From assembly GCA_016782645.1 (NCBI GenBank), contig JADHYC010000001.1:16579-80578 (forward strand): a DNA stretch of 64,000 nucleotides, read 5' to 3'. The notes beneath the pieces were generated by a model. It searched no databases. It saw nothing but the letters and a program-made list of their open reading frames with translations, and was not told where the DNA came from. Below, one piece after another: positions 1 through 64,000 of the stretch. The stretch is from Fidelibacterota bacterium (GTDB lineage Bacteria; Fidelibacterota; UBA2242). Numbering within the stretch: the first letter of the stretch is position 1; every line of letters begins with the position of its first letter. Both the position numbers and the translations under genes were made by a program.

Positions 1-260
1 AGCCGAGTCGTTTTGATCTTTATGGTTATGATACAATGATGGCTGTTTTATCTAATTTTGGAGCAGGAGAAATTACAAGAAAAGAAATTAGAAAAAAACT
101 TAGCCTAATGCCCACATATCATGGAATTTGCCGAAATATATCTTTTAAGGGAAATAGACCAAGGGTCAACTCGTGTGCATTTATTTTATCCTTTGATAAA
201 GGACTTATTCGACCTACTGCAATTATTGAAAATGGTGATTTAGTTACAATTGCTGAATAA
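1..260 (+). CDS. 3'-terminal fragment of a CDS that starts upstream of the window (frame open from nt 3; ends ...IIENGDLVTIAE*); function unknown
   Basis: Frame 3 has no stop between nt 3 and the TAA at 258-260. The listed 36..260 ORF is only the Met-initiated tail. I did not recognise a family. Confidence 0.3.
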   Translation, partial: PSRFDLYGYDTMMAVLSNFGAGEITRKEIRKKLSLMPTYHGICRNISFKGNRPRVNSCAFILSFDKGLIRPTAIIENGDLVTIAE

Positions 261-372
261 AGATAAACCAATATTCATCACGATATATCGGGGTCAAATC
301 GGTTTTGGGTTATAAGACAAAAAACAAATTAATACTCGCTTCTCCCGGTCGGAAATTGGTTTGTGTGGTCTT

Positions 373-1131
373 ATGAGAAATGGCATAGAAATTCTACAAT
401 CTTCATTATTGTTTCCTTACAGTGAGGTCTGTCATGGATTTAGTACTCGAACTGGTGGAGTGAGTAAGGGAAAATTTAAGTCATTAAATCTTGGTTTAAC
501 AGATGGGGATTTAAAAAATAATATTGAAAAAAATCATAGGCGGTTCTGCCGTGAATTAGGCTTTTTACCTGATAAATTGGTTCAGCTGGTTCAAGTACAT
601 AGTAATAATGTTGCTGTTGTTACTGAACCTGGAATAATTCCTCAAACTGACGCACTTGTCACTGATGTTGAAGATATATTTTTAAGTATAAAGACGGCAG
701 ATTGTGCTCCATTGATACTTTTTGATTCTGTCAGAAAAGTGGTGGGAGCCATACATGCCGGTTGGAAAGGGATTGTACAAAATATTATTTCTGAGACAAT
801 TAATGTTATGAAAAGAGTATATAAAACCAGGTCAGACCACGTTTTGACGGTTATAGGTCCGGCAATTCATGACTGCTGTTATGAAGTTAAAAGTGAAGTA
901 GCCGGTAAGTTTGATGTTTCAGAAATAATCGAAAGAAATGGCAAATTGTATTTAAACTCCGTATTAGCAATTAAGAATAGACTTATAAAATCAGGATTGC
1001 TTTTAGATAACATTCATGATATTGCTCTTTGTACTTCATGCAATGCTAACAAATTTTTTTCTTATAGACGTGACAGAGGGCAGACAGGAAGATTGATGAC
1101 AGTAATTGGTTTACAGAGAGATGAAATTTAG
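373..1131 (+). CDS. pgeF: Peptidoglycan editing factor / purine nucleoside phosphorylase YfiH (DUF152, laccase-domain) family
   Basis: Motifs HGFSTRTGGVS, SLNLG, VHSNNVAVV, TADCAPLILFD, AIHAGWKG and SYRRD are typical of YfiH/PgeF. The ORF opens with TTG at 361; the first ATG (MRNGIEIL) is at 373. Confidence 0.8.
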   Translation: MRNGIEILQSSLLFPYSEVCHGFSTRTGGVSKGKFKSLNLGLTDGDLKNNIEKNHRRFCRELGFLPDKLVQLVQVHSNNVAVVTEPGIIPQTDALVTDVEDIFLSIKTADCAPLILFDSVRKVVGAIHAGWKGIVQNIISETINVMKRVYKTRSDHVLTVIGPAIHDCCYEVKSEVAGKFDVSEIIERNGKLYLNSVLAIKNRLIKSGLLLDNIHDIALCTSCNANKFFSYRRDRGQTGRLMTVIGLQRDEI

Positions 1132-1329
1132 GAATGATTACACCATAGATGTATCCTCAGGAAATGATTAAATGTGTATGGAAGGGGGATACAAACCAAT
1201 TTTAATCCCGATTTATCAGGATTATACGAAAAGTGGGCTGGGAAAAAACCAATTTAGCCCTCTCCCGATGAATCGTGATCGGTTGGAAATTGGTTTGATT
1301 AATGACTATTATTGATTGGATGATATTTA

Positions 1330-1905
1330 ATGTATAATCTTTTTGATCTTGTTGTTGTAGTGGTAGTTGGTTTATTTGCATTTTTTGGATTGCGGAAGGG
1401 ATTAATAGAGGAAGCTATAAGGTTAATTGGACTTGTATTAGCATCATTTGCCGGAGTAAAGTACTACTATTTGGGAGTTGGATTAGTTAAAAGTATTTTT
1501 TCCTTTTCTGAAGGGGTTCAAACTGTTATAGGTTTTATTTTAATATTTTTGATAGTTTATCTTGCACTTCAAATTGTTAGTTCGATGTTGAAAAGAATTA
1601 TTAGGTCTCTGAATCTTGCTTGGGTGGATCGTACTGCTGGTCTTATTTTCGGTACACTCAAGGGAATTACTATAATGACTATTATTGTATGGATGATTTC
1701 TGTTTTTCCTGAATTGGGACTGGAAAAAAGGCTGAAAACCATTTCTCCAGCGTATATCTTACTGTTAGAGTTTAAATGTGGAATTGTTAAAACGTTCAAA
1801 GTTGAAGATGAGCTTGAAGCACTCAGGAATAGTCTCAGAAAGTTGTTTTTCCTTGATAATCACGAAGACATAAATGCTTTCGCTAAATCGAAGAAAGACG
1901 GATGA
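1330..1905 (+). CDS. cvpA: CvpA family membrane protein (colicin V production protein homolog)
   Basis: N-terminus MYNLFDLVVVVVVGLFAFFGLRKGLIEE and four predicted TM helices match the CvpA signature. ATG start at 1330. Confidence 0.7.
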   Translation: MYNLFDLVVVVVVGLFAFFGLRKGLIEEAIRLIGLVLASFAGVKYYYLGVGLVKSIFSFSEGVQTVIGFILIFLIVYLALQIVSSMLKRIIRSLNLAWVDRTAGLIFGTLKGITIMTIIVWMISVFPELGLEKRLKTISPAYILLLEFKCGIVKTFKVEDELEALRNSLRKLFFLDNHEDINAFAKSKKDG

Positions 1906-2097
1906 ATCCGCCTGTTTGGATACAGCTGTATTTCTGCCTGCCACTTCCGGCAATTGCCGGATGGCAGACGCGAGTATGTGGGTTTTTGTGCCTGTCCCGA
2001 TGGGGAGCGAAGCGATCTTTTATCGGGGATTAAGCGTGTCTCAAAGAGATCCCTAAATGGGATTGATTCTATTTCATTGTGTAGAGGAATTGTATTG
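1906..2097. other. GC-rich, hairpin-dense intergenic segment between cvpA and mutS2; candidate structured RNA or regulatory element (unclassified)
   Basis: Local G+C is far above the flanking DNA. Nested hairpins include ctgcca-cttCCGGCaattGCCGGa-tggcag, tcccgat[...]atcggga and atccc-taaat-gggat. Overlapping ORFs on both strands have no protein-like composition. Confidence 0.2.
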
Positions 2098-4506
2098 ATG
2101 GCCAATCCTTATCGAAAAAATACAGATTTCAATCCAAAGCAAAGTAAAAGAATAGAATTTAACACAAAAGATTCTCTCGGCTTTGATAAGATTCGTGACC
2201 TTATTAATAAAGAAACGGTTTCTGGAGCTGGCTATTTGAGAGTAGAAAAACTCAAACCGCTTTCCAATCTTAGCGAAATAATTGTTCAGCAGAACAGAAT
2301 ATCTGCTTTGAGGAATTTACTTGATGATAGTAATGACCTACCGATAGATAATTTTCACGATATACGTGAGGATTTGAAGAGATGCAAAGTAAGCGGTTCT
2401 TATTTCAGCGCAGAGACACTTCTTCATGTTAGCAATATACTAAGACAGTCCGATACTATCCGGCAATACTTTCGTGCCAACAAAGAGACTATGAAATCTC
2501 TTGAATTTCTTATAACTGGATTTAGTCCTTTGAACCCGATTTGTAGGTTAATAAATAGAATTGTAGATGAGGAGGCGAGGATACGGGACAGAGCCAGTCC
2601 GGAATTAGCAAAAATCAGAAGAGATGTGCAGCGTGAAGTGAGGCAACTTCATCGGGCGATTGCTCGATTAATGAATAAAGCGAAAAGCGAAGATTGGTTG
2701 CATGAGGAGAACCCGACAATTCGTGAGGGAAGATTAGTTCTACCGTTAAGAACGGAATATAAACGAAAAGTTCATGGAATAATTCACGGTCAGTCGGCAA
2801 CGGGGGCAACAACTTTTGTTGAACCTATGGAGGCAGTTGAAATTAATAACCGATTAAAGGAATTAGAACAGGAAGAAAAAGAAGAAGTGATAAAAATACT
2901 TCAGCAGATTAGTGGGGAGATAAGACCGTACTTTCCTGAATTGGAGCGGAATATTGTTATATTGATTGAACTGGATTTTATAAGGGCGTGTGCTAAGTTT
3001 TCCGAAAAGTTTAAATGTTCACCTCCCACAATATCAGAACAGGATAGAAAAATTGTATTAATTAATTCGAAGCATCCTCTGCTTTCATTGGTTAAGAAGG
3101 TTGTTCCGTTGAATCTCTCTCTTCCTGATGGTATAAGTTCAATGATTATTACCGGTCCTAATGCAGGCGGTAAAACTGTGGCAATGAAAACTGTTGGGCT
3201 TTTAAGTGTAATGGCGATGTCCGGACTGCATATTCCAGCTGATGAAGGAAGCCATATTCCTTTCTTTGATAAATTTCTTGTTGACATTGGTGATCTACAA
3301 TCAATAGAAAATGATCTCTCAACTTTCTCCTCACATGTCTCAAATCTAAAGGTATTTTTAGATGAATCTACGGATCAAAGTCTGGTTCTTGTTGATGAAT
3401 TGGGAACAGGAACAGAACCGGTCGAAGGTTCGGCACTTGGACAAGCAGTTCTTGAGAGATTAGTTGAAAAAAGAGCCTTTACTATTGTTACAACTCATCA
3501 TAATGCACTTAAAGCATTTGCAGATAAAAGTCCGAATGTAGTTAATGCTGCAATGGAATTTAGTACAGATACATTGAGTCCAACTTATCGTTTACGTTTA
3601 GGTTATCCTGGAAGCAGTTATGCACTTGAAATTTCTAAGCGCCTGGGTCTGTCCGATAAAGTGATAGACCGTGCCCGTAAAATTATGGGTAGAGATACAG
3701 TTAAACTTGAAAATCTTCTTCTTGAAGCTGAAAAACTAAAGACTAAACTTGAGGAAAAAAATAAAACCGTTGCTCAAAATAAAAAGACACTTGATAAAAT
3801 TGTTTCTGAATATGAATCCCGACTTGATTCCGTCAATCAGAAGTATGAAAAAATGGATAAGGAGCTTGCCGTAAAACTTGAAAAAATTGCTAATGAATCG
3901 CGATCTCGTATTGAATCAGCTGTTAAAGAAATACGTGAGAGAGATGCTGACCATGAATCAATAGTTCATGCGAGGAAAGTTATAGAAGAAATAAAGCAAA
4001 ATGCAATAATGCATAAAAAGGTTCAAAAGAGAGTTAGCTATTCAAAGGGACAGGGGGGAGAAATCACGGTAGGAAGCTGGGTGAAGGTGGAGAGTGTTGA
4101 TGAGCCGGGACAGGTGATAAATATTTCTGAAAAGAGTAATAGAGTTGCTGTTGAGATTGGCAGTAAAACCCTCTGGGTATCACATGATTCGATCAAACTG
4201 CTGGAAACCTTGGAAAAGAAAAAAGATATTTATGAATCTCCAGTAGCTATTAAAGCGGAGCAGGTGCCATCTCAGAAATTAGACCTGAGAGGAATGAGAG
4301 TTGATGAAGCGGAAAATGCTTTAATTAAGTATCTTGACCAGGTAATTTTATCAGGACTGAATGAGATTGAAATTATTCATGGAATGGGAACAGGAGTGCT
4401 TCAAAAAATGGTCTGGGATGTGTTGAAAAATTTCCCTGGAGTGCGTAAGTTTCATTTTGAAGATTTTGATAGGGGGGGCACAGGAGCTACAATAGTAAAG
4501 TTATGA
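2098..4506 (+). CDS. mutS2: Endonuclease MutS2 (MutS domain V ATPase plus C-terminal Smr domain)
   Basis: Walker A (GPNAGGKT), MutS signature region (STFSSHVSNL...VLVDELGTGTEP) and a C-terminal Smr domain (LDLRGMRVDEAENAL...IIHGMGTGVL). The ORF extends upstream to 1954, but the MutS2 N-terminus (FDKIRDLI) begins at ATG 2098. Confidence 0.9.
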   Translation: MANPYRKNTDFNPKQSKRIEFNTKDSLGFDKIRDLINKETVSGAGYLRVEKLKPLSNLSEIIVQQNRISALRNLLDDSNDLPIDNFHDIREDLKRCKVSGSYFSAETLLHVSNILRQSDTIRQYFRANKETMKSLEFLITGFSPLNPICRLINRIVDEEARIRDRASPELAKIRRDVQREVRQLHRAIARLMNKAKSEDWLHEENPTIREGRLVLPLRTEYKRKVHGIIHGQSATGATTFVEPMEAVEINNRLKELEQEEKEEVIKILQQISGEIRPYFPELERNIVILIELDFIRACAKFSEKFKCSPPTISEQDRKIVLINSKHPLLSLVKKVVPLNLSLPDGISSMIITGPNAGGKTVAMKTVGLLSVMAMSGLHIPADEGSHIPFFDKFLVDIGDLQSIENDLSTFSSHVSNLKVFLDESTDQSLVLVDELGTGTEPVEGSALGQAVLERLVEKRAFTIVTTHHNALKAFADKSPNVVNAAMEFSTDTLSPTYRLRLGYPGSSYALEISKRLGLSDKVIDRARKIMGRDTVKLENLLLEAEKLKTKLEEKNKTVAQNKKTLDKIVSEYESRLDSVNQKYEKMDKELAVKLEKIANESRSRIESAVKEIRERDADHESIVHARKVIEEIKQNAIMHKKVQKRVSYSKGQGGEITVGSWVKVESVDEPGQVINISEKSNRVAVEIGSKTLWVSHDSIKLLETLEKKKDIYESPVAIKAEQVPSQKLDLRGMRVDEAENALIKYLDQVILSGLNEIEIIHGMGTGVLQKMVWDVLKNFPGVRKFHFEDFDRGGTGATIVKL

Positions 4507-4626
4507 GTTTTACAAATGCAGATTGTAAATATCAAATTGCAAATTGCAAGGTTTCTTGGAGCAATATTAAGTTAATTTTTTATATTGAACTTTGTGTCTT
4601 TGTGACTTAGTGGCGATTGAGAAATA

Positions 4627-6453
4627 ATGGCAAGAATTCCTCTATTAACAGTAGAACAAATAAAAGCCAGAGCGGACATTCTTGATATCGTTTCTGAATT
4701 TGTACAATTGAAGCGGTGTGGGAGAAATTACTTCGGTTTGTGTCCTTTTCATGAAGAAAAAACACCTTCTTTTAGCGTTAATCCATCCATGGCTATTTTC
4801 CACTGCTTCGGATGCGGAAAGGGCGGTAACGCTATAAGTTTCATAATGGAATATGAAAAAATCGGCTATGTTGAAGCTCTTAAACGTCTTGCTGATAGAT
4901 ATGGAATTGAGATCGAATGGGAAGAAGGAGATACTTCTAGAAGAGGTGAAGCGGAATTACTTTATGAATTACATGATATAGCGAATAATTTTTACAATAG
5001 ACAGCTCTCCTCGGAAAAAGGGGCTGAGGCTCTAAAATATTTAATCGGTAGAGGGTTCAACAAATCTATTCTAAATCAATTTTCTATTGGTTTTGCTACT
5101 GACGAATGGGAAGGACTTTTTAAGCAATTGGATAAAAACCGCTTTACTCCAAATATTCTAGAAAAATCAGGTTTATTTGTTAGGAAAGATGGTAATAATT
5201 TCTACGACCGCTTTAGGAACAGGATAATATTTCCTATTAAAAATATTTCCGGCAGGGTGATAGCATTTGGTGGAAGAACGATGAACCCGGATGAGGACGC
5301 AAAATACATCAATTCACCTGAAACGCCTATCTATTTTAAAAGTGGTATTTTTTACGGGTTATCTGCTTCTAAAGAAGCTATCAGAAAATCAAATGAAGCA
5401 ATTCTTGTAGAGGGATACACCGACTTTTTACGTTTCTACACTTCTGGTATAACAAATGTAATTGCGGCTTCAGGAACCGCTCTAACATATCACCATGCGC
5501 ATATCCTGAAACGTTTCGCTTCAAAAGTTTCTCTCTGCTACGATGGTGATGAAGCGGGCAAGAAGGCAACTGAAAGGGCAGGATTTATTCTTCTCAGGGA
5601 GGGACTTGATGTTAGAGCGATTGTTCTTCCAGAGGGTGAAGACCCCGATTCACTTTTGAAAAACAGTGACATTTCTGCTTTTAAAAAGATTTATGATGGA
5701 GCGCTCGAATTTATCCAATTTTATATTGACCTGCATAAAGATTCAATGACTACACCGGCTTCAAAGGCACTGTTTGTTGAGCAAATGGTTGAAGAGTTGG
5801 CACAAATCAGGAATCCGGTGACAAGGGATTTCTTCATTAAAAAAGTAGCCGAACATTTAGGGTTGAAAGTAGATATTATTTACAGTCAGATTCGTTATTT
5901 CTATCGAAAGAAGGGAACTCAGAAAAGAGCTTTACCTCGATCTGAAGAGCAAGTAAAATATAAAATACAATTAAATACTGCTCCTGAAAAAGCAGAATAT
6001 GAACTTTTAAAGGTTTTTCTCTGTCAACAAAAAGACCTGCAGAAGATTATAATAAATAATATTAAGAAAAAGAATTTTAAGCATCCTGTTCTAAGTAAGT
6101 TGGCGAAGAAGATTATTGATATGATAAAATCAGGAGATGAGTTTGTTCCTTCAGATATTTTCAATTACGAATTGTCGGAAAAGGAAAAGCTATATCTGTC
6201 GAGACTTATTCTTGAATCAGAGTCACTGCAAACTGAAACTGATTTAAAGGATTTATATAATCTTGCAACTGATTGTATGATAGTGCTGCTGACAATAGAA
6301 GTGGATAAGGATATTCGTGAATTGAGAGAAAAAATAAAGGAAGCAGAGAAGAAGGGAAAAGAAACAGTTGATTTTGTTATAGAGTTATCAAAGCAGCGAA
6401 ATAGAAGACGTGAAATAGAAAAGCGACTGCACAAGATTGAAATCAGGGAATAA
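4627..6453 (+). CDS. dnaG: DNA primase DnaG
   Basis: CHC2 zinc finger (CPFHEEKTPSFSVN...FHCFGCGKGG), RNA polymerase domain and Toprim (ILVEGYTDFL...DGDEAG). Confidence 0.9.
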   Translation: MARIPLLTVEQIKARADILDIVSEFVQLKRCGRNYFGLCPFHEEKTPSFSVNPSMAIFHCFGCGKGGNAISFIMEYEKIGYVEALKRLADRYGIEIEWEEGDTSRRGEAELLYELHDIANNFYNRQLSSEKGAEALKYLIGRGFNKSILNQFSIGFATDEWEGLFKQLDKNRFTPNILEKSGLFVRKDGNNFYDRFRNRIIFPIKNISGRVIAFGGRTMNPDEDAKYINSPETPIYFKSGIFYGLSASKEAIRKSNEAILVEGYTDFLRFYTSGITNVIAASGTALTYHHAHILKRFASKVSLCYDGDEAGKKATERAGFILLREGLDVRAIVLPEGEDPDSLLKNSDISAFKKIYDGALEFIQFYIDLHKDSMTTPASKALFVEQMVEELAQIRNPVTRDFFIKKVAEHLGLKVDIIYSQIRYFYRKKGTQKRALPRSEEQVKYKIQLNTAPEKAEYELLKVFLCQQKDLQKIIINNIKKKNFKHPVLSKLAKKIIDMIKSGDEFVPSDIFNYELSEKEKLYLSRLILESESLQTETDLKDLYNLATDCMIVLLTIEVDKDIRELREKIKEAEKKGKETVDFVIELSKQRNRRREIEKRLHKIEIRE

Positions 6454-6492
6454 AACCGGGATAGAGTCATAAGCGCAATATTTATACTATCT

Positions 6493-7017
6493 ATGATATT
6501 TGTCTTCCTAACAGTATTTGTGGAATCTGTCAATTTGCTACTTCAACTAAAGGGTAAAATATTAAGTCGCTGGTTTGGTAAAAACGCTTTTGTAATACAT
6601 GCAGTAATCACTTTAGCTTTCTGGACTGTTGCATTTTGTTTCGTTTTTGCTTTACAATTTGAAAAACATCCGTATTTTCACAATAGCGATTTTCTGAAGT
6701 ATGCCGGATTTGCGTTGATGATTCCAGGATTAATCATGGCGGTTTGTGGATTCAAATTACTGGGATTGAAGCGTGCACTGTGCCTCAATTTTTTTAAAGA
6801 GAATGTACCGCTGATCGATCATCCATTGTATCATTATGTGAAGAATCCTTCTGATTACGGTTTCTGGTTGATGATGCTTGGTTTTGCGCTCTTTAGTCGA
6901 TCGCATTATAATCTGATCATTGCGCTTGAATTTATTGCCCTCATGATACCGCATATTTACCTGGAAAATGTGCCGCTAAAAGCAAAAAAAGGTAACATAC
7001 GAGATATTAGTATTTAA
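6493..7017 (+). CDS. Membrane methyltransferase family protein (isoprenylcysteine carboxyl methyltransferase / phospholipid methyltransferase-like)
   Basis: About four TM helices and the C-terminal motif DHPLYHYVKNPSDYGFWLMMLGFAL, which resembles the ICMT/PEMT consensus (..G.Y...RHP.Y.G..l..lG..l). Confidence 0.45.
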   Translation: MIFVFLTVFVESVNLLLQLKGKILSRWFGKNAFVIHAVITLAFWTVAFCFVFALQFEKHPYFHNSDFLKYAGFALMIPGLIMAVCGFKLLGLKRALCLNFFKENVPLIDHPLYHYVKNPSDYGFWLMMLGFALFSRSHYNLIIALEFIALMIPHIYLENVPLKAKKGNIRDISI

Positions 7018-7049
7018 CCCGGCTGCAAAACTCACGACTAAATATAAAC

Positions 7050-7091
7050 GCTCTACTATGAGGTAGGCTTATAGTAGAGCTTGTAAATTTT
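7050..7091 (+). terminator. Stem-loop downstream of the 6493..7017 gene (possible intrinsic terminator)
   Basis: gctctactat-[gaggtaggctt]-atagtagagc is a perfect 10-bp inverted repeat followed by ttgtaaatttt. The T-tract is weak. Confidence 0.35.
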
Positions 7092-7540
7092 AACGGTCTG
7101 CTGCCGTTTTTCTATTTATCTATTGCTTTTACAAATAATTGAAATAAATTATTAATACATTTAGGGGCAGTGCTAAAAAGAGGAGGAAAGGCAGCCGAAA
7201 AGTTTTTGGTGCCTAACTTTGAAATTTGGAGTTGTAATGAGACGAAAGCCCGATCACAGAATCTGCAAGCCATTTCTCGAGGAGGATTTTCAAAAGATTC
7301 TTTTCCTCTGGAGTTTTATATCGTACCAAACTTACAAAACAGTCAATAATGTAATAAGGCTATGTGTCCGAAACTCACATTCCGTCCTGAACATCACAAC
7401 TTAATTATTCCCTTCAATACCAATGACTTTATTGCAGGATATATCTACCGCTCGATAAAAAGAGCATCTTCAGTTCACGCCCGTTGGCTGCATGATGTTG
7501 GATTCACACTTGATTATAGGAAATTCAAATTCTTCACCTT

Positions 7541-7832
7541 CTCCCGGGGGGATGTTTGAATCGAACTAAAGTAGAATTGTCCCGCTTTCAGCGTGATCTC
7601 CGCTGCGTTTCGAAAATCTTCTTAGTTTGCTGTGGAATGTAGTGTAGCAGTACCGGCTTGGTGGGGAATCAAACTAAAGCGTCGAACACGTCAGTATCTG
7701 ATAGAATTGTCCCGACTTTGATGTGTGATAAATTCAAGTATTGTCACAGAAAAAGAGTTCTGCGAAACGGGGTTGAGCAATCCTGACTTGTCGAGGAATA
7801 TAACTAAAGCATCGAAGAGATCCCCGGGACAA
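7541..7832. repeat. Composite repeat element in a 1-kb non-coding gap: three direct copies of GAATNNAACTAAAG, two copies of TAGAATTGTCCCG(C/A)TTT, and GC-rich ends TCCCGGGG...CCCCGGGA in inverted orientation
   Basis: Read directly from the sequence: GAATCGAACTAAAG at 7558, GAATCAAACTAAAG at 7666 and GAATATAACTAAAG at 7796; tagaattgtcccg at 7572 and 7702; ctcccggggggat at 7541 and gatccccgggacaa at 7818-7832. Confidence 0.4.
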
Positions 7833-8032
7833 GGATTGAAACAATTTGAAATATAAAGGACTTAATTTCAGTAGTTAATTGAAGGCGTCTCTTTTTCAAA
7901 GCGTCTCATAAAGGAGCAGGGCACTTTTTACTATCAACTTATATATTCACCAGGTTGCATTATTTGTTTATGTTTTGTTACTTATGTTCGAATTATGGGA
8001 ATTAAGGAAAATATATTATTTGGAGTTTTCAA

Positions 8033-9064
8033 ATGAAGAAGTTTTTACTTTTTATAATGTTTATTTTTCTCATTAGTTGCGGTGGTGGAAAGGAAGCATT
8101 AGAAGAAGAGCAATCAGAAGAGCAAAAAGTTCAGGGCGAAGAGGCAGCAGTAAGTGATGTGCCTTCGATTGTTACGTCGAATTTACATTTTTTACCTTCT
8201 TATCAGGAGCATGGTGGTCCACATATTCTAATAGATTCTCTTAATATTGTCATACCAATTTCGGATGCTGATTTTATGGATATGGTAAGATTTTCAACCA
8301 GGGAGTATAAAAAGTTAAAAAGAGTCTCTACCGCAAAGCCACCTCAAAAAGGAAAAGCAGTCTCTTCAAAGAAATCGAAAAAGGGTAAGGTGGAACGGAA
8401 AATTAAACCGCCTAATAAAAAGGTTCTCGAGGTATCTTATTTACCAGCATGGGATATTTTAAACAATAAAGCAGTTTATTATGAGGGAAATATTGAGGTT
8501 AACCTTCCACCAAAAGTAAAAATATATAAGGATAAGAATAAAAAATTTCACTATATAGATTATTATGGAAAGGATTCCAAAGTTGCTATTTGTAAAGGGA
8601 TATTTTATTATGCAAAAAGTGGAGTTATTCTTGAACAACGTATCGAGTTTGCTGGGAAAGGAGAGTTGACCGATATCAGTCCCTACTATTTTGATTTACG
8701 GTTTAATCTTATAAAGTCTGAATGGATAGTAAAATGTTTGTATTCAAACGAGAATAAGCTAAAAAAGGTAATTGTCATGGACGATTTCGGTAACATATTC
8801 TATAGTTATAGATTTCAATATGTGGATACTAAAGACTTCAAGTTTACTGTAGTTAAGGTCTTCGATAAGGAAAATAAGAAAGCGGGAAGTTATGAACTGT
8901 TTTGTGATAAATGGGGTATGGTTGAAAAAAGGGTAGAATATGATGAAAACGGAAGGAGAAAAGGATATAAGTTATATACTTCCGATTTGGAAAAGAGAGA
9001 GATTATTGTAGATAGTTACGATAACGAGGGAAATCATATTGTAAGAATACGACAGAATTTATAA
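8033..9064 (+). CDS. Hypothetical lysine-rich lipoprotein
   Basis: Signal peptide plus lipobox (MKKFLLFIMFIFLISCGGG). No recognisable catalytic motif. Its stop overlaps the next gene's start (TAATG), so it is operonic. Confidence 0.5.
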   Translation: MKKFLLFIMFIFLISCGGGKEALEEEQSEEQKVQGEEAAVSDVPSIVTSNLHFLPSYQEHGGPHILIDSLNIVIPISDADFMDMVRFSTREYKKLKRVSTAKPPQKGKAVSSKKSKKGKVERKIKPPNKKVLEVSYLPAWDILNNKAVYYEGNIEVNLPPKVKIYKDKNKKFHYIDYYGKDSKVAICKGIFYYAKSGVILEQRIEFAGKGELTDISPYYFDLRFNLIKSEWIVKCLYSNENKLKKVIVMDDFGNIFYSYRFQYVDTKDFKFTVVKVFDKENKKAGSYELFCDKWGMVEKRVEYDENGRRKGYKLYTSDLEKREIIVDSYDNEGNHIVRIRQNL

Positions 9065-11244
9065 TGATAATAAAAAAAGTTGCTTATATATTCTTATCGC
9101 TTCTGATTGCTTTAATAGTATGTTTTTTTATTACTTGTGATAGTGAAGAGGACGTAGATACCGAGCCTCCAACTGTATCAATTACTTCTCCCCTTGACAG
9201 TCAAGCAGTATATGATGAATTTTCAATTAAGGTTTCCGCGGTAGATGATGAGGGAGTTAATTTGGTTGAGTTTTATATTGATGGAGCAATTCATCCAAAT
9301 GGTATTGATATTTCAAGTCCTTATCAATATTTATGGAATACAACAGACGAGCAAGATTCTTCATTTCATAATATATATGCTATTGCTTATGACTATTCAA
9401 ATAACTTGAGAATTTCTGACACTATTACATGTATTGTGGATAATAATGGAAGACCACCAGTTGCAGTTGATATATATGTCCCTACCGACATTAAAAAACA
9501 TTCAATGGTATTGAGATGGGAGCGGAGTATTGATAAGGATTTTAAGGAATATCGCTTATTTAGAAATATTTCAGATAAATGGGATTCAACCGCAACTCTT
9601 GTTTCTATTAAACCGGATATAGAGACTACTCATTTCAAAGATATTGGATTGAATGCAGATTCATCTATGGTTACACCGTGGGGTTTAGAAGAAAATAAGA
9701 CTTATTTCTATAAGTTGATAATCAGAGATACTCTTGATCTTGAGGGGGAATCTAATGTTGTTAGTGCCACAACAAAGATTCCAGAATCTGTCGTTCTAAA
9801 GGAAAGTTATCAATCTACCAAGTACTCCGCTACGATTAGCTGGTTTCCAACAAATGAAGATGTAAGATATTTCCGTATTCATCGTTCAAAGCTTGAAAAT
9901 ATGGGAAGTTCGATAGCAGATTCCGTTGGAATTGCAAATTCTTATGAATCTACCTTTATTGACACCGGACTCGCTGCTCTCTCAGTTTATCATTATCGAG
10001 TATTTCTTATTGATTCAGCCGGTTATTCGGTTGGAAGTAATATAATAAGAGTTCAAACAATCGGTATTCAGACAATTGAGTTAGAAACTCCAATAGAAAA
10101 GGATATTGCTAAATGTTCAATAACATTGGGATGGACAAAAAGCATTGAAGAAGATGACACGGATTATATTTTGTACAGGGCTAAACACTCCGGAGTTACT
10201 ATTCAGGATTCTCTTGTGGTTGTGATCAGTGATAAAGATATAACTGTTTATAATGATACTCAACTTGAGCAGGGAGAAATGTACTATTATGTTCTTTACT
10301 TGAAAGACAGCAGGGAGAATCAGAGTATAAGTAATGAAGTGAGTGCTACGACATTGAGTATTCAACCTTTACCTATATCAAGTATTGTAGTTGAGAAATA
10401 TGAGGCAACTCTTCAATGGGGAAAATATACTGATACTGATTTTGATCGGTTTATTTTATACAGAGGTTTAACTGCCGGATTTGATACGAGTTATGCGGAT
10501 GAGAGATTCCATTTTGATGATGTAGATTTGACACAATATACAGATACCGGACTGGATTTAAATACCAGTTATTTCTATAAATTTTTTGTATTTGATACTT
10601 TTGGTTATGGTGCTTTTAGTGAAGTACCCGTTCAAACAAAGAGTGTGCAATCAGTAGAGATCAAAGATGTTGAACCTGTCAATGATCAGTTTTTCAGATT
10701 GACCTATACAATGAATCGAGCAGATAAGGATTTTGATCACTATTCAATTTTCCGAAGTGACTCAACTCCAGATGTTGATCGAAATAGCCTTTTAGTAGGC
10801 ACGGTTTCGTCTCCTTCTGATACTGTTTTTGATGATTATATTCAAATGGAACAATTAAAGCAATATTTTTACCGAGTTTATGTATTTGATGAAAGGGGAA
10901 ATTCTTGCTCCGGTAGTAATGTAAAAGGAGATACATTGAATTCACCTCCTGACCCTGTAACGTTGTATTTTCAAAGTTCTACAAACACTACAATAGAGTT
11001 AAGATGGTCTAAAAATCAGAATGAGGATTTTTTAAGATTCGAACTTTATAGATGTTCTCATGATGATTTCACAAAAAATTCTACAGATGCAATAAAAATT
11101 GTAAGCCTGTATGATAAGGATTTAACAAGTTATATTGACCAAAACCTTCCAAGTGGAGTATTATATTACTACAGAATATACGTTTTTGATATTGGAGAAT
11201 TGTGCGTAGCAAGTAATATTGTTAGTGGATACACAATTCCGTAA
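9064..11244 (+). CDS. Secreted protein with about seven tandem fibronectin-III-like repeats
   Basis: N-terminal hydrophobic anchor/signal. The repeats share a W..S.D.DF..Y.L(F/Y)R signature: WERSIDKDFKEYRLFR, WFPTNEDVRYFRIHRS, WTKSIEEDDTDYILYRA, WGKYTDTDFDRFILYRG, MNRADKDFDHYSIFRS, WSKNQNEDFLRFELYRC. Confidence 0.55.
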   Translation: MIIKKVAYIFLSLLIALIVCFFITCDSEEDVDTEPPTVSITSPLDSQAVYDEFSIKVSAVDDEGVNLVEFYIDGAIHPNGIDISSPYQYLWNTTDEQDSSFHNIYAIAYDYSNNLRISDTITCIVDNNGRPPVAVDIYVPTDIKKHSMVLRWERSIDKDFKEYRLFRNISDKWDSTATLVSIKPDIETTHFKDIGLNADSSMVTPWGLEENKTYFYKLIIRDTLDLEGESNVVSATTKIPESVVLKESYQSTKYSATISWFPTNEDVRYFRIHRSKLENMGSSIADSVGIANSYESTFIDTGLAALSVYHYRVFLIDSAGYSVGSNIIRVQTIGIQTIELETPIEKDIAKCSITLGWTKSIEEDDTDYILYRAKHSGVTIQDSLVVVISDKDITVYNDTQLEQGEMYYYVLYLKDSRENQSISNEVSATTLSIQPLPISSIVVEKYEATLQWGKYTDTDFDRFILYRGLTAGFDTSYADERFHFDDVDLTQYTDTGLDLNTSYFYKFFVFDTFGYGAFSEVPVQTKSVQSVEIKDVEPVNDQFFRLTYTMNRADKDFDHYSIFRSDSTPDVDRNSLLVGTVSSPSDTVFDDYIQMEQLKQYFYRVYVFDERGNSCSGSNVKGDTLNSPPDPVTLYFQSSTNTTIELRWSKNQNEDFLRFELYRCSHDDFTKNSTDAIKIVSLYDKDLTSYIDQNLPSGVLYYYRIYVFDIGELCVASNIVSGYTIP

Positions 11245-11339
11245 ATGTTATTTATAATGAGAGTTTTAAAAGTAATTTCCCTTTTACTGGATGCCGGTCA
11301 CTAAAGAGAGGCAATGAAGTTTTTAGACATCCTGGAGTT

Positions 11340-12158
11340 GTGAAAGTTAGTATTAATGTGAAGATTATAAAAATTATTGTACGAATTAGTTTAGTCTTTA
11401 TAGTATCTATTCTTTTTATTATGTCCTGTGAAGAAGAACCTAAAACAGGTATAAATTCACTTCGATTTGAAGGTGATTATTATCTTGAGATTCCTAATTC
11501 TGCTTCTATTAAGTCTTTAGTAGCTGGAAAATATTTTACAATAGAGATGTGGGCAGCTGGAAACAGTAGTTCACCTGATATTGCAAGAACTCTGTTTATG
11601 GTTGGTAATAATGAAGGTGGTAATGAGATAGGAATTTATCAAGGACCTTATGATTCGAGTTTAGTCTGGGTTTATGTAGATGACAAATTATTTGGGTCTT
11701 TTAATATTCCCAATTTGGATTGGCGGGTTAAAAAGATACATTATTTAAGCCTTGTGAGAGTTGATAATTTTATTTCATTCTATTTTGATGGAACATTAAG
11801 AGGGATGAAATCGATTTCAGACCTTGATTTAGATATAGGTTCGAGTAATATGCTGATAGGAGCGGACTATGATCCGCCTGGTGTAAATAGTAATGAGGGT
11901 AACTTTTGGTATGGGTATATTGATGAGGTGCGAATTTGGAACAAAGACCTAATATCAACGGATGTGGAATTTCATTATAAGAATCCTGATAAACTTACAC
12001 AACACTACTCTAATGAAGGTTTGAATAATCTTGTTGGATTATGGCGGTTTAATAATGAGGAAAGTGAAGTTATGCCTGACGAAAGTGGCTCACAGAATGA
12101 TGCATATATTCGTGGTTATAATAGTATAGTATATTGGGATACGTTCGGAGTAGACTGA
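11340..12158 (+). CDS. Lipoprotein with a concanavalin-A-like / LamG (laminin G) domain
   Basis: Signal peptide plus lipobox (LVFIVSILFIMSCEE). The LamG-type motif YIDEVRIWNKDLISTD is present. The GTG start is at 11340; an alternative GTG lies at 11358. Confidence 0.55.
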   Translation: MKVSINVKIIKIIVRISLVFIVSILFIMSCEEEPKTGINSLRFEGDYYLEIPNSASIKSLVAGKYFTIEMWAAGNSSSPDIARTLFMVGNNEGGNEIGIYQGPYDSSLVWVYVDDKLFGSFNIPNLDWRVKKIHYLSLVRVDNFISFYFDGTLRGMKSISDLDLDIGSSNMLIGADYDPPGVNSNEGNFWYGYIDEVRIWNKDLISTDVEFHYKNPDKLTQHYSNEGLNNLVGLWRFNNEESEVMPDESGSQNDAYIRGYNSIVYWDTFGVD

Positions 12159-12166
12159 TTTCAATA

Positions 12167-12289
12167 GGCTACGAAGTACGACCCCGTAGCCAGATATTTC
12201 AATTCACATTACTCGTTCCGGGGCTGTACTCCGGAATGGAATCACGATTTAGATCGAGAGTTTTGGCTACAGAGCAGAGCCCTGTAGCC
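12167..12289. repeat. Three hairpins between convergent genes; hairpins 1 and 3 are copies of one 29-nt element carrying a compensatory base-pair change
   Basis: ggctacGaagtacgacccCgtagccag (12167-12193) versus ggctacAgagcagagcccTgtagccag (12265-12291); in the second copy the G-C pair is replaced by A-T. A central hairpin ttccggggctgtactccggaa lies at 12216-12236. Confidence 0.4.
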
Positions 12290-12365
12290 AGTAAAAATAC
12301 TATTTATAAGTTGAATTTTATCAATTATTATGTTCAGGAATTCAGTATATATTTTAAGAAGCTTA

Positions 12366-13598
12366 TTAGAAATAGTCTCTGTATCGACTTGTATTCTTTT
12401 TATTCCATTCCGGATGCTTTTTTAATTTATTTTTTACAAATCCTTTTGCTTTTTGAATGCGTTCTTGGATGTATTGTGACTCCCAATGTGATATATCGTA
12501 ATTGTTGGAGCTGTTAATTTTTATTTTTTTCAATACTTTTACAAAGGAAGTCGATTCATAGCCAGCACGGTAGGCATAAATCACCCCTAATTTATCCGCT
12601 TCGTATTCATATTCAATCTGTCGTGGAGCTGTACAATATTCATAAATATTAATTGCCATTTCTTCCAGTTCTTGGTCAGTTGGATCACTGCTATTAGATG
12701 TTTCTTCCTGAAGTTGATCAAATGCTCCTTCAGCAATTATCATTGTCTTTCGCTTTGATAATTCCTGGTAACCATGTTTGCAAACTATATGAGCAATTTC
12801 ATGTCCTAATACGCATGCAAGCTCAGCTTCGTTTTCAAGGATATTAAGGAAGCCTTTTGAAATAAAAACCATTCCATTTGGAGAAGCATATGCAGTGGGT
12901 CGTGAATCATTTAAGATGTAAAACTTCACAGGATAATCGTATAATTCACTATTTTCAAGTACGAGTGTACCCACTAGATTTAAATATTTCAGTTTTGTAA
13001 TATTATTATCAAGTCCTTTTCCGTTAGAAGCTATTTGGGCTGCTACTGCAAGTCCTAATTTTTCAAGGTTAAGAAATATTTCACACTCCTCATAATTTTT
13101 TTGAAATTTTTTATATCTGTTTCTGATTTTCTTCGAATTTCTTTCCTGGTAAGTCTCTTGTTTGAATTGGTAATATTCGTCCGGAGTAATGAATTGTGAT
13201 TGATATTGATCAAAAGCAAATTTGCTGCCTGCTTGATATTTGATGAATTTCTGAGCAAATCCTTTTATTGCTCCGCTTGCAGATGCTCTTGAGATCATTG
13301 TTGGTATTTCACCGAAAGGGCTTGACAACAGTGGATCAATTTTTTCTTCTTTTTGGGATTTTAGAGCATTTTTAGAAATCCAGCCCTCTTTATCACTGAA
13401 CTTTATATTTACCCATCCGGGTTGTTGATTTAGAATTGTAATAGTTGAACCTTTTTTAAGCATTCCCATTAATGGATAGTAACTACCAGGTCCTTCACGA
13501 AAGTGGCATTTATCTCTACTAATTACTTTTGTATTTTGGCTGAGTAGCAGTAGGGGAATGAGGAAAATTACTACGAGAATTAGAATTTGTTTTTTCAT
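12366..13598 (-). CDS. M48 family zinc metallopeptidase with an N-terminal bacterial SH3 (SH3b) domain and a signal peptide
   Basis: HEXXH in VLGHEIAHIVCKHG followed by a downstream Glu, as in M48/BepA-like peptidases. The N-terminal segment GSTITILNQQPGWVNIKFSDKEGWISKNAL is SH3b-like. Signal peptide MKKQILILVVIFLIPLLLLSQ. Confidence 0.7.
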   Translation of the reverse strand: MKKQILILVVIFLIPLLLLSQNTKVISRDKCHFREGPGSYYPLMGMLKKGSTITILNQQPGWVNIKFSDKEGWISKNALKSQKEEKIDPLLSSPFGEIPTMISRASASGAIKGFAQKFIKYQAGSKFAFDQYQSQFITPDEYYQFKQETYQERNSKKIRNRYKKFQKNYEECEIFLNLEKLGLAVAAQIASNGKGLDNNITKLKYLNLVGTLVLENSELYDYPVKFYILNDSRPTAYASPNGMVFISKGFLNILENEAELACVLGHEIAHIVCKHGYQELSKRKTMIIAEGAFDQLQEETSNSSDPTDQELEEMAINIYEYCTAPRQIEYEYEADKLGVIYAYRAGYESTSFVKVLKKIKINSSNNYDISHWESQYIQERIQKAKGFVKNKLKKHPEWNKKNTSRYRDYF

Positions 13599-13646
13599 GG
13601 GTTTTCCTCCTTTTTTTATTTTTTTGTTTAATGTTCTCGGTTCATT

Positions 13647-15806
13647 TTATTTTATGGTGATGTTGAAAATACCTTTGTCGTCTATAAGTTCTGGGTTTGA
13701 GATCAATTGTTGACACCTTTTATGAAAAACTTCTGCTACAGGGTCATCGTGTCTAATTTTAATTAATTTTTCAAATGCAATTGCTGCTAGTTTAAATTTT
13801 CTTTTTCGATACAGTTCTAATGCTTCTTTATGTAAAGACAGATATTTTTCAGTATTGTTGTCTAAATCCTCATTTTTTAATATAACAGTGTATATTCTCA
13901 ATGGCTTATCTCTACCTTTCACCCGAATAAAATCCAGCTCTCTACAAACGAATCTATCTTTTACAAGCCCGTATGTCGTTTCAGAAATAATGTTTTGAGT
14001 TCTGTATATTTTATTAACTCCTTCAAGGCGAGCAGAAAGGTTGACTGTATCTCCGATTGCAGTATAATCCATCCTGTGTGAAGAGCCAATGTTTCCAACC
14101 ACAAATCTCCCGCTATTAATTCCTATGCGTGTTATTAAGGGTATAGAGCGGTTTTTAGTTTCGATTTTAAGAGATGAAAGTTTATTGAACTCCAGTGCTG
14201 CATTGCAGGTGAAAAGAGCATGCTCTCTGTTTTCAATAGGAGCTCCAAATATCGCCATTATTCCATCACCTGTGTATTTATCCAGCATTCCGTTATTGTG
14301 AAAAATTATTTGTTCCACTTTTTCAAAATAGTCATTAAGAAATTCAACAATCTCAGGTGGTGAGAAGTGCTCGGAAATTCCAGTAAATCCCTGTAAATCT
14401 GTGAAAAGAACAGTGGCTTCAATCTCTTTTCCTCCCATTTCAAGTTTACCTGGATTTTGAGTTAAGTTTTCAACAACTGCAGGGTGTAAATATCTATTAA
14501 AAACCTTCTTGACCTGCCTCTTTTCACGCCCTTCTGTAAAGAAATTAGTTACAAGGACAATAATTACAGATAAGAGTATAGCTACCTCAGAAGAGACAAT
14601 TGGGGCAAACATTTTGTAATTCTGGAAAAGGATTACAGCAATCAGTAAAGGTAAAAAGAAAAAAACTAAAGAGATGACAGCTGATAGCCATATTTTTATT
14701 TTTTGCCAGATAAATGATAAGATAAAAAGCAATAGAGTGGAAATAATAACCCACAAGGTAATCGGAAACCTGGAGATAAAATTATCCCTTATAATATTTG
14801 AAAACACAGTAGCATAAATCTCAACGCCGGGGTAGGGTTCAATAGAACTAAAAGGTGTAGTTTTTAAGTCTAAAAGACCTGCAGCAGTAGCTCCGATAAA
14901 AACAGCCTTATTTTTAAAAGTTTCGGAAGGAATTAAAGGTTTTTCTCCACTTTTCCATTGGATATATGATTGTAGTAGTTGTGCGAAAGAGATGTATTTA
15001 AATGTGTTACCAGGTCCACCGGGACCATACCAGTAAATATTAAAAAAGCCGTCTTTGTTAAGTGGGATGCAGTGATTACCGGAAATTAAACATCTGCTTT
15101 TATTATCAAATTGGACCGTTTTAACACCATCGTAGATAAATGCTGCAGTTAATGCCATATATGGATAGATTTTACCGTCATATTTGAAAATTAGCGGTAC
15201 TTTTCTGCAGACCCCGTCACTGTCAGTGAAAAAATTAACTGCACCGGGATGAGCCATGGATTTTTGAAATTTGTAAATTGGTAAAGTTGCTCTTGGATAT
15301 GTTTTAATAATTTCAGAAGGTATATCGTATTCAAACTGAACTGAGAAAGTGTCTAATGCAGGTGCTATATTAAAATGTGTGGAATCTTCCATCTGGGATG
15401 CAAGAATTACACGTTCATTTTTTTTCATTTGAAAAGCAAAAAGTGAATCAGCGTATTCTGCTTCTACATTCAATCTATCAATATCCGGAGAAGAAAATAT
15501 AACGTCAAATGTTATGGTTTTGGCTTCGCAGTAGCCAAGATATTCCGTTGCAGCTGCATAAATATCTCTTGGCCAGGGCCATAATATTTTGAGTTGATTT
15601 TGAAAGTAATCTAAACTGTTTTGATCTATCGCTATAATAACTGCTTCGTCAATAAAGTTCTTCTTCTGAAAATCCCTAAAAAGAACATCATGTGCTTGAT
15701 TTTCCCATTGCTGGATTAATTGAATTTGTGCAATCAGTAGGGATAGTGCAACGCTTGTAAAAGCAATGAAAGCTGAGATGATAACTTTCCGGATATTGGA
15801 TTTCAT
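13647..15806 (-). CDS. CHASE2-sensor membrane adenylate/guanylate cyclase (class III) with a C-terminal TPR-like tail
   Basis: N-terminal TM helix plus a large periplasmic CHASE2-like region, then three TM helices. The cyclase core is VLFTDLQGFTGISE...KYTGDGIMAIFGAP...RIGINSGRFVVGNIGS...YTAIGDTVNLSARLE. Confidence 0.85.
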   Translation of the reverse strand: MKSNIRKVIISAFIAFTSVALSLLIAQIQLIQQWENQAHDVLFRDFQKKNFIDEAVIIAIDQNSLDYFQNQLKILWPWPRDIYAAATEYLGYCEAKTITFDVIFSSPDIDRLNVEAEYADSLFAFQMKKNERVILASQMEDSTHFNIAPALDTFSVQFEYDIPSEIIKTYPRATLPIYKFQKSMAHPGAVNFFTDSDGVCRKVPLIFKYDGKIYPYMALTAAFIYDGVKTVQFDNKSRCLISGNHCIPLNKDGFFNIYWYGPGGPGNTFKYISFAQLLQSYIQWKSGEKPLIPSETFKNKAVFIGATAAGLLDLKTTPFSSIEPYPGVEIYATVFSNIIRDNFISRFPITLWVIISTLLLFILSFIWQKIKIWLSAVISLVFFFLPLLIAVILFQNYKMFAPIVSSEVAILLSVIIVLVTNFFTEGREKRQVKKVFNRYLHPAVVENLTQNPGKLEMGGKEIEATVLFTDLQGFTGISEHFSPPEIVEFLNDYFEKVEQIIFHNNGMLDKYTGDGIMAIFGAPIENREHALFTCNAALEFNKLSSLKIETKNRSIPLITRIGINSGRFVVGNIGSSHRMDYTAIGDTVNLSARLEGVNKIYRTQNIISETTYGLVKDRFVCRELDFIRVKGRDKPLRIYTVILKNEDLDNNTEKYLSLHKEALELYRKRKFKLAAIAFEKLIKIRHDDPVAEVFHKRCQQLISNPELIDDKGIFNITIK

Positions 15807-15825
15807 TTTTCTATTATATTTTTAC

Positions 15826-17298
15826 TTAACCTTCCGAAGGTTCTGAACCTTTGGAAAGTTGAATTATCTTCCACTCAAAATTCCAATCCCATTTATCAAA
15901 GTAAAGATTTCCACCTTCCCATTCGACTTCTCCTCGCTGGGAATCAACTGTTTCAGATCGAGGATAAATTTTAACCGGGTAGAAATTCTGTGAATATGCG
16001 TCGTTAAAAATCAGGCGGTAGCTGTCCATACCATTAAGATAAAACCACTTTAGAATTACGTCATCGGTTTCACGGCAACCGTAAGTGACGTCCATGGGTA
16101 CCCATCCATACGGTTCAAAGTAGATTTCTCCCCAGTCGTGCATACTATCTTTAGGCGGTTGAAATTCCCATCCCGACTGCCATTTTGTGGGAATTCCATT
16201 CATGCGGCAAAGCGTCATAAAGAATAGGGTTTGCATACCACAATCTCCGTGGCGATTTTCATTAACATATTTTGGAATATTTTGAAATGTAGAATATTCT
16301 CTTGCTGATGCCCAGGGAATATTTATATCAACCCATTCAAAAAGTTTTTGTGCAATTCTGTATGGATTTGTTACAGTTCCAACAATTGTTTTCGATAATT
16401 CTTGAAGTTCTTCGGTAAACACTATATGTGGTGGAACTTCATTCAGGAATGGCTCTAACTCCTCTGTTTTGGGAACAGGAATAACTCTGCCTGGATCGAC
16501 TGGAACATAAACCCCGTGTGAAGTATATTGATATTCAACAAAAAATTCAGTCGGAGTGTCGCTTTCGGTAATTTTTTCAAAGTAAATAGTTCTCTGTTTT
16601 GTCTGGTCGTTATCTGCAAGAATGTATTTAGCAGGTTCAGTATTTAGCAGTTTTATATCTGTTTGACGGCTTTCAATTTTACGTGGGAAAGGTATCCAGC
16701 ACCGAAGTATTTTTCCATCTGGCATAACGTCTTTTTCAATTATAATGCTCTGTTTTATCTTAAGAGTTACAGGAGAAACATATCGATTGTCAGAAGATTT
16801 TACTTTTTTAATAATATTAGCAAGATGCTTGTCCAGTGGAAATTTTTCACTATTTTTATCGGTCTTCTCCTTTTCCACTTTTTCCTTAGTAGCCTTTACC
16901 TCTCTGTCAATTCTAAAGAGATTTGGTCCAGCGCTATTGAAATACTTTTTTTCACCATCTATGGTCATGAACTCAAGTGCATCTTCCTTTTCCCATTTCC
17001 TGAGATCTGATGCACTTACTTTAGGAATGTAAGTTTTTATGTATTCCAGAATATCTTTTTCATCCTTGGTGAAATCTTTTTTAATTCTATTCATTCTCTC
17101 AATTTCGAATAAAAGATTAATACGTTCCTGACCGGTTAAATCTTGATTAGATGCCAATTCTACACGAATAATTTGAGAGGCTTTTTTAAATTCCCCCTTT
17201 TCAATAAGTTCCCTGTAATTAACAAAGTTGGAGCATTGAAAAAGGGTGAAAGACATTATCCCCAAAAGGATAAAAAAGATAACTGTTTGTTTTTCCAT
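15826..17298 (-). CDS. Secreted transglutaminase-like cysteine-protease-fold protein
   Basis: Signal/lipobox (MSFTLFQCS). The transglutaminase core has the Cys-His-Asp triad context: HGDCGMQTLFFMTLCRMNGIPTKWQSGWEF ... HDWGEIYFEPYGWVPMD. Confidence 0.75.
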   Translation of the reverse strand: MEKQTVIFFILLGIMSFTLFQCSNFVNYRELIEKGEFKKASQIIRVELASNQDLTGQERINLLFEIERMNRIKKDFTKDEKDILEYIKTYIPKVSASDLRKWEKEDALEFMTIDGEKKYFNSAGPNLFRIDREVKATKEKVEKEKTDKNSEKFPLDKHLANIIKKVKSSDNRYVSPVTLKIKQSIIIEKDVMPDGKILRCWIPFPRKIESRQTDIKLLNTEPAKYILADNDQTKQRTIYFEKITESDTPTEFFVEYQYTSHGVYVPVDPGRVIPVPKTEELEPFLNEVPPHIVFTEELQELSKTIVGTVTNPYRIAQKLFEWVDINIPWASAREYSTFQNIPKYVNENRHGDCGMQTLFFMTLCRMNGIPTKWQSGWEFQPPKDSMHDWGEIYFEPYGWVPMDVTYGCRETDDVILKWFYLNGMDSYRLIFNDAYSQNFYPVKIYPRSETVDSQRGEVEWEGGNLYFDKWDWNFEWKIIQLSKGSEPSEG

Positions 17299-17515
17299 TT
17301 TTAGCTCCTCTTTTTTTTCTTCAATTCAGTAGCATGGTTACTTGAAAAGTTACGATATAGTGATTGTTTTGCAATGAAATTTATGACTTTGTGTAAGATT
17401 CAGAATAGGTTAAACTTGACTGATTTGTTATATAAGGAATTAGTGGCACGGCTTTTGAAATTTTAACAAAGAGATTTTTCTAAAAAATTGGATAATTGTT
17501 TGTATAGAGAGAATT

Positions 17516-19585
17516 ATGGGAAGAATAGAGAAACATCCGATTTTATCAATTCCCGAAAATAGAAAAAGTGTAAAATTCTTTTTCAATTGTAAAGAATTAT
17601 ATGGGTATGAAGGGGAGATTGTATCTTCATCACTTATTGCAAATGGCATTAAGGAATTTGCAATTCATCAAAAGAATGACGCACCACAAGGAATATTTTG
17701 TGCTAACGGTCAATGTTCTCACTGTACACTTATTATTGATAGCTTTCCACTAAAATCATGTGTTACACCATTGAAAGCAGGGATGGATATACATACTTTG
17801 AAACATCTTCCTGAATTGCCACCAGATAACCGTCCTCTTGAGCATTATAAGAAGAAAGAATTGAAGTATGATGTTCTTATAATTGGAGGAGGACCTTCCG
17901 GTCTAACGGCGACAATGGAATTAGCTAAATTGGGTTTTTCTATCGTTTTGGTTGATGATAAGGAGAGGTTGGGTGGAAAACTCCTTTTGCAAACTCACAA
18001 ATTTTTTGGTTCGATAGAAGATTGCTATGCAGGGACAAGAGGTATAGATATCGCTAGCAAACTCGAGAATGAAGTACGTGCTTTTTCTAATGTTACGATT
18101 TATAAAAATACATCAGTTGTAGGAATTTATAAGGATAAAAAGGCTGGCATTTTTATTAATAATAAAAACTATGATCTTGTTGATTTTGAGGGATTGGTTG
18201 TTTCAGCCGGAGCAAGGGAAAAATCCCTGATATTTCCGGGAAATAATTTACCGGGAGTTTATGGAGCAGGGGCATTTCAGACTCTCGTGAATCGTGATCT
18301 TGTTAGATCTGCCGAAAGAGTATTTATTGTCGGCAGTGGAAATGTTGGATTGATCGCTGCATATCATGCTTTGCAGGCAGGTATTCAGGTAGTGGGCATT
18401 TGTGATATTTTAGATGAAATTTCCGGCTATAAAGTTCATGCTGATAAAATCAAAAGAATGGGAGTTCCAATTTATTTAAATCATACAGCTCTTTCAGCCG
18501 AAGGTAATGGAAAAGTGGAGAAGGTCACAATAGCCGAAGTGGATAAAAATTTTAATCCTCTTCTCGAAACTGCAAAAACCTTTGAAGTAGATACGCTGCT
18601 AATCGCTGTAGGTCTTGTACCTGTGGATGAATTTTATGATATGGCAAATCAATTTGGTTTTAAAGTTGTCAAGGCTGGTGATGCCGAAGAAATTGCGGAA
18701 GCATCCTCTGCAATGTTTGGTGGACGGATTGCCGGTCTTGAGATGGCAAAGAAACTTGGCAAAGATATTACTATAGATGATAGTTTTTCTGAAAAGGCTG
18801 AAATATTAAAAAGTAACCCAGGGGAAATTTTTAGGAGAAAAGAGATAAGACTCAATGAGAATTTTCAACCGGTTATATTCTGTCAAGAAGAGATACCTTG
18901 CGATCCCTGTACATCAATTTGTCCTACACACTCTATTGAATTAGAGAAGATTTACGGTAACATAATGGATATTCCAAAATATGAGGGTAAATGTACAGGC
19001 TGTCAAATGTGTGTTGCAATTTGCCCGGGACTTGCTATAACTCTCGCAAGGAAAATTGATAATAAATATGCTGAGGTTATTCTTCCTCATGAGTTTATTC
19101 CTGACTTTAAAGTAGGAGATGAAATTCCACTGACTGATCAAGAAGGAAAATTTCTTGAAAATGGTAAAGTGTTAAAAGTATGCTTGAATAAAAAATTTCA
19201 AACATATATTATTACGGTCAAAACATCGCTTAAAAGTGGAGCGAATGTTGCTGGTATCCGTGTTCAGGATGAGCCTGTTACTGCACCTTTACCTGAACCC
19301 TCGTTTAGTTATTTACCTGAAAATGGAATTGTCTGTCAATGTGAAATGGTCTCTGTAAAAGAGATTGTTAACTATATAAAAGAGCATTACGTTAAAGATG
19401 TTAATCAACTGAAACAAATTCGAGTAGGAATGGGCGCCTGCGGAGGGAAGAATTGTTCAACTCTTCTTCCGAGTGTTTTTAAAATGGCAGGTGTGAATTG
19501 GGAAGAAGTTACACAAGGTACAAAGAGACCACTTACTGTTGAGATTCCCATGTTTGCTTTAATTAATGAAGAGGTCATTGAGTAA
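17516..19585 (+). CDS. Multi-cofactor flavoprotein oxidoreductase large subunit (sarcosine-oxidase-alpha / HcnB / proline-dehydrogenase-alpha-like): N-terminal 2Fe-2S, two Rossmann FAD/NAD(P) folds, 4Fe-4S ferredoxin and a BFD-like 2Fe-2S domain
   Basis: 2Fe-2S (CANGQCSHCTLI...KSC); FAD fold YDVLIIGGGPSGLTATMELAKLGFSIVLVDDKERLGGKL; second Rossmann RVFIVGSGNVGLIAA; 4Fe-4S (CTGCQMCVAICPG plus CDPCTSICP); BFD-like (CQCEMVSVKEI...GMGACGGKNCSTLL). Confidence 0.7.
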   Translation: MGRIEKHPILSIPENRKSVKFFFNCKELYGYEGEIVSSSLIANGIKEFAIHQKNDAPQGIFCANGQCSHCTLIIDSFPLKSCVTPLKAGMDIHTLKHLPELPPDNRPLEHYKKKELKYDVLIIGGGPSGLTATMELAKLGFSIVLVDDKERLGGKLLLQTHKFFGSIEDCYAGTRGIDIASKLENEVRAFSNVTIYKNTSVVGIYKDKKAGIFINNKNYDLVDFEGLVVSAGAREKSLIFPGNNLPGVYGAGAFQTLVNRDLVRSAERVFIVGSGNVGLIAAYHALQAGIQVVGICDILDEISGYKVHADKIKRMGVPIYLNHTALSAEGNGKVEKVTIAEVDKNFNPLLETAKTFEVDTLLIAVGLVPVDEFYDMANQFGFKVVKAGDAEEIAEASSAMFGGRIAGLEMAKKLGKDITIDDSFSEKAEILKSNPGEIFRRKEIRLNENFQPVIFCQEEIPCDPCTSICPTHSIELEKIYGNIMDIPKYEGKCTGCQMCVAICPGLAITLARKIDNKYAEVILPHEFIPDFKVGDEIPLTDQEGKFLENGKVLKVCLNKKFQTYIITVKTSLKSGANVAGIRVQDEPVTAPLPEPSFSYLPENGIVCQCEMVSVKEIVNYIKEHYVKDVNQLKQIRVGMGACGGKNCSTLLPSVFKMAGVNWEEVTQGTKRPLTVEIPMFALINEEVIE

Positions 19586-19589
19586 AAGA

Positions 19590-20738
19590 ATGAAAAAGTA
19601 TGATGTGGCTGTAATCGGTGCCGGTAGCGTTGGTCTTCCATTGAGTTTCTTTTTGGCTGAAAAAGGATTGAAAGTTTCTGTTTTCGAGAAAATGCCCTCA
19701 GAGGGTAGAGGACAAAATAAGACGGCGATAGGTGGAATAAGAGCGACCCATTCTGATCCGGCGAAGATTAAAATTTGCAAGCTATCTATTGAAATTGTAA
19801 GTAGGATGGAAAGAGAATATGATGTAGGTATAGATTGGATTGACGGTGGGTACCTCTTTCCTGTATATGATGAAAAAAATGAGGTAGCCCTGAAAGAATT
19901 ACTGAAATCTCAGAAAAAGTTTGATCTAAATATAAATTGGATATTACCTGATGATATTGAAAAATTGACTCCCGGGATAAACAGGGGAAATTTGCGTGGT
20001 GGGACTTACTCTCCTGAAGATGGTTCTGCATCTCCATTAAAATTAGCTGATGCTTTCTATATGCTTGCAAAAAATTCAGGAGCAGAGTTTCATTTTAATG
20101 AAGAAGTCACTTCAATGAGTTTGCAAAACGGCAGGATAACTCAACTCACAACTAATAAGGATAGATACTCTGCTGGTATTGTTATTAATACTGCAGGTGC
20201 AAGTGCAAAAGATATTGGCAAGATGGTTGGTCTTGATATTCCGGTCTACCCTGATTCACATGAGGCGGGAATTACAGAGCCGGTAAAGCGATTTTTTAAA
20301 CCGATGATTGTGGATATACGGCCCGATAAACAATCTGCCAACTACTATTTTTACCAGAATAAAGAAGGACAGGTTGTATTTTGTATTACGCCATATCCAA
20401 AAATCCCTGGAATAGATATTGATAATACCTCAGAGTTTCTTCCTCTTGTTATTAAAAGAATGGTTGAGCTTTATCCAAGGCTTAGAAACTTGAGAGTGCG
20501 TAGAACATGGCGAGGACTTTATCCTATGACACCTGATGGATTTCCGATTGTAGGATATACAAAAGAAGTAGATAATTTTTTACTTGTGGTCGGAATGTGC
20601 GGGCAGGGATTTATGATTGGTCCCGGGTTGGGAAAGATTATCTCTGAGATTATCGTTGATAAAACTAATAAGTATGATGATATATTAGAGCAGCTAACTC
20701 TTTACAGGAGTTTTTCAGGAGAGGAAATACTAAAATAG
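19590..20738 (+). CDS. FAD-dependent oxidoreductase small subunit (DAO family; sarcosine-oxidase-beta / DadA-like), partner of the upstream gene
   Basis: Dinucleotide-binding motif MKKYDVAVIGAGSVGLPLSFFLAEKGLKVSVFEK. DAO-family C-terminus GLYPMTPDGFPIVG. The listed ORF (19566) overlaps the upstream gene; the likely ATG is at 19590. Confidence 0.75.
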   Translation: MKKYDVAVIGAGSVGLPLSFFLAEKGLKVSVFEKMPSEGRGQNKTAIGGIRATHSDPAKIKICKLSIEIVSRMEREYDVGIDWIDGGYLFPVYDEKNEVALKELLKSQKKFDLNINWILPDDIEKLTPGINRGNLRGGTYSPEDGSASPLKLADAFYMLAKNSGAEFHFNEEVTSMSLQNGRITQLTTNKDRYSAGIVINTAGASAKDIGKMVGLDIPVYPDSHEAGITEPVKRFFKPMIVDIRPDKQSANYYFYQNKEGQVVFCITPYPKIPGIDIDNTSEFLPLVIKRMVELYPRLRNLRVRRTWRGLYPMTPDGFPIVGYTKEVDNFLLVVGMCGQGFMIGPGLGKIISEIIVDKTNKYDDILEQLTLYRSFSGEEILK

Positions 20739-20994
20739 GGTTTTGGAAGATTTAATCAAATAATTCACCCTGGCTTACCTTAGGTTTACCTTTAGAAGGA
20801 GAAAGTGCGAAAAACCTCGCTGTTTCTTAATAAGAATAAAACCATATAAGATATCCCATCCACCTTATGCTGCTATATATAAAAGATTTTCAATTTTTTA
20901 TGAATATATTATATATGAAAATACAGGATTAGAAAAATCCCTCTTTGAATTGTAAAAGTTGCTTAGTAATTTTTATAAAGGAGGTGAAGTAGTA

Positions 20995-21377
20995 ATGGTT
21001 CAGAATATAGATAAAAGAAAATGTTACCGGTTTGAAGTATCTGGCGGTAAAGTGAAATATAAAAAAGTTAAAGTATTCGATTTTCATAAAGGTTTTTCTA
21101 TAGATTGTAGGTTGATCAATTTAAGTAAAGGCGGGGCGAACTTTACTTGTGAAGAGATCATTCGTAAAGGCAAGAAATTGATTGTCAAATTATTAATTCC
21201 CGATTACGAGCCATTGGAATTACTTGGAAAGTAAGTTGGCAAAGATCCTCCAGAGATGATTACTATTTAACTATGGGAGTTGTGTTCATACCGTTTGGTA
21301 CAGGTACATATATGAATCCAAAAGAGGCGCTTGATGTTCTCAGACGGCTCGATGCGCAATATGTAAAGGATAGGTGA
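20995..21377 (+). pseudogene. PilZ-domain (c-di-GMP receptor) gene interrupted by an apparent +2 frame shift near 21230
   Basis: Frame A holds the RxxxR (RKCYRFEV) and D/NxSxGG (NLSKGGANF) PilZ motifs and ends at TAA 21232-21234. The expected C-terminal PilZ strand (YYLTMGVVFIPF...EALDVLRRLDAQYV) continues in the +2 frame to TGA at 21375-21377. AAGGAGG ribosome-binding site before ATG 20995. Confidence 0.5.
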
Positions 21378-21512
21378 AAAAGATAGTTAAACACATTTTT
21401 ACAATCAATATTTTGCAGTACTGGAATGAATCGAAAAAATTAAATAAAAGATGGTTGTTTTTAAGATAAATTATAATAATGATTTTGGAGGGAAATTCAT
21501 TTTATACAAAAT

Positions 21513-21871
21513 GTGAATAGGATACTTATTATTAATGATGATGAGCAAATCCGGGAGATAATAGGAGAAATGCTAAAATCTTTTAGATATGAATATGAAA
21601 TGGCCTGAAAGGTGAAAATATACATCTTTGGGAACGTATATTTGCTGTTGCAGATGTATTCGATGCACTTACAACGAAACGTCCTTATAAAGGGGCATTA
21701 GAAAATGAGGAAGCATTTGATATTTTGAGAAAGGGGCGAGATTTTCACTTTGATCTTAAAATCGTTGATTTATTTTTTAACCGACTGGATAAGATATTGA
21801 AGATTCAGAAAAAATATCAGGAAGGAAAAGTAGAAACTGAAATTTTGGATATTGATAGATTAAGATACTAG
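21513..21871 (+). pseudogene. Remnant of a response-regulator / HD-GYP phosphodiesterase gene: 31-aa receiver N-terminus fused out of frame to the last ~85 aa of an HD-GYP domain
   Basis: VNRILIINDDEQIREIIGEMLKSFRYEYEMA* is a receiver-domain start. From 21599 in another frame, NGLKGENIHLWERIFAVADVFDALTTKRPYKGALENEEAFDILRKGRDFHFDLKIVDLFFNRLD is the HD-GYP C-terminal signature. The middle of the gene is missing. Confidence 0.55.
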
Positions 21872-22211
21872 TTGAGAATATTTTTAAGTTTATTTGTAAT
21901 AGGGGTGGTAGTTATTTAAGTTTTAGTTCTTTTTGGAAGTTAGATTTTTCAAGGAGATATTTTCTATTTTTTCACATTCTTCTTAAATATATTGAACATG
22001 CAAAAATTAAAAAAACCATTGAGTTTTCATTTTCATATTTATCACATCTGTGATCTATATTAGAGTTGAGAGATTGAGTATGAATATGGGAAAAGTTAAG
22101 AGAATTTCGGTGTTAATGAGAAAAATTAAAATAGTTTAAAATTTAAACTTCAATAGTATGCAAAATAATTACAATACAATTCTAACTGTATCACTATAGA
22201 ATTATTATATT

Positions 22212-23399
22212 TTGGACGTTTTTGATAGAGGAATAATAGCAATCAGTGATTTCGTTGCAGATAAAAAAAAATTAGGATTAAGTATGGAAGATATAAAAGG
22301 AATTAGGTATGAAGAGTCTCTTAGGGCAATTTTCGAAGGTTCTGTCGATCCTATTTTTATAAAGGATTTGGAAGGTAGGTATGTCAGTATAAATAAAGCT
22401 TGTATAGAAATTTTTGGGATTCCTGAACAAGAAATTGTTGGAAGAACTGACTTTAACCTTTTCCCTAATAAGGTAGCGAATGAAATACAACAGGTAGATA
22501 AGAAGGTTTTTCAGGGTAAAGTTGTAAGAAAAGATGTTTCAAGGATCATTTGTGAGAAGAATTACGTTTTTGAAATTTCAAAAGTACCGCTTTATGATGA
22601 TGAAAGGAAAGTATATGGTCTCTTGGGAATTGCGAAAGATATTACTAGGAGAAAGTGCCTTGAAAATCGACAACCAGAGCTGGAGATTGAACTTTTAGAA
22701 GAAAAGAGATTGTCTTCAATAGGTCATTTAGCTTCAGGAATTGCACACAATTTAAGCAATCCTCTAACAGTTATTATTGGTAGAGCACAGCTATTAAAAA
22801 TGAAGATGCCGGATATTGAAGAACTTGATATTATTATTTCACAATCAAAAAGGATAAAAACGATTATAGATAACATGAATATAAAGAGTTGTCAGGAAAA
22901 AGATACCAGTAAAAAGCCTCTTGATTTGAATGAATTACTATCTATTGAGTTATTCTTTCTGGAAGCAGACCTATATTTCAAACATGAGATTCATAAGGAT
23001 TTTCAATTCCAGGATGTTCTGCCGTTGATAGAAGGGATATATGGCGATTTCTCTCAGGGTTTTATTAGCATTATCCGTTATTCAATTGACCTAATGCGTA
23101 ATTCAGTTGAGAAGAAATTAAAAGTAAAAACAAGAAGCGATAAAAATTTTATCTATATTGATATTTCAGATACTGGATGTGGTATTTCCAAAGAAGTTGC
23201 ATCTAAACTTTTCGCTCCAGAGGATGGTACAGTATCCTTTGAGTTAGGTAGTGAAGAAGAGAAACAAAAAGTTCTTCGATTGAGCCTTTATAGATCTTAT
23301 CGGATTCTTAAATCATACGGTATAGAAGTTGATGTTTGGAGTGAAATTGGAAAAGGAACTACCTTCATTATAAAGATTCCATACAGGGAAACTGTATAA
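22212..23399 (+). CDS. PAS-domain sensor histidine kinase
   Basis: PAS region (AIFEGSVDPIFIKDLEGRYVSINKACIEIFGIPEQEIVGRTDFNLFP). H-box LSSIGHLASGIAHNLSNPLTVIIGRAQLL. HATPase_c motifs (DTGCGISKEVASKLF, GKGTTFIIKIP). The true start may be the internal Met at about 22284. Confidence 0.8.
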   Translation: MDVFDRGIIAISDFVADKKKLGLSMEDIKGIRYEESLRAIFEGSVDPIFIKDLEGRYVSINKACIEIFGIPEQEIVGRTDFNLFPNKVANEIQQVDKKVFQGKVVRKDVSRIICEKNYVFEISKVPLYDDERKVYGLLGIAKDITRRKCLENRQPELEIELLEEKRLSSIGHLASGIAHNLSNPLTVIIGRAQLLKMKMPDIEELDIIISQSKRIKTIIDNMNIKSCQEKDTSKKPLDLNELLSIELFFLEADLYFKHEIHKDFQFQDVLPLIEGIYGDFSQGFISIIRYSIDLMRNSVEKKLKVKTRSDKNFIYIDISDTGCGISKEVASKLFAPEDGTVSFELGSEEEKQKVLRLSLYRSYRILKSYGIEVDVWSEIGKGTTFIIKIPYRETV

Positions 23400-23521
23400 T
23401 TGTAAATCCATAAAATATTTCGTTATTAATGTCTTATTTGATCGCATAATACTTTATCTTTTTACTTAATTATATTACAGTTGGAAAGTATACATTTATT
23501 CAATAGTGAAGGGAAATCCAA

Positions 23522-23965
23522 ATGAGTGAACAGAAATATAAAGAGTTGAAAACTCGTATTGTTGAGCTTGAAAAACAGTTAAAGGAAAGTAGAAATATTG
23601 TTAACAGGCTAACAGAGTCAGAGAAACATTATCTTTCCTTTTTTGAAAATAGTTCTGAAGGGATTTGGTGTTTTGAAGGGGACCCTATACAAATAAATCT
23701 TAATGAAGATGAAATTATAAACCGTATCTACTCTAATGCGCTAATGGTTGAGTGCAATGATACAATGGCAAGAATGTATGGATTTGAAAAGAGGGAAGAT
23801 ATTTTAGGGACACGACTTGAAAATCTCCTTGTTCCTACAGATGATAGGAATATAGATTATTTAAAAAGTTTTATACAAAATGGTTTTCGTCTGGTTGACG
23901 GTGAATCGCATGAGCCTGATGCTGAGGGTAAGGTTCATGTATTTCTAAACCAATCAAAATGTTAG
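23522..23965 (+). CDS. Stand-alone PAS-like domain protein with an N-terminal coiled coil
   Basis: N-terminal coiled coil (KELKTRIVELEKQLKESRN) followed by a PAS-like region (HYLSFFENSSEGIWCFE...). It overlaps the downstream receiver gene by 7 nt (ATGTTAG). Confidence 0.45.
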   Translation: MSEQKYKELKTRIVELEKQLKESRNIVNRLTESEKHYLSFFENSSEGIWCFEGDPIQINLNEDEIINRIYSNALMVECNDTMARMYGFEKREDILGTRLENLLVPTDDRNIDYLKSFIQNGFRLVDGESHEPDAEGKVHVFLNQSKC

Positions 23966-24333
23966 TTGTAGATGATGAATCTGCTGCAAGAGATTTGCTC
24001 TATGATATGTTAATAATGGAGAATCATGAGGTTTTTAAAGCAGCAGATGGAAAAGAAGCTCTGGAGATATTTAAAAGAGAAGGTGACATAAAAGTTATCC
24101 TTACAGATTTAGGAATGCCTGGGATTTCAGGATGGGAATTATCGGAACAGATAAAGAAGATTGATCCAAAGACAGTGGTTGTAATGATAACAGGCTGGGG
24201 ATTTCAAATAGATTCTGAGCGGGTGGCAAAATGTGGCATTGACCGAGCTATAGTAAAGCCTTTTCAGGTGGAACAGGTTTTTAATTTGGTAGCGGATTGT
24301 GTGAAAATAAGAAGGCAAAGAGAAAATGAGTAA
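23959..24333 (+). CDS. Single-domain response regulator (CheY-like receiver)
   Basis: MLVVDDESAARDLL...ADGKEALEIF...VILTDLGMPGISGWEL...AIVKPF has the acidic pocket DD, the phospho-acceptor D in LTDLGMP and the conserved K in VKPF. Confidence 0.8.
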   Translation: MLVVDDESAARDLLYDMLIMENHEVFKAADGKEALEIFKREGDIKVILTDLGMPGISGWELSEQIKKIDPKTVVVMITGWGFQIDSERVAKCGIDRAIVKPFQVEQVFNLVADCVKIRRQRENE

Positions 24334-24366
24334 GCTTATGACACAACTATCTATCGAAAGATTAAA

Positions 24367-26655
24367 ATGAATATGCACAAGTTACCTTTAGTTTTTATAG
24401 TTATTTTTACACTTGGATTAGCATCTCCAGTTAAGGCAGAAAAGTTCAGTCTGGTGAGAGTTCATATTACGTCTCCTCATGATGGTTTTTCATTAATGCA
24501 GATAGGGATTGATCTTGAAGGAGCAAATATAAAGCGAGGGAATTTTTGTGAGATTGTGCTTTCGGAAGAGCAGATTGAAACGCTACAAAAAGCTGATTTC
24601 AAAACAGAAGTGCTGATTGATGACCTAACAAAATATTATCAAGGTCGCTTTAATATGGAATTGATAAAGGGATTTGGTTTAGGCAGTATGGGAGGGTTTT
24701 ATACATTTGGTGAAGTTGTGCAGCAGTTGGAAGAAATGGTAACGCAATATCCGGATCTGATTACACAGAAACAGTGTATAAGTACTACTTATGAAGGGCG
24801 AGATATCTGGGTGGTTAAGATTTCAGATAATCCAAATATTGATGAACCTGATGAACCGGAAGTTTTGTACACTGCTCTTCATCACGCACGAGAGCCACAA
24901 AGCATGATGGTTTTGATTTATTACATGTGGTATTTACTTGAAAACTACGGAGAAGATGAAGCAGTAACATATCTTGTTGACAATCGCGAGCAGTGGTTTA
25001 TCCCAGTTTTTAATCCTGATGGCTATGTCTATAACGAGACTATTGAGCCAAACGGCGGTGGCTTGCATAGAAAGAACCGGTTTCCAAATGGTTGTTCAGG
25101 GACTGAAGTCGGCGTGGATTTAAACAGAAATTACGGTTATATGTGGGGCTATGATAATAGTGGTTCCAGTCCGTTTCCTTGTGATCAAACTTATAGAGGA
25201 ATCGAAGCATTTTCAGAATTGGAAACCCAGGCTATTAAAGATTTTTGTTTGAATCATGATTTTAAATTAGCTTTAAATTATCATACATATTCAAATCTAT
25301 TTATCCACCCTTTTGGTTATGAAGAAAGTATATATCCTCCAGAACCTGATCTTTCTACTTTTAGGGAGTATTTAAATGATATGTCAACATGGAATGGCTA
25401 CCAGGTTGGTACTACATATGAAACAATTGGATATATTACAAATGGTGATGCAAATGACTGGATGTATGGCGAATTGGGGATTTTTACTGCTACTCCGGAA
25501 GTAGGAAATTATTCAGATGGATTCTGGCCATCAACGGATCGCATTTTCCCTTTAGCTGAAGAGAATTTGAATCCAAATCTCTATTTAGCATGGATGGCAG
25601 GTTCCTGTTTTGAAGTTTCACAATTTGATTTAGGTTGTGAAGATTATCCCGATCCTGGAGAGGATCTGAGTATAGTCTTTAGTATTAAGAACAAAGGACT
25701 TCAAAATTCTAATGGAAATGTTTATATAGATATTTATTCGGACAGCCCATATTTGAATTTCGATATGACAATACTAAATCTTGGTGCTATTTCAAGTAGA
25801 GAAGTAGTTGCAAATATTGCTGATCCAATAAATACGTCTCTGGGTATATCTACTCCGATTGGAGAAAATATTAAGATATATTTTAATATTTATGATCTTG
25901 GTGGTTATTTTTTTTCCGATTCTATATCATTTAGAGTTGGCACACCCGCTGTTTTACTTTATGAAGATGCAGAAGGTGAACTTTTCCAATGGAATATTGG
26001 TGATGGATGGGGGAAAAGTGCAGAATATTACTACGGAGACTCCAGTTTGACTGATAGCCCTGATGGAGAATATCCTGATGATTGTAACAATGCTTTGACA
26101 TTGATCCAATCCTTTAATCTGACCGAATTATCCTCTGCTACTTTGCAATATTGGACTAAGTGGGCGGTAGAAGCAAATTGGGATTTTGGACAGGTAGAAA
26201 TTTCTCTAAATGGTGGAAGTACTTGGATACCATTGCGCGCACCGAAAATGTCTTTAGGTACTGGCCAGGGTGCTCAACCAGAAGGGGAGTTTGGATATGA
26301 TGGTGTCCAGAATGATTGGCTTCTGGAAAGTATTTCACTTAGTGAATGGATAGGTAATGAAAACATTAAGATCAGATTTGTTCTCAAAACAGATTCTGCA
26401 GTTACAGATGATGGGTGGTATTTGGATAATATTACAGTATTTGGTTATCCGGTGATTGCATATACTCCCGGTGATGTAAACAATGACGGTGTTATTAATG
26501 TTAGTGATATAGTGAGAATAGTAAATATTATTCTTAGTACTGGTAATGAACCAACAGAGCAGGAATTGTTGGCTGGTGATATTAATAGTGATGGAGATTT
26601 AAATGTTGTTGATATAGTGATGATTGTTATTTTAATTCTCAATCAAGGAGAATAA
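24367..26655 (+). CDS. Secreted M14 zinc carboxypeptidase with an N-terminal pro-domain, a MAM/choice-of-anchor-like beta-sandwich domain and a C-terminal type-I dockerin (two Ca-binding repeats); no T9SS sorting domain
   Basis: Signal peptide. M14 motifs HHAREPQS (HxxE), NPDGY, VDLNRNY and the third His in LNYHTYSNLFIHPFGY. MAM-like ...NGGSTWIPL...DDGWYLDNITVFG. Dockerin GDVNNDGVINVSDIVRIVNIIL...GDINSDGDLNVVDIVMIVILIL. Confidence 0.8.
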   Translation: MNMHKLPLVFIVIFTLGLASPVKAEKFSLVRVHITSPHDGFSLMQIGIDLEGANIKRGNFCEIVLSEEQIETLQKADFKTEVLIDDLTKYYQGRFNMELIKGFGLGSMGGFYTFGEVVQQLEEMVTQYPDLITQKQCISTTYEGRDIWVVKISDNPNIDEPDEPEVLYTALHHAREPQSMMVLIYYMWYLLENYGEDEAVTYLVDNREQWFIPVFNPDGYVYNETIEPNGGGLHRKNRFPNGCSGTEVGVDLNRNYGYMWGYDNSGSSPFPCDQTYRGIEAFSELETQAIKDFCLNHDFKLALNYHTYSNLFIHPFGYEESIYPPEPDLSTFREYLNDMSTWNGYQVGTTYETIGYITNGDANDWMYGELGIFTATPEVGNYSDGFWPSTDRIFPLAEENLNPNLYLAWMAGSCFEVSQFDLGCEDYPDPGEDLSIVFSIKNKGLQNSNGNVYIDIYSDSPYLNFDMTILNLGAISSREVVANIADPINTSLGISTPIGENIKIYFNIYDLGGYFFSDSISFRVGTPAVLLYEDAEGELFQWNIGDGWGKSAEYYYGDSSLTDSPDGEYPDDCNNALTLIQSFNLTELSSATLQYWTKWAVEANWDFGQVEISLNGGSTWIPLRAPKMSLGTGQGAQPEGEFGYDGVQNDWLLESISLSEWIGNENIKIRFVLKTDSAVTDDGWYLDNITVFGYPVIAYTPGDVNNDGVINVSDIVRIVNIILSTGNEPTEQELLAGDINSDGDLNVVDIVMIVILILNQGE

Positions 26656-26933
26656 AGCCTTTTTATATGGCAAATTTGGATGTCTTACTTGCTGAAAGGG
26701 TTGATGTGCCCTAAATCACGAAATTTATATTTTGTTTTTGATTTTTCGAAATAACTTCTTTATTGTGTTTAAAATCACAGTAATTATAGAAGCTTAAAAC
26801 TACTTTTGTCTGAGATGATATATAATGATATTCATAAGAAATGTATAGTAAGTTTCTTCTCCACAGAATGGCAAATCAAGAAGATTTACTCGGATTCTTT
26901 TCTTTTGGGAGTTTTTATAAAAAAAAATATTAA

Positions 26934-29900
26934 ATGAAGGAGGTTTTTATGAAGAAGATTGCGATTATCTTATTTTCTCTATTGTTTGTAGTTAGCATAG
27001 TATTTGGTGCTGATTCAGATTTGACATTAGAGAGAATTCAAAAGAGCAGAATGTTGAAGTCCGCCTTTTCTACAATAGGACAAGAGCAAAAAGTGAGTGT
27101 AGAAGAAAGGGCGATTCCGGGAATGGACAGAAGAGCGCATATAGGAAAAATGCATCCGGGAAAAATGCATTTAGGAAAAACAGGTAATGAGTCTATCCAA
27201 TCACAAAAATGGGTTATGCCAAAGAAGCTTTTTCAAGGTGGGAAGAATAGTCTCTCATCGGGGCTCTTAAAGGCATCTCAGTTTGAGGAATCTGATACTT
27301 TAGTAATTGATTTTATTGAAACCGATACTATTCAGTATATTCCTGGGGATATAATTGTTTTTCAAATTGTATCCTTTGATTCCGTTTTAATCGAACCGTA
27401 TGTTGACAATGGTGACGGTATTTTTAATTCTGATACTGATTTGCTAGTTGAAGGTCCAGATATGGAAGAAGAAATCTGGATTGTTGATGGGGATGAAGAT
27501 GATGAAACCCCACCCGGTGATGGTGTATGGCAAGTCACTTTTAACACGGGTGGACTTGAAGAAGGAAATTTTTTTGGTTTGCAGGGAATGACCCTTTTTA
27601 TTTCCGCTACAGAAAAGACGTCTCAGAATCAAGGACTGGGGGTTTGTTGTATCGAACGTCCTGATGAAAATACGAGTATTTCAGGTAGTGTTATGATTGA
27701 GGGAGACCCGATGGTTCCAGCTGCTGATATGATTGTTTTAGCATTTCAAAAAAATTGGTTTGGAGACGGAGATAATGGTTCACCGGATGTTGGATTTACG
27801 ACAATGACTGATGATACCGGTTACTACCTGATTGAAATTCCGGATACTTTGAGAGGAGAATTTGTAGTATTTGCATTTGATTTTTGGAATTTCTACCCGG
27901 GATATTTTGCCGATCCGGAAATGATGACATTACCCGTAATGGGTGATATACCGGATGTAAACTTTGTACTTAGGGAAGCATCCGAGACTATATATGGTTA
28001 TGTGACAGATGAAAATGATAATCCTGTGCCTGATATTCGGGTATATGCTAATACTGGACCTCATTATGTAGAAGATACTACAGATGTAAGTGGTTACTAC
28101 GTATTGCCTGTTTTCCCAGGTTGGTGGAGAGTAGAAGTTGAAGAAGATGATCTTATTGGTGATTATATGATACCCAATGAACAACATCTGGAAGTATTTG
28201 AGGACGGCGATCATCCTGCAGATTTTATCCTCTATTCCGTAGATGGTTATATTGAAGGTACAGTAACTTATCAAGATGGGAATCCGGCTCAGGGAATTGA
28301 AGTTGAAGCTGGTATCTATCTTGGTTGGGAAGAAGGGGAATATTGGACTTATTCGGAAACTGATGAATTTGGTAACTACACTTTAATGGTTAGTAAAGCT
28401 TTGCAAGGTAGAGAAATTTGGGATAATGGATATGATAGTACATATTCCTGGATTACTTCCTACTGGGTTTCTATCTGGGAAGAAGATGATATTGTTGTTC
28501 CAAGGGAATATTGGGATATCTTTGCAGACACAACAGGTCTTGATTTTACTATTTATATGTCCGATGCTATGTTAAGTGGGTATATTTATGATAGCGTTAC
28601 TGATTTTCCTCTCGGTGAGGCAGGAATTCATGCATTTAGTAAGGATTCAACAGATGGCGCTGTTCCCCCTATGGATGTTTGGGATTGGACTGAGGGAGAT
28701 GGCTATTATGAATTGCCTCTAATTGGTGGGGCTCCACCTGATGGGAAATTATGGAATATTGAAGTTTTTTGGCCACATGCGTGGATACCATCTGTCGTTG
28801 ATACATTAATAGTATTTTCGGGTAATAATTACACACAGGATTATTATATCAAACCGCCTGTAATGCAAGGACTTGTGGAAGGATATGTCTATGACAAAGA
28901 CGGAATTGGGATTAATAATGCCCGTGTTGAACTATATGGCCCTGATTATTTTGAGACATGGACAGATGAAGGTGGTTATTTTAGAATAGAAGACCTTAGA
29001 TTTGGTTGGTATAATGCAACAGCTTATGCTCCTGATTATGAACCCAACACGATATATGATATATGGGTTGGACCAGAACCAGTTTGGCTTAAATTCTGGA
29101 TGGGAAGCGCTGTTGGTAATATCTTTGTAAATGGTGTTGTTACAGATGCTGCTACAAATAATTCAATTCCTGGAGCTCTCGTCTTTGCTTTAGGAGAATT
29201 CTGGATGGCGGTTTCTGGGACTGATTCAACCGGGTATTATGAATTTTGGCTTAAACCTGGATTTTACGATTTCCAGGCAGGTGCAAATGGATTTCTTGCT
29301 GATTATCTTGAGGGTGTTGAAATTAATCAAGACACAACGATTAACTTCGAACTGGGTTATGCGACTATTGCGGACACTGCAAAAGGTAGTGTTGTGGATG
29401 ATGTAGGAATTCCTCTTAGGAATGTATTCATATACTGGGAATCTGATCCTTACCCACCTACATATATTGGTTACACATACACCGATTTTGATGGCAAATA
29501 TGAAATAGGCTTACCATCAGGTGACTATAATGTCATGTTTTGGAAAGAAGGTTTCAATGACGAATATCGATGGCTTGAAAATTTCCCGACCAACCAGTTA
29601 GAAGATCCTGTTGTTATGTGGCCTCATACCTGGGTTTTTGGTCCGGAGATTAAGTCTGTAGGTGATGTTCCCGATGATCACGGTAAGCAAGTTCGCCTAA
29701 CCTGGGAGAGAGCCGAAGGTTTAGAAGGTACTGTGATGGAATATCTAATCTGGAGAGCTATTGAGCCACCATCTGGTCCTGATCCGAATCCAGATCAATA
29801 TCATCCAAACTGGGATTATGTTGCATCAGTTTCCGTCCATCCTGCTATGGGTATGTACCACTATGTAGCACCAACTCTTTATGATAAGGTTGGAGATGAA

Positions 29901-30569
29901 ATTCGCTGGACAGCATTTATGGTTACTGCGATTGGTTGGGATGGATGGTCGTACTGGGATTCAAATATTAAAGCCGGTTTTTCTGAAGATAATCTTCCTC
30001 CGGAAACACCGACCAGTTTGACAGGATCACTCAGTGAAGGTAGTGTTGCTTTATTCTGGGAAGAAGTCGTAAATGAGCCAGTCCAATATTATACTATTTA
30101 CAGAAGACTGGAGAATGAACAGTTCGTTCCTATCGGCTATTCAACAGAACCAGAATATTCAGATACAGAACTGATTGGTTCGGAGGTGTATTATGCCGTA
30201 TCTGCAACTGATTATGGCTTAAATGAATCTCCAAAATCCAGTGAAATTAGTGTTACAATTACTGCTATTGATGGCGGTATTGAGATACCGGATGAGTTTG
30301 CCTTGAAACCGAATTATCCTAATCCGTTCAATCCGGAGACGACAATTGAATTTGCTTTGCCAGAAAATAGTAAAGTAACATTGACCGTCTATAATCTGAA
30401 GGGTCAGTTTATTAGAGAACTTGTTAGATCTGAATATAATGCTGGTTATCAGCGTGTTGTTTGGGATGCACGAGATCAATATGGAAATGCTGTCGGAAGT
30501 GGTGTGTATATTTATACAATAAAAGCGGATAATTTTACACAAACGAGGAAGATGGTTCTACTGAGATGA
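26934..30569 (+). CDS. Large secreted T9SS cargo protein with multiple carboxypeptidase-regulatory-like (CarbopepD_reg / Cna-B-like) beta-sandwich domains, an FN3-like domain and a type-A T9SS C-terminal sorting domain
   Basis: Signal peptide. Repeated GYV.D..G.P...A.V motifs (GYVTDENDNPVPDIRVYANTG, GYVYDKDGIGINNARVELYGP, GVVTDAATNNSIPGALVF, GSVVDDVGIPLRNVFIYWES). The T9SS sorting domain is LKPNYPNPFNPETTIEF...VYNLKGQFIRELV...GVYIYTIKADNFTQTRKMVLLR. N-terminal H/K repeat HIGKMHPGKMHLGKTG. Confidence 0.65.
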   Translation: MKEVFMKKIAIILFSLLFVVSIVFGADSDLTLERIQKSRMLKSAFSTIGQEQKVSVEERAIPGMDRRAHIGKMHPGKMHLGKTGNESIQSQKWVMPKKLFQGGKNSLSSGLLKASQFEESDTLVIDFIETDTIQYIPGDIIVFQIVSFDSVLIEPYVDNGDGIFNSDTDLLVEGPDMEEEIWIVDGDEDDETPPGDGVWQVTFNTGGLEEGNFFGLQGMTLFISATEKTSQNQGLGVCCIERPDENTSISGSVMIEGDPMVPAADMIVLAFQKNWFGDGDNGSPDVGFTTMTDDTGYYLIEIPDTLRGEFVVFAFDFWNFYPGYFADPEMMTLPVMGDIPDVNFVLREASETIYGYVTDENDNPVPDIRVYANTGPHYVEDTTDVSGYYVLPVFPGWWRVEVEEDDLIGDYMIPNEQHLEVFEDGDHPADFILYSVDGYIEGTVTYQDGNPAQGIEVEAGIYLGWEEGEYWTYSETDEFGNYTLMVSKALQGREIWDNGYDSTYSWITSYWVSIWEEDDIVVPREYWDIFADTTGLDFTIYMSDAMLSGYIYDSVTDFPLGEAGIHAFSKDSTDGAVPPMDVWDWTEGDGYYELPLIGGAPPDGKLWNIEVFWPHAWIPSVVDTLIVFSGNNYTQDYYIKPPVMQGLVEGYVYDKDGIGINNARVELYGPDYFETWTDEGGYFRIEDLRFGWYNATAYAPDYEPNTIYDIWVGPEPVWLKFWMGSAVGNIFVNGVVTDAATNNSIPGALVFALGEFWMAVSGTDSTGYYEFWLKPGFYDFQAGANGFLADYLEGVEINQDTTINFELGYATIADTAKGSVVDDVGIPLRNVFIYWESDPYPPTYIGYTYTDFDGKYEIGLPSGDYNVMFWKEGFNDEYRWLENFPTNQLEDPVVMWPHTWVFGPEIKSVGDVPDDHGKQVRLTWERAEGLEGTVMEYLIWRAIEPPSGPDPNPDQYHPNWDYVASVSVHPAMGMYHYVAPTLYDKVGDEIRWTAFMVTAIGWDGWSYWDSNIKAGFSEDNLPPETPTSLTGSLSEGSVALFWEEVVNEPVQYYTIYRRLENEQFVPIGYSTEPEYSDTELIGSEVYYAVSATDYGLNESPKSSEISVTITAIDGGIEIPDEFALKPNYPNPFNPETTIEFALPENSKVTLTVYNLKGQFIRELVRSEYNAGYQRVVWDARDQYGNAVGSGVYIYTIKADNFTQTRKMVLLR

Positions 30570-30593
30570 TTTATCGCTGAACAATATGTGAAT

Positions 30594-30621
30594 AAAGGGC
30601 AGGGAGACCTGCCCTTTTTAT
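30594..30621 (+). terminator. Rho-independent terminator after the 26934..30569 gene
   Basis: aaGGGCAGGGagaCCTGCCCtttttatt is a GC stem followed by a T-tract. Confidence 0.6.
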
Positions 30622-30796
30622 TGTGTGGATTTTAAAAATAATATGATTTATTAATTTACAATTGTATATAGTCTTATCTATTCTATCATGAGTGAAATCT
30701 TTAAAAATGTAATCTGGGTCAATAAATTAAGTAGTGCTAATTTTTCATCTTGTAAAACAGAATGAGATTTTATATTTTTGCGTCTGTTTAAGTTTA

Positions 30797-32377
30797 ATGG
30801 TGAAGATGAAAAATAGTATTACAAAGATGATATTTGTTACGAGTCTATTTCTTTTATGGGCTATTAATATCTATAGTTTTCAGGATGTGAGCCTGGTAAG
30901 AATAAAACTTTCTGAGCCTTCTGATATGACAATTCTGGTGAAGATGGGAATAGATATTGCTCGATTTAAAGCTCCTGGTGAGGTTGAAGCCTGGGTAACA
31001 GAAGTTGAATTTGAAAAAATTTCAACGGAGGGCTTTGATATAGAGTATATTCCGGATCTTGCAAAGATTTACGCCGATAGTCTTGAGAAAGCCACGCGTA
31101 ATACAAGTAACCCAATGGATGATTATCACAACTATGATGAGTTAACGACCTTTTTAAATAATACTGTCGATGATCATCCCAATATATGTCAGCTAATATC
31201 AATTGGAACAAGTGTTCAAGGAAGAGAACTTTGGTTCATGAAGATTACTGATAATCCAACAGTTGAAGAGTCGGAGCCAGAATTCAAATATATTGCAAAT
31301 ATGCATGGGAATGAACCTGTTGGCAGAGAGTTATGTCTTTATTTGATAGATTGGTTAACAGATAATTATGGGACTAATACCAGAGCGACATATCTTGTAG
31401 ATAATGCTGAAATCTGGATTATGCCATCAATGAATCCTGATGGTTTTGAACTTCACCAGCGGTACAATGTACAAGGTGTTGATCTTAATAGAGATTTTCC
31501 AGATAGAATTAGTGACCCTAATAATACCACTGATGGAAGAGCACCCGAAACTCAAGCGGTCATGAACTGGGCTTTTCAACATTCTCATATCCTTTCTGCA
31601 AATTTTCATACAGGAGCGCTTGTAACAAATTATCCTTATGATAGTAACGAAAGTGGAAATAATGTATATACAGCCTGTCCAGATGATGCGCTTTTTATTG
31701 ATGTTTCTTTATCTTATTCAATTCACAATTCCCCTATGTATAATAGTCCTTATTTTGATCAGGGGATAACTAATGGAGCAGATTGGTACGTTATATATGG
31801 TGGTATGCAGGATTGGAATTATGAGTGGCAGGGCGACTTTGAAGTAACTATAGAGCAATCAAATACTTTCTGGCCTCCGGCATCTCAACTTCCATCATAC
31901 TGGGCTGATAATCAGGAATCAATGATCAGTTATATAGAAAGTATGTTCAGGGGGATAAAGGGAATAGTAACTGATGCCTCAACCGGACTTCCTGTTGCAG
32001 CGTCAATAGAAATTGTGGGAATAGATCACAAAGTGTATACTGACCCGGATGTTGGTGATTATTACCGGATGGTTATGCCCGGAACTTATGATTTATTGGT
32101 TGAAACAGACGGATATGAGCCCCAGATAATTGAGAATGTTATAGTGAATGAGCAAGAACAAACTATCGTTGATATTCAATTTGGTATTACATGTATTCCT
32201 GGTGATGTGAATAATGACGGTGAGATTAATATTGCCGATATTGTAAAAATAGTTCAATTTATTTTGATACTGGATATACCAGATGATTATGAATTTTGTG
32301 CTGCGGATTGGAATTTTGATGGTGTTATTAATGTGCAGGATATTGTCGGAATTGTTCAGTATATTTTGAACCAATAA
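30797..32377 (+). CDS. Second secreted M14 zinc carboxypeptidase (paralog of 24367..26655) with a CarbopepD_reg-like domain and a C-terminal type-I dockerin; no T9SS sorting domain
   Basis: M14 motifs ANMHGNEPVGRE (HxxE), NPDGFE, VDLNRDFPD and ANFHTGALVTNYPYD. Dockerin GDVNNDGEINIADIVKIVQFIL...ADWNFDGVINVQDIVGIVQYIL. The ORF opens at 30734; the likely start is ATG 30797 or 30806 just before the signal peptide MKNSITKMIFVTSLFLLWAINIYSF. Confidence 0.8.
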   Translation: MVKMKNSITKMIFVTSLFLLWAINIYSFQDVSLVRIKLSEPSDMTILVKMGIDIARFKAPGEVEAWVTEVEFEKISTEGFDIEYIPDLAKIYADSLEKATRNTSNPMDDYHNYDELTTFLNNTVDDHPNICQLISIGTSVQGRELWFMKITDNPTVEESEPEFKYIANMHGNEPVGRELCLYLIDWLTDNYGTNTRATYLVDNAEIWIMPSMNPDGFELHQRYNVQGVDLNRDFPDRISDPNNTTDGRAPETQAVMNWAFQHSHILSANFHTGALVTNYPYDSNESGNNVYTACPDDALFIDVSLSYSIHNSPMYNSPYFDQGITNGADWYVIYGGMQDWNYEWQGDFEVTIEQSNTFWPPASQLPSYWADNQESMISYIESMFRGIKGIVTDASTGLPVAASIEIVGIDHKVYTDPDVGDYYRMVMPGTYDLLVETDGYEPQIIENVIVNEQEQTIVDIQFGITCIPGDVNNDGEINIADIVKIVQFILILDIPDDYEFCAADWNFDGVINVQDIVGIVQYILNQ

Positions 32378-32415
32378 TCATGTTATGTGAAATTCAGAAT
32401 CCCGGTAAAAGGTAA

Positions 32416-32703
32416 AAAATAACGAATAGAGAAATCTTTAAAAAGATTGTTCGGCTACTTAAAAATCAAGCAGTGAATAAGGTAGCTATTTTTAGTTCTT
32501 TTGTGAGAAGAGAAGAAGAACCAGGAAGCGATATAGATATTATCGTGGAATTTTCAGAAAGAAAAAGTCTTCATTAACTTGTAGGGATAGAAAGAGAGTT
32601 GTCTGAAGTACTGGGAATAAAAGTGGATTTGTTAACGGAAAAATCTATTAGTCCATACTTGATTGATACGATAAGGGAAGAGATGGAAGTAATTTACGGA
32701 TGA
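32416..32703 (+). pseudogene. Decayed MNT-type nucleotidyltransferase antitoxin gene (no start codon, in-frame TAA at 32575)
   Basis: ...VAIFSSFVRREEEPGSDIDIIVEFSERKSLH*LVGIERELSEVLGIKVDLLTEKSISPYLIDTIREEMEVIYG carries the nucleotidyltransferase GS..D.D motifs. It is interrupted by a stop and lacks an ATG after the upstream TAA at 32413. Confidence 0.55.
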
Positions 32704-32885
32704 AAAAGGACGATTTCATATATTTAAGGCACATGTTAGATGCCATTTCTAGAATGTAAAAGTATATTCACGGCACAGAATACGAAAGCTTTATGGAGAA
32801 TCATCTTATACAGGACGGAGTAATAAGGCAGGTATTATGTTCTGGCTTAGTCTGTTGCCGAGAAAAGAGAAGGAGTAGTCTGTGA
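32700..32885 (+). pseudogene. Decayed HepT-like (DUF86) toxin gene, partner of the MNT remnant (ATGA overlap; in-frame TAA after codon 19; 3' end truncated or diverged)
   Basis: MKKDDFIYLRHMLDAISRM*KYIHGTEYESFMENHLIQDGVIRQ... matches HepT N-terminal helices (cf. DFIYLRHILDAI...FEEFLENELIQDAVIRNLEIIGEA). It then diverges and runs into the next gene's start. Confidence 0.5.
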
Positions 32886-33550
32886 ATAATAAGCTAAAAA
32901 TTATGCTTCCAATTATTGCTCTTCTTTTTCTGTGGGGTTGTGCAGCTCATCCTACGATTAGTCCTGTTCCCTTAAAGCGTGGTGAAACCTACACCGGAAT
33001 CACTTTTTCTGTAGAAAACGTATTTCCTGTTTTTGTATATAGAAAGGGTTTATCTGATATCAGCGACGTAGGTTTTCGTGTTGGTTTACCTATTTATGGT
33101 AGCGGTGTAGATTATTCGAGAATAGTATTTCAGCGTGGAGATATCTATGATGTAATAAACATAGGTTTTTCCTGGACACCAAATTCGAATTTGGATTTGA
33201 CATATTATACAGTAAGAACCTTTCCCAAGAAACCCGGAAACGCTTTTTATACAGGTTTTAGAGGAATGTACATTCCTAATGGCATTAGTGATAGAGAGAG
33301 TGTTCGAGTTGGAATGTTGGTTGGTATTTCTATTGAAGAGAAATGGGGATTGGAGTTAGGTTATTTTCATGATTTTGATAAAGGACAGCCTATTGAATAT
33401 TTGTTTAACCTTGAACCTAAAAACGATCCACGTTATCCTGCAGTAACTGATTATGGTTTGCCGTCAGAAAATTCAAGATTGGTTGGTTTATCTTTGCAAC
33501 TTTCGTTGAATACGAAAGTTTTTTCAAAAAGGGACAGAAGCAATAAATAG
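32882..33550 (+). CDS. Hypothetical lipoprotein
   Basis: Signal plus lipobox (MLPIIALLFLWGCAAHP). It is Gly/aromatic-rich with alternating hydrophobic residues and a C-terminal Phe-containing tail, so it may be a small outer-membrane beta-barrel. GTG start at 32882, or ATG at 32903. Confidence 0.45.
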   Translation: MNNKLKIMLPIIALLFLWGCAAHPTISPVPLKRGETYTGITFSVENVFPVFVYRKGLSDISDVGFRVGLPIYGSGVDYSRIVFQRGDIYDVINIGFSWTPNSNLDLTYYTVRTFPKKPGNAFYTGFRGMYIPNGISDRESVRVGMLVGISIEEKWGLELGYFHDFDKGQPIEYLFNLEPKNDPRYPAVTDYGLPSENSRLVGLSLQLSLNTKVFSKRDRSNK

Positions 33551-33621
33551 AATTTTTATTGTAGATTATTAGCAATTGAAAAAATAGTAAATTACATTTG
33601 AATTAGGGAAGGTAGTAAGAA

Positions 33622-36600
33622 ATGAGAAAAAGAATTTTTCATCTGATAACACTTGTTATTCTTTTATGCTTTACAGTGGAAATGTCATTTGCTTCCGCTG
33701 AACTTGTTGTTAAAGGGGATTCTAAGCTTATTATTGAACTGGATCAAGTTTCCAGTGATGAAACAGCAGTTGAGCTTATAGAAAATAGTTATCAAAAAGT
33801 CGCTATGATTTATAAGTTTTCAAAAATCCAAAGTTTTAATGTTGTATCTGAAAAGGGGATATTTACGGAGATTATAATTCCAAAAGCTCATTATATTGGC
33901 AACATCGGTACACCAAAACTCCCGGCACTTAAAAAATTGATTGAAATCCCTTTTGGTGCTAAAGTATCTATTAATGTAAAAAGTTATTCAACAATTGAAT
34001 ACAAGTTAAGTAATTGTGGTATCAACAATCCACTCCTACCTGTTCAACCTTCACTACCTAAGAATATTGATCCTCGTTCCGTTGATTTTGTATATGATAT
34101 TGATTCATATACGGTTGATGAATTCAGACAATATGAAATAGCTACTGTCGAAGAGTTAGGTGTGCTCCGTGGTGTTCGTTTTGCCCGGGTAGTTGTTGCC
34201 CCTGTTCGTTATAACCCTGTAAAGGGAGTTATTAAAGTATATAATAATATTGAGGTTGAGATTAACTTTTCAGGCAGCGATATTGATCTGACTGAATACA
34301 TTAAAGCTTCTACTTATTCACCGTATTTTGAAGCAATATACAGAAAGATTATTAATTATAAAGAAAGAGAACACGGTTATCCAGATCACCCGGATTTAAC
34401 TAAATATCCTGTAAAATATTTAATTGTTGCCGATAGAATGTTTGAAAGTCAATTAGAACCTTTTATCGAATGGAAATCACAGAAAGGATTTACAGTAATT
34501 GTCACTTATACTGATGTTATTGGTACTTCATATAGTAATATTCAAACATGGATTCATAATCAATATAATTCTGGAACTCCTGCAGATCCGGCTCCAAGTT
34601 TCGTACTATTTGTTGGAGACACACCGCAAATTCCTGCAGAAACAGGTTCTTCCAGTGGAAAAGCCACAGATTTGTACTATTGTAGTGTAGACGGTGACTA
34701 TTTTCCTGAAATGTATTATGGAAGATTTTCTGCGACTACCGCCGATCAACTGCAACCTCAGGTTGACAGGACACTATATTATGAGAAATATCAATTCTCT
34801 GATCCATCATTTTTAGATAATGTTACATTGATTGCAGGAGTAGATCCGTATTGGAATCCAAATGTTGGTCAACCGACAGTTTTATACGGTACAGAAAATT
34901 ACTTTAATGTATTGCATGGGTTTAATGATGTTCATGTATATCTTGACTCTTATTCCGGATGCTACGAAACAATTAATGATGGGATCAGCTTAATCAATTA
35001 CACCGCACATGGCAGTCAAACATCCTGGGGAAATCCCGGTATGTCACAATCTGACGTTAATGCATTAACAAATGATGGAAAATATCCATTGGCTATTGGT
35101 AACTGCTGTTTATCAGGGGATTTTGGCTATTCGGAATGCTTTGGCGAAACATGGCTAAGAGCAACAAATAATACAACTGGTGAGCCAACTGGTGCAATAG
35201 GATATATTGCATCAGCTCCTTCTTCTTATTGGTTTGAAGATTTTTATTGGGCAGTAGGCGCTTTTCCAATAATAGGAGACAATAATGGCTATGTCCCTCC
35301 TTATGATTCGACTTCATGGGGTGCCTATGATGCTCCGTTTGTAAGTGATTATGTTACCCAGGATGCTTTAAACTTCGTTGGTAATCTTGCGGTTACAGAG
35401 GCTGATATTCAGGGATATCCAACTCATGTTACAGGTTCAAGTGCACTCTATTACTGGCAAGCATATAATCTGCTTGGAGATCCGTCAGTCGTTGTATATA
35501 TGACTCAGGGTGAAAATAATAATGTAAGTTTTGACGGTTTATTACCAATTGGTTCAACAAGTTTTACCGTTAATGCTGAGCCTGGCTCCTATGTAGGTAT
35601 TTCGATGAATGGAGTTTTACATGGTGCTGGTTTAATAGGTGAATATGGGACGGCTAATATACCGATAACCCCGTTTACTGTTGCAGGCACCGCTGATATT
35701 ATTGTAACAAAACCTCAGTATAAGCCAGTTTTTACTACTGTATTAGTTGCTACACCTGCAGTGGTTGGTATTAATCCTGATTCAATTTCTATTAATGTTT
35801 CAACAGAAGTAACCATTTCTGTTTATGAAGAAGATGGAACTACTCCCATTTCAGATGTAGATGTCTGGATTGAAGGATGGGGTGTTGATTCTGAGATTTT
35901 AAGTGGTACGACGAGTGGTTTGGGTGAATTAAGTTTTTCAATAACCCCTCCTTATGGAGAACGACTCAGAGTGATTGGTAAAAGACCGGTTGACAATTAC
36001 TTGCTTTTTACCAAATATATATATGTGACCGATGGTATAGATTTAACAAATGCAAATATTACTCCTAGCGTTGCATCAATTGGGCTTTTTGGTTTATTAA
36101 CACCCTATTATGAAGGACTGATTACTTCTACATGTGATGAAGCTGAAACAGTACTTTTTGCAAGAGGCTGTGGTGTGGATACATCAGTTGTGGCAACAGA
36201 GGTAAATGTAATTCCCGATGAAGTTGGTATAATTTCCGCCGCAATAGCAAAAAGCGGATATAATGTGTATGAAGAAGATATATTAGTTGAAACTGTATAT
36301 GGAACACTAAGCGGAATTGTTCGCGATGAATCCGAACAGGGAGTTCCGGAAGCAGCAATAAAAGGATTTTTACAATCAAATCCGGAAACACCTGCATTTA
36401 CTGCTATTACAAATTCGCTAGGCCAATTTACAATAGAAGGCGAACTGGAAATCGGTTATTACCAGGTTGAGATAGAAAAGTTTGGTTTAGTGCCATATTC
36501 AGAGGAACATTTTCTTCAGTATGGAGCAAACAGCTGGTTCCTTGATTTAACTGGTGCACCCAGCGGCACTGTTTCCGGCACTGTTACCGAAGCAGGCACG

Positions 36601-39075
36601 GGAGTAGCTTTAAATGCCACGGTGAATATTTACAGAGAAGAAAATGAAGAGTGGATTTTACATACTTCAGTAAATACGGTAGCAACAAGCGGTGGAATTT
36701 ATTCTGTTGATCTGCCTTATTATACCTATCTATTTAAAACTACTTCAGCTCATCATGTCCCGAAAACCTTAACAGTTCTTGTAAACAGTGCTTCTCAGAC
36801 AGTTGATTTTGCGCTTGATCCCACAGCTGGAAATATTCTTGTTATTGATGATGATTCAGGGAAAAGAAATATAAACAAAGTAGTTGACGCTGACGGAAAT
36901 TTGATTTCCGAAGAAACTGAAGTTGTTTTTTCGGAAAAGGGACAGTCAGCTAATGAAATTTCTCAAGCATTAATAAGTCTGGGATATTATGTAACTATTG
37001 AAAATGCCGGTTCAAGCAATCCTGATACATGGCTGGATTATGATTTAGTTATTTCATCTTCCGGAGCAAATAGTGACCCTGTCAATGATGATACTTATCG
37101 TACAAATCTTAAACAATATGTAGCAGAAGGCGGAAAACTGCTTATAGAAGGTGGTGAGATCGGCTATGATATGTGTAGTTATTCAGGAGACACAGAATTT
37201 GCAACAAACGTGCTGCATGTAAGTGATTGGAAAGCGGATAATGCCGGTGCTTTTAACCAGGAACTTCCCGATCATGCGATTTCTTCAATTCCAAATAGTA
37301 TTCCTGTATGTCTATACATTGATTATAATAGTTACGGAGACGAAGACGCGTGTACGCCTACTTCGGATGCTTATATTGTTTATAGTAATAATGAAAATTC
37401 AGCACACGCCGGAATCATTGTTTATGATGATAATGAAGTAGATATTAGCGCCCAGACAGTATTTTATACCTTTGCATATCCAAAATTATCTACTGCTGAA
37501 AACAGGGAAGATCTGCTTGAAAATACAGTGCTTTATTTACTTACACCTGAAATACAGGGTTCCGGTGTCTTAACCGGTACTGTTGACCTTATTGATTCTG
37601 ATAATGATGGCGGTGCTATAGTGGAAATTCTCGGAACAAATTTCGAAACAACAACAGATGTAAGCGGAGATTATGTGATCAATGATATTTATCCGGGAAC
37701 TTTTTCAGTAAAGGCATCTAAATTCGGATATACAGTCCAATATATAACAGAAGTGGTAATTGCCAATGATAGTACTACTGAAAATGTTGATTTCTTTTTA
37801 CAGCAGCTGCTTGTGGTCTTCTTTGATGATTTTGAAAATGGGACTTCTCAATGGAATTTGGAAGAGTCATGGGGATTGACAGAGAGTAGTTATTTTTCTG
37901 CTACTCATAGTTTAACAGATAGTCCGGAAGGAAATTATATAGGTAATTCTGCAGGTTGGTCAGCGTCAATGGCAGTACCGATTAATATGGAGGAATGTAC
38001 ACAGGGATTATTGAGGTTCTGGCATAAATATGAATTAGGAGCCGGAGATATGGCGAATGTGGAAGTGAGTGGAGACGGATCGTTTTGGGAAATTGTAAAA
38101 ACTTTTTCCGGAATACAGGAGGATTGGGAACAGGTAAATCTAAATTTATACTCTTATACAGGTTATGACTTTTTATGGGTAAGATTCAGGATGTCTGCCA
38201 ATGCAATGGATAATCTTGACGGATGGTATATTGATAATGTTGAGGTGATGCTTGATGCTGGTTCAGCTTTGGTCAAAGGGGATATTAATCAAGATGGGAA
38301 TATTGATGTTGCGGATATAGTCAAAGAGGTAAATTTTATTCTTAATACTGGTGAGCCGCCAACTCCGGTAGAGTTCTGGTGTGCCGATATGAATGGAGAT
38401 CACCAGATCAATGTTCTTGATATTGTTGAATTAGTAAATATCATTCTGAATGAAAAAAGTATGGCCAAAAGAGCCGGTAAATCCGCTACAAAATGTGAGA
38501 TTATTCGCAGAGGAGATGTGCTTTATTATAATTCGGATGGTGATGTAGCTGGCTTAGAACTCCACTTAATTGGAGGCAATAAAAACTCTATTACAGTTTT
38601 TCCTGAATTAGTAATCGAAAGTGCAGTTTCACAGAAAAATGATCAGACAGTTGTTCTGCTGTATAGTATGGATGAGAAAGTGCTGCCTGCAGGTGAGAAT
38701 GCACTGATGACTATTTCAGAAGGAATGAAAGTAAAATCGGTTATTGTATCAGATATTTTAGGGAAAAAAGTTGAAACTTATGTTAGAGAATTACCAACCC
38801 AATTTAGTTTATATCAGAATTATCCGAATCCCTTTAACCCGACTACGAAGATTGCTTTTGATATACCAAAATCCACTTATGTAACATTAACGATTTATGA
38901 TATTTTGGGAAGGACAATTAAAGTGCTTATAGATCAGGAATTTAAATCCGGAAGTTACGAGGCTATCTGGGACGGGAGAAATAGATATGGTGTTCAAGTA
39001 GCGTCCGGGATTTATTTCTATTCGATTGAGTCTACCGATTTTAACAAGATAAAAAAGATGATTCTTGTCAGGTAG
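33622..39075 (+). CDS. Peptidase C25 (gingipain-like) family cysteine protease, 1817 aa, carrying Ig/CarbopepD-like domains, a MAM-like domain, a type-I dockerin, a cohesin-like module and a T9SS C-terminal sorting domain
   Basis: C25 hallmarks FVLFVGDTPQIP, KATDLYYCSVDGDYFPEMYYGRFS and the catalytic His/Cys region YTAHGSQTSWGNPG...PLAIGNCCLSGDF. MAM-like ...DGWYIDNVEVM. Dockerin GDINQDGNIDVADIVKEVNFIL...ADMNGDHQINVLDIVELVNIIL. T9SS sorting domain LYQNYPNPFNPTTKIAF...IYDILGRTIKVL...GIYFYSIESTDFNKIKKMILVR. Confidence 0.8.
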   Translation: MRKRIFHLITLVILLCFTVEMSFASAELVVKGDSKLIIELDQVSSDETAVELIENSYQKVAMIYKFSKIQSFNVVSEKGIFTEIIIPKAHYIGNIGTPKLPALKKLIEIPFGAKVSINVKSYSTIEYKLSNCGINNPLLPVQPSLPKNIDPRSVDFVYDIDSYTVDEFRQYEIATVEELGVLRGVRFARVVVAPVRYNPVKGVIKVYNNIEVEINFSGSDIDLTEYIKASTYSPYFEAIYRKIINYKEREHGYPDHPDLTKYPVKYLIVADRMFESQLEPFIEWKSQKGFTVIVTYTDVIGTSYSNIQTWIHNQYNSGTPADPAPSFVLFVGDTPQIPAETGSSSGKATDLYYCSVDGDYFPEMYYGRFSATTADQLQPQVDRTLYYEKYQFSDPSFLDNVTLIAGVDPYWNPNVGQPTVLYGTENYFNVLHGFNDVHVYLDSYSGCYETINDGISLINYTAHGSQTSWGNPGMSQSDVNALTNDGKYPLAIGNCCLSGDFGYSECFGETWLRATNNTTGEPTGAIGYIASAPSSYWFEDFYWAVGAFPIIGDNNGYVPPYDSTSWGAYDAPFVSDYVTQDALNFVGNLAVTEADIQGYPTHVTGSSALYYWQAYNLLGDPSVVVYMTQGENNNVSFDGLLPIGSTSFTVNAEPGSYVGISMNGVLHGAGLIGEYGTANIPITPFTVAGTADIIVTKPQYKPVFTTVLVATPAVVGINPDSISINVSTEVTISVYEEDGTTPISDVDVWIEGWGVDSEILSGTTSGLGELSFSITPPYGERLRVIGKRPVDNYLLFTKYIYVTDGIDLTNANITPSVASIGLFGLLTPYYEGLITSTCDEAETVLFARGCGVDTSVVATEVNVIPDEVGIISAAIAKSGYNVYEEDILVETVYGTLSGIVRDESEQGVPEAAIKGFLQSNPETPAFTAITNSLGQFTIEGELEIGYYQVEIEKFGLVPYSEEHFLQYGANSWFLDLTGAPSGTVSGTVTEAGTGVALNATVNIYREENEEWILHTSVNTVATSGGIYSVDLPYYTYLFKTTSAHHVPKTLTVLVNSASQTVDFALDPTAGNILVIDDDSGKRNINKVVDADGNLISEETEVVFSEKGQSANEISQALISLGYYVTIENAGSSNPDTWLDYDLVISSSGANSDPVNDDTYRTNLKQYVAEGGKLLIEGGEIGYDMCSYSGDTEFATNVLHVSDWKADNAGAFNQELPDHAISSIPNSIPVCLYIDYNSYGDEDACTPTSDAYIVYSNNENSAHAGIIVYDDNEVDISAQTVFYTFAYPKLSTAENREDLLENTVLYLLTPEIQGSGVLTGTVDLIDSDNDGGAIVEILGTNFETTTDVSGDYVINDIYPGTFSVKASKFGYTVQYITEVVIANDSTTENVDFFLQQLLVVFFDDFENGTSQWNLEESWGLTESSYFSATHSLTDSPEGNYIGNSAGWSASMAVPINMEECTQGLLRFWHKYELGAGDMANVEVSGDGSFWEIVKTFSGIQEDWEQVNLNLYSYTGYDFLWVRFRMSANAMDNLDGWYIDNVEVMLDAGSALVKGDINQDGNIDVADIVKEVNFILNTGEPPTPVEFWCADMNGDHQINVLDIVELVNIILNEKSMAKRAGKSATKCEIIRRGDVLYYNSDGDVAGLELHLIGGNKNSITVFPELVIESAVSQKNDQTVVLLYSMDEKVLPAGENALMTISEGMKVKSVIVSDILGKKVETYVRELPTQFSLYQNYPNPFNPTTKIAFDIPKSTYVTLTIYDILGRTIKVLIDQEFKSGSYEAIWDGRNRYGVQVASGIYFYSIESTDFNKIKKMILVR

Positions 39076-39087
39076 TTATTGTAAACT

Positions 39088-39114
39088 TGCGAAGGTTTGA
39101 AACCTTCGCAAGGT
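39088..39114 (+). terminator. Perfect inverted repeat downstream of the C25 gene (possible terminator)
   Basis: cTTGCGAAGGTTtgaAACCTTCGCAAg followed by gtttggagaatttt. The T-tract is modest. Confidence 0.4.
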
Positions 39115-39341
39115 TTGGAGAATTTTGATAAAAAAATCTTGACATAATCAGGTTATTGGTTAAATTATTTTTTAAATTGGTTAATGAAAATAAATGTAAA
39201 GAAGTTCTTAGAGTATAAAAGTTGAACAACATCCATTTCTTACTGTTTTATAAATTGTAAAGGGAGAGGGAAAGTTTTTAAGTTATTAGAGGGATTTGAA
39301 TTTAAATTTAAACAAAAAAACATATTATGTAAGGAGGACTT

Positions 39342-42300
39342 ATGTGTAAGAGGTCTTTGTTAGTTGTATTTTTAATTTTTGTTTTGTTGTTGAGTTTTGG
39401 CTTTGCGGAGAATAGTGTTTCCAATAATGTGGTTAAGAAGTCAGCAGAAGTTGAGATTGTTCTTAACAAATATTTCGGCGGAGAAGAGCTTACTATTAGT
39501 GAAAAACAGATGATTGCTCCTTTCATTGAAATTAATCATAATCATCTAACTAGAAACCTTAGATCAAAAGAGGTTGTTTTAAGTGAGGACTTCTCAGGTG
39601 GAGTTTTACCTACTGGATGGACCGTTTTGGAAGGTTCTTTAAGTAATGTTGATTGGGATTTCAGTGCTCTAGATGCTACATGTGATTGTAGTAGTTACGG
39701 TGATTATGCACAGGATACATTGATTTCTCCAACAATTGATTGTTCATCATATTTAGGTCTTCGATTAAATTTTTACCAAGATTATGATGCATATTCTTAT
39801 GGAGATGTTACGACTCAAGTATTAATTTCAAATGATGGTGGAGCAACATGGATTGTTCTTTTGGATTATACAGGTATAGATCATTTAGCTGAAAACGTAG
39901 GTCCGGTTGATATTAGTACTTATGCCGATGGAGAGGCAAATGTAAAAATTGCATTTGCATATGAATCTGATTTTGGATACCATTGGACTATTGATGATAT
40001 AGTTATTGATACTCCTCCTACCGAGCCTATTATGGTTCTCAGCACCTATTCCATTGATTTTGGGAATGTTGGAGCGGAGGTTGGAAAAGAAACTGTTTCT
40101 GAGAAAGTGTATGTATCTAACAATGGCGGTGGAACGTTAAATATCACTGGTTTTACTTTAAGCTCTGCTGACCTGTCTGTTGATTCTACTTCTTTAACTG
40201 TAGAACCCGGTGTTACCGATTCTTTTGTTGTTTCTTTTGCTTCTTCCACAGCAGGTGTTTTCAATGGAAAAGTTACAATTGCAAGTAATGATGCTGTAAG
40301 CACAGATACAATAGCAGTTACAGCCACGGTAATACCAGCTGGTTATGTAGTAGAAAGTTTTGAAGATGACTTTCCGCCTCAAGGCTGGGATAGAGTTGGT
40401 TATACTTCCAGTTACTTAGATGGGTGGTATGAAAATACTTCTTCTTCTTATGTCTATGATGGTTCAAAATCTGTAAAAGCTAAAGGTCAAAATAGCTGGT
40501 TATTTACTCCTAAGCTTACCATTTCTACTGGTGATTTTATCACCTTTTACTATCGTTCAGAAAGTTCGAGTTACCCGGCAGGTTTGAAACTCAGAATATC
40601 AACAGGCTCGGATCAGATGGATACAACAGGATATACAGCAGTTCTATGGGAAGATGATAATGTTGATGAAACTGAATATCAGAAAGTTACATACACTTTT
40701 GATGCCACTTATGATGGACAGGATGTTTACCTTGCTTTTCAGAGAAATTGGGCTACTTCTAATTATTACTATACTTATGTTGATTATGTCACTCATCCAC
40801 CAATCTACTATCCCGAAGTTTCTTCAATTCTAATATCAGAGATTGTGGTTACCCCAACAGCAGGAGAGTTTGTTGAGATATATAATTCTAATATATATGA
40901 AGTCGATTTATCCAATTATTACTTAACAGATGCAACCTATGCAAGTGGTGGAGCCTACTATTACAATATCGTAACTGGTTCCAATTATGGTGGTGGTAGC
41001 TCCGCGGATTTCCATGCTCGGTTCCCGGATGGTGCTACTATTGCTGCGGAAGCATATCAGACTATTTCAATGGCAGGAAGCGAAGATTTCCTTGCTGAAT
41101 ATGGTGTAGATCCTGATTATGAGTTATATGAAGATGGTGCATCTGCCGATGCTATTCCCGATATGCGTGAGGCAGTAGCTGGAAGTATTAATAATCAGGG
41201 TGGATTGACCAATGGCGATGAAGTTGTTATTTTGTACTATTGGGATGGTGAAAGCGATCTGGTTATGGATTCCGATTATCTACTGTGGGATGATGGTGCA
41301 GAGGTACCTAATGAAGCTGTTGATAAGACTGGAGTAACTATTGACGGACCTGATGCCGATACAGATGTTTCAGCTTATTTAGATGATACTCCTATCGCAA
41401 GTCAGGATTTTGGAGTAAGCCCGGGCTACGGCTTTTCACTTCACAGAATAGATTATACCGAGGGTCTTGAAGCACAGGCAGATGGTAATGGAATTACAGG
41501 GAGCGATGAAACGAGCGAGAACACGAGTGCAACTTTTGCTATAAGCCTTCCTACTCCGGGAGCAGATGCGCAGCTTGATATATATGAACCTAATGATATT
41601 CTTAGTGCTGCAACTGCTATTACAGTACCGGATACGATAGTCGGACCGGAAATTAATCCTGATGGCGATGTTGATTGGTTCTCTTTTGCGGCTGATTCAG
41701 GTAGTTATTTAATCCTTGATTTATTTATTGATGGCTTCTCAAGTTTGGATGGCGAAATTGCCCTATTTTATAGTGATAGTGTAAAATTGGAATCCGCTGA
41801 CTCGTATGGTAGTGGTAGTGATGAAGAAATAGAATATTTTGTTGATTCCACAGGCACCTATTATGTTGCTGTTGCTCATTATTCTGATTTAAAAGATGAT
41901 CGTGCTTATACAGGAGCATACGCATTAGGAGTAAGTGTGGAAACAGAGTATGATCCCTGTGCGGATTATCCTGATCTAAATGAGCCGAATAATGACGTTG
42001 CAAATGCAACAGTAGTTTATGCAGATGATTCTCTTGCAGCAGCACTTTGTCCGACTGAAGACCTTGATTATTACTCTATCACAATTTCTGATGATGGATT
42101 ACTCTATGCAGAAACTCATCCAGGCGCAGCAGGAGACTATGGTACTGACACATATATGTACTTATTAGGCTCAGATGGAACTACTGTGTTAGATGAAGAT
42201 GACGATGCTGGCGATGGATTTACATCCTATGTCGAAGCGGAAGTTACTGCCGGTACGTATTATGTTCTTGTTGAAGTTTCTTCATATGCTGCTGGAGATG

Positions 42301-45300
42301 TGTTTGATTATGGCGTTTCATTTGGGCTTTATATACCACCGGAAGTTTATCCGCCGGCGAATTTTACGGCTTATCCCGGTGACTCGAAGGTATATCTTGA
42401 CTGGGATAGACCTGTCCCTGGTAAAGGTGGGAATTATTCCAGGTTCTCTACTCCGATTGAAAGAGATAGAATGTCTCTCAATATGAACTATGAACCTAAA
42501 AAATCTAAAGATATTACCGGGTCTGCCATTAACGTAGTTGGTGGTTATATACCAGGGGAAACTCAGGATTTACAATTCGCTATTAATATAGTTTCACCCG
42601 ATTATGAATGGTCTGACTCAGTCAGTATGACATTCCCTGCCGGTTTCACTGTAAATTCTGCAAGTGACATTGATGGAGAAGTCTACAACGGCACAGATGG
42701 ATCACTCGTTGAATGGGGCGATAATGATAACAGTTCGGGAGGAATAGTAACAGGAACTACACTTTTTACTGTAAATGTAACCGTTGACGCTGGTGTAACA
42801 GGTGAACAAACAATTAATTATCATATCAGTGGAGACGAATATGGTGCAGTACCTAACTTTGTTGATGGTTCTTTATTAATTAATGAAGGTGGTGGATGCG
42901 AAGATGATGAGTATGAAGATAATGATGATTATCTAAATCCTGCTGCAATGATACCTGGTTTATACGAAGATCTTATGCTGTGCTATATGGATGCCGATTG
43001 GTATTCAGTAATGGTTCCAGCCTATGGTTCAATAACTGTTACTACAGAAGATACAGTTGGATTATTTGACCTGCTTCTTTTCAATCTTGAAATTGATGCC
43101 AGCTATGCTATTGATTATATGATAGACAGTACTGAGATGATTGTATCGTATGTATCTATACTGGATCATGAATCGGAATTTCTTGTCGCTGTAAGAGATT
43201 ATGATTGGAATTTTGGTTCAATGGCTCAAGGTCCTTATGATATGAATATTGTGGTGGAAGAAGCTGAAGTATACACATACGATATCTATTCTGTTGACAA
43301 AACATTAATTGGAAGCACAACAGAGACGGAATATCTTGTAACTGAATTGACTAATGGTGTAGAATATTGTTTCTATGGCAAAACTGTTAATGAAGCAGAA
43401 ATTGAAAGTCCACCATCTGATACAGCATGTGCAACTCCTGAACCAGCTTTACTATGCCCGCCTGTCGGACTTACTGCTGTTCCGGGAGATACATCAGTTT
43501 ACCTTTCCTGGTCAGAGCCGGAACCACCGATGCCGCCGTGTTGGGATTTTGAGATTGATGCTTTACCCTTTGATCATATCTGGTCGAATATAGGTGCAAC
43601 GGATGATTTTGATGTGGACCTCAGTGACGGAGCTGATATTGCATACAAACTGACATTAGACATTCAGACTACACTTGATATTACGCTTTGTGATGCTGTT
43701 ACTGATTATGATACTAAGCTTCAAATTTTCTACGATTGCGAAACTCCATCTGAATTTTATGACGATGATGGTGATTATGATTGTCCTGAAGCGATAGTAT
43801 CTACTAATCCTTCTGAATTAATAGGGATAGTTCTTGATCCGGGCACCTATTTAATTGTTGTTGATGGCTTTTCTGGGTATGAGGGGAACTATGGTATTCA
43901 TGTATCTGAATCGGTAGCAGAAAAATATGTCTTTGATGCGGAAGCGGCAAGACAGTATGAATTAGATAAACTTAGTTCGATGGGACTTTCTGAAGATTTG
44001 ATGCTGCTAGATAAACAGGAAAATCCATGTGGTACATTGCTCGGTTATAAGGTTTATAATTCAGCTGGCGATTCTCTAACCTATTCAACAGTAACTAATG
44101 CATTGATAACCGGTTTGACTAATGATGTAGAATATTGCTTCTATGTGACTGCCGATTATGAGGAAGGTGAATCTTTGCCGAGTGATACAGTATGTGCCAC
44201 ACCGGAAGAACTTGTTCCTCTCCCTCCTGTTAACCTTACAGCAACTCCTTTTGATGAGGAAGTTAGACTGGATTGGGAAGAACCGGGTACAGCACCTCTA
44301 ATTTATTTTGAATGTTTTGAAACATGTGATGGTCCCGTTGGCTGGGGTATGATTATTGAGAATGTAGTTGATAATGGAACTGGTGGTTGGCTCCGAGTTG
44401 ATGACGGAACAACATACGGATGTGGTACGGGAATGAACAATTGTGGAGATGATACTGAAGGACATTGTGTATTTGCTGCCTGGAGTGCTGAAGGTAGTGC
44501 AGTTACTTCCAGATTAATATCACCTCTTATTGACTTAACGAGTGAAACTGCTGCCAACCTGACATTCGAATCTGCATACAATTACCCGGGTGATGCTGAT
44601 TCACCAAATGAGGTTGAGGTTTCGATAGATGGTGGGACAACATGGACGACTGTTTATACTGAAGATCCAACCGTTATTGGTACATGGCATATGGTTCAAG
44701 TTGATTTAAGTACATATGCCGGTTCGCAGATAAACCTCGGCTTTAAATATATTAGCACTGCTGGAAATGCAGAAGGATGGTTTATTGATGATATTGCTGT
44801 AAGAGGTGCATTGGGAAGAACCTTTGCATACAATTTCAGATATAATACGATTGTTGAAAGTAACAAGGATAAGGTTGCAAGCAACATATTATTAACTTCC
44901 GGTAATAAGGAGATTTCCGGAAGTAATATTGTATCGGAAACGGGAGAATATTTTCCAGATGCTACTGATGACCTCTGGTTTACAATTAATCAATCCAGCT
45001 CTGATGTAGAGTTCATTGATGGATTCTCTATGACATTTCCTTCCGGTGTAGTTGTAAACTTTGCCAGTGCGACCGATGGCGGAACTCCATGGAATGGAGA
45101 AACCGGAGATGGTGCAACCATAACCTGGGGTGATATGTCAGGTGGTTCCGGTTGGGGAACAATTGTTGGTTCGGAAGACTTTTCAGTTAATCTATCCACA
45201 GCAGGATTTTCCGGTCCAATGGTTATAGATTATACTTTAGTAGGTGATGGCTACGGAACTGCACCACATACAATTGACGGTCAATTAACACTTTATGAAC

Positions 45301-47570
45301 ATACTTTTATACCTGGTGAACTTCTTGGATATAATGTGTTTGTAAATGATGTACAGCATAATACCGAAATCGTCCGTGGTTTGAAATATATGGTTACCGA
45401 TCTTACTAATGAAGTAATGTATACACTTGGAGTTTCTGCTGAATACTATCCAGGTGTTCATAGTGATACAATTGAAGTAGAGGCTGCACCTATTTATATG
45501 TTTGGTGAAATAACCGGAGTAGTATATAATCCAAATGATGTTCCAATTGAAAATGCTGTTGTTTCCTGTATGGGATTAACTGATACAACTGGCACTGATG
45601 GAGTATATTTACTTGAGAATCTAATTCCAGGTCCCAATGTTGTGAAGGCTACTGCTGATGGATTTGATAAGATGGCAATTGAGGTGGAAATTATTGCACA
45701 GGCAGACCCTGTTGTTGTCGATTTTCATATGATTCCTGCTTTGGGCAGACCTGGAGGATTATTTACCGCTGAAGGTGATTCAAGAGTAGACCTACAATGG
45801 TTTTCTCCTGGAGCTGTAGGTGATGAACTTGTTGAAGGTTTTGAAGCCGCTGTATTTCCTCCAGAAGGTTGGACGCAGATTATTACTCATCCAACTACCA
45901 CATGGCAACAGTACACTGATGAATATGCTTATGAGGGCATTTATAGTGCTGGAACCTGGTGGGATTACGGTCACCAGGATGAATGGCTTATTACGCCAGA
46001 GTTGACCATTGGTTATAGAACGACATTAACATTCTGGTCCTATGCACATGAAGGTTCCCCGAATGATGATCACTATTATGTGAAAGTTTCCACAGATGGT
46101 GGATCAAACTGGATACCAGTATTTGATCTCAGTACTCTTCCTCCAATGGGTGAACTTGAATTTAATGAGTGGGAATATCCTTATACTGTTGATCTCAGTG
46201 ATTTTGCAGGTGAAGATGTAATGATTGCATGGCATGCCGAAGACCCACCAGATAATGATGGACTCTGGTTTATCTGGATGATTGATGCGATCTATATTGG
46301 CTCTGAAAAAGGTGAAATATTCTACTTTAATACAGGACTATGCGGTATTACACCTCCTGGTGTATTAGCAAAGAAAGATGCAAAACATGTACCTACGGAT
46401 GTGGAAAGCAACTATACTCAAACTATAATACACACTCCGCTTAACAAGTTAATTGCAAGCAAAGAAGACACTCTGCTTGGATATAATGTTTACCGTATAG
46501 GAGAAATTGAGGATACTTTACTTACACCAACAATGATTGCAGACACTTTCTATACTGATCTTTTTGTTATGAATTATGTTGAATATAGCTATTACGTAAA
46601 AGCGATTTGGGATACTGATGACTGGGGAGATGTTGAATCCAAGCCTTCTAATATTGCTTCTGCAACACCCTGGAAATTGGGAGATCCTAATTTTGATGAT
46701 AATATAAACGTTGCTGATATAGTATTGCTTGTAAACTTTATTTTGATGATTGATGAACCTACTGCAGATCAATTTCGTGCTGCTGATGTCAATTTTGATG
46801 ATAATTTAAATATTCTTGATATCATCATATTGATAGATATAATGCTTGGAAGAAGCACCGCAAAAGAAGTTAATGATCCCGGTATAACTGCTGATTTGAT
46901 TCTGCCTGATATAGCACCAATACATGAAAAAACCGGTAAAGTTGATCTGGGTATTGACTTTGATGGTACTGCTTACGGTTTACAGTTTACGGTCCGTTAT
47001 AATCCTGATTTAATGACCATAGGGAATCCGGTAATTAATGCTAATGAGAAATTGTCGATAGTGAAAAATCAGGTTGAAAAGGGTGAAATGATTGTTCTTG
47101 CTTATAGCATGAATGGAGAAAAAATCAACTTTAATGTTGAAAACTTATTTACTATTCCTGTTGAATTTGTTAGTAAGGGCTATCGTGGAAAAGCATCAAT
47201 CGAAATTGATGATGTAATTCTTGCCGGTCCAAGTGGAGCTGAGATATTAATGGATAAGAATTCTGGTTCTGTTACTTTAGCTGTGGTACCTGTTAAATAT
47301 GCTTTACATCAGAACTATCCAAACCCATTCAACCCGACAACTACTATTAACTATGATCTTCCTAAAAATGCTCATGTTGAGATAGTTATCTATAATATGC
47401 TTGGTCAAAATATTCGTAAGCTGGTTAATGATGATAAACCGTTTGGTTATCATTCAGTTGTCTGGGATGGAATGACGGATGCTGGTGAATCTGTTTCATC
47501 CGGATTATACATATACCGTATTATTTCTGGTGATTTCCATAAGGTAAAGAAAATGGTATTATTGAAATAA
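39342..47570 (+). CDS. Giant (2742 aa) secreted multidomain T9SS cargo protein: four MAM/choice-of-anchor-like domains, a lamin-tail domain, three pre-peptidase C-terminal (PPC) domains, FN3 domains, a CarbopepD_reg domain, a type-I dockerin, a cohesin-like module and a T9SS C-terminal sorting domain
   Basis: Signal peptide. Lamin-tail domain (ILISEIVVTPTAGEFVEIYNSNIYEVDLSNYYLTDA). PPC motifs (YEPNDILSAATAI...GDVDWFSF; NEPNNDVANATVV...DLDYYSI; EDNDDYLNPAAM...DADWYSV). MAM-like ends (HWTIDDIVID; EGWFIDDIAVRG; WMIDAIYIGS). Dockerin GDPNFDDNINVADIVLLVNFIL...ADVNFDDNLNILDIIILIDIML. T9SS sorting domain LHQNYPNPFNPTTTINY...IYNMLGQNIRKL...GLYIYRIISGDFHKVKKMVLLK. Confidence 0.75.
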   Translation: MCKRSLLVVFLIFVLLLSFGFAENSVSNNVVKKSAEVEIVLNKYFGGEELTISEKQMIAPFIEINHNHLTRNLRSKEVVLSEDFSGGVLPTGWTVLEGSLSNVDWDFSALDATCDCSSYGDYAQDTLISPTIDCSSYLGLRLNFYQDYDAYSYGDVTTQVLISNDGGATWIVLLDYTGIDHLAENVGPVDISTYADGEANVKIAFAYESDFGYHWTIDDIVIDTPPTEPIMVLSTYSIDFGNVGAEVGKETVSEKVYVSNNGGGTLNITGFTLSSADLSVDSTSLTVEPGVTDSFVVSFASSTAGVFNGKVTIASNDAVSTDTIAVTATVIPAGYVVESFEDDFPPQGWDRVGYTSSYLDGWYENTSSSYVYDGSKSVKAKGQNSWLFTPKLTISTGDFITFYYRSESSSYPAGLKLRISTGSDQMDTTGYTAVLWEDDNVDETEYQKVTYTFDATYDGQDVYLAFQRNWATSNYYYTYVDYVTHPPIYYPEVSSILISEIVVTPTAGEFVEIYNSNIYEVDLSNYYLTDATYASGGAYYYNIVTGSNYGGGSSADFHARFPDGATIAAEAYQTISMAGSEDFLAEYGVDPDYELYEDGASADAIPDMREAVAGSINNQGGLTNGDEVVILYYWDGESDLVMDSDYLLWDDGAEVPNEAVDKTGVTIDGPDADTDVSAYLDDTPIASQDFGVSPGYGFSLHRIDYTEGLEAQADGNGITGSDETSENTSATFAISLPTPGADAQLDIYEPNDILSAATAITVPDTIVGPEINPDGDVDWFSFAADSGSYLILDLFIDGFSSLDGEIALFYSDSVKLESADSYGSGSDEEIEYFVDSTGTYYVAVAHYSDLKDDRAYTGAYALGVSVETEYDPCADYPDLNEPNNDVANATVVYADDSLAAALCPTEDLDYYSITISDDGLLYAETHPGAAGDYGTDTYMYLLGSDGTTVLDEDDDAGDGFTSYVEAEVTAGTYYVLVEVSSYAAGDVFDYGVSFGLYIPPEVYPPANFTAYPGDSKVYLDWDRPVPGKGGNYSRFSTPIERDRMSLNMNYEPKKSKDITGSAINVVGGYIPGETQDLQFAINIVSPDYEWSDSVSMTFPAGFTVNSASDIDGEVYNGTDGSLVEWGDNDNSSGGIVTGTTLFTVNVTVDAGVTGEQTINYHISGDEYGAVPNFVDGSLLINEGGGCEDDEYEDNDDYLNPAAMIPGLYEDLMLCYMDADWYSVMVPAYGSITVTTEDTVGLFDLLLFNLEIDASYAIDYMIDSTEMIVSYVSILDHESEFLVAVRDYDWNFGSMAQGPYDMNIVVEEAEVYTYDIYSVDKTLIGSTTETEYLVTELTNGVEYCFYGKTVNEAEIESPPSDTACATPEPALLCPPVGLTAVPGDTSVYLSWSEPEPPMPPCWDFEIDALPFDHIWSNIGATDDFDVDLSDGADIAYKLTLDIQTTLDITLCDAVTDYDTKLQIFYDCETPSEFYDDDGDYDCPEAIVSTNPSELIGIVLDPGTYLIVVDGFSGYEGNYGIHVSESVAEKYVFDAEAARQYELDKLSSMGLSEDLMLLDKQENPCGTLLGYKVYNSAGDSLTYSTVTNALITGLTNDVEYCFYVTADYEEGESLPSDTVCATPEELVPLPPVNLTATPFDEEVRLDWEEPGTAPLIYFECFETCDGPVGWGMIIENVVDNGTGGWLRVDDGTTYGCGTGMNNCGDDTEGHCVFAAWSAEGSAVTSRLISPLIDLTSETAANLTFESAYNYPGDADSPNEVEVSIDGGTTWTTVYTEDPTVIGTWHMVQVDLSTYAGSQINLGFKYISTAGNAEGWFIDDIAVRGALGRTFAYNFRYNTIVESNKDKVASNILLTSGNKEISGSNIVSETGEYFPDATDDLWFTINQSSSDVEFIDGFSMTFPSGVVVNFASATDGGTPWNGETGDGATITWGDMSGGSGWGTIVGSEDFSVNLSTAGFSGPMVIDYTLVGDGYGTAPHTIDGQLTLYEHTFIPGELLGYNVFVNDVQHNTEIVRGLKYMVTDLTNEVMYTLGVSAEYYPGVHSDTIEVEAAPIYMFGEITGVVYNPNDVPIENAVVSCMGLTDTTGTDGVYLLENLIPGPNVVKATADGFDKMAIEVEIIAQADPVVVDFHMIPALGRPGGLFTAEGDSRVDLQWFSPGAVGDELVEGFEAAVFPPEGWTQIITHPTTTWQQYTDEYAYEGIYSAGTWWDYGHQDEWLITPELTIGYRTTLTFWSYAHEGSPNDDHYYVKVSTDGGSNWIPVFDLSTLPPMGELEFNEWEYPYTVDLSDFAGEDVMIAWHAEDPPDNDGLWFIWMIDAIYIGSEKGEIFYFNTGLCGITPPGVLAKKDAKHVPTDVESNYTQTIIHTPLNKLIASKEDTLLGYNVYRIGEIEDTLLTPTMIADTFYTDLFVMNYVEYSYYVKAIWDTDDWGDVESKPSNIASATPWKLGDPNFDDNINVADIVLLVNFILMIDEPTADQFRAADVNFDDNLNILDIIILIDIMLGRSTAKEVNDPGITADLILPDIAPIHEKTGKVDLGIDFDGTAYGLQFTVRYNPDLMTIGNPVINANEKLSIVKNQVEKGEMIVLAYSMNGEKINFNVENLFTIPVEFVSKGYRGKASIEIDDVILAGPSGAEILMDKNSGSVTLAVVPVKYALHQNYPNPFNPTTTINYDLPKNAHVEIVIYNMLGQNIRKLVNDDKPFGYHSVVWDGMTDAGESVSSGLYIYRIISGDFHKVKKMVLLK

Positions 47571-47590
47571 GGTTAATTTTAGAATAGTTA

Positions 47591-47622
47591 AAAAAGCCCC
47601 GATTATTTCGGGGTTTTTTTTA
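47591..47622 (+). terminator. Rho-independent terminator after the giant gene
   Basis: aaaaaGCCCCGAttattTCGGGGttttttttt is a GC stem followed by a T9 tract. Confidence 0.7.
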
Positions 47623-47917
47623 TGAGGGCTTGAATGAGCGGATCAGTAACATTTCCTTTATAAGCGAAGTAGCCCACCTGAATGATGTCAGTCGGGCAGG
47701 GAGTTTTGCGCTACTTTCTAACCGATAACTTTCAGTTGTCTATTTGTTATTGTTTGTAGATTACTTGTCCATCGTATCCCGATTTATCGGGAGTAGATGG
47801 ATTGGTCCTTAGTCACTTTTCCGCCACAGGCGGATTAGGCACTTTTAACTTTTCACCGATCGAAACTTTAGAAGAATGAATTAGTATAACGGACAGTTAT
47901 TTATAGGAGGATCGAAA

Positions 47918-49435
47918 ATGAAAAAGAGTGTTGGTTTATTGCTAGGATCGGTTATTCTTATTATTATCGGTTATTATATTGGTACAGGGTTTTTAAAACC
48001 TGAACCTGAGCATGTTGTTCTTTATGAAAGTGCTCCCCAAGAGCAAAAGATGGCTGTTGTTCCTGCAGCGTTTATTAGTAATGGAACAGAAACATCCTCT
48101 TTACAAGCATTTAATGAAGCTTTTGTAAAAATTGCTAAAAATGTTAATCCTTCTGTTGTAACTATTACAACCGAAAAGGTGATTAAAACTCGTGTGAATC
48201 CTGTATTTCCAGGGTTTGGAGATGATGATTTTTTCAGAAAATTTTTTAATCTTCCTGAAGGTTGGAGTGAGAGAAAGGCAACAGCGCTGGGATCCGGTGT
48301 GATAGTTGATAAGAAAGGATATATCTTGACGAACAATCATGTTGTTGAAAAAGGCGAAAAGATAAAAGTTAAACTGAATGATAAAAAAGAATACAAAGCA
48401 GAAATCATTGGAACTGATCCACGAACAGATTTGGCAGTGATAAAGATTAAAGCAAAAGACCTAAAACCGGCAATTCTTGGAGATTCAGATGCTTTAAAAG
48501 TGGGAGAATGGGTTCTGGCAATTGGTTCCCCTTTTTCTGAAAATTTAGCACATACGGTAACCGCTGGTATTGTTAGTGCAAAAGGGAGAAGTAATATTAT
48601 TCCCGGTGCAAGTTATGAATCATTTATTCAAACGGATGCCGCGATTAATCCGGGCAATAGTGGAGGTGCATTGGTTAATATTCGTGGTGAATTAGTAGGG
48701 ATAAATACTGCTATTGCGACTAATGGTGCAGTTTCAGGCAATTTGGGTATTGGTTTTGCGATACCTATAAATTTGGCAAAAAGTGTTATGAGCGATCTGA
48801 TAGAGAAAGGGAAAGTTATCAGAGCATGGCTTGGTGTTAAGATTCAGCCGGTCGATGATCGTACCGCAAGAGCTATGAAAATCGATACAAGAGATGGAGC
48901 ACTTATTGCTGAAGTAGTAGAAGATAGTCCAGCTGAGGAATCAGGTATTAAGGTTGGTGATGTAATAATAGAATTTGATGGGAAGAAAGTTGAGGATCCA
49001 TCTCATTTACAGAATCTTGTTTCTAATTCTGAGATTGGAAAGATTAAAGATTTAGTAGTGATTAGAGGTAAAAAAGAACGAAAACTGAAAGTGAAACTTG
49101 GAGAACTCCCGGAATCTATTGAAACTGCAAGTAGAAGTACCGGTAAATCTTTTTCAGAGTTAGGTATTCAAGTAGAAGAACTTACACCTTATATAGCACA
49201 AGAATATGGCTATGATTCTGATGATGAAGGGGTTATTGTAACAAGAATTGATAGGGAGTCTGAAGCTGCAAGTGTTTTGCGTCCCGGTGATATTATTCAG
49301 AGGATCGGAGACAAAAAGATTATTGATATGTCTGATTATAAAAATGCCCTCGAAGATGTTTCTGGTGAGTTTATCTTAGTTTTAATAAAGCGGAAAAGTG
49401 ATACTTTCTTTGTGACATTGGAAGTTCCGAAGTAA
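47918..49435 (+). CDS. htrA: Periplasmic serine endoprotease HtrA/DegP/DegQ (S1C trypsin-like domain plus two PDZ domains)
   Basis: N-terminal TM/signal. Catalytic His (ILTNNHVV), Asp (DLAVIKI) and Ser (GNSGGALVN). Two PDZ-like regions follow (GVKIQPVDD...; GIQVEELT...). Confidence 0.9.
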   Translation: MKKSVGLLLGSVILIIIGYYIGTGFLKPEPEHVVLYESAPQEQKMAVVPAAFISNGTETSSLQAFNEAFVKIAKNVNPSVVTITTEKVIKTRVNPVFPGFGDDDFFRKFFNLPEGWSERKATALGSGVIVDKKGYILTNNHVVEKGEKIKVKLNDKKEYKAEIIGTDPRTDLAVIKIKAKDLKPAILGDSDALKVGEWVLAIGSPFSENLAHTVTAGIVSAKGRSNIIPGASYESFIQTDAAINPGNSGGALVNIRGELVGINTAIATNGAVSGNLGIGFAIPINLAKSVMSDLIEKGKVIRAWLGVKIQPVDDRTARAMKIDTRDGALIAEVVEDSPAEESGIKVGDVIIEFDGKKVEDPSHLQNLVSNSEIGKIKDLVVIRGKKERKLKVKLGELPESIETASRSTGKSFSELGIQVEELTPYIAQEYGYDSDDEGVIVTRIDRESEAASVLRPGDIIQRIGDKKIIDMSDYKNALEDVSGEFILVLIKRKSDTFFVTLEVPK

Positions 49436-49464
49436 AATTATCTTACTCGTTATTTTTTCATTTC

Positions 49465-49497
49465 AAGAGGCTTTTGAATAAGAAAGCCTCTTTTTAA
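49465..49497 (+). terminator. Rho-independent terminator after htrA
   Basis: aAGAGGCTTTtgaataagAAAGCCTCTttttaat. Confidence 0.65.
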
Positions 49498-49585
49498 TAT
49501 TTTCATTTCCGTCGGGAAGTTGTTCTATTTTGTTTGTTTTTGTTTGGAGCTAACTCTAAATTCATAAGTTGAATTGAGAGGTTGA

Positions 49586-50443
49586 ATGAAGGCAAAATTG
49601 GGGATTATCGGAGGTACAGGTTTCTACGAATTACAAGGATTAGAGATTAAACGGAAAGTTTCTCTTGAAACGCCTTTTGGTAGACCTTCTGATAAACTTA
49701 TTATAAGTGAAAAGGATGGTCAGGAAGTTATATTTTTGTCAAGGCATAGTAGAGGACATGTGCTAATACCATCGAATATAAATTACAGGGCAAACATTTA
49801 TGCAATGAAAATATTTGGTGTCACACATTTGGTTTCCGTATCTACAGTAGGAAGTTTTAAAGAAGAAATTAAACCCAGTTCCGTTGTATTTGTTGACCAA
49901 TTTTTTGACCGTACTAAAATATATATTCAAGATACGTTTTTTGATGATAATATTGCCGTACATATTGCTTTTGGTGATCCGGTTTGTCCTATTTTGCATA
50001 GTGCTCTCATAGATATTGCGACATCTGCCGGAGTAGATTTTACACCTCAAGGTATTTATTTGAATATAGATGGGCCGGCGTTTTCTACAAGAGCCGAGTC
50101 CATGATTTATCGTTCATGGGGAGTATCCGTTATCGGGATGACTAATATCTATGAAGCGAAATTGAGTAGAGAAGCGGAAATCCACTTTGGGACAATTGCT
50201 CAGGTTACGGACTTTGATAGCTGGTATGGGGAATCGGTAGATGTGACCGAAGTTTTTTCAAACCTCGGAAAAGCATTAGAAAGTACAACAAAAGTGCTAC
50301 AAGGATTAATTGAGAAATTCCCACTAAGTGATGGTGATTGTAACTGCGATTATGCTCTTGAAAATGCTATTGTAACTGACCGCTCTATTATATCAGATGA
50401 TGTTAGGAATAAATATGATCTATTCTTAAAAAAATATTTTTAG
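49586..50443 (+). CDS. mtnP: S-methyl-5'-thioadenosine phosphorylase (purine nucleoside phosphorylase family 2)
   Basis: N-terminus KLGIIGGTGFYEL...FGRPSD...FLSRHGRGH-like (here FLSRHSRGHVLIPSNINYRANIYAMK...THLVSVSTVGS) plus the C-terminal Cys cluster (CNCDYAL) typical of MTAP. Confidence 0.85.
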   Translation: MKAKLGIIGGTGFYELQGLEIKRKVSLETPFGRPSDKLIISEKDGQEVIFLSRHSRGHVLIPSNINYRANIYAMKIFGVTHLVSVSTVGSFKEEIKPSSVVFVDQFFDRTKIYIQDTFFDDNIAVHIAFGDPVCPILHSALIDIATSAGVDFTPQGIYLNIDGPAFSTRAESMIYRSWGVSVIGMTNIYEAKLSREAEIHFGTIAQVTDFDSWYGESVDVTEVFSNLGKALESTTKVLQGLIEKFPLSDGDCNCDYALENAIVTDRSIISDDVRNKYDLFLKKYF

Positions 50444-50450
50444 TAAAAAG

Positions 50451-50672
50451 ATGTCTCAATTTGGTAAAATAATTGTAATTGTGGGAGTATTTTTAGTAGT
50501 GATAGGACTTCTCCTAAGTTATGGTAAAAATATACCTATTTTAAATAAACTCGGGCATTTACCCGGTGATATTATTATCAAGAAAGAGAATTTCACATTA
50601 TACTTTCCCTGGGTTACCTGTTTGGTTTTGAGTTTAATTATGTATATTATTCTTAATTTACTTCGCAGATAG
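50451..50672 (+). CDS. DUF2905 family small membrane protein
   Basis: 73 aa with two TM helices. The pattern GKIIVIVGVFLVVIGLLL...LGHLPGDIIIKKENFTLYFPWVTCLVLSLIMYIILNL matches the DUF2905 consensus (LPGDI.i...nf.fyFPi). Confidence 0.6.
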   Translation: MSQFGKIIVIVGVFLVVIGLLLSYGKNIPILNKLGHLPGDIIIKKENFTLYFPWVTCLVLSLIMYIILNLLRR

Positions 50673-50684
50673 GAGGTCTTTTTA

Positions 50685-53600
50685 GTGATAAAGAAAGTTC
50701 TACCAAGTGTTGATTTTGTTGCTTTAGAACATGAAATACTGGAATTTTGGAAAAACAACAAAATCTTCAAAGAACTTATTAAAAAGAACTCCAATGGCCC
50801 CAGGTGGTCTTTTATAGATGGTCCTATAACTGCTAACAATCCAATGGGTGTACACCATGCGTGGGGAAGGACATATAAAGATATTTTCCATAGATATAAA
50901 GCGATGCATGGGTTTCGTACTCGATATCAGAACGGTTTTGATTGCCAGGGTCTTTGGGTAGAAGTGGAAGTTGAAAAAGAACTCGGTTTTAAATCAAAGA
51001 GAGATATTGAAAAATATGGAATTGAACGCTTTGTTAATAAATGTAAAGAACGAGTAGGGAAGTATTCTAAGATTCAAACCGAGCAATCTATTCGATTAGG
51101 GTATTGGATGGATTGGGAAAACTCGTACTATACTATGTCAGATGAGAATAACTATACCATCTGGCTGTTTCTGAAGCGGTGTCATGAAAATGGCTGGATT
51201 TATAAGGGACATGATGTTATGCCCTGGTGTACCAGGTGTGGTGCTGCATTATCTGAGCATGAGATTGCTACGGAAGGTTATAAAGAATTAACTCATACAA
51301 GTGTAACCTTAAGGTTTACGCTTTTAAATAGGGAAAAAGAGTATATTTTAGTTTGGACAACAACGCCCTGGACGCTTACTTCTAATACTGCTGCTGCAGT
51401 TCATCCTGATAAAAAATATCTTAAAGTAAGACAGGGCAATGAAATATATTATTTAATCGAGGGCAGGCAGGTAAAAGTCTTGAAAGGTGAGTATACAATT
51501 GAAGGTTCTATCCTTGGAAAAGAAATGCTTGGTTGGACATATAATGGCCCGTTTGATGATTTGCCCGTTCAATCTGATGTAAAACATATAATTATTCCAT
51601 GGGAAGAAATAAGTGAAACAGAGGGTACTGGGATTGTACATATTGCCCCAGGCTGTGGACAGGAGGATCATGAACTTAGTATAGAACACAACTTATCGGT
51701 TATAGCACCATTAGATGAATTTGGTAACTATATTAATAGTTTTGGATGGTTAACAGGGCAAAATGTAAATGATGTTCTTAGACCGATATTAAAAGACCTT
51801 AAAGAAAAGGGGATAAAATATTCTGAAGATGAGTATACGCACCGTTATCCTATTTGCTGGCGGCATGGAACTGAATTGGTTTTTAGGTTGGTTGATGAAT
51901 GGTTTATCGCAATGGATGGGGTTAGAGAGAAGATGATGGATGTTACTCGTAAAATTCGGTGGATTCCAGAGTATGGAATAAATCATGAGCTCGATTGGCT
52001 GCACAATATGCATGATTGGATGATTTCTAAGAAGAGATACTGGGGGTTGGCTTTACCTATTTTTGAGTGTAAGTCTTGTGGAAATATAACAGTAATTGGA
52101 AGTAAAGAAGAGCTAAAAGAACGTGCCGTTGAGGGCTGGAAGGAATTTGAAGGTAACTCACCTCACCGTCCATGGATTGATGCAGTGGAGATCAGTTGTG
52201 AGAAATGTGGTGCTAAAGTTAGTCGAGTACCGGATGTGGGAAATCCATGGCTGGATGCTGGAATCGTACCATATTCTACATTACATTATACAACGGATAA
52301 AGCTTACTGGCAGGAATGGTTCCCGGCAGAACTTATATGTGAATCGCTTCCCGGGCAATTCAGAAACTGGTTTTATTCATTGCTTGCTATGAGTACTGTA
52401 CTAGAAAATTGTGAACCTTCTAAAACGGTTTTCGGTCATGCACTTGTAAAGGATGAATATGGAAATGATATGCATAAGAGCACTGGCAATGCCATCTGGT
52501 TTGAAGATGCTGCTGAAAAGATGGGTGTGGATGTTATGCGTTGGTTGTATACAGCCCATAATCCGGTAAATAATCTTAATTTTGGTTATTCTATTGCAAA
52601 AGAGGTACGAAAACGTCTCATAACAATATGGAACTCTTATTCTTTCTTTGCTACTTATGCTGAACTTGATAAATATTCACCTGAAAGACACAAAGTAAAC
52701 AAAGAAGATCTTTCTGATCTGGACCTCTGGCTTCTTGCCCGACTCAATTTACTGTTCAAGGATGTTGAGTGTGAATATGGGAGTTATGCTGTTGAAAAGG
52801 CAATGAAACACATTGCTCTTTTTCTTGAAGATTTATCTAACTGGTATATCAGGAGAAGTAGACGGCGTTTCTGGAAATCCGATGATGATGCGGATAAATG
52901 GAGTGCTTATCAAACACTATATACTGCATTAAAAGGATTGATTCACATTTTAGCACCTGTAATTCCTTTCATTACTGAAGCGATTTATCAAAATCTCGTT
53001 AGAGGACTTGAGCCAGATGCCCCTATAAGCGTTCACCTTGGTAGGTTTCCTGAAGCCGATGAATCATATATTGATGAAGTTCTTTTAAAGAAAGTGAATT
53101 CGGTTGTAAGAATTGTTAGTTTAGGAAGAGCAGCAAGAAATAAAGCTAATCTCAAAGTTCGTCAGCCTTTGCAGAAAATAATTGTTAAATTACCTGATGA
53201 CCAAGAACCTGAAGCCTTGAAAGACCTTTCTAATCAGATACTTGAAGAACTTAATGTCAAATCGATAGAAATAGTGGAAGATGACAGCTTTTTAACAAAT
53301 TATATCATTAAGCCAAATTTTGCTGTATTAGGTTCTAAGTATGCAAAATATATTGGGGGAATTCGAAAAATAGTACAGAATTTGGAGCCTAGTGAGATTG
53401 CAAGGAAGTTGAAATGTGGTGGATTGGTTGAAATTAGTTTAAGTGACAAAAAGTTGTATTTATCAAATGAAGATCTTATTATTGAACGGAGAGATGCTGA
53501 AGGATATTCTGTTGCTATTGATTCTGATTATACTGTTGCAGTTGACACAAAATTAACTAAAGAACTAATAAGGGAAGGTATTGTTCGAGATTTTGTTAGA

Positions 53601-53828
53601 CATATACAAACGATGAGAAAGGAAGCTGATTTTCGGGTCGAAGACAGGATTATAGTAGCTTCTGGTTCTACAGAGACATTAAGTAAAGCACTAAGTGAAC
53701 ATCTTGACTATTTTAAAACTGAAACTCTGGCAATAGATGTTGAAAATACATATAAACCAGGTGAATTTGATAAAGAAGTTAAAATATGTGGAGATAAAAT
53801 CCATGTTGGAATTAGCCGTATAAAGTAA
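50685..53828 (+). CDS. ileS: Isoleucine--tRNA ligase (type 2 / eukaryote-like architecture), with divergent HIGH and KMSKS signature regions
   Basis: Class-Ia architecture: N-terminus ([16 protein letters not shown]...[23 protein letters not shown]), CP1 editing region and zinc knuckle (WCTRCGAAL), KMSKS-like [10 protein letters not shown], and an IleRS type-2 C-terminal domain (...[27 protein letters not shown]). Downstream synteny with a TraR/DksA gene is as in many FCB genomes. GTG start after AGGAGG. Confidence 0.8.
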   Translation: [1047 protein letters not shown]

Positions 53829-53850
53829 ATTCCCATTTAGAAGAGGAATC

Positions 53851-54246
53851 ATGACTAATAAAACACAAAAAAAGAGATGGAGTAAAAAAGAACTTGATTA
53901 TTTCAAGAATATTATATTGAAAAAAAGGGGAGAAACTGTTAGAGAAATAAAACGATTGGAAGTAGTAACGATAAAAGACAAGACCCGACAGGATAATACA
54001 ACTCTGGATTCTACTTATGCTTATCATATGGCAGATGTTGGTACGGATTCGCAAGAACGAGAAAAAGCATTCCTATGGCTTTCGAGAGAGAATAAATATT
54101 TAGGACATTTGAATGCTGCTTTGGTTCGTATCGAAAATAGAGTATATGGAATCTGTATTGAATGTAGAAAATTAATTCCTAAGGAACGTCTTGAAGAAGT
54201 TCCTCACACTCAACATTGTGTAACGTGTAAAAATAAGTCTAAATAG
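53851..54246 (+). CDS. TraR/DksA family C4-type zinc-finger protein
   Basis: C-terminal CxxC-(17)-CxxC (GICIECRKLIPKERLEEVPHTQHCVTCKNK) preceded by a coiled-coil region. This is the usual ileS neighbour. Confidence 0.7.
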   Translation: MTNKTQKKRWSKKELDYFKNIILKKRGETVREIKRLEVVTIKDKTRQDNTTLDSTYAYHMADVGTDSQEREKAFLWLSRENKYLGHLNAALVRIENRVYGICIECRKLIPKERLEEVPHTQHCVTCKNKSK

Positions 54247-54518
54247 ATTGTTTTTTATCTTTCGCTGAGAGATTGCTCTGGTTAAATTTCCATAAAATAT
54301 AGTGGATTATATAAATATATTTAGTTATTTTTTAAAAGATGATTATCTTATCCTAAGAAATGAAATAGAATAAAGTCTAGGTTGAACCCATAGTCGTTGT
54401 TACCTAATACTTGTTGGTAATTATTTAAATGAAAATAAAAAACCTTTTGGTTAAATCTCCACTATGATTAGAGAAGGGTTTTAAATGCAAAGGTGTTTTT
54501 ACTGGTATACTGTTTTAA

Positions 54519-55493
54519 TTGGATTCTAATATAAAAGAGATACTCAATTTTGTCGCTGATAAGGATTTTGGAGAACGGTTGGATGTATATTTATCAGAGA
54601 GAATTGGTAAGTTATCAAGATCTAAAATTTATAATTTGATAAGAAGAGGAAATATTTTAGTAAATGGTCTTACATCTAAGCCGGGTTATAATATCAAACA
54701 AAATGATGTTATTAAGGTTATGCTACTCGAACCTCCTCCTTCTGAAATCATTGGTGAGAAGATTCCGCTAACTATTTTATATGAGGATAAATACTACATT
54801 GCTGTTAATAAACCGGCAGGAATGGTAGTTCACCCTGGAGCTGGTCATTTTTTCGGGACATTAGTAAGTGCTTTGGTTAATTATACTAGTGAGTTGAGTT
54901 CGTTAGGCGGGAAACTAAGACCAGGTCTGGTTCACCGTCTTGATAAGGATACGTCAGGGATAGTTTTAGCTGCTAAAACAGACGAGGCTCATTGGAAACT
55001 CAGTAAATTGTTTGCAGATAGGTTAGTTTTCAAAGAATATCGTGCTTTTATTTGGGGTTTTCCGAAATCTGAAAGTGGTCTCATTAATGCTCCTATTGGA
55101 CGAAGTAGTAAAAATAGAAAAAAGTTTATTGTTTCGGATTCTGGCAGAAAAGCACGGACATGTTATCAGATTATTTCAAATTTCGGTATTATGTCCTCTA
55201 TAAAATTAATTCTTGAAACAGGGCGCACACATCAGGCGAGAGTTCATCTTAATTTTATAGGTCATCCTGTAGTTGGAGATTTGATATATCAAGGGGGATT
55301 AAGACACTTGCGGTGCCTTTCGAAAAAGGAGATTGATTTAGGTAAATTGGTGCTGTCAAAAGTCGAGCGCCAGATGCTTCATGCGTTTGGAATTCGATTT
55401 TGTCATCCGTTTACAGTTGAAAATATTGAAATTGAAGCGCCTTTGCCAGAGGATTTTATCGATGTTGAATCAACTCTCAGAAGTGGGTGTTAA
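54519..55493 (+). CDS. rluD: RluA-family 23S rRNA pseudouridine synthase (RluD-like) with an N-terminal S4 domain
   Basis: S4-like region RLDVYLSERIGKLSRSKIYNLIRRGNILVNG. Catalytic motif HRLDKDTSGIVLAAKT. TTG start at 54519. Confidence 0.8.
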   Translation: MDSNIKEILNFVADKDFGERLDVYLSERIGKLSRSKIYNLIRRGNILVNGLTSKPGYNIKQNDVIKVMLLEPPPSEIIGEKIPLTILYEDKYYIAVNKPAGMVVHPGAGHFFGTLVSALVNYTSELSSLGGKLRPGLVHRLDKDTSGIVLAAKTDEAHWKLSKLFADRLVFKEYRAFIWGFPKSESGLINAPIGRSSKNRKKFIVSDSGRKARTCYQIISNFGIMSSIKLILETGRTHQARVHLNFIGHPVVGDLIYQGGLRHLRCLSKKEIDLGKLVLSKVERQMLHAFGIRFCHPFTVENIEIEAPLPEDFIDVESTLRSGC

Positions 55494-56404
55494 TTGCGGT
55501 GACAGTAGAAGTATTAATTGATAAATTCTTAAGATATCTGAAGCAGGAAAGAGGGTATTCTGACTATACTGTAGAGGCTTATCAAAGTGATGTCAGGCAA
55601 TTTCTCGATTTCTATGCTGAATATTCCAATACTGTTCCTGTAAAAATATCAGAAGTTAATAAAATCGGGATCAGGCATTTTCTTGGAATGCTTTCTGAAT
55701 CCGGTTTGGAGATGAGCTCTATTTCTAGAAAGTTAGCTTCTCTTAAGGCGTTTTTCAAATTTCTTGCCAGGCAAGGTTATATTTCCGGTAATCCTGCCGC
55801 TATGGTTAAGTCTCCAAAAACAAAAAAGCACTTGCCGGTTGTACTATCAGAAGAGCAGGTATCAAAAGTAATGGAAATACCTGATGCAATTTCCTTTGTT
55901 GGGCTGAGAAATAGGCTGATATTGGAACTTTTATATAGCACCGGTATTCGATTAGGGGAACTTATTTCTTTAAATATTGGGGATGTGAATTTTAATAAAA
56001 TGACCATATGTGTCTTTGGAAAAGGTTCAAAAGAGCGTATTGTCCCATTTGGTAAAAAAGTGAAAACCGCTCTAGATAATTACCTTAAGATCAGGCAAAC
56101 TGTACTCGTAAGCGTAACTTTGGAAAGTCCGTTATTAGTTAGCACTCGAGATAGGAGAATAGCTCGTCAGACAGTTCAAAAGGCTGTTAGGAAACTTCTG
56201 GAAGAAGTATCGGAGCAAGAACACCTCAGTCCTCATGTTTTAAGACATTCTTTTGCTTCACATCTTCTTGACCATGGTGCCGATTTAAATGCAGTTAAAG
56301 ATTTATTAGGACATAACAGTTTATCAACTACTCAATTGTATACTCATATACAAATAGGTAAGATAAAGGAGGTATATAAACAAGCACATCCCCATGCTGA
56401 GTAA
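55487..56404 (+). CDS. Tyrosine recombinase XerC/XerD family
   Basis: N-terminal core-binding domain (IDKFLRYLKQERGYSDYTVEAYQSDVRQFLDF). The catalytic region has R...HVLRHSFASHLLDHGADLNAVKDLLGHNSLSTTQLYTH (R-H-R-Y). Housekeeping context. GTG start overlaps the rluD stop. Confidence 0.85.
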   Translation: MLIAVTVEVLIDKFLRYLKQERGYSDYTVEAYQSDVRQFLDFYAEYSNTVPVKISEVNKIGIRHFLGMLSESGLEMSSISRKLASLKAFFKFLARQGYISGNPAAMVKSPKTKKHLPVVLSEEQVSKVMEIPDAISFVGLRNRLILELLYSTGIRLGELISLNIGDVNFNKMTICVFGKGSKERIVPFGKKVKTALDNYLKIRQTVLVSVTLESPLLVSTRDRRIARQTVQKAVRKLLEEVSEQEHLSPHVLRHSFASHLLDHGADLNAVKDLLGHNSLSTTQLYTHIQIGKIKEVYKQAHPHAE

Positions 56405-56446
56405 ATAGGGAGAAATATTTAAAATATTAAAAAAAGGAGTGTTTTT

Positions 56447-56770
56447 ATGAAAATTGAATTGACAGCACGACATTATGAGGCATCTGATCGAGTAAAGAGA
56501 TATGTAGATGCTGAGGTTAATAAACTGGAGAAAATTCATAGTAAGATCGTGAACTGTAGAGTTATTTTAAATAGATCTAAAGAAGGTGAAATGGCAGAAA
56601 TTAATCTTCACATTTCAGGAAAAGATTTTGTGATTTCAGAGACATCAGGTGATATAATTAAATCAATAGATTTGGCTGTTACAAAGATGGAGCGTCAGCT
56701 TAAACGATTTAAAGGAAAGAGATATTCAAATGCAAGAGTTATTAACAGTCGGGAAAATTTACAAGGATAA
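56447..56770 (+). CDS. hpf: Ribosome hibernation promoting factor (short HPF/RaiA, sigma-54 modulation protein family)
   Basis: MKIELTARHYEASDRVKRYVDAEVNKLEKIHSKIVNCRVIL...AEINLHISGKDFV..E.S.D...SIDLAVTKMERQLKRFK is the canonical HPF fold sequence. Confidence 0.85.
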   Translation: MKIELTARHYEASDRVKRYVDAEVNKLEKIHSKIVNCRVILNRSKEGEMAEINLHISGKDFVISETSGDIIKSIDLAVTKMERQLKRFKGKRYSNARVINSRENLQG

Positions 56771-57710
56771 CCGTTCAAAGCTAAAACTAAAATGTGTCAA
56801 TGGAAAAATAGGTCATGATAGGGTAGTTTCTTCTCCAAAACTAAACCGCCCTGGATTGGAATTAACCGGGTTTTGGGAATATTTCGATAAAAGTAGAATT
56901 CAGTTGTTTGGAATGAAAGAAAAACATTATCTTAATTCTGTTAGTAAAGAATTTATCAAAGCGACTTTTAAGAAGTTGTTTGCTTCGGGGATACCGGCAG
57001 CTATTTTTGCTCATAGAACCCAACCATCGGAAATTATAATTGAATTAGCAAATAAATATGGCGTTGCTCTTTTTAAGACATCTATGCTGACAACGCAGTT
57101 TGGTTCGTTTTTAGTTTATTATCTTGATTGGAATCTGGCACCATCGACTACTGTACATGGATCTTTGGTGGATGTATATGGTATTGGTGTTTTGTTTACA
57201 GGGCGTAGTGGTATTGGAAAAAGCGAAATTGCTCTTGATCTAGTCGAGAGGGGGCACCGGCTTGTAGCTGATGATGTTGTGAAACTTACAAAGCGTGCCG
57301 ATAATTTTGTTATGGGATCGGGACTTCACTTACTCGAACATTATATAGAAGTGAGAGGAATTGGAATTGTTGATGTAAGAAGTATATTTGGAATAAGAGC
57401 TGTCCGTCAGCAAAAACGTGTAGAAGTTCAAGTGGAATTAGAAGACTGGGACAAGGAAGAAAATTATGAGCGTATTGGCGCTAATGAGAAGTATGTAAAC
57501 ATTTTGGATATAGATATTCCTCTTATAAAGTTGCCTATATATCCCGGAAAAAATATTACCGTTATTGCAGAAGTTATCGCGTTAAATCATTTACAGAAAT
57601 TTATGGGTAAAAATTCTGCTAAAGAATTTGAGAAAAAGTTAAAGGCGAGGATTAAAGAAAAAATCAGACAGGAGGAGTTACAAAAATATCTTAAACAGGA
57701 TTATGAATGA
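56730..57710 (+). CDS. hprK: HPr kinase/phosphorylase
   Basis: Walker A GVLFTGRSGIGKSEIALDLVERGHRLVADDVV and the downstream HprK signature (...IEVRGIGIVDV...). It overlaps the hpf 3' end. Confidence 0.9.
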   Translation: MQELLTVGKIYKDNRSKLKLKCVNGKIGHDRVVSSPKLNRPGLELTGFWEYFDKSRIQLFGMKEKHYLNSVSKEFIKATFKKLFASGIPAAIFAHRTQPSEIIIELANKYGVALFKTSMLTTQFGSFLVYYLDWNLAPSTTVHGSLVDVYGIGVLFTGRSGIGKSEIALDLVERGHRLVADDVVKLTKRADNFVMGSGLHLLEHYIEVRGIGIVDVRSIFGIRAVRQQKRVEVQVELEDWDKEENYERIGANEKYVNILDIDIPLIKLPIYPGKNITVIAEVIALNHLQKFMGKNSAKEFEKKLKARIKEKIRQEELQKYLKQDYE

Positions 57711-57727
57711 GAAAGGATTATTGATAG

Positions 57728-58702
57728 ATGAAGGCTATTATTCCTGCTGCAGGTATTGGTGAGAGGTTAAGACCACTTACTTTAACTCGACCGAAAGTGT
57801 TACTACCTGTTGCTGAAAAACCGATTTTAGGGCATATCCTTGATCGAATCATAGAATCGGGTATTGAAGATGTTACCTTAATTGTGGGATATATGGGTGA
57901 GCAAGTTATAGAATATGTGAAAAATTATTACGATCTTAATTTAGATTTTGTAGAACAGAAGGAGAGGAAGGGATTAGGTCATGCTGTATGGAAGGGACTT
58001 AATTCATCCGATAAGCCCGTTCTAATTTTACTGGGGGATACTATTCTCGATTTAAATTATTACAATTTTGCACAAAGCCAATATAATGTTATTGGCGTAA
58101 TGACTGTTGAAGATCCTCGAAGGTTTGGTATAGTGGAAGTTAAAGATGGATGGGTAGTAAAATTAGTGGAGAAACCTGAAAATCCACTTAGCAATTTAGC
58201 GATAGCTGGGATCTATCTTTTACAGAGTCAAGAAAGATTAAAGAAGGCTATAGAATACATTATTGAAAATGATATAACCACAAAAGGCGAATATCAGTTA
58301 ACTGATGCTCTTCAAGTAATGCTCTCCTGGAATGATAGAATGAAAACCGAGAATATAGAGGCATGTTATGATTGCGGAACTCGTGAAACACTTCTAGAAA
58401 CGAATAGACATCTTTTGGAAAAAATTGATTATAAAGCAAATAAGTATCCAAATTCTGTGATAATTCCACCAGTCTATATTCACCCCAAAGCAGATATAAG
58501 GAAAAGTATTGTAGGTCCGTATGTGAGTATTGGAAAGGGAGTTACTATTTGCGATTCTGTTATAGAGGATTCTATTATTAGTGATGGAGTTAATTTAAAG
58601 AATGTGTGCCTAAAGAATAGTCTCTTCGGTTTAAAATCTTCAATACATGGGAAGTGTCATATCGTAGATATAGGTGATGAGTGTTGCCAGAATTTGGGTT
58701 GA
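57728..58702 (+). CDS. Sugar-phosphate nucleotidyltransferase (NTP_transferase domain plus C-terminal left-handed beta-helix; G1P thymidylyl/uridylyltransferase-like)
   Basis: N-terminus MKAIIPAAGIGERLRPLTLTRPKVLLPVAEKPIL is the nucleotidyltransferase G-x-G-x-R-L motif. Hexapeptide-like repeats occur in the C-terminal third. Confidence 0.65.
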   Translation: MKAIIPAAGIGERLRPLTLTRPKVLLPVAEKPILGHILDRIIESGIEDVTLIVGYMGEQVIEYVKNYYDLNLDFVEQKERKGLGHAVWKGLNSSDKPVLILLGDTILDLNYYNFAQSQYNVIGVMTVEDPRRFGIVEVKDGWVVKLVEKPENPLSNLAIAGIYLLQSQERLKKAIEYIIENDITTKGEYQLTDALQVMLSWNDRMKTENIEACYDCGTRETLLETNRHLLEKIDYKANKYPNSVIIPPVYIHPKADIRKSIVGPYVSIGKGVTICDSVIEDSIISDGVNLKNVCLKNSLFGLKSSIHGKCHIVDIGDECCQNLG

Positions 58703-58759
58703 TTTTGTTAACGCTGTTCACTATGTTAGCAAACAAATTTAATTGAGAGGGAAGTTATT

Positions 58760-59920
58760 GTGAAGAAGTATAGTTTTACATCAGAATCGGTTACGGAAGG
58801 TCATCCTGACAAGATTTGTGACCAAATATCCGATGCTGTACTGGATGCTCTTATTGCAAAGGACCCCGATTGCCGTGTTGCCTGTGAGGCACTTACTACT
58901 ACAGGTATGGTTATGGTGGCTGGTGAAATCTCGACAACCACTTATGTTGATGTTCCAACAATTGTACGTAATACACTTAAAAGAATTGGTTATATAGATT
59001 CTGACTATGGTTTGGATGGCAGGAACTGTGCAGTTATTAGTTCTATCCATGAACAGAGTGAGAATATTGCTCTTGGTATAAATTCGACTGCTGATCGAGA
59101 ACAGGGTGCCGGGGACCAGGGAATGATGTTTGGATTTGCATGCGATGAGACACCGGAATTAATGCCTTTGCCCATTAGCTTAGCACATAAGATAACGATG
59201 CGGTTAGCGGAAGTAAGAAAGAAGGGTATTTTGCCCTGGGTAAGACCTGATGGAAAATCACAGGTTACTGTTGAATACGAAGATGATGTACCAAAGCGGG
59301 TTACAAGTGTTGTTATTGCAGTACATCATAATCCGGAAGTACCACACAAGCAAATTGTTTCTGATGTGAAGAAGTATGTAATAGTTCCAATATGTGAAAA
59401 ATATTTGACTCCAGAAACGAAGTTTTTTATTAATGCTACAGGAATTTTTGCGATAGGTGGTCCCGAGGCAGATACAGGTATTACGGGAAGAAAAATTATA
59501 GTTGATACCTATGGCGGAATGGGAAAACATGGCGGCGGTTGTTTTTCGGGGAAAGATCCATCGAAGGTTGACAGATCTGCATCTTATATGGCAAGATATG
59601 TTGCAAAAAATATTGTGGCTGCTAAACTGACGCATAAGTGCGAGGTGCAGTTAGCATATTCAATTGGAGTTGCCGAACCTTTATCTATTTATGTAGATAC
59701 ATTTGGTACTGGGACTGTTAGTGACGATAAATTGGCAAAAGCTGTTCGGGCTGTGTTTCCTCTCAAGCCGGCAGAGATTATACAATATTTAAATCTAAAA
59801 CGCCCTATATATTTTAAAACAGCCTCGTATGGACATTTTGGACGCGAAGAGAGTGAGTTCACGTGGGAAAAGACAGATAAAGTAGAAGAATTAATTAAAT
59901 ATTTTGAGGATATGAAATGA
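58760..59920 (+). CDS. metK: S-adenosylmethionine synthetase
   Basis: [40 protein letters not shown] and [19 protein letters not shown] are highly conserved MetK motifs. GTG start. Confidence 0.95.
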
Positions 59921-61170
59921 ATGGCAAAATTAAAGATATAAGTCTTGCAGATGCGGGGTATTTAAAAATAGAGTGGGCTGAGGCTCATATGCCTGTATTA
60001 ATGGCGCTTAAAAAGAGACACCAGGATTCTAAACCTTTAAAAGGGATGAGAATCAGCGGTTGTCTCCATGTTACAAAGGAAACAGCGGTTCTGGTACGCA
60101 CGCTTGTCGCCGCAGGTGCTCAGGTTGCCTGGAGCGGATGCAATCCATTGAGTACGCAGGATGATGTGGCAGCTGCTCTTTTTTCTGATAGTATTCCTAT
60201 CTGGGCATGGCATGGATTGTCCACTGAGGAATTTTATTGGTGCATAGAAAAAACAATCGAACAGAAACCCACTTTAACTCTTGATGATGGTGCTGATCTT
60301 GTTTTTACACTTCATAACAGACACCCTGAATTGGCAAAACAGCTGTATGGTGGTTCCGAAGAGACAACAACCGGCGTGCATCGTTTGAGGGCAATGGCTA
60401 ATGATGGAAAATTACTTTACCCTCTACTTGCTGTTAACGATGCAGAAACAAAGTGGGATTTTGATAATGTATATGGTACCGGTCAGTCATCTATTGACGG
60501 AATTTTAAGGGCTACATCTATCCTGTATGCTGGAAAGACATTCATTGTTGCCGGATATGGACATTGTGGAAGAGGTGCCGCAATGCGTGCCAAAGGAATG
60601 GGAGCGAATGTCATTGCTACCGAGGTAAAAGCAACAGCTGCTCTAAAAGCAATGTTAGATGGGTATAGAGTAATGCCAATGGATGAAGCAGTAAAAATAG
60701 GTGATATATTTATCACGGCTACCGGAATGAAAGAAGTCATTATTGGCAAGCATTTCGAGAAAATGAAGGACGGTGCTATTGTTTGTAATACAGGACATTA
60801 CGATTGTGAACTGAATTTAAAAGACCTGGCAAAAATGACAGCTTCCCGTAAGGAAGTTAGACCCAATTGTGTTCAATATACTTTAAAAAATGGACGGAAA
60901 ATATATGTACTGGGTGAAGGTAGATTAGTAAATCTCGTGGCTGCAGAGGGTCACCCGTCGGAAGTAATGGACATGTCTTTTGCCAATCAATTTATGGGGA
61001 TGATATGGCTGGCAAAGAATGGTCCCAAACTTGAAAAGAAAGTTTATGATATTTCTGAAGAGCAAGACCAGGAAATCGCTCGACTTAAATTACAGACAAT
61101 GGGCATTTCTATTGATACATTAACGGAAGAACAGATAAAATATAAAACGGCGTATGACGAAGGGACATAA
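59917..61170 (+). CDS. ahcY: Adenosylhomocysteinase
   Basis: SAH-hydrolase motifs: [19 protein letters not shown], the NAD fold [24 protein letters not shown] and the C-terminal [13 protein letters not shown]. It overlaps the metK stop by 4 nt. Confidence 0.95.
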
Positions 61171-61210
61171 ATGTTTGTTTAACTTCCGTGTTCATACCTG
61201 GAGCTGAGAA

Positions 61211-62917
61211 GTGAAGAGAAATTTTTTTATCTATCTAGGTTTGTTAGTTTTCTGGGGATTAATCGGATGTGAGTTCAAGATTCCCACAACTCCGCGCCTG
61301 CCTTCAAAATGGAACACAAAAGTTGTAATTCCATTGCTGTATAAAACTTACAGCTTATCCAGTTTAGTTTTTGACTCTTTAGCTGCCTCTTCCAATCCCA
61401 TTATGGCTGATACTGCAACAGGAAGATTAAGCTACCTTGTTAGTGATTCTTCTTCCGAAGATATAACTGTATTAGAATCGTTTTGTACTATAGCTTCACA
61501 TGAATTGTCAAAGGAAATTGATCTATCAAATGAAATAAAGATTAATCCTGACAGTACAGTTATCCAAATTAATATCCTAGCAAAGAAAAAAATCAATACA
61601 ACAAATAATCGTGTAAAATTTGGGTTATTGAATGCTGCAGGTAGTCCTGATTTCAATAGGATTATAGTAACTGCAAATCTGAGTGATACATTCTTTAATG
61701 ATATTCAGATTAAAATAATATGTCAAAATTTCAAGGATAATAATACAGGTACTCTGCGGACCGATTCACTTACCCTTTCCATTAACTCAACATTAGCTAC
61801 TAAGAATATAATAATTGACGGAGATTCTCTTATAGGCGCTTCTACAAATGGATATATAGATTCACTTGTATTTGCTATTGATATAAATATTGAGGATAAA
61901 CTTGGAGAACCACTTGATAGCATTTATCAATCTTTAACAATCGATGTTGATGTATTACCTCTGGAATTGGAATCCTTCAATGGGGAAGTAAACGCTTCTG
62001 GAGTTATTCCTACCGAGTTATTTATTAATAGTCCTCCTGGTGCTGAGAGTATTAATTTTAATTTAGCAACTATATCTTTTTCAATCACGGATAATAGCGG
62101 ACAGTTTGATAGATTGCTTATAGAAATTGTTGGAAAAAAGCAAGGGGAAGATAATACTGAAATTGACTCTCTATTTTTTCCTTTCCCTGATACTTGTGAA
62201 ATGGAATTAGGGCAAATTATATCTAATCTTCCAGACAGTATTATCATTTATGTCATTGGGATGCTTGAAGAAGGCAATTATACACCAGCTTCTTCGATCC
62301 TCCTTTCTGAAGGATTATCTGTAAAGTATAGTATTCAAGTTCCTTTTAATTTTACTCTTCCCACAGAAATGATTATTGCATCCGGTAGGCCGACTAGTTT
62401 TGTTATTAAGGATTCTTCAGTTAGAGCAAATATTATTCAAGTGCAACAAGGTGCAGAACTTGAGACAACTGTTGAGAACAGAACTCCATTTCAAGGGAAT
62501 ATCCTTCTGCTTTTAGGGAATTGTCAGTATTTCCCTTTTGACTCTACTGAAACACCATATGATGAAAACTATAAATGGAATGCTTTAGGTGATTCTCTTT
62601 TTTATAATGATACTGTCCATGTTGTAATTGATACTCTCGCAGTTTTAGAGATTCCTGCAGCTACTTTTAGTGGAGATTCGCTCATTGAAGCAGGAGTTCT
62701 GGAGGATCAAATTTCTTTTGCCGATTCAGCAGCTGTTTCACATTTTGCTGATACTTTAACTCATTATATTATGCCTCATTTCCTCTTTCTGAATCCAGAT
62801 ACATCAAACACAATTTTAAGAGACAATCAGTCAATTACGATTAGAAGCTATTTAAATCTGCTTCTTGATCCAGCTGCACTTACTCATCAAGGAGTTGATA
62901 CATCAGATACGCTATAG
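61211..62917 (+). CDS. Hypothetical lipoprotein (568 aa)
   Basis: Signal plus lipobox (YLGLLVFWGLIGCEFK). The sequence is Ser/Thr/Asn/Asp-rich with no recognisable motif. GTG start at 61211. Confidence 0.4.
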   Translation: MKRNFFIYLGLLVFWGLIGCEFKIPTTPRLPSKWNTKVVIPLLYKTYSLSSLVFDSLAASSNPIMADTATGRLSYLVSDSSSEDITVLESFCTIASHELSKEIDLSNEIKINPDSTVIQINILAKKKINTTNNRVKFGLLNAAGSPDFNRIIVTANLSDTFFNDIQIKIICQNFKDNNTGTLRTDSLTLSINSTLATKNIIIDGDSLIGASTNGYIDSLVFAIDINIEDKLGEPLDSIYQSLTIDVDVLPLELESFNGEVNASGVIPTELFINSPPGAESINFNLATISFSITDNSGQFDRLLIEIVGKKQGEDNTEIDSLFFPFPDTCEMELGQIISNLPDSIIIYVIGMLEEGNYTPASSILLSEGLSVKYSIQVPFNFTLPTEMIIASGRPTSFVIKDSSVRANIIQVQQGAELETTVENRTPFQGNILLLLGNCQYFPFDSTETPYDENYKWNALGDSLFYNDTVHVVIDTLAVLEIPAATFSGDSLIEAGVLEDQISFADSAAVSHFADTLTHYIMPHFLFLNPDTSNTILRDNQSITIRSYLNLLLDPAALTHQGVDTSDTL

Positions 62918-62993
62918 ATTACTTTAATTAGAATAGGTTTGTTAATTGAATGGAAATCAGACAATGTTAACACTATAACGTCATTTAGGAAAT

Positions 62994-64000
62994 ATGATAA
63001 GATATATAGTTCCAATTAGCAATTGTAAATACTACATTAGGCATATTGAATTTGTAAGTTCCTTATTAGGGTTAATTAGATATAAGACCTTTATCATATA
63101 TATAATTCTATTAATCGTATCTTCACAGGCAGGTTTTGCACAGAACTATATTAACCCACAGGCAATGGCTTTGGGTGATGCTTATTCCTCTGTTGCGAGA
63201 GGATATTTTAGTGTAGGATATAATCCCGCCAACCTTGCTTTTCCTTCAAAATATAAAACATATATTAATTTAGCAGGTCTTAATTATATTGTTACTAACA
63301 ATTTTGTTTCTTTAAAAACAAATGCAAAGTATGGTGGTAAGGATATAACAGCAAATGGGGAAAAGCTACAGAAAGAGTTAATTAGTGAGATACCTAATAA
63401 AGGTTGGCGTTATAATTCAGGGGTCAATATACCCTTACCATTGTTGAATTTTTCGACAGGAAATAAAGCCTTTACAGCAAATTTTCTTTATATCACTGAT
63501 TACTACATTTCGAAACCGGCTCTTGAAATTCTATTTGGAGGTATGAAAAAAGATACAGAATACAATTTGGATTTGCGTTGTGATGCAATGACAGCAATTG
63601 AATACGCCTATTCAATGGGGATACCTTATAATAATATGGCTTTAGGTTTTTCGTTAAAATATATACAGGGACTTGGCTATTATGGTTTGGATCCTAAAAG
63701 AAGTTCTGGAACGGTGTCAGTTGATACGATATTAAGTGGTTCAGGAGATTATTTTTTTAGAGAGGCTTATGGTGGAAGAGGATTCGCTATTGATCTTGGC
63801 ATTGCATTTCAAGAATTGAATGGCTGGAACATGGGCATTAGTGTATCGAATTTTGCAGCTTTAATGAAGTGGAATTATAACACATTATTCTCAGATATTG
63901 TTGGTACCAGTATGCTAAAATTTATGGGTGGTAGACTTAAAAGTGGAAACCCTGATATAGACCTTGATTTTGAAGGAGAATCGTATAACTATTCTTTTTT
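62994..64000 (+). CDS. 5' part of a FadL/TodX-family outer-membrane beta-barrel (possibly the T9SS-associated PorV/LptO type); CDS runs off the window end
   Basis: Signal peptide ...IIYIILLIVSSQAGFAQ followed by the FadL-family N-terminal signature NYINPQAMALGDAYSSVARGYFSVGYNPANLAF. The frame is open to nt 64000. The start codon is uncertain (ATG 62994, or a near-cognate start closer to the signal peptide). Confidence 0.45.
   Translation, partial: MIRYIVPISNCKYYIRHIEFVSSLLGLIRYKTFIIYIILLIVSSQAGFAQNYINPQAMALGDAYSSVARGYFSVGYNPANLAFPSKYKTYINLAGLNYIVTNNFVSLKTNAKYGGKDITANGEKLQKELISEIPNKGWRYNSGVNIPLPLLNFSTGNKAFTANFLYITDYYISKPALEILFGGMKKDTEYNLDLRCDAMTAIEYAYSMGIPYNNMALGFSLKYIQGLGYYGLDPKRSSGTVSVDTILSGSGDYFFREAYGGRGFAIDLGIAFQELNGWNMGISVSNFAALMKWNYNTLFSDIVGTSMLKFMGGRLKSGNPDIDLDFEGESYNYSF

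Follow-up and report, generated by a model that had tools for sequence, protein, structure and literature searches.

The DNA analysed here, referred to as the window, is a 64-kb stretch of a Candidatus Marinimicrobia genome. Between an ORF encoding a PEMT-like protein (6493–7017) and one encoding a lipoprotein-like protein (8033–9064), it contains a gap whose coordinates, 7018–8032, are confirmed as given in the first-pass annotation of this DNA. Three further independent assemblies span the gap and have exactly the same sequence there (100% identity), so that it is not an artefact; in a fourth contig, the match covers the first 235 nt of the gap. Within the gap, a block of higher GC content (0.42–0.46, compared with about 0.28–0.37 in the surroundings) is found as previously described. 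All features located below are on the + strand unless otherwise indicated. On the 3′ side of the PEMT-like gene, an inverted repeat (7040–7062/7068–7090) and a terminator-like stem (7092–7108) followed by a T run form a group of hairpins (7040–7108). They probably correspond to the end of the upstream transcription unit and lie outside the relic described here.

The gap had been considered devoid of any credible ORF. However, the ORF at 7362–7559, with 65 codons and a stop, encodes a recognisable Cas6 fragment and represents a cas6b pseudogene stump, as its residues 1–62 match the N-termini of Cas6 proteins of about 260 aa. It matches the Pfam profile PF21350 (Cas6_I-A N-terminal; 30.5 bits for a cutoff of 27, E = 4.4e-7), positions 1–55 of the 235 of the PADLOC Cas6b profile (E = 2.8e-13), and the Cas6 protein of PDB entry 5yi6 (E = 3e-4). 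A word-index protein search with the 65-aa sequence returned nothing and an exact look-up found no record of it; an exhaustive phmmer search was needed, which gave 71 matches at E ≤ 0.001. Nearly all are N-termini of Cas6-sized proteins or fragments, and the alignments to Cas6 proteins of about 260 aa cover residues 4–62. The top match (P0001), repetitive and unrelated to Cas6, was disregarded. The best known match has 49% identity, no high-identity intact orthologue being on record. When 40 full-length Cas6 proteins were compared with the whole window by tblastn, they aligned to 7353–7556 only. Nothing aligned past residue 65 at E ≤ 10 within the gap, and the rest of cas6, about 200 codons, is absent from the window in all frames searched. 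Of the features of a functional Cas6b, the stump retains homology to the N-terminal domain and lacks the full length of about 235–270 aa with the C-terminal domain and the glycine-rich loop.

Homology to Cas6 extends to 7547, and from 7554 onward the sequence is homologous to the first degenerate repeat (R1) of a related locus, L081. The six intervening positions (7548–7553, no strand assigned) constitute a first deletion junction; codons 63–65 of the stump and its stop are supplied by this junction and the first bases of R1. No other cas gene was detected among the window ORFs of at least 120 aa, and the other small ORFs of the gap (7170–7349, 7219–7404, 7112–7273 on the minus strand, 7658–7786, and 7725–7856) gave no Pfam, NCBIfam, or PADLOC match. 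Homologous cas6 genes head type I-B and type III operons. No CRISPR array was found in the parts examined of four loci encoding Cas6 homologues (L029–L032); a tandem repeat in L030 was rejected as not CRISPR-like.

From position 7554 onward, the block has the order R1-S1-R2-S2-R3, in which three degenerate repeats alternate with two spacer-like segments of 45 nt. R1 (7554–7584) has the sequence GTTTGAATCGAACTAAAGTAGAATTGTCCCG and presumably resembles the 30-nt repeat of Pyrococcus furiosus. It is followed by S1 (7585–7629), which is unrelated to S2. The long repeat R2 (7630–7714) consists of a 36-nt extension (7630–7665), a 5′ half GAATCAAACTAAAG (7666–7679), a 22-nt insertion forming two hairpins, CGTCGAACACG|TCAGTATCTGA (7680–7701), and a 3′ half TAGAATTGTCCCG (7702–7714). 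S2 (7715–7759) contains an internal palindrome, TGTGATAA..TTGTCACA. The terminal repeat R3 (7760–7842) comprises a 36-nt extension (7760–7795), the 5′ half GAATATAACTAAAG (7796–7809), a 20-nt insertion CATCGAAGAGA|TCCCCGGGA (7810–7829), and the 3′ half CAAGGATTGAAAC (7830–7842). The repeated motifs reported earlier are all present. Three copies of GAATNNAACTAAAG, spaced by 108 and 130 nt, start at 7558, 7666, and 7796 and are the only exact ones in the 64 kb (with one mismatch allowed, 0.75 chance matches are expected in the whole window), and two copies of TAGAATTGTCCCG start at 7572 and 7702. The inverted GC-rich ends, 13 nt long and 92% complementary, are located at 7537–7549 and 7822–7834, and both contain the self-complementary hexamer CCCGGG. 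Read in another register, 7572–7701 and 7702–7831 are 130-nt units sharing an identical head of 13 nt and a tail of about 67% identity, on either side of an unrelated middle of 45 nt.

This geometry, with 45-nt "spacers" and repeats of about 85 nt sharing a 36-nt extension, is not that of a normal array. A bona fide array has at least three near-identical repeats of about 23–50 nt, separated at regular intervals by unique spacers that differ little in length; here, the copies share cores of 13–14 nt only, at spacings of 108 and 130 nt. Neither a k-mer array scan nor TRF detected an array in the window. A search of the whole window against Rfam at the gathering threshold found nothing, and in E-value mode (6900–8150 and 7540–7850) the only matches were to CRISPR-DR models, below threshold and at R3, the best being CRISPR-DR9 at 7814–7842 (16.3 bits for a threshold of 45). 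Similarly, an HMM built from 13 repeats of the family identified below had its best match in the window at 7829–7842 (E = 0.033). R1 and R2 were recognised neither by this HMM nor by the CRISPR-DR models.

The relationship to CRISPR becomes apparent in related loci. In L006, which belongs to a sister strain (GCA_030606855.1), the lipoprotein gene region is 96.3% identical to the window over 1260 nt, and a CRISPR array with 37-nt repeats and 35–38-nt spacers lies directly 5′ of the same lipoprotein gene; the contig, JAUWFO010000055.1, stops within this array. Its canonical repeat matches the Rfam family CRISPR-DR7 with 43.5 bits (threshold 37). Its terminal repeat is composed of the canonical 5′ part, a 21-nt insertion, and CAAGGATTGAAAC, and the window is 92% identical in alignment to this terminal repeat at 7812–7849. 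The 3′ half of R3 is identical to the end of the canonical repeat. R3 and the terminal repeat of the genuine L006 array are orthologous and occupy the same position. The segment 7843–8032 corresponds to the array trailer and the region 5′ of the lipoprotein gene, with about 96% identity to L006. Relative to L006, 49 nt of the trailer are missing between two CAATTTGA direct repeats (7842–7849), which defines a deletion scar (scar 3); L081 retains the first part of this stretch (ATTTGATATTTAAT). A near-identical repeat is also found in an intact type I-B locus (L022/L025), with the order cas8b-like ORF, cas7, cas5, cas3, cas4, about 170 nt, and the array. The array of this locus likewise ends in a repeat with an insertion, here of 22 nt, at the same position.

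L081 connects R1 and S2 to these arrays. In this locus, a cas4 stump is followed by AT-rich sequence, R1, S2, an R3-like repeat with the insertion, a 39-nt spacer, a canonical DR7 repeat (43.5 bits against CRISPR-DR7, threshold 37), and the trailer. The Cas4 match was obtained after replacing an in-frame stop by K and denotes a pseudogene, not a gene. This stump and the AT-rich sequence stand 5′ of R1, where the window has cas6. R1 and S2 are identical at 31 of 31 and 44 of 45 positions, respectively. The unit formed by S1 and R2, with its 36-nt extension, is missing from L081; its presence in the window indicates gain or loss of a unit, as occurs in arrays. R3 is chimeric: its left part corresponds to R3 of L081 and its right part to the terminal repeat of L006, with a crossover within TCGAAGA (7812–7818), which represents another deletion scar (scar 2). 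Outside the block, the L081 flank has 93% identity to the window in ungapped columns. An apparent special conservation of the block (88–91%) relative to this flank (76% by BLAST) was dropped after realignment gave 93% for the flank with two indels set aside. In a metagenome scan yielding at least 79 loci, L081 was the only one with extended homology among the matches listed, and short pieces were found in L082, where the match abuts the contig end, and L035. A scan of a genome collection with the 3′ part of the canonical repeat revealed a widespread repeat family and recovered neither the species of the window nor a close cas6. We also searched viral contigs for protospacers with four 22–23-mers from the L006 spacers, S1, and S2, a test of low power, and found no exact match. 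A CRISPR origin of R1 and R2 is suggested by their architecture and by their link to R3, L081, and L082.

Taken together, these data make it highly probable that the gap is the remnant of an almost wholly deleted type I-B CRISPR-Cas locus. The first-pass annotation had stated that the block is not a CRISPR array, which is misleading: it is the decayed end of one, its position being orthologous to that of a real array in relatives and its sequence continuous with this array. Among the three origins that it offered, the relic of a degenerate repeat array is the correct one. It had also named a degraded pseudogene as the outcome that would refute its proposal, and this applies to the left part of the gap, where 7362–7559 is the cas6 pseudogene stump. 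As the best cas6 match has 49% identity, we infer the ancestral gene order from more distant loci. It would have been cas6b; cas8b, cas7, cas5, cas3, and cas4; R1 to R3; a canonical array of 37-nt CRISPR-DR7 repeats; a terminal repeat with the insertion; the trailer; and the lipoprotein gene. Three deletions, whose order is likewise inferred, would account for the present structure. The first would have joined codon 62 of cas6 to the first base of R1, with loss of the remainder of cas6, of any further cas genes, and of whatever else stood 5′ of R1. In the second, R3 would have recombined with the array's terminal repeat within their shared insertion (TCGAAGA), eliminating the whole canonical array and leaving a chimeric last repeat. 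The third would be the loss of 49 nt of trailer between the two CAATTTGA direct repeats. As Cas6, the Cascade genes in the window, and any intact repeat are lacking, the block is most likely inactive now, as decaying non-coding DNA without function, unless a CRISPR-Cas system encoded elsewhere in the genome acts on it in trans. Its repeats, GC content, and palindromes are most likely inherited from CRISPR repeats.

A previously unannotated kilobase thus acquires a defined history: it would be the trace left in a Marinimicrobia population by the loss of its type I-B CRISPR-Cas system from this position, where a sister strain with 96% identity in the adjacent genes still has an array. The breakpoints point to the route of loss, through recombination between repeats and between short direct repeats, and make the locus a clean worked example of CRISPR-Cas loss. 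Substitutions and indels at the 3′ end are common in arrays, as is the loss of repeats and spacers through recombination (PMC4869251). In L081, however, the degenerate repeats are on the cas-proximal (leader) side of the sole canonical repeat, whereas decay usually affects the trailer end. As in described decaying or orphan arrays and isolated cas remnants (Zhang and Ye 2017, PMC5294841; degenerate array ends in CRISPRDetect, PMC4869251), a cas pseudogene fragment adjoins degenerate repeats, indels have altered the terminal repeat, recombination between repeats has removed units, and the array persists in a closely related strain. The window differs from them by a decay that is almost complete, such that no two repeats pass any array detector, by unusually long units (repeats of about 85 nt and 45-nt spacers), and by breakpoints that can be mapped to the base. 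With type I-B loci carrying 37-nt CRISPR-DR7 repeats (RF01320), such as CAYTUQ010000046.1 (L022/L025), the window shares an identical 3′ half CAAGGATTGAAAC and a terminal repeat with a 20–22-nt insertion at the same loop position. Its cas6 fragment is of the Cas6b type, and a relative of the window has a cas4 remnant beside the same repeats. Unlike these loci, the window has neither effector or adaptation genes nor a canonical repeat, and the AUCCA arm of the DR7 hairpin stem is missing from the 5′ halves of its repeats (GAATNNAACTAAAG).

The insertion of the terminal repeat is the sole point of wider interest. It is 20–22 nt long, lies within the hairpin loop of the repeat, 13 nt away from the repeat's 3′ end, and forms two tandem mini-hairpins, each with a 4-bp stem and a 3-nt loop. 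The stems covary across six copies, this covariation being confined to the two 11-nt mini-hairpins, and the insertion is common to the terminal repeats of intact arrays on two different contigs. Rather than mutational debris, it might conceivably be a functional module conserved at array ends of this type I-B/CRISPR-DR7 lineage, a proposal that we regard as unlikely. If true, the insertion might alter processing of the last repeat by Cas6, protect the last crRNA, or stop read-through; R1, a spacer-like segment, and a repeat with the insertion would then form a crRNA-like element that had an independent role and outlived the cas genes. If general, the covarying two-hairpin insertion would be a new feature of array ends.

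A rival proposal, which we consider improbable, is that the block is, or was, a degenerated mini-CRISPR encoding crRNA-like regulators of the CreA/CreR type, kept for guiding Cascade to repress a cas or toxin promoter instead of being an array end in decay. Such elements have been described for type I-B, as well as I-E and V-A, systems (10.1101/2023.03.10.532045; PMC8501985; PMC9458426), and the arrangement here would fit them, with two or three strongly degenerated repeats flanking spacer-like segments next to type I-B cas genes; in L081 they lie between cas remnants and the canonical repeat. R1 and S2 are moreover unchanged at 75 of 76 nt between the window and L081, compared with 44 of 50 in an adjacent segment (Fisher p = 0.015). 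However, the same architecture is predicted for a decaying array, and the block is no better conserved than the flank, with its 93% identity. The first repeat of CreA/CreR elements retains the 8 nt from which the 5′ handle derives (10.1101/2023.03.10.532045), whereas R1 and R2 lack these nucleotides and end in ATTGTCCC in place of the conserved ATTGAAAC. This handle is kept by R3 only, which is the last repeat of the block. Compared with the remainder of the window, S1, S2, and the sequence after R3 give exact matches of at most 12 nt, for about 11 expected by chance, and no partially matching promoter target was found, in a search space comprising the cas6 promoter and lacking those of the other original cas genes, which are deleted. 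Finally, the 64-kb window contains neither Cascade nor Cas6 genes.

The first-pass annotation had also proposed a structured non-coding RNA or riboregulator at 7541–7832, with GC-rich ends that would pair over a long distance and close the structure. The minimum-free-energy fold does pair both ends, and S1 and S2 each form a local hairpin, but this reading is very unlikely: the folding energy is ordinary, within the range of shuffled sequences (z = −0.95 for the + strand and −1.65 for the − strand), no Rfam family reaches threshold, and a whole 130-nt unit is dispensable in L081. The closing arms, both built on the palindrome CCCGGG, are not conserved either, L081 having neither the left arm nor, for the right one at 7822–7834, the CCCCGGGA arm. 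CRISPR-Cas decay at this locus calls for caution with repeat-rich "non-coding RNA candidates" beside short ORFs, which should be checked for cas fragments.

The third proposed origin, a MITE, which would have inserted into cas6 and disrupted it, is hardly credible, although the 13-nt inverted ends and a block starting where cas6 homology stops would fit. Cas6 does not resume after the block, where the next DNA is the array trailer common with L006; the inverted arms are imperfect, absent from L081, and flanked by no visible target-site duplication; none of the three motifs has further copies in the 64 kb; and homologues elsewhere adjoin CRISPR repeats, cas remnants, or a contig end. Equally hard to credit is a functional small protein put to new use, since the 65-residue ORF, intact in frame and with an ATG preceded by AAGG four bases upstream, covers less than one ferredoxin-like domain of Cas6b (profile positions 1–55 of 235), takes its last three codons and stop from the junction and R1, and has neither the same nor a close sequence on record. 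What happened here is ordinary decay of a defence system, and the block is neither a new RNA nor a mobile element.

Upstream of the cas6 stump of this decayed locus, a non-coding segment (7174–7275) is 83% conserved with L034, from a strain with 92% relatedness, where it is followed by a different gene whose 31-aa N-terminus has no family match. This segment is possibly the former promoter or 5′ region of cas6. It also holds a hairpin, GGCAGCCGAAAAG/TTTTTGGTGCC.

The gap at 7018-8032, bordered by PEMT-like (6493-7017) and lipoprotein-like (8033-9064) ORFs, is very probably the remnant of a type I-B CRISPR-Cas locus, and the block of repeats within it the decayed end of the CRISPR array. Three further independent assemblies spanning the gap match it at 100% identity; it is therefore not an assembly artefact. 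Its direct repeats, inverted GC-rich ends and raised GC content were correctly described in the first-pass annotation. GAATNNAACTAAAG occurs in three exact copies, at 7558, 7666, and 7796, with no further exact copy in the 64 kb (0.75 chance matches are expected in the whole window when one mismatch is allowed). TAGAATTGTCCCG is found at 7572 and 7702, inverted arms of 13 nt lie at 7537-7549 and 7822-7834, and the GC content of the block reaches 0.42-0.46. We designate the three degenerate repeats R1 (7554-7584), R2 (5' half from 7666), and R3 (7796-7842), and the two 45-nt spacer-like segments S1 (7585-7629) and S2 (7715-7759). A common 36-nt extension precedes each repeat, which, like the 45-nt spacers, is unusual.

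The gap had been considered devoid of a credible ORF. We identified one of 65 codons at 7362-7559, which its sequence similarities show to be a cas6 stump. It matches the N-terminal domain of Pfam Cas6_I-A (E=4.4e-7, 30.5 bits for a cutoff of 27), PADLOC Cas6b (E=2.8e-13, profile positions 1-55 of 235 only), and the solved Cas6 structure 5yi6 (E=3e-4). An exhaustive phmmer search returned 71 matches at E<=0.001, nearly all of them Cas6-sized proteins or fragments; the Cas6 matches are aligned over their residues ~4-62 with at most 49% identity. The best match, P0001, a repetitive non-Cas6 sequence, was set aside. With 40 full-length Cas6 homologues as queries, tblastn alignments to the window were confined to 7353-7556, and the remaining ~200 residues gave none above chance in the gap or elsewhere in the window. 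Homologous cas6 genes stand first in operons of types I-B and III. No other cas gene was found among the window ORFs of at least 120 aa, which have housekeeping functions or encode secreted proteases.

Three relatives were identified through homologues of the downstream lipoprotein gene. The lipoprotein of the window is 100% identical to MBL7134978.1, and the window belongs to a Candidatus Marinimicrobia MAG. The sister strain L006 (GCA_030606855.1), 96.3% identical to the window over 1260 nt, carries a regular CRISPR array directly upstream of the same lipoprotein gene and reaching the contig end. Its 37-nt repeat, GTCTAAAACCAAAATCCAATAGAACAAGGATTGAAAC, is separated by spacers of 35-38 nt and matches Rfam CRISPR-DR7 (43.5 bits, gathering 37), with a 5-bp stem and a 10-nt loop. 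The last repeat consists of the first 24 nt of the repeat, a 21-nt insertion, and CAAGGATTGAAAC, and is 92% identical to window 7812-7849. R3, composed of GAATATAACTAAAG, a 20-nt insertion, and CAAGGATTGAAAC, is therefore orthologous to a genuine terminal repeat. Across the window, the highest-scoring match to an HMM built from 13 members of this repeat family is at 7829-7842 (E=0.033).

A metagenome pattern scan yielded, as the sole informative match among those listed, a second relative, L081, 93% identical to the window in the ungapped flank. On its minus strand are found successively an AbrB/PIN toxin-antitoxin pair (PIN assigned by Pfam, the AbrB-like antitoxin recognised in the sequence alone), the N-terminal stump of a cas4 gene (E=7.6e-6 to Pfam Cas4 once an in-frame stop had been changed to K), an AT-rich stretch of ~90 nt adjoining R1 on its upstream side, R1 itself (31/31 identical to window 7554-7584), S2 (44/45 identical to that of the window), a repeat resembling R3 and carrying a 22-nt insertion, a spacer of 39 nt, a single canonical DR7 repeat (43.5 bits), and a trailer starting TATTTGATATTTAAT as in L006. 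The S1+R2 unit of the window is missing from L081, a difference for which recombination between the two TAGAATTGTCCCG copies is the obvious route. The block had been declared not to be a CRISPR array, with a degenerate repeat-array relic as a third option; the orthology of R3 and the R1-S2-R3 arrangement of L081 overturn the former statement and bear out the latter. The degenerate repeats of L081 are cas-proximal to the canonical one, the opposite of usual trailer-end decay. At L022/L025, where the repeat is nearly identical, an intact type I-B locus comprises a cas8b-like ORF, cas7, cas5, cas3, and cas4, followed after ~170 nt by an array of >54 repeats whose terminal repeat bears a 22-nt insertion at the same position.

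The ancestral order would have been cas6b, the other type I-B cas genes, R1 to R3, the canonical array, an insertion-bearing terminal repeat, the trailer, and the lipoprotein gene. Three scars are visible in the window. The first lies where Cas6 homology stops at 7547 (codon 62) and R1 homology starts at 7554; the final three codons and the stop of the stump are junction and repeat sequence. R3 is chimeric, with a left part like the L081 R3 and, beyond TCGAAGA (7812-7818), a right part like the terminal repeat and trailer of L006, as expected if recombination between two insertion-bearing repeats had deleted the canonical array. The third scar corresponds to 49 nt of L006, in part also present in L081, missing between two CAATTTGA repeats (7842-7849). 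Arrays are known to lose repeats and spacers by recombination and to carry indel-ridden 3' ends (PMC4869251).

The architecture of the block would also fit a regulatory mini-CRISPR of the CreA/CreR type, which occurs in type I-B systems (10.1101/2023.03.10.532045). However, neither R1 nor R2 retains the 5'-handle (ATTGTCCC in place of ATTGAAAC), target matches in the window are not above chance, and no effector genes are left in the window, making this unlikely. The structured RNA or riboregulator first proposed is very improbable, as Rfam searches gave no match at threshold, the folding energy is unremarkable (z = -0.95 and -1.65), and the long-range arms are built on the palindrome CCCGGG and absent from L081. 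A miniature inverted-repeat element, also suggested initially, is hardly tenable given the lack of further copies in the window, of a target-site duplication, and of any resumption of cas6 beyond the block. An apparent excess conservation of the block was dropped as an artefact of gapped BLAST identity (realigned flank 93%, block 88-99% by segment).

The locus is an ordinary, well-resolved case of CRISPR-Cas decay, in which only the hairpin insertion of the terminal repeats could lead to anything new. This 20-22-nt insertion is present in six copies: window R2 (7680-7701) and R3 (7810-7829), L006 (218-238), the L025 terminal repeat, L081 R3 (minus strand, ~381-360), and the metagenome piece L082 (minus strand, ~1205-1184). 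In all six, it lies 13 nt ahead of the repeat 3' end, in the DR7 hairpin loop, and consists of two tandem 11-nt palindromes forming mini-hairpins with a 4-bp stem and a 3-nt loop. In the six-sequence alignment, 85% of the pairing cells are paired versus 69% in shuffles, and both sides are changed in 6/8 pairs versus 2.5 expected; none of 500 shuffles reached these values, and slid controls gave 27-49% pairing. Hairpin 1 is perfect in the L006 and L025 terminal repeats and in L082; the copies of window R2, window R3 and L081 contain one or two mismatches there. Both hairpins are perfect in L025 only. In the two intact arrays (L006 and L025), the insertion marks the terminal repeat. With a structure derived from the same six sequences, a small sample, this putative covariation is a lead rather than a finding.

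A solitary R1-like sequence, ATGTTTGAATGAAACTAAAGTAGAATTGT, 27/29 nt identical to window 7552-7580, was found at 402-430 of L035, an AT-rich 1-kb metagenome contig with no surrounding array. A ~65-nt tandem repeat (AAACCGGAGTTTGGGAAGGAGG... units), not CRISPR-like, lies at 3119-3391 of the Cas6-homologue locus L030, a few kb upstream of a cas6/type III-A operon. Window 7174-7275 is 83% identical to 676-951 of L034, from a strain 92% related; the shared segment comprises a hairpin and the beginning of a short ORF (MRRKP). L034 then departs from the window into another gene (MKENSKIVTVKIIQVQFPNNPMNRFDIPKFRG...), which matched no family. The site following the PEMT-like gene seems to be a variable-content hotspot. 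In L007, an 83%-related strain, ~1.1 kb without called genes (1118-2215) precedes the lipoprotein gene; nothing in it resembles window sequence before 7954, and the preceding gene differs (BFN/UVR domains). Close relatives also differ in structure around window 8033-12050. In L081, the array trailer runs straight into the final ~100 nt of the LamG-like gene, so that the lipoprotein gene, Big_7/fn3, and most of the LamG gene (~4 kb) are missing. Within the window, no listed ORF of 120 aa or longer falls in 20739-22211 (~1.5 kb). A hairpin-rich intergenic stretch, 12159-12300, lies between the LamG-like gene and that of the convergent M48 peptidase; scanning the whole window with Rfam gave no family there at the gathering threshold. 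It is ~93-99% conserved in L081 (1-200) and L006 (~4620-4760), and its L081 counterpart has an extra self-complementary 33-nt insertion in one hairpin loop.

Follow-up and report, generated by a model that had tools for sequence, protein, structure and literature searches.

We consider it reasonably likely that two zinc carboxypeptidases encoded in the window (the whole stretch of 64,000 nucleotides analysed here; all features below lie on its plus strand) are held non-covalently on the cell surface, their dockerins bound by T9SS-anchored cohesins, in a cellulosome-like proteolytic assemblage. So far, a similar model has been put forward for the Cloacimonadota. New here is the likely partner, an unannotated cohesin located between a dockerin and the T9SS C-terminal sorting domain (CTD).

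The first enzyme, M14-A (24367–26655; 762 aa), is a secreted, carboxypeptidase-T-like zinc carboxypeptidase of subfamily M14A, 100% identical to a protein of an NCBI Marinimicrobia MAG. Its domain order is signal peptide, pro-segment-like N-domain, catalytic domain, beta-rich middle, MAM-like domain and terminal dockerin. The signal peptide is Sec-type (MNMHKLPLVFIVIFTLGLASPVKA/EK) without a lipobox Cys, as judged by eye. Pfam places Peptidase_M14 (PF00246) at residues 118–402 (E 9e-66), an InhA-like MAM domain at residues 571–691, and Dockerin_1 (PF00404) at residues 701–753 (36.3 bits, against a cut-off of 22.9). The dockerin (26467–26652; aa 701–762) contains two canonical Ca-binding loops, DVNNDGVINVSD and DINSDGDLNVVD, and the protein ends 13 residues past the second. 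Subfamily M14A is defined by the zinc ligands HxxE...H and equivalents of Arg127, Asn144, Arg145, Tyr248 and Glu270, all of which were recovered in M14-A by the PF00246 match, an alignment of 52 homologs and comparison with the PDB. The catalytic motifs read HHARE...DLNRN...H306...E378, and H173/E176, R235, N253/R254, H306, Y356 and E378 occupy invariant or near-invariant columns of the alignment. The best PDB match is carboxypeptidase T of Thermoactinomyces vulgaris (39% identity, E 4e-59, TM 0.88), to which M14-A adds the MAM-like and dockerin modules. From these residues, M14-A looks like a catalytically intact M14 zinc carboxypeptidase.

The original prediction had proposed a search for a pro-segment at residues ~25–110. 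An activation-segment-like fold was found in M14-A, although it was undetectable by Pfam, where Propep_M14 gave no match. In the AlphaFold2 model, this region (24445–24648; aa 27–94; pLDDT 90.6) forms a beta-alpha-beta-beta-alpha-beta(-alpha) domain resembling the procarboxypeptidase activation segment, followed by a low-confidence linker (aa 95–105). With Foldseek, the zymogens 1nsa, 1aye, 2boa and TAFI align to M14-A over 405–424 columns, the pro region included, and the phmmer alignment to proCPB begins at query residue 72. The N-domain is positioned differently from that of the zymogens in the model, because the overall rmsd is ~11 Å. By fold and topology, the domain is predicted to be pro-segment-like, with a putative inhibitory role.

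The second enzyme, M14-B (30797–32377), is a secreted carboxypeptidase-D-like zinc carboxypeptidase with a pro-like N-domain, a catalytic domain, a transthyretin-like domain and a terminal dockerin. The mechanical ORF begins at GTG 30734, but the true start is probably ATG 30797 or 30806 (MKNSITK...); a database protein of 526 aa (P0200) matches the start at ATG 30797. Counted on the mechanical GTG ORF (30734–32377), Pfam matches Peptidase_M14 (PF00246) at residues 138–395 (E 1.7e-66), CarboxypepD_reg (PF13620) at residues 408–482 and Dockerin_1 (PF00404) at residues 489–545 (35.6 bits, cut-off 22.9). The dockerin (32198–32374) has two canonical Ca-binding loops, DVNNDGEINIAD and DWNFDGVINVQD, and the protein ends 11 residues past the second. 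By eye, the signal peptide is again Sec-type, without a lipobox Cys (MKNSITKMIFVTSLFLLWAINIYS/FQ). M14-B belongs to subfamily M14B, since it has an HGNE zinc motif and, behind its catalytic domain, a transthyretin-like (CarboxypepD_reg) domain. Duck carboxypeptidase D domain II (CPD-II) matches at E 9e-92, with an alignment that extends through the transthyretin-like domain; CPM and CPN match as well. With its HGNE...DLNRD...FHTG...IEQ motifs, M14-B also looks catalytically intact. The segment FHTGALVTNYPYD aligns with LHGGSLVVNYPFD of CPD-II and retains the Asp 11 residues past the third zinc ligand, the counterpart of Asp192, which we take to set specificity for C-terminal Arg/Lys in CPD-II. 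A preference of M14-B for basic C-termini is therefore predicted. M14-B differs from metazoan carboxypeptidases D, M and N in its dockerin and its N-terminal pro-like domain; we know of no metazoan M14B enzyme with such a domain.

Both enzymes had originally been described as M14 carboxypeptidases with terminal dockerins and no T9SS signal, with a T9SS cargo gene between them, and Pfam and NCBIfam bear this out: Por_Secre_tail (TIGR04183) matches neither enzyme. The quoted zinc-ligand and substrate-binding motifs are present in both, and both proteins stop, as described, just beyond the second dockerin repeat (10–13 residues past the second loop). The two had further been read as diverged paralogs rather than a recent duplication. 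They are indeed not close, but they are more than diverged paralogs, belonging to the separate subfamilies M14A and M14B. Their cores share 28% identity, whereas their dockerins share 56–59%. Each dockerin is type I-like, with two tandem ~22-residue segments, each a 12-residue Ca loop (D-x-N/D-x-D-G-...-D) plus a helix. Pairwise identities among all four window dockerins range from 44 to 59%, above the 28% of the M14 cores, a pattern that fits a shared class of partner.

The gene between the two enzymes (26934–30569; 1211 aa) encodes a T9SS type-A cargo with CarboxypepD_reg-like repeats, fn3-like domains and a CTD at aa 1128–1208 (nt 30315–30557; TIGR04183, 41.5 bits against a cut-off of 23; Pfam Por_Secre_tail, 29.2 against 27). 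The type-A signal (TIGR04183/PF18962) is a beta-sandwich sorting domain of ~80 aa at the extreme C-terminus; it is present in this cargo and in two proteins encoded downstream, and absent from M14-A and M14-B. The pairing of M14-A with this cargo is also kept in a related genome (L010). A T9SS cargo had been suggested as docking partner. Candidate partners do exist, but not in the flanked cargo, in which neither a dockerin nor a cohesin was detected (hhalign probability for the latter 1.7%); the cohesin carriers are the two downstream proteins, 33622–39075 and 39342–47570, which lie beyond the interval of the original prediction.

The dockerin takes the place of a CTD across homologs. Among the 240 listed homolog clusters of both enzymes, 121 are dockerin-terminal and lack a CTD, 62 carry a CTD but no dockerin, and the two never occur together. 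For the best 120 clusters of M14-A, the respective numbers are 82, 28 and 0, and for the listed clusters of M14-B they are 39, 34 and 0. The dockerin-terminal homologs of M14-A are 729–769 aa long and end a median of 10 residues past the second loop. Where the source names an organism, the CTD-bearing homologs of M14-A come from Ignavibacteria or an unclassified bacterium. In these sequences, dockerin and CTD are thus mutually exclusive on orthologous enzyme cores, and this replacement implies an equivalent role in localisation.

The larger of the two cohesin carriers is a giant T9SS surface protein (39342–47570; 2742 aa) with LTD, PPC, fn3, MAM-like and CarboxypepD_reg domains, which ends in a dockerin (nt 46680–46838), a cohesin (46839–47309) and a CTD (nt 47316–47558). 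The cohesin lacks annotation because it is a divergent member, scoring 19.6 bits (E 1.1e-3) with Pfam Cohesin (PF00963), under the gathering threshold of 24.1. To count as a cohesin, a module had to adopt a nine-stranded beta-sandwich (jelly-roll) fold and be homologous to the cohesins of scaffoldins. Searched against the PDB, a profile built from 33 homologs had cohesins as all of its top 27 matches (E 2.4e-7 to 0.035). The AlphaFold2 model is all-beta (pLDDT 88.3), and every one of its top 43 Foldseek matches in the PDB is a cohesin (the best being 2jh2, E 2.9e-9, TM 0.79). By profile and predicted fold, the module is a true cohesin, to which the dockerins of M14-A and M14-B may bind. The other carrier is a C25 gingipain-like cysteine peptidase (33622–39075; 1817 aa), comprising a C25 propeptide, catalytic and Ig domains, CarboxypepD_reg repeats, a MAM-like region, a dockerin (nt 38275–38445), a cohesin-like module (~nt 38455–38811) and a CTD (nt 38821–39063). 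This truncated, weakly supported module is cohesin-like (local HMM E 0.0018; hhalign probability 93.8%, E 1.8e-7) and probably also a dockerin receptor.

An exhaustive HMMER search found 79 cluster representatives related to the cohesin of the giant protein. In 60 of them the cohesin abuts a T9SS CTD, with 42 dockerin–cohesin–CTD, 16 short signal peptide–cohesin–CTD and 2 cohesin–CTD arrangements; the median distance from the cohesin end to the NYPNPF motif of the CTD is 2 residues. A few relatives have 2–5 cohesins. The dockerin–cohesin–CTD cassette and the cohesin–CTD proteins of ~250 aa recur in Marinimicrobia and related lineages, and the short proteins in Marinimicrobia MAGs are annotated solely as 'T9SS type A sorting domain-containing protein'. 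At three other loci, no cohesin gene lies beside the M14-A ortholog, so the genomic linkage seen in this window is not general. At the locus L011, dockerin-terminal PAD_porph and Metallophos enzymes adjoin the M14-A ortholog.

How the carboxypeptidases would cross the outer membrane bears on the role of the dockerin. Possibly, they are exported separately, by a T2SS or another general route, vesicles or lysis, and dock outside the cell, so that the dockerin serves for attachment only. This course of events is conceivable but on balance doubtful. It is the mode of assembly in Gram-positive cellulosomes, and to our knowledge all characterised cohesin–dockerin systems assemble outside the cell after separate export. 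T9SS substrates, moreover, need a CTD (PMC9251779), and we found no literature report of piggyback export by the T9SS. However, the window contains no T2SS genes, nor did it yield any route by which proteins lacking a CTD could leave through the outer membrane. Several unrelated enzyme families are dockerin-terminal and CTD-less, so that a separate structural T2SS signal would be required in every one of them. The partners would also share the Ca-containing periplasm, where assembly before export would be hard to avoid.

A second alternative is that the dockerins are orphan Ca-binding repeats of EF-hand type with no cohesin partner, which stabilise the protein, bind glycans or the envelope, or are relics; the enzymes could then be periplasmic peptide trimmers. 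According to Peer et al. (2009), as cited in PMC8542988, dockerins outside cellulosomes are widespread, and most of them have not been characterised. The flanked cargo has no cohesin, and the proximity to cohesin genes is not kept at the three other loci; for many non-cellulosomal dockerins, we know of no demonstrated partner. Yet, we regard this explanation as unlikely, given genuine cohesins in the same neighbourhood and across the phylum, mostly abutting CTDs, a dockerin that stands where the CTD stands on orthologous cores, and dockerins in this genome that are far more alike than their host enzymes. Finally, loss of an original CTD through assembly error, frameshift or pseudogenisation, for which only the CTDs of the neighbouring genes speak, can be dismissed: the stop position is kept across many samples, in 82 + 39 independent homolog clusters, the identical protein occurs on several contigs, no CTD remnant lies 3' of either stop codon in any frame, and a CTD after the dockerin, sought as the refuting case, was seen in none of the listed clusters, which marks the terminal dockerin as genuine.

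Anchoring of dockerin-tagged peptidases by T9SS-bound cohesins has its closest precedent in Candidatus Stygibacter (Cloacimonadota), for which Williams et al. (2021) proposed dockerin-terminal S8 and C25 peptidases and a CTD-bearing cohesin scaffoldin (PMC8542988). Both cases concern an uncultured lineage, a T9SS-type CTD and signal-peptide enzymes with terminal dockerins, and both models are inferred from MAGs only. In contrast to the single non-catalytic scaffoldin of 3,755 aa in Stygibacter, with tandem cohesins and CBMs, the window has one cohesin per protein, between dockerin and CTD. Here the cohesins sit on catalytic or adhesin proteins, and elsewhere on the ~250-aa proteins; no CBMs were seen, and the docked cargo would be M14 carboxypeptidases. 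How enzymes lacking a CTD get past the outer membrane is a question that the Stygibacter paper does not take up.

In structure and sequence alike, the window cohesin is matched best by the NagJ, NagH and NanJ cohesin–dockerin pairs of Clostridium perfringens (2jh2, 2ozn, 2vo8). These are likewise non-cellulosomal, the enzymes themselves bearing the cohesins and dockerins without a dedicated scaffoldin, but they are glycoside hydrolases rather than peptidases, in a Gram-positive without an outer membrane or T9SS. Like clostridial cellulosomes, the system would be assembled by type-I-like dockerins whose duplicated, near-symmetric repeats plug into beta-sandwich cohesins in a Ca-dependent manner, and it would be anchored to the cell, here through a T9SS CTD instead of SLH or sortase. 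The host is presumably diderm and thus faces an export problem absent from Gram-positives. A true cellulosome, with a non-catalytic scaffoldin, multiple cohesins plus a CBM, and dockerin-bearing carbohydrate-active enzymes, was rejected: each window protein has a single cohesin, no multi-cohesin scaffoldin, CBM or carbohydrate-active enzyme was seen in the window, and its enzymes are peptidases. In its mode of action, the system may resemble a cellulosome without being one.

Porphyromonas gingivalis combines C25 endopeptidases (gingipains) and an M14 metallocarboxypeptidase at its surface in a T9SS-dependent manner. The latter, CPG70 (PG0232), has a pro form and its own T9SS CTD (PMC4560394). 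It is attached covalently, whereas the window carboxypeptidases are CTD-less and bear dockerins. CPG70 acts specifically on basic residues and trims what the gingipains produce; we know of no cohesins in P. gingivalis.

Marinimicrobia MAGs are known to encode extracellular peptidases, and in one study gingipain (C25) belonged to the types that were common among the MAGs (PMC8359207). In the model that we favour, this uncultured marine Marinimicrobia (Fidelibacterota) bacterium would export both carboxypeptidases, whose dockerins would plug into cohesins directly ahead of T9SS CTDs on surface proteins. Local receptors would be the giant protein and probably also the C25 peptidase; elsewhere in the phylum they may include the short signal peptide–cohesin–CTD proteins. 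For the outer-membrane crossing, we prefer co-export with a cohesin–CTD carrier via the T9SS. The C25 endopeptidase would cleave proteins, and M14-B, acting on basic C-termini, and M14-A, whose specificity is probably broader, would trim the products for uptake. If true, these carboxypeptidases would be attached in trans, unlike enzymes anchored by their own CTD, and would serve a cell-bound digestion of protein.

The region at 24367-32377 spans three genes on the forward strand. The first, M14-A (24367-26655), encodes a carboxypeptidase of 762 aa with a Peptidase_M14 domain at residues 118-402 (Pfam, E 9e-66), an InhA-like MAM domain at residues 571-691 and a Dockerin_1 domain at residues 701-753 (36.3 bits, cut-off 22.9). 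NCBI Candidatus Marinimicrobia (Neomarinimicrobiota/Fidelibacterota) MAGs include a protein with 100% identity to it. The third, M14-B (mechanical ORF 30734-32377), combines Peptidase_M14 with a transthyretin-like CarboxypepD_reg domain and a Dockerin_1 domain at its extreme end (35.6 bits); its true start is probably the ATG at 30797, which gives the database protein P0200 of 526 aa, or that at 30806. The middle gene (26934-30569) encodes a T9SS cargo protein of 1211 aa with several CarboxypepD_reg-like repeats and a type-A C-terminal sorting domain (CTD), which scored 41.5 bits with TIGR04183 (cut-off 23) and 29.2 bits with PF18962 (cut-off 27). Neither Pfam nor NCBIfam gave a CTD match in M14-A or M14-B, and no CTD-like remnant was found in any frame downstream of either stop codon. 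The N-termini of both enzymes, judged by eye, resemble Sec type-I signal peptides without a lipobox. These results confirm the original prediction of two M14 enzymes with a terminal dockerin and no CTD around a T9SS cargo gene.

In the homolog clusters listed for the two enzymes, a dockerin and a CTD never occur together. Among the best 120 homolog clusters of M14-A, 82 are dockerin-terminal without a CTD (729-769 aa) and stop a median of 10 residues past the second loop; where the source names an organism, these are mostly Marinimicrobia. Another 28 are CTD-bearing without a dockerin (811-1306 aa), and the organisms named for them are Ignavibacteria or an unclassified bacterium. The combination of the two occurs in 0 of the 120. 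Likewise, the clusters listed for M14-B comprise 39 that are dockerin-terminal, 34 that are CTD-terminal, 47 that have neither (metazoan CPD among them) and 0 with both, and the same alternation is visible at individual loci. The original prediction had regarded homologs with a CTD after the dockerin as a sign of truncation or assembly error in the present genes. No such homolog is present among the listed clusters of either enzyme, and the dockerin-terminal clusters, together with the lack of a CTD remnant after the stop codons, rule out this explanation. Judging from these sequence comparisons, one enzyme core bears either a CTD or a dockerin, a pattern that might be called a choice of anchor. 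The four dockerins of the window, mutually 44-59% identical, form a homogeneous, genome-specific module family.

A MAM-like domain (InhA-like_MAM) stands directly before the dockerin in M14-A (window 26077-26439), in the gingipain-like C25 peptidase encoded at 33622-39075 (approximately residues 1410-1545) and in a Neomarinimicrobiota homolog of M14-B (L002). In NCBIfam it also precedes rhombosortase, myxosortase and T9SS sorting signals in M36 peptidase families. It is possibly a spacer module ahead of the anchor, moving with anchors of different kinds. Several M14-A homologs of ~1100 aa (P0081, P0095, P0100, P0104, P0113) have neither a dockerin nor an NYPNPF-type CTD at their end. They have a common, different C-terminus (…GWNLIGS…PGKGYWVKV..NGKL…), which is possibly another type of sorting domain.

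The catalytic domain of M14-A is carboxypeptidase-T-like (phmmer E 4e-59; Foldseek identity 39%, TM 0.88), and its residues H173/E176, R235, N253/R254, H306, Y356 and E378 are (near-)invariant across 52 homologs. M14-B is CPD/M/N-like. It matches domain II of duck CPD (E 9e-92) in an alignment running through the transthyretin-like domain, and metazoan CPDs are among its best database matches. It has the motifs HGNE, RYN...DLNRD and FHTG, the catalytic Glu and, as in CPD-II, an Asp 11 residues past the third Zn ligand, which is presumably linked to basic specificity. The catalytic inventory of both enzymes thus appears intact. M14-A and M14-B are 28% identical across the N-domain and catalytic domain, and 56-59% identical in their dockerins. 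Their cores represent the anciently diverged subfamilies M14A and M14B. The two enzymes are not close paralogs, which goes beyond the earlier view of them as diverged paralogs.

The suggestion of an N-terminal pro-segment is supported for M14-A by its predicted fold. In an AF2 model of residues 1-420, built from an alignment of 52 sequences (pLDDT 90.6), residues 27-94 form a beta-alpha-beta-beta-alpha-beta-alpha domain, with a low-confidence linker at 95-105. Foldseek aligned this model to procarboxypeptidases B, A2 and A4 and to TAFI over 405-424 columns, activation domains included. The global rmsd to these zymogens was ~11 Å, which indicates that the fold of the pro-domain matches but its modelled placement differs. 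The phmmer alignments to proCPB and TAFI start at query residues 72-82, within the pro region, and the N-termini of M14-A and M14-B align with each other. Propep_M14 gave no match on the isolated N-terminal segments (Pfam, E ≤ 10). The model therefore points to a pro-segment-like domain in M14-A, for which zymogen behaviour is plausible.

Docking to a T9SS cargo partner had been put forward for the two enzymes. The flanked cargo protein shows no cohesin (local HMM E = 2, overlapping the CTD; hhalign probability 1.7%) and is therefore rejected as the partner, but candidate cohesins were found in two downstream T9SS proteins. The two large genes concerned lie outside 24367-32377 and encode a dockerin, then 120-160 residues, then a CTD. 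In the giant surface protein of 2742 aa (39342-47570), this spacer (46839-47309) matched Pfam Cohesin with E 1.1e-3, under the gathering score. A word-indexed homolog search with the 150-aa segment returned no match, and an exhaustive HMMER search with the giant-protein cohesin returned 79 cluster representatives. When a profile of 33 of these cohesin sequences was compared with PDB sequences, the top 27 matches were all cohesins; the matches include ScaB (2.4e-7), C. perfringens NagJ (1.7e-6) and A. fulgidus 2xdh. The AF2 model is an all-beta sandwich (pLDDT 88.3), and the top 43 Foldseek matches in the PDB were again all cohesins, the best being 2jh2 (E 2.9e-9, TM 0.79). The profile and the predicted structure thus identify the spacer as a cohesin. 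The spacer of the C25 protein, 118 residues long, appears by sequence to be a shortened relative of it (local HMM E 0.0018; hhalign probability 93.8%, E 1.8e-7).

Cohesins of this kind are found well beyond the window. The 79 representatives include 42 with the order dockerin, cohesin, CTD (Doc-Coh-CTD), 16 in which a signal peptide, the cohesin and a CTD make up the whole protein of ~250 aa, and 2 Coh-CTD proteins; a few relatives have 2-5 cohesins. An example of a short Coh-CTD protein from Marinimicrobia is MBC8174527.1. The cohesin envelope stops a median of 2 residues ahead of the CTD motif NYPNPF. Named members belong to Marinimicrobia/Neomarinimicrobiota and KSB1; their only annotations are "T9SS type A sorting domain-containing protein" and "dockerin type I domain-containing protein". 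The short Coh-CTD genes sit amid housekeeping genes, and one cluster occurs on 23 contigs.

In other loci, M14-A orthologs do not have cohesin genes nearby. Scanning genome contigs with M14-B gave 9 loci, where the window's own genome is seen as a contig end only (L009), and the 12 loci L001-L012, among them the M14-A ortholog loci L010-L012, gave no cohesin match. The context in L012 consists of housekeeping genes. In L010, M14-A remains paired with a CarboxypepD_reg-rich T9SS cargo; the M14-A orthologs are 58% identical and the cargos 30%. A POT/PTR2-family peptide transporter gene (L010 20555-22207) lies 8 kb downstream of this pair, which fits a peptide-harvesting role. In L011, from a different contig of Marinimicrobia, the M14-A ortholog lies between the genes for a PAD_porph protein (peptidyl-arginine/agmatine deiminase-like) and a purple-acid-phosphatase-like metallophosphatase (8730-10001 and 15831-18095). 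Both of these proteins are dockerin-terminal, suggesting that terminal dockerins are general to the exoenzymes of this phylum.

The best-supported interpretation is non-covalent surface display of the dockerin-terminal enzymes; here we infer the binding, the surface location and the enzymatic cooperation. T9SS export and CTD removal would leave the cohesin as the module nearest the anchor point, and the dockerin-terminal enzymes would plug into this anchored cohesin. Doc-Coh-CTD proteins could both accept and donate, so that chains may form, with dockerin-only enzymes as leaves and short Coh-CTD proteins as roots.

How such enzymes cross the outer membrane might be explained in two ways. The T9SS requires a CTD and exports proteins in a folded state (PMC9251779), and the 64-kb window contains no genes for T9SS or T2SS machinery. 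Independent export, for instance via a T2SS, with docking afterwards outside the cell, remains one explanation. An alternative explanation might be that the dockerin works in trans as a signal for both secretion and anchoring, and that the complex of enzyme, cohesin and CTD is co-exported via the T9SS. The CTD-less enzymes would fold in the periplasm, bind the cohesin directly before the CTD of a T9SS substrate, pass the translocon in this state and remain tethered to the anchored cohesin. The ~250-aa signal peptide-cohesin-CTD proteins conserved in Marinimicrobia would sterically be the easiest carriers. Such hitchhiking is attractive because both partners cross the same Ca-containing periplasm, because unrelated enzyme families all exchange the CTD for a dockerin, and because small Coh-CTD proteins seem sterically ideal for the task. 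It would account for the mutual exclusion of CTD and dockerin on orthologous cores, and explain how the CTD could be lost in unrelated families. It is without precedent, and we found no literature report of piggyback or hitchhiking export through the T9SS; we consider it rather unlikely.

The window has a low GC content (~36%), and nearly all of its genes are on the forward strand. GC skew is positive in every 2-kb bin of 1-64000, and Pfam-matching ORFs of at least 120 aa are all on the forward strand except three (12366-17298), which fits a leading-strand segment far from origin or terminus. Upstream of M14-A, on the same strand, are genes for a PAS histidine kinase (22212-23399), a small PAS protein (23522-23965) and, directly adjacent, a receiver-only response regulator (23959-24333). 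The stop codon of the latter is 34 bp ahead of the M14-A start, which leaves room for co-transcription or for regulation by the local genes. L010 lacks this arrangement and has a GntR regulator and a TonB-dependent receptor upstream of its M14-A ortholog. Directly 3' of the T9SS cargo gene, a GC-rich hairpin followed by a T-run (30596-30620; aaagggcagggagacctgcccttttt) looks like an intrinsic terminator, which makes an own promoter for M14-B probable.

Between M14-B and the next gene lies a decayed toxin-antitoxin pair (32400-32830). Its first part is an MNT-type nucleotidyltransferase frame with a stop codon between AIFSSFVRREEEPGSDIDIIVEFSERKSLH and LVGIERELSEVLGIKVDLL; its second is a HepT/DUF86-like fragment, likewise interrupted, between DDFIYLRHMLDAISRM and KYIHGTEYESF. 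A predicted lipoprotein of 222 aa (32882-33550; lipobox LWGC), located between M14-B and the C25 gene, matched no Pfam or NCBIfam family; judging by its composition, it may be a small beta-rich protein of the outer membrane. Other likely secreted proteins are encoded in a run of genes at 8033-12158 (a 343-aa ORF without family, a 726-aa Big_7 and fn3 protein, and a 272-aa LamG-like protein), and a separate 568-aa ORF without Pfam match lies at 61211-62917. None of these has a dockerin motif or a cohesin HMM match.

A cellulosome-like complex has been proposed from Cloacimonadota MAGs, in which S8 and C25 peptidases end in dockerins and a scaffoldin has several cohesins and a CTD; the passage of these dockerin enzymes through the outer membrane is not discussed there (PMC8542988). 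Our results differ in the phylum, Marinimicrobia, for which we found no relevant literature report on dockerins. They also differ in the single-cohesin Doc-Coh-CTD cassette on the enzymes and adhesins themselves, in the minimal Coh-CTD proteins, and in the mutual exclusivity of dockerin and CTD documented on orthologous M14 cores. The locus lacks a multi-cohesin scaffoldin, a CBM and a carbohydrate-active enzyme, so that the system does not fall under the definition of a cellulosome. The closest structural match to the window cohesin is provided by the enzyme-borne cohesins of C. perfringens toxin complexes. The combination of a C25 endopeptidase with CPD-like and CPT-like carboxypeptidases mirrors the gingipains and CPG70 of P. 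gingivalis; CPG70 has a pro form and carries a CTD of its own (PMC4560394). This peptidase set also agrees with the description of Marinimicrobia as degraders equipped with extracellular peptidases (PMC8359207).

Dozens of entries annotated as "T9SS type A sorting domain-containing protein" hold an unrecognised cohesin, and predictions of "extracellular" versus "periplasmic" for dockerin-terminal enzymes need to be revisited in Marinimicrobia and related T9SS-bearing lineages. The exclusivity of dockerin and CTD leads to the testable hypothesis that the T9SS can export non-covalent complexes; if true, this would be the first hitchhiker export known through the type IX secretion system. A T9SS-anchored cohesin-dockerin system would carry the cellulosome principle over to protein degradation in diderm bacteria, and would show how Marinimicrobia keep costly peptidases bound to the cell rather than losing them to seawater.

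Follow-up and report, generated by a model that had tools for sequence, protein, structure and literature searches.

The open reading frame at 33622..39075 (plus strand, ATG start, 1817 aa in translation) encodes a cysteine peptidase of family C25 that is probably an active endopeptidase of the Kgp type exported by the T9SS. Judging from the residues of its S1 pocket, its specificity is likely to be for lysine. The catalytic part is followed by a long extension ending in a dockerin, a cohesin-like module and a T9SS sorting domain (Table 1), and the gene is adjoined upstream by the two M14 carboxypeptidase genes pointed out in an earlier sequence-only reading of this DNA (24367..26655 and 30734..32377). 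The window, i.e. the whole stretch of 64,000 nucleotides that was analysed, has a GC content of 0.31-0.41. The identical 1817-aa protein is already present in NCBI from a Marinimicrobia MAG, a source within the FCB group, as had been supposed; the host is of marine type and uncultured.

The reading frame and the motifs YTAHGSQ (from aa 460) and AIGNCCLSGDF (from aa 491) are exactly those given in the sequence-only reading, and a purine-rich GGGAAGG lies directly upstream of the start. The view that the protein is about double a typical gingipain in size does not hold: its size is normal because Kgp itself has 1723/1732 aa (PMC6426963), and the 120 listed homologues range from 1008 to 2203 aa. 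The implied rarity of such a gene is also unfounded. The protein has more than 2600 relatives, in some sediments C25 genes dominate among the peptidase genes with a signal peptide (PMC6752024), and C25 peptidases have been published from Marinimicrobia and Cloacimonetes MAGs. The promoter scan of the window was no better than its shuffles (60 sites found, 62.5 expected from shuffled sequence), and the number of terminator-like sites likewise did not exceed that in shuffles (7 against an expected 8.8); of these just one (30594-30617) lies behind a gene end, that of a 1211-aa gene.

Table 1. Positions of the C25 protein domains and of the neighbouring genes in the window.
Feature	Position	Strand	Remarks
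M14 carboxypeptidase, carboxypeptidase T-like	24367..26655	+	Pfam; InhA-like MAM; C-terminal dockerin (26464-26643); without CTD
M14 carboxypeptidase, carboxypeptidase D/M/N-like	30734..32377	+	Pfam; CarboxypepD_reg; C-terminal dockerin (32195-32371); without T9SS CTD
222-aa predicted lipoprotein	32882..33550	+	lipobox-like LWGC visible
Predicted Sec signal peptide	33622..33696	+	aa 1-25, MRKRIFHLITLVILLCFTVEMSFAS; read from translation by eye
C25 propeptide	33697..34371	+	aa 26-250; Pfam Propeptide_C25 E 2.1e-20
C25 catalytic domain	34372..35505	+	aa 251-628; Pfam Peptidase_C25 E 1.5e-56
Ig-like domain behind the catalytic domain	35506..35757	+	aa 629-712; Peptidase_C25_C E 5.6e-13
Region without family match	35758..36333	+	aa 713-904
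Two CarboxypepD_reg-like beta-sandwich domains	36334..36846	+	aa 905-1075; Pfam CarboxypepD_reg E 4.7e-13, 2 stretches
GATase1-like (ThuA-like) alpha/beta domain	36847..37566	+	aa 1076-1315; no Pfam model
Third CarboxypepD_reg domain	37567..37806	+	aa 1316-1395; best Pfam stretch aa 1318-1393
MAM-like (InhA-like MAM / choice-of-anchor-J-like) domain	37807..38265	+	aa 1396-1548; weakly supported
Type I dockerin, two calcium-loop repeats	38266..38451	+	aa 1549-1610
Compact cohesin-like beta-sandwich	38452..38820	+	aa 1611-1733
T9SS type A C-terminal sorting domain and stop codon	38821..39075	+	aa 1734-1817
2742-aa surface protein	39342..47570	+	Pfam; cassette of dockerin (46680-46847), cohesin-like module (46848-47315) and CTD (47316-47567)

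Catalytic core and lysine pocket

The catalytic domain reaches 192.7 bits with Peptidase_C25 (cut-off 23). The catalytic and Ig-like domains of Kgp (PDB 4rbm) match the protein with E 3.3e-120 and 46.5% identity over 447 aligned positions, the IgSF domain of Kgp being aligned up to aa 712, whereas the match to RgpB (E 7e-36) covers only aa 266-538. The functional residues of Kgp used for mapping were taken from PMC6426963. The alignment places Asp408, His463 and Cys496 (codons 34843-45, 35008-10 and 35107-09) on D388, H444 and C477 of Kgp, and the catalytic His and Cys, described previously as intact, are neither displaced nor substituted. The oxyanion Gly464 (Kgp G445) is retained, and W391, Y512 and H575 of Kgp have identical counterparts as well. 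The lysine pocket S1 of Kgp is made up of D516, which forms a salt bridge, T442, N475, W513 and C476 (PMC6426963); the corresponding Asp540 (codon 35239-41), Thr461, Asn494, Trp537 and Cys495 are all identical. The only changes among the mapped residues are A451G, Y517F, I478L and N510S (Kgp numbering). The triad, Gly464 and the S1 pocket are invariant in all 120 listed homologues. The alignment to RgpB and Kgp that had been proposed as a check thus confirms the catalytic residues and assigns the S1 determinants to the Kgp (Lys) type.

The propeptide scores 73.1 bits with Propeptide_C25 (cut-off 22) and matches the pro-domain of Kgp (PDB 5mun) with E 2.9e-39 over aa 47-245. Its Lys147 (34060-34062) belongs to an invariant PxQPSxxK motif, aligns with the Lys of HQPSMSK in Kgp and is a lysine in 120/120 listed homologues. 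The propeptide residue Lys129 of Kgp is presumably the lysine placed in its S1 pocket. By homology, Lys147 would probably occupy the S1 pocket in the same manner, and the propeptide would hold the zymogen latent.

Could the protein instead be an Arg-specific (Rgp-like) or broad-specificity gingipain homologue? A preference for Arg is usually taken for granted in environmental gingipain-like peptidases, for which Arg substrates serve in assays (PMC6752024), and A451G, Y517F and N510S are departures from the Kgp pocket that speak against Lys specificity. We nevertheless regard this alternative as quite improbable: the match to Kgp is far stronger than that to RgpB, the Lys-binding Asp540, Thr461, Asn494 and Trp537 are those of Kgp, and the propeptide residue at the position of the Kgp lysine is never Arg among the listed homologues. 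In RgpB, Asp163 is said to bind the substrate Arg and Glu152 reportedly serves as the third residue of the triad; the Asp163 position is taken by Thr419 in the present protein, as in Kgp, and the third triad residue is Asp, also as in Kgp.

It is hardly credible that the protein is a catalytically dead adhesin whose C25 domain merely binds a ligand, in spite of the very long non-catalytic C-terminal part with its binding-type modules. The triad, Gly464 and the S1 pocket are complete, and their invariance across the 120 homologues indicates purifying selection on catalysis; the conserved propeptide with its invariant Lys likewise indicates that latency is needed. This interpretation was rejected on the grounds of residue conservation. 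More remote still is a PorU-like T9SS sortase (a C25-related remover of sorting domains) in place of a nutritional protease, rejected on score since the weak NCBIfam match to PorU_rel_Nterm (E 4.9e-09, aa 449-534) gives 34.9 bits, where 450 are required, and is confined to the conserved His-Cys region, and since the gingipain propeptide, Kgp-level similarity and the Lys pocket are present.

For the Kgp-type endopeptidase, which we prefer, the following course of events may be suggested. The signal peptide, in which a basic N-terminus, a hydrophobic core and an Ala-rich end can be recognized by eye in the translation, would direct the zymogen into the periplasm by the Sec route, and the type A CTD would then provide for T9SS export and attachment to the cell surface. 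The triad Asp408/His463/Cys496 would cut after lysine, the side chain of which would be gripped by Asp540, Thr461, Asn494 and Trp537. The T9SS sorting domain recognized earlier is well supported, with both TIGR04183 (31.8 bits, cut-off 23) and Por_Secre_tail (28.2 bits, cut-off 27; aa 1734-1814 of 1817) above their cut-offs at the extreme C-terminus. The window holds two further CTD proteins, and no T9SS machinery genes are found within its 64 kb.

Domains of the C-terminal extension

The stretch between the end of the Ig-like domain (aa 712) and the start of the MAM-like domain (aa 1396) amounts to ~680 aa and not to the ~900 aa previously proposed. It had been thought to consist of Ig-like and CarboxypepD_reg-like domains. 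The CarboxypepD_reg copies are indeed there (three in the Pfam scan of the protein, the segments within aa 905-1075 matching the third copy with up to 97.9% probability in hhalign), but ~240 aa (1076-1315) of the stretch form an alpha/beta domain that the earlier inventory overlooked. The region of aa 713-904 matches no Pfam family even at E 10, and hhalign profiles of segments from aa 707-905 gave no convincing match with the Ig-like and CarboxypepD_reg segments; the region is common to 59-70 of the 120 top homologues.

The overlooked domain (aa 1076-1315) has a GATase1/ThuA-like fold. Among 24 aligned copies of it no invariant or near-invariant Cys is found that could be the nucleophile of a Cys-His-Glu triad, and the conserved motif is L-x-EGGE-x-GY. 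The domain is therefore not an amidotransferase, as the conserved nucleophile is missing. It has 335 cluster representatives and is unannotated, so that a new family could be defined for it.

The MAM-like assignment of aa 1396-1548 is weak. InhA-like_MAM reaches just 17 bits (E 0.0045), whereas 26.9 are needed for Pfam, and NCBIfam choice_anch_J does not match the C25 protein. On the other hand, the region resembles (E 4e-13) aa 529-691 of the M14 enzyme at 24367..26655, which Pfam recognizes as InhA-like_MAM with E 1.1e-15. Taken together, the middle part would be a row of non-catalytic spacer or binding modules, namely beta-sandwiches, the GATase1-like domain devoid of the nucleophile Cys and the MAM-like domain.

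Cleaved_Adhesin (PF07675) is absent from the whole protein at E<=0.1 and from its sub-segments at E<=10. The haemagglutinin/Cleaved_Adhesin domains are a trait of P. gingivalis Kgp and RgpA and not of family C25. PF22904, assigned to some homologues by precomputed data and marked "faint" there, was ignored, since direct Pfam scans did not reproduce it.

Dockerin-cohesin cassette and neighbouring genes

The dockerin is confirmed by Dockerin_1 (27.4 bits, Pfam cut-off 22.9), by a match to the PDB dockerin 4dh2_B (E 3.1e-4) and by two calcium loops, DINQDGNIDVAD and DMNGDHQINVLD, both visible in the translation. The four dockerins of the window (those of the C25 protein, the 2742-aa protein and the two M14 enzymes) are closely similar and have both DxNxDGxIN/DxxD loops in common.

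The assignment of aa 1611-1733 as a cohesin-like module is likewise sustained, by its cohesin-type beta-sandwich fold and by its homology to Pfam-positive cohesins located at the same cassette position. With eight strands and ~105 ordered residues the module falls short of classical cohesins in length, and its Foldseek TM-scores are just 0.37-0.52. Pfam Cohesin (PF00963) does not match aa 1605-1740 even at E 10. The profile of the module found no cohesin among the PDB sequences and gave chance matches only (GFP, Brat); for this reason its cohesin identity is not demonstrable from sequence alone. Three homologues (P0282, P0321 and P0278), retrieved with the longer dockerin-cohesin-CTD query rather than with the module by itself, carry at the same place a domain above the Pfam Cohesin threshold; P0282 aligns with the module end to end (E 9e-41), and P0321 matches it with 97% probability (hhalign). 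The cassette occurs in ~15 of the top 120 matches at >=85% query coverage, and in the Bacteroidales loci L050 and L059 it is found on three consecutive genes. In every cassette seen the dockerin and the cohesin directly adjoin in the same order. The linker between the two is short (~15 residues).

The 2742-aa neighbour has four stretches of NCBIfam choice_anch_J (E 6e-53). Its cohesin-like module was aligned with the other eight modules and is found by the resulting HMM with E 6e-36, a partly circular value, as the sequence is among the nine from which the HMM was built; it was missed when the C25 module alone served as a single-sequence phmmer query. The M14 enzyme at 24367..26655 matches carboxypeptidase T from PDB with E 4.3e-59. 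The nearest PDB entry to the one at 30734..32377 is domain II of duck carboxypeptidase D (1h8l, E 1e-91), with CPM and CPN also matched; enzymes of the carboxypeptidase D/M/N subfamily take off C-terminal basic residues. The 222-aa lipoprotein has no match in Pfam, NCBIfam and PDB. It is 62% identical to the product of the gene in the same position in a second organism (L080), where the order of M14-dockerin, small lipoprotein and C25 genes is kept.

The cassette, repeated on the 2742-aa neighbour, places the dockerin and the cohesin-like module before the CTD. Its most likely use would be a calcium-dependent cohesin-dockerin assembly of neighbouring enzymes at the cell surface, and a Lys-cutting C25 peptidase would supply Lys-ended peptides to the carboxypeptidase D-like M14 enzyme. 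Assembly of the C25 protein with the M14 enzymes in particular is proposed here only tentatively. It speaks against such an assembly that the M14 enzymes, which have no T9SS CTD, would have to reach a surface-anchored cohesin in a cell with two membranes.

It is also conceivable, if somewhat unlikely, that the cassette builds no multi-enzyme complex and serves either as a structural unit capping itself within the chain or only for multimerisation of the protease, the M14 enzymes being periplasmic or released independently. This would agree with the direct adjacency of dockerin and cohesin in all cassettes, with M14 enzymes lacking a sorting domain, and with the recognition by Amy4 of its own dockerin (PMC4611034). 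However, the close resemblance of the M14 dockerins to those of the cassettes suggests that they have a partner in common, synteny of the M14-dockerin and C25 genes is seen in two organisms, and the short linker may hinder folding back.

Comparison with known systems and significance

The order of signal peptide, propeptide, catalytic domain, Ig-like domain, long extension and CTD is the same in Kgp of P. gingivalis (PDB 4rbm, 4tkx, 6i9a, 5mun), and the triad, nearly the whole S1 lysine pocket, the propeptide Lys and approximately the length (1817 vs 1723/1732 aa) are shared. The difference is in the extension, where CarboxypepD_reg, GATase1-like, MAM-like, dockerin and cohesin-like domains are present in place of the haemagglutinin/Cleaved_Adhesin ones, and in the host, an environmental Marinimicrobia MAG as opposed to an oral pathogen. 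With RgpB (PDB 1cvr, 4ief) the protein shares the C25 fold, the His and Cys positions, the propeptide and the CTD; it differs from it in the Thr at the Asp163 position and the Asp where RgpB has Glu152, as well as by the much weaker match.

The environmental homologues (P0002-P0120) come from Cloacimonadota, Lentimicrobiaceae/Bacteroidales, "Eisenbacteria" and Marinimicrobia MAGs. They are 54-70% identical to the present protein across the first 715 aa, with identical catalytic and S1 residues. CarboxypepD_reg and GATase1-like domains are present in many of them and the dockerin-cohesin-CTD cassette in few, and the C-terminal modules are shuffled (CUB, CARDB, P-domain, fn3). The same full architecture is seen, among the listed homologues, only in P0002 (53% identity, 100% coverage).

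A dockerin-bearing gingipain-like C25 peptidase and a CTD-anchored cohesin scaffoldin were described in the Cloacimonadota member "Ca. Stygibacter" (Williams et al. 2021, PMC8542988), for which a cellulosome-like, T9SS-CTD-anchored surface complex degrading polypeptides was proposed in an FCB-group anaerobe. There the enzymes carry C-terminal dockerins and the tandem cohesins are located on a separate 3755-aa scaffoldin (PMC8542988), while in the present case the protease itself bears dockerin, cohesin and CTD in a single cassette, and no multi-cohesin scaffoldin is found within the window. An enzyme with both a cohesin and a dockerin is Amy4 of Ruminococcus bromii, whose cohesin binds the dockerin of Amy4 as well as dockerins from other enzymes (PMC4611034). 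Amy4, however, is a Gram-positive amylase with a sortase-type scaffoldin anchor, whereas the protein considered here is a protease of a two-membrane cell with T9SS anchoring and predicted modules only.

The C25 protein belongs to a very large family and is nothing out of the ordinary within it, environmental C25 peptidases, dockerin-bearing ones included, are already published, and the present findings overturn nothing in current understanding. C25 genes rank with the most abundant genes for exported peptidases in anoxic sediments, where their products are treated as Arg-specific (PMC6752024). Since all 120 closest listed relatives have the Kgp lysine pocket and the propeptide Lys, a large environmental clade may be Lys-specific, and in that case the choice of fluorogenic substrates reporting C25 activity would change.

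The cassette and its synteny with dockerin-only carboxypeptidases provide a concrete, testable case, small in scale, of how cohesins and dockerins may assemble on a Gram-negative surface decorated by the T9SS. A broader proposal, which we consider unlikely, is that the cassette anchors T9SS cargo in general and assembles by itself, giving a scaffold-free surface "proteolysome" that captures dockerin-only enzymes. The T9SS exports folded proteins, so dockerin-only enzymes might cross the outer membrane bound to a cassette protein. If this proposal is true, the cohesins of the C25 protein and of the 2742-aa neighbour would capture enzymes having no sorting signal, and the captured carboxypeptidase D-like enzyme would trim the C-terminal lysines made by the C25 peptidase.

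Domain organization of the C25 protein

The ORF of the gingipain-family peptidase (C25 protein; aa numbering refers to it) starts with ATG, has a purine run GGGAAGG just 5' of it and gives a product of 1817 aa. Translation places YTAHGSQ at aa 460 and AIGNCCLSGDF at aa 491, which bears out the ORF, the coordinates and both motifs quoted in the sequence-only reading. Six domain types are assigned to the protein by Pfam (see the table), and the type A T9SS C-terminal sorting domain (CTD) is recognized by NCBIfam TIGR04183 as well (31.8 bits, cut-off 23). Because of these Pfam and NCBIfam scores the observation is real and far above chance. The earlier domain calls, the difficult cohesin one among them, were largely right.

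Features of the C25 protein (aa) and genes of the protease region (nt of the window)
Feature	Position	Evidence or remark
Propeptide_C25	aa 50-218	Pfam E 2.1e-20
Peptidase_C25	aa 266-624	Pfam E 1.5e-56
Peptidase_C25_C, Ig-like domain	aa 632-706	Pfam
CarboxypepD_reg, three domains, beta-sandwiches	aa 905-1075 and 1316-1395	Pfam
Dockerin_1	aa 1552-1608	Pfam 27.4 bits, cut-off 22.9
Por_Secre_tail	aa 1734-1814	Pfam 28.2 bits, cut-off 27
M14a, carboxypeptidase T-like M14; C-terminal dockerin, signal-peptide-like N-terminus	24367..26655	match E 4.3e-59
1211-aa protein, CarboxypepD_reg domains and CTD	26934..30569	
M14b, carboxypeptidase D/M/N-like M14; C-terminal dockerin, signal-peptide-like N-terminus	30734..32377	1h8l E 1e-91
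222-aa predicted lipoprotein	32882..33550	lipobox LWGC
C25 protein, dockerin-bearing	33622..39075	+ strand
2742-aa protein; four choice-of-anchor-J stretches, lamin-tail, PPC, fn3, choice-of-anchor D	39342..47570	cassette like that of the C25 protein

The region of aa 713-904 has no family match and no convincing profile similarity to Ig-like or CarboxypepD_reg segments. Between 59 and 70 of the 120 listed homologues share it, and its Ig-like nature is plausible. The region of aa 1396-1548 reaches 17 bits with InhA-like_MAM, under the cut-off of 26.9; it is similar (E 4e-13) to aa 529-691 of the upstream M14 protein, a stretch assigned to InhA-like_MAM by Pfam (E 1.1e-15). A MAM-like character of this region is weakly suggested.

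Active site and S1 pocket

The top match of the C25 protein among all PDB sequences is the Lys-gingipain Kgp of Porphyromonas gingivalis (catalytic and Ig-like domains, 4rbm; E 3.3e-120, aa 253-712), and the Kgp pro-domain (5mun) matches with E 2.9e-39. The match to the Arg-gingipain RgpB is weaker (E 7e-36) and limited to aa 266-538. Over 447 aligned positions the C25 protein is 46.5% identical to Kgp. In the complex of Kgp with KYT-36 the catalytic triad is C477/H444/D388, with the main-chain N atoms of C477 and G445 as oxyanion hole; D516 makes a salt bridge to the P1 lysine, which is H-bonded to N475 O and T442 OG1 and pinched by W513, A451 and C476, and H575, W391, Y512 and W513 make up the S3 site (PMC6426963).

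These residues were mapped onto the C25 protein through the PDB-search alignment. The triad and the oxyanion residue are Asp408, His463, Cys496 and Gly464, the nucleophile being the second Cys in GNCC. The S1 pocket is composed of Thr461, Asn494, Cys495, Trp537 and Asp540, and the S3 site of Trp411, Tyr536 and His602. All differences at the mapped functional sites are conservative (A451G, Y517F, I478L and N510S, from Kgp to C25). In the RgpB alignment Thr419 sits at the position of RgpB Asp163, as is likewise the case in Kgp; Asp163 was reportedly described by Eichinger et al. in 1999 as the arginine-binding residue. Propeptide Lys147 is aligned with the Lys of Kgp 'HQPSMSK', which by count along the Kgp sequence is Lys129; Pomowski et al. 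reportedly placed this residue in S1 of the zymogen in 2017. Asp408, His463, Cys496, Asn494, Trp537, Asp540 and Lys147 are invariant across the best 120 homologues. The catalytic Cys and His, claimed earlier to be intact, are neither displaced nor substituted in the Kgp and RgpB alignments. The C25 protein is expected to be active, and cleavage after lysine is what its pocket predicts.

The dockerin-cohesin-CTD cassette and its neighborhood

Two calcium loops, DINQDGNIDVAD and DMNGDHQINVLD, are visible in the C25 dockerin. No Pfam family matches the module that separates the dockerin from the CTD (aa 1611-1733), and a profile of this module found no cohesin among PDB sequences. In the Foldseek comparison cohesins take the first 17 places (E 6e-5 to 1e-3); the TM-scores, 0.37-0.52, are modest. 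P0282, a metagenomic fragment, can be aligned over the full length of the cassette (30% identity, E 9e-41) and has at the equivalent position a Pfam Cohesin match of 30.2 bits, above the cut-off of 24.1; the Pfam-positive P0321 is matched by the module profile with 97% probability. This fold and homology bear out the cohesin-like assignment made from sequence alone, and the identification of the module as a compact, divergent cohesin is supported.

Closely similar dockerins are found on four proteins encoded in a 23-kb part of the window: M14a, M14b, the C25 protein and the 2742-aa protein. Both M14 enzymes lack a T9SS sorting domain and a cohesin. The 2742-aa protein may be an adhesin or scaffold, since no catalytic domain was recognized in it. 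A search with the C25 module as single query sequence missed its cohesin-like module, which was detected by an HMM that had this sequence among its nine inputs. For the 222-aa predicted lipoprotein, which matches no family and no PDB entry, roles as anchor, inhibitor or export helper are conceivable.

The sole full-architecture relative among the matches listed, P0002 (53% identity, 100% coverage), lies on a contig of a second organism that keeps the gene order M14-CarboxypepD_reg-dockerin, 214-aa protein, C25. The 214-aa protein (L080, 9313-9957) is 62% identical to the window lipoprotein, above the value for C25 itself, and the M14 catalytic domains share 41% identity. Operon structure was settled by neither the promoter nor the terminator scan. 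The sole strong terminator-like hairpin after a gene end in the protease region (30594-30617; 10-bp stem, 6 GC pairs) stands 3' of the gene for the 1211-aa CTD protein; its position suggests that a separate transcription unit begins with M14b, the lipoprotein and the C25 gene.

The remaining window genes are housekeeping ones (MutS2, DnaG, IleRS, SAM synthetase, HPr kinase, XerC-like recombinase), so the protease locus is chromosomal. Three consecutive genes with signal-peptide or lipoprotein-like starts at 8033-12158 (343-aa without family, 726-aa Big_7/fn3, 272-aa Laminin_G_3) may encode further surface proteins. A 568-aa ORF at 61211-62917 starts like a lipoprotein and matches no Pfam family at E<=1e-5, and stretches of ~1-1.5 kb without an ORF of at least 150 aa lie at 7017-8033, 20738-22212 and 23399-24367.

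Distribution and possible function

An identical protein (P0001) is already present in NCBI on a contig of 118,921 bp as 'MAG: carboxypeptidase regulatory-like domain-containing protein [Candidatus Marinimicrobia bacterium]'. Because it is named for this domain alone, nothing in the public annotation points to the C25 protease, the dockerin or the cohesin. More than 2600 proteins reach E<=1e-10 among 8000 candidates scored. Genome matches with 54-70% identity in the N-terminal 715 aa belong to Cloacimonadota, Marinimicrobia, Lentimicrobiaceae and other Bacteroidales, and the homologue list also has 'Eisenbacteria' and Chlorobi-labelled relatives. In estuarine sediment 41-45% of the peptidase genes with a signal peptide are of family C25 (PMC6752024), which is also listed among the commonly found extracellular peptidases of Black Sea MAGs, the peptidase-richest of which include Marinimicrobia and Cloacimonetes (PMC8359207). 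With so many relatives and such published environmental peptidases, a gingipain in a free-living bacterium is not the unusual feature that it was claimed to be. Nor is the protein unusually large, as had been claimed: the 120 listed homologues, whose C-terminal modules (CUB, CARDB, P-domain, fn3, dockerin) are shuffled, span 1008-2203 aa, and Kgp has 1723/1732 aa (PMC6426963), so its size is ordinary.

The cassette was found in ~15 of the 120 top matches of the cassette query. In two loci from Bacteroidales MAGs (L059, 3-13389; L050, 2-13263) it ends three consecutive genes each, one for an fn3/Cleaved_Adhesin protein and two for paralogous C25 peptidases, and it is therefore not confined to Marinimicrobia. 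Dockerin-bearing C25 peptidases together with a CTD-anchored cohesin scaffoldin are described in Cloacimonadota (PMC8542988).

The sequence and fold comparisons show the order of the domains, intact residues for catalysis and for the lysine pocket, the Lys in the propeptide, both loops of the dockerin, a cohesin fold, the CTD, neighbors with similar dockerins and a conserved synteny. The C25 protein would first be exported by Sec and held latent by its propeptide, then carried out by the T9SS and anchored to the cell surface, where the active enzyme would cut after lysine. The carboxypeptidase D/M/N subfamily removes C-terminal Lys or Arg, and a Lys-specific endopeptidase together with a D/M/N-like carboxypeptidase would form a consistent pathway of two steps. 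Dockerins would be captured in a calcium-dependent manner by the cohesins of the C25 protein and the 2742-aa protein. The main weakness of such surface assembly is that the M14 enzymes, which carry a dockerin but no CTD, lack an obvious way across the outer membrane to a surface cohesin; the dockerin and cohesin that lie side by side might also just bind one another. Amy4 of Ruminococcus bromii, an enzyme with both cohesin and dockerin, binds its own dockerin and those of other enzymes (PMC4611034).

The Kgp-type lysine pocket and the propeptide Lys are present in all 120 closest C25 homologues (P0001-P0120). Arg substrates serve as the proxy for gingipain-like activity in sediment studies (PMC6752024), and the activity of a clade carrying this pocket may be missed for that reason. 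Three modest points are worth following up: the GATase1-like accessory domain of the C25 protein, undescribed so far, the recurring dockerin-cohesin-CTD cassette, and the predicted lysine specificity across the whole environmental C25 clade.
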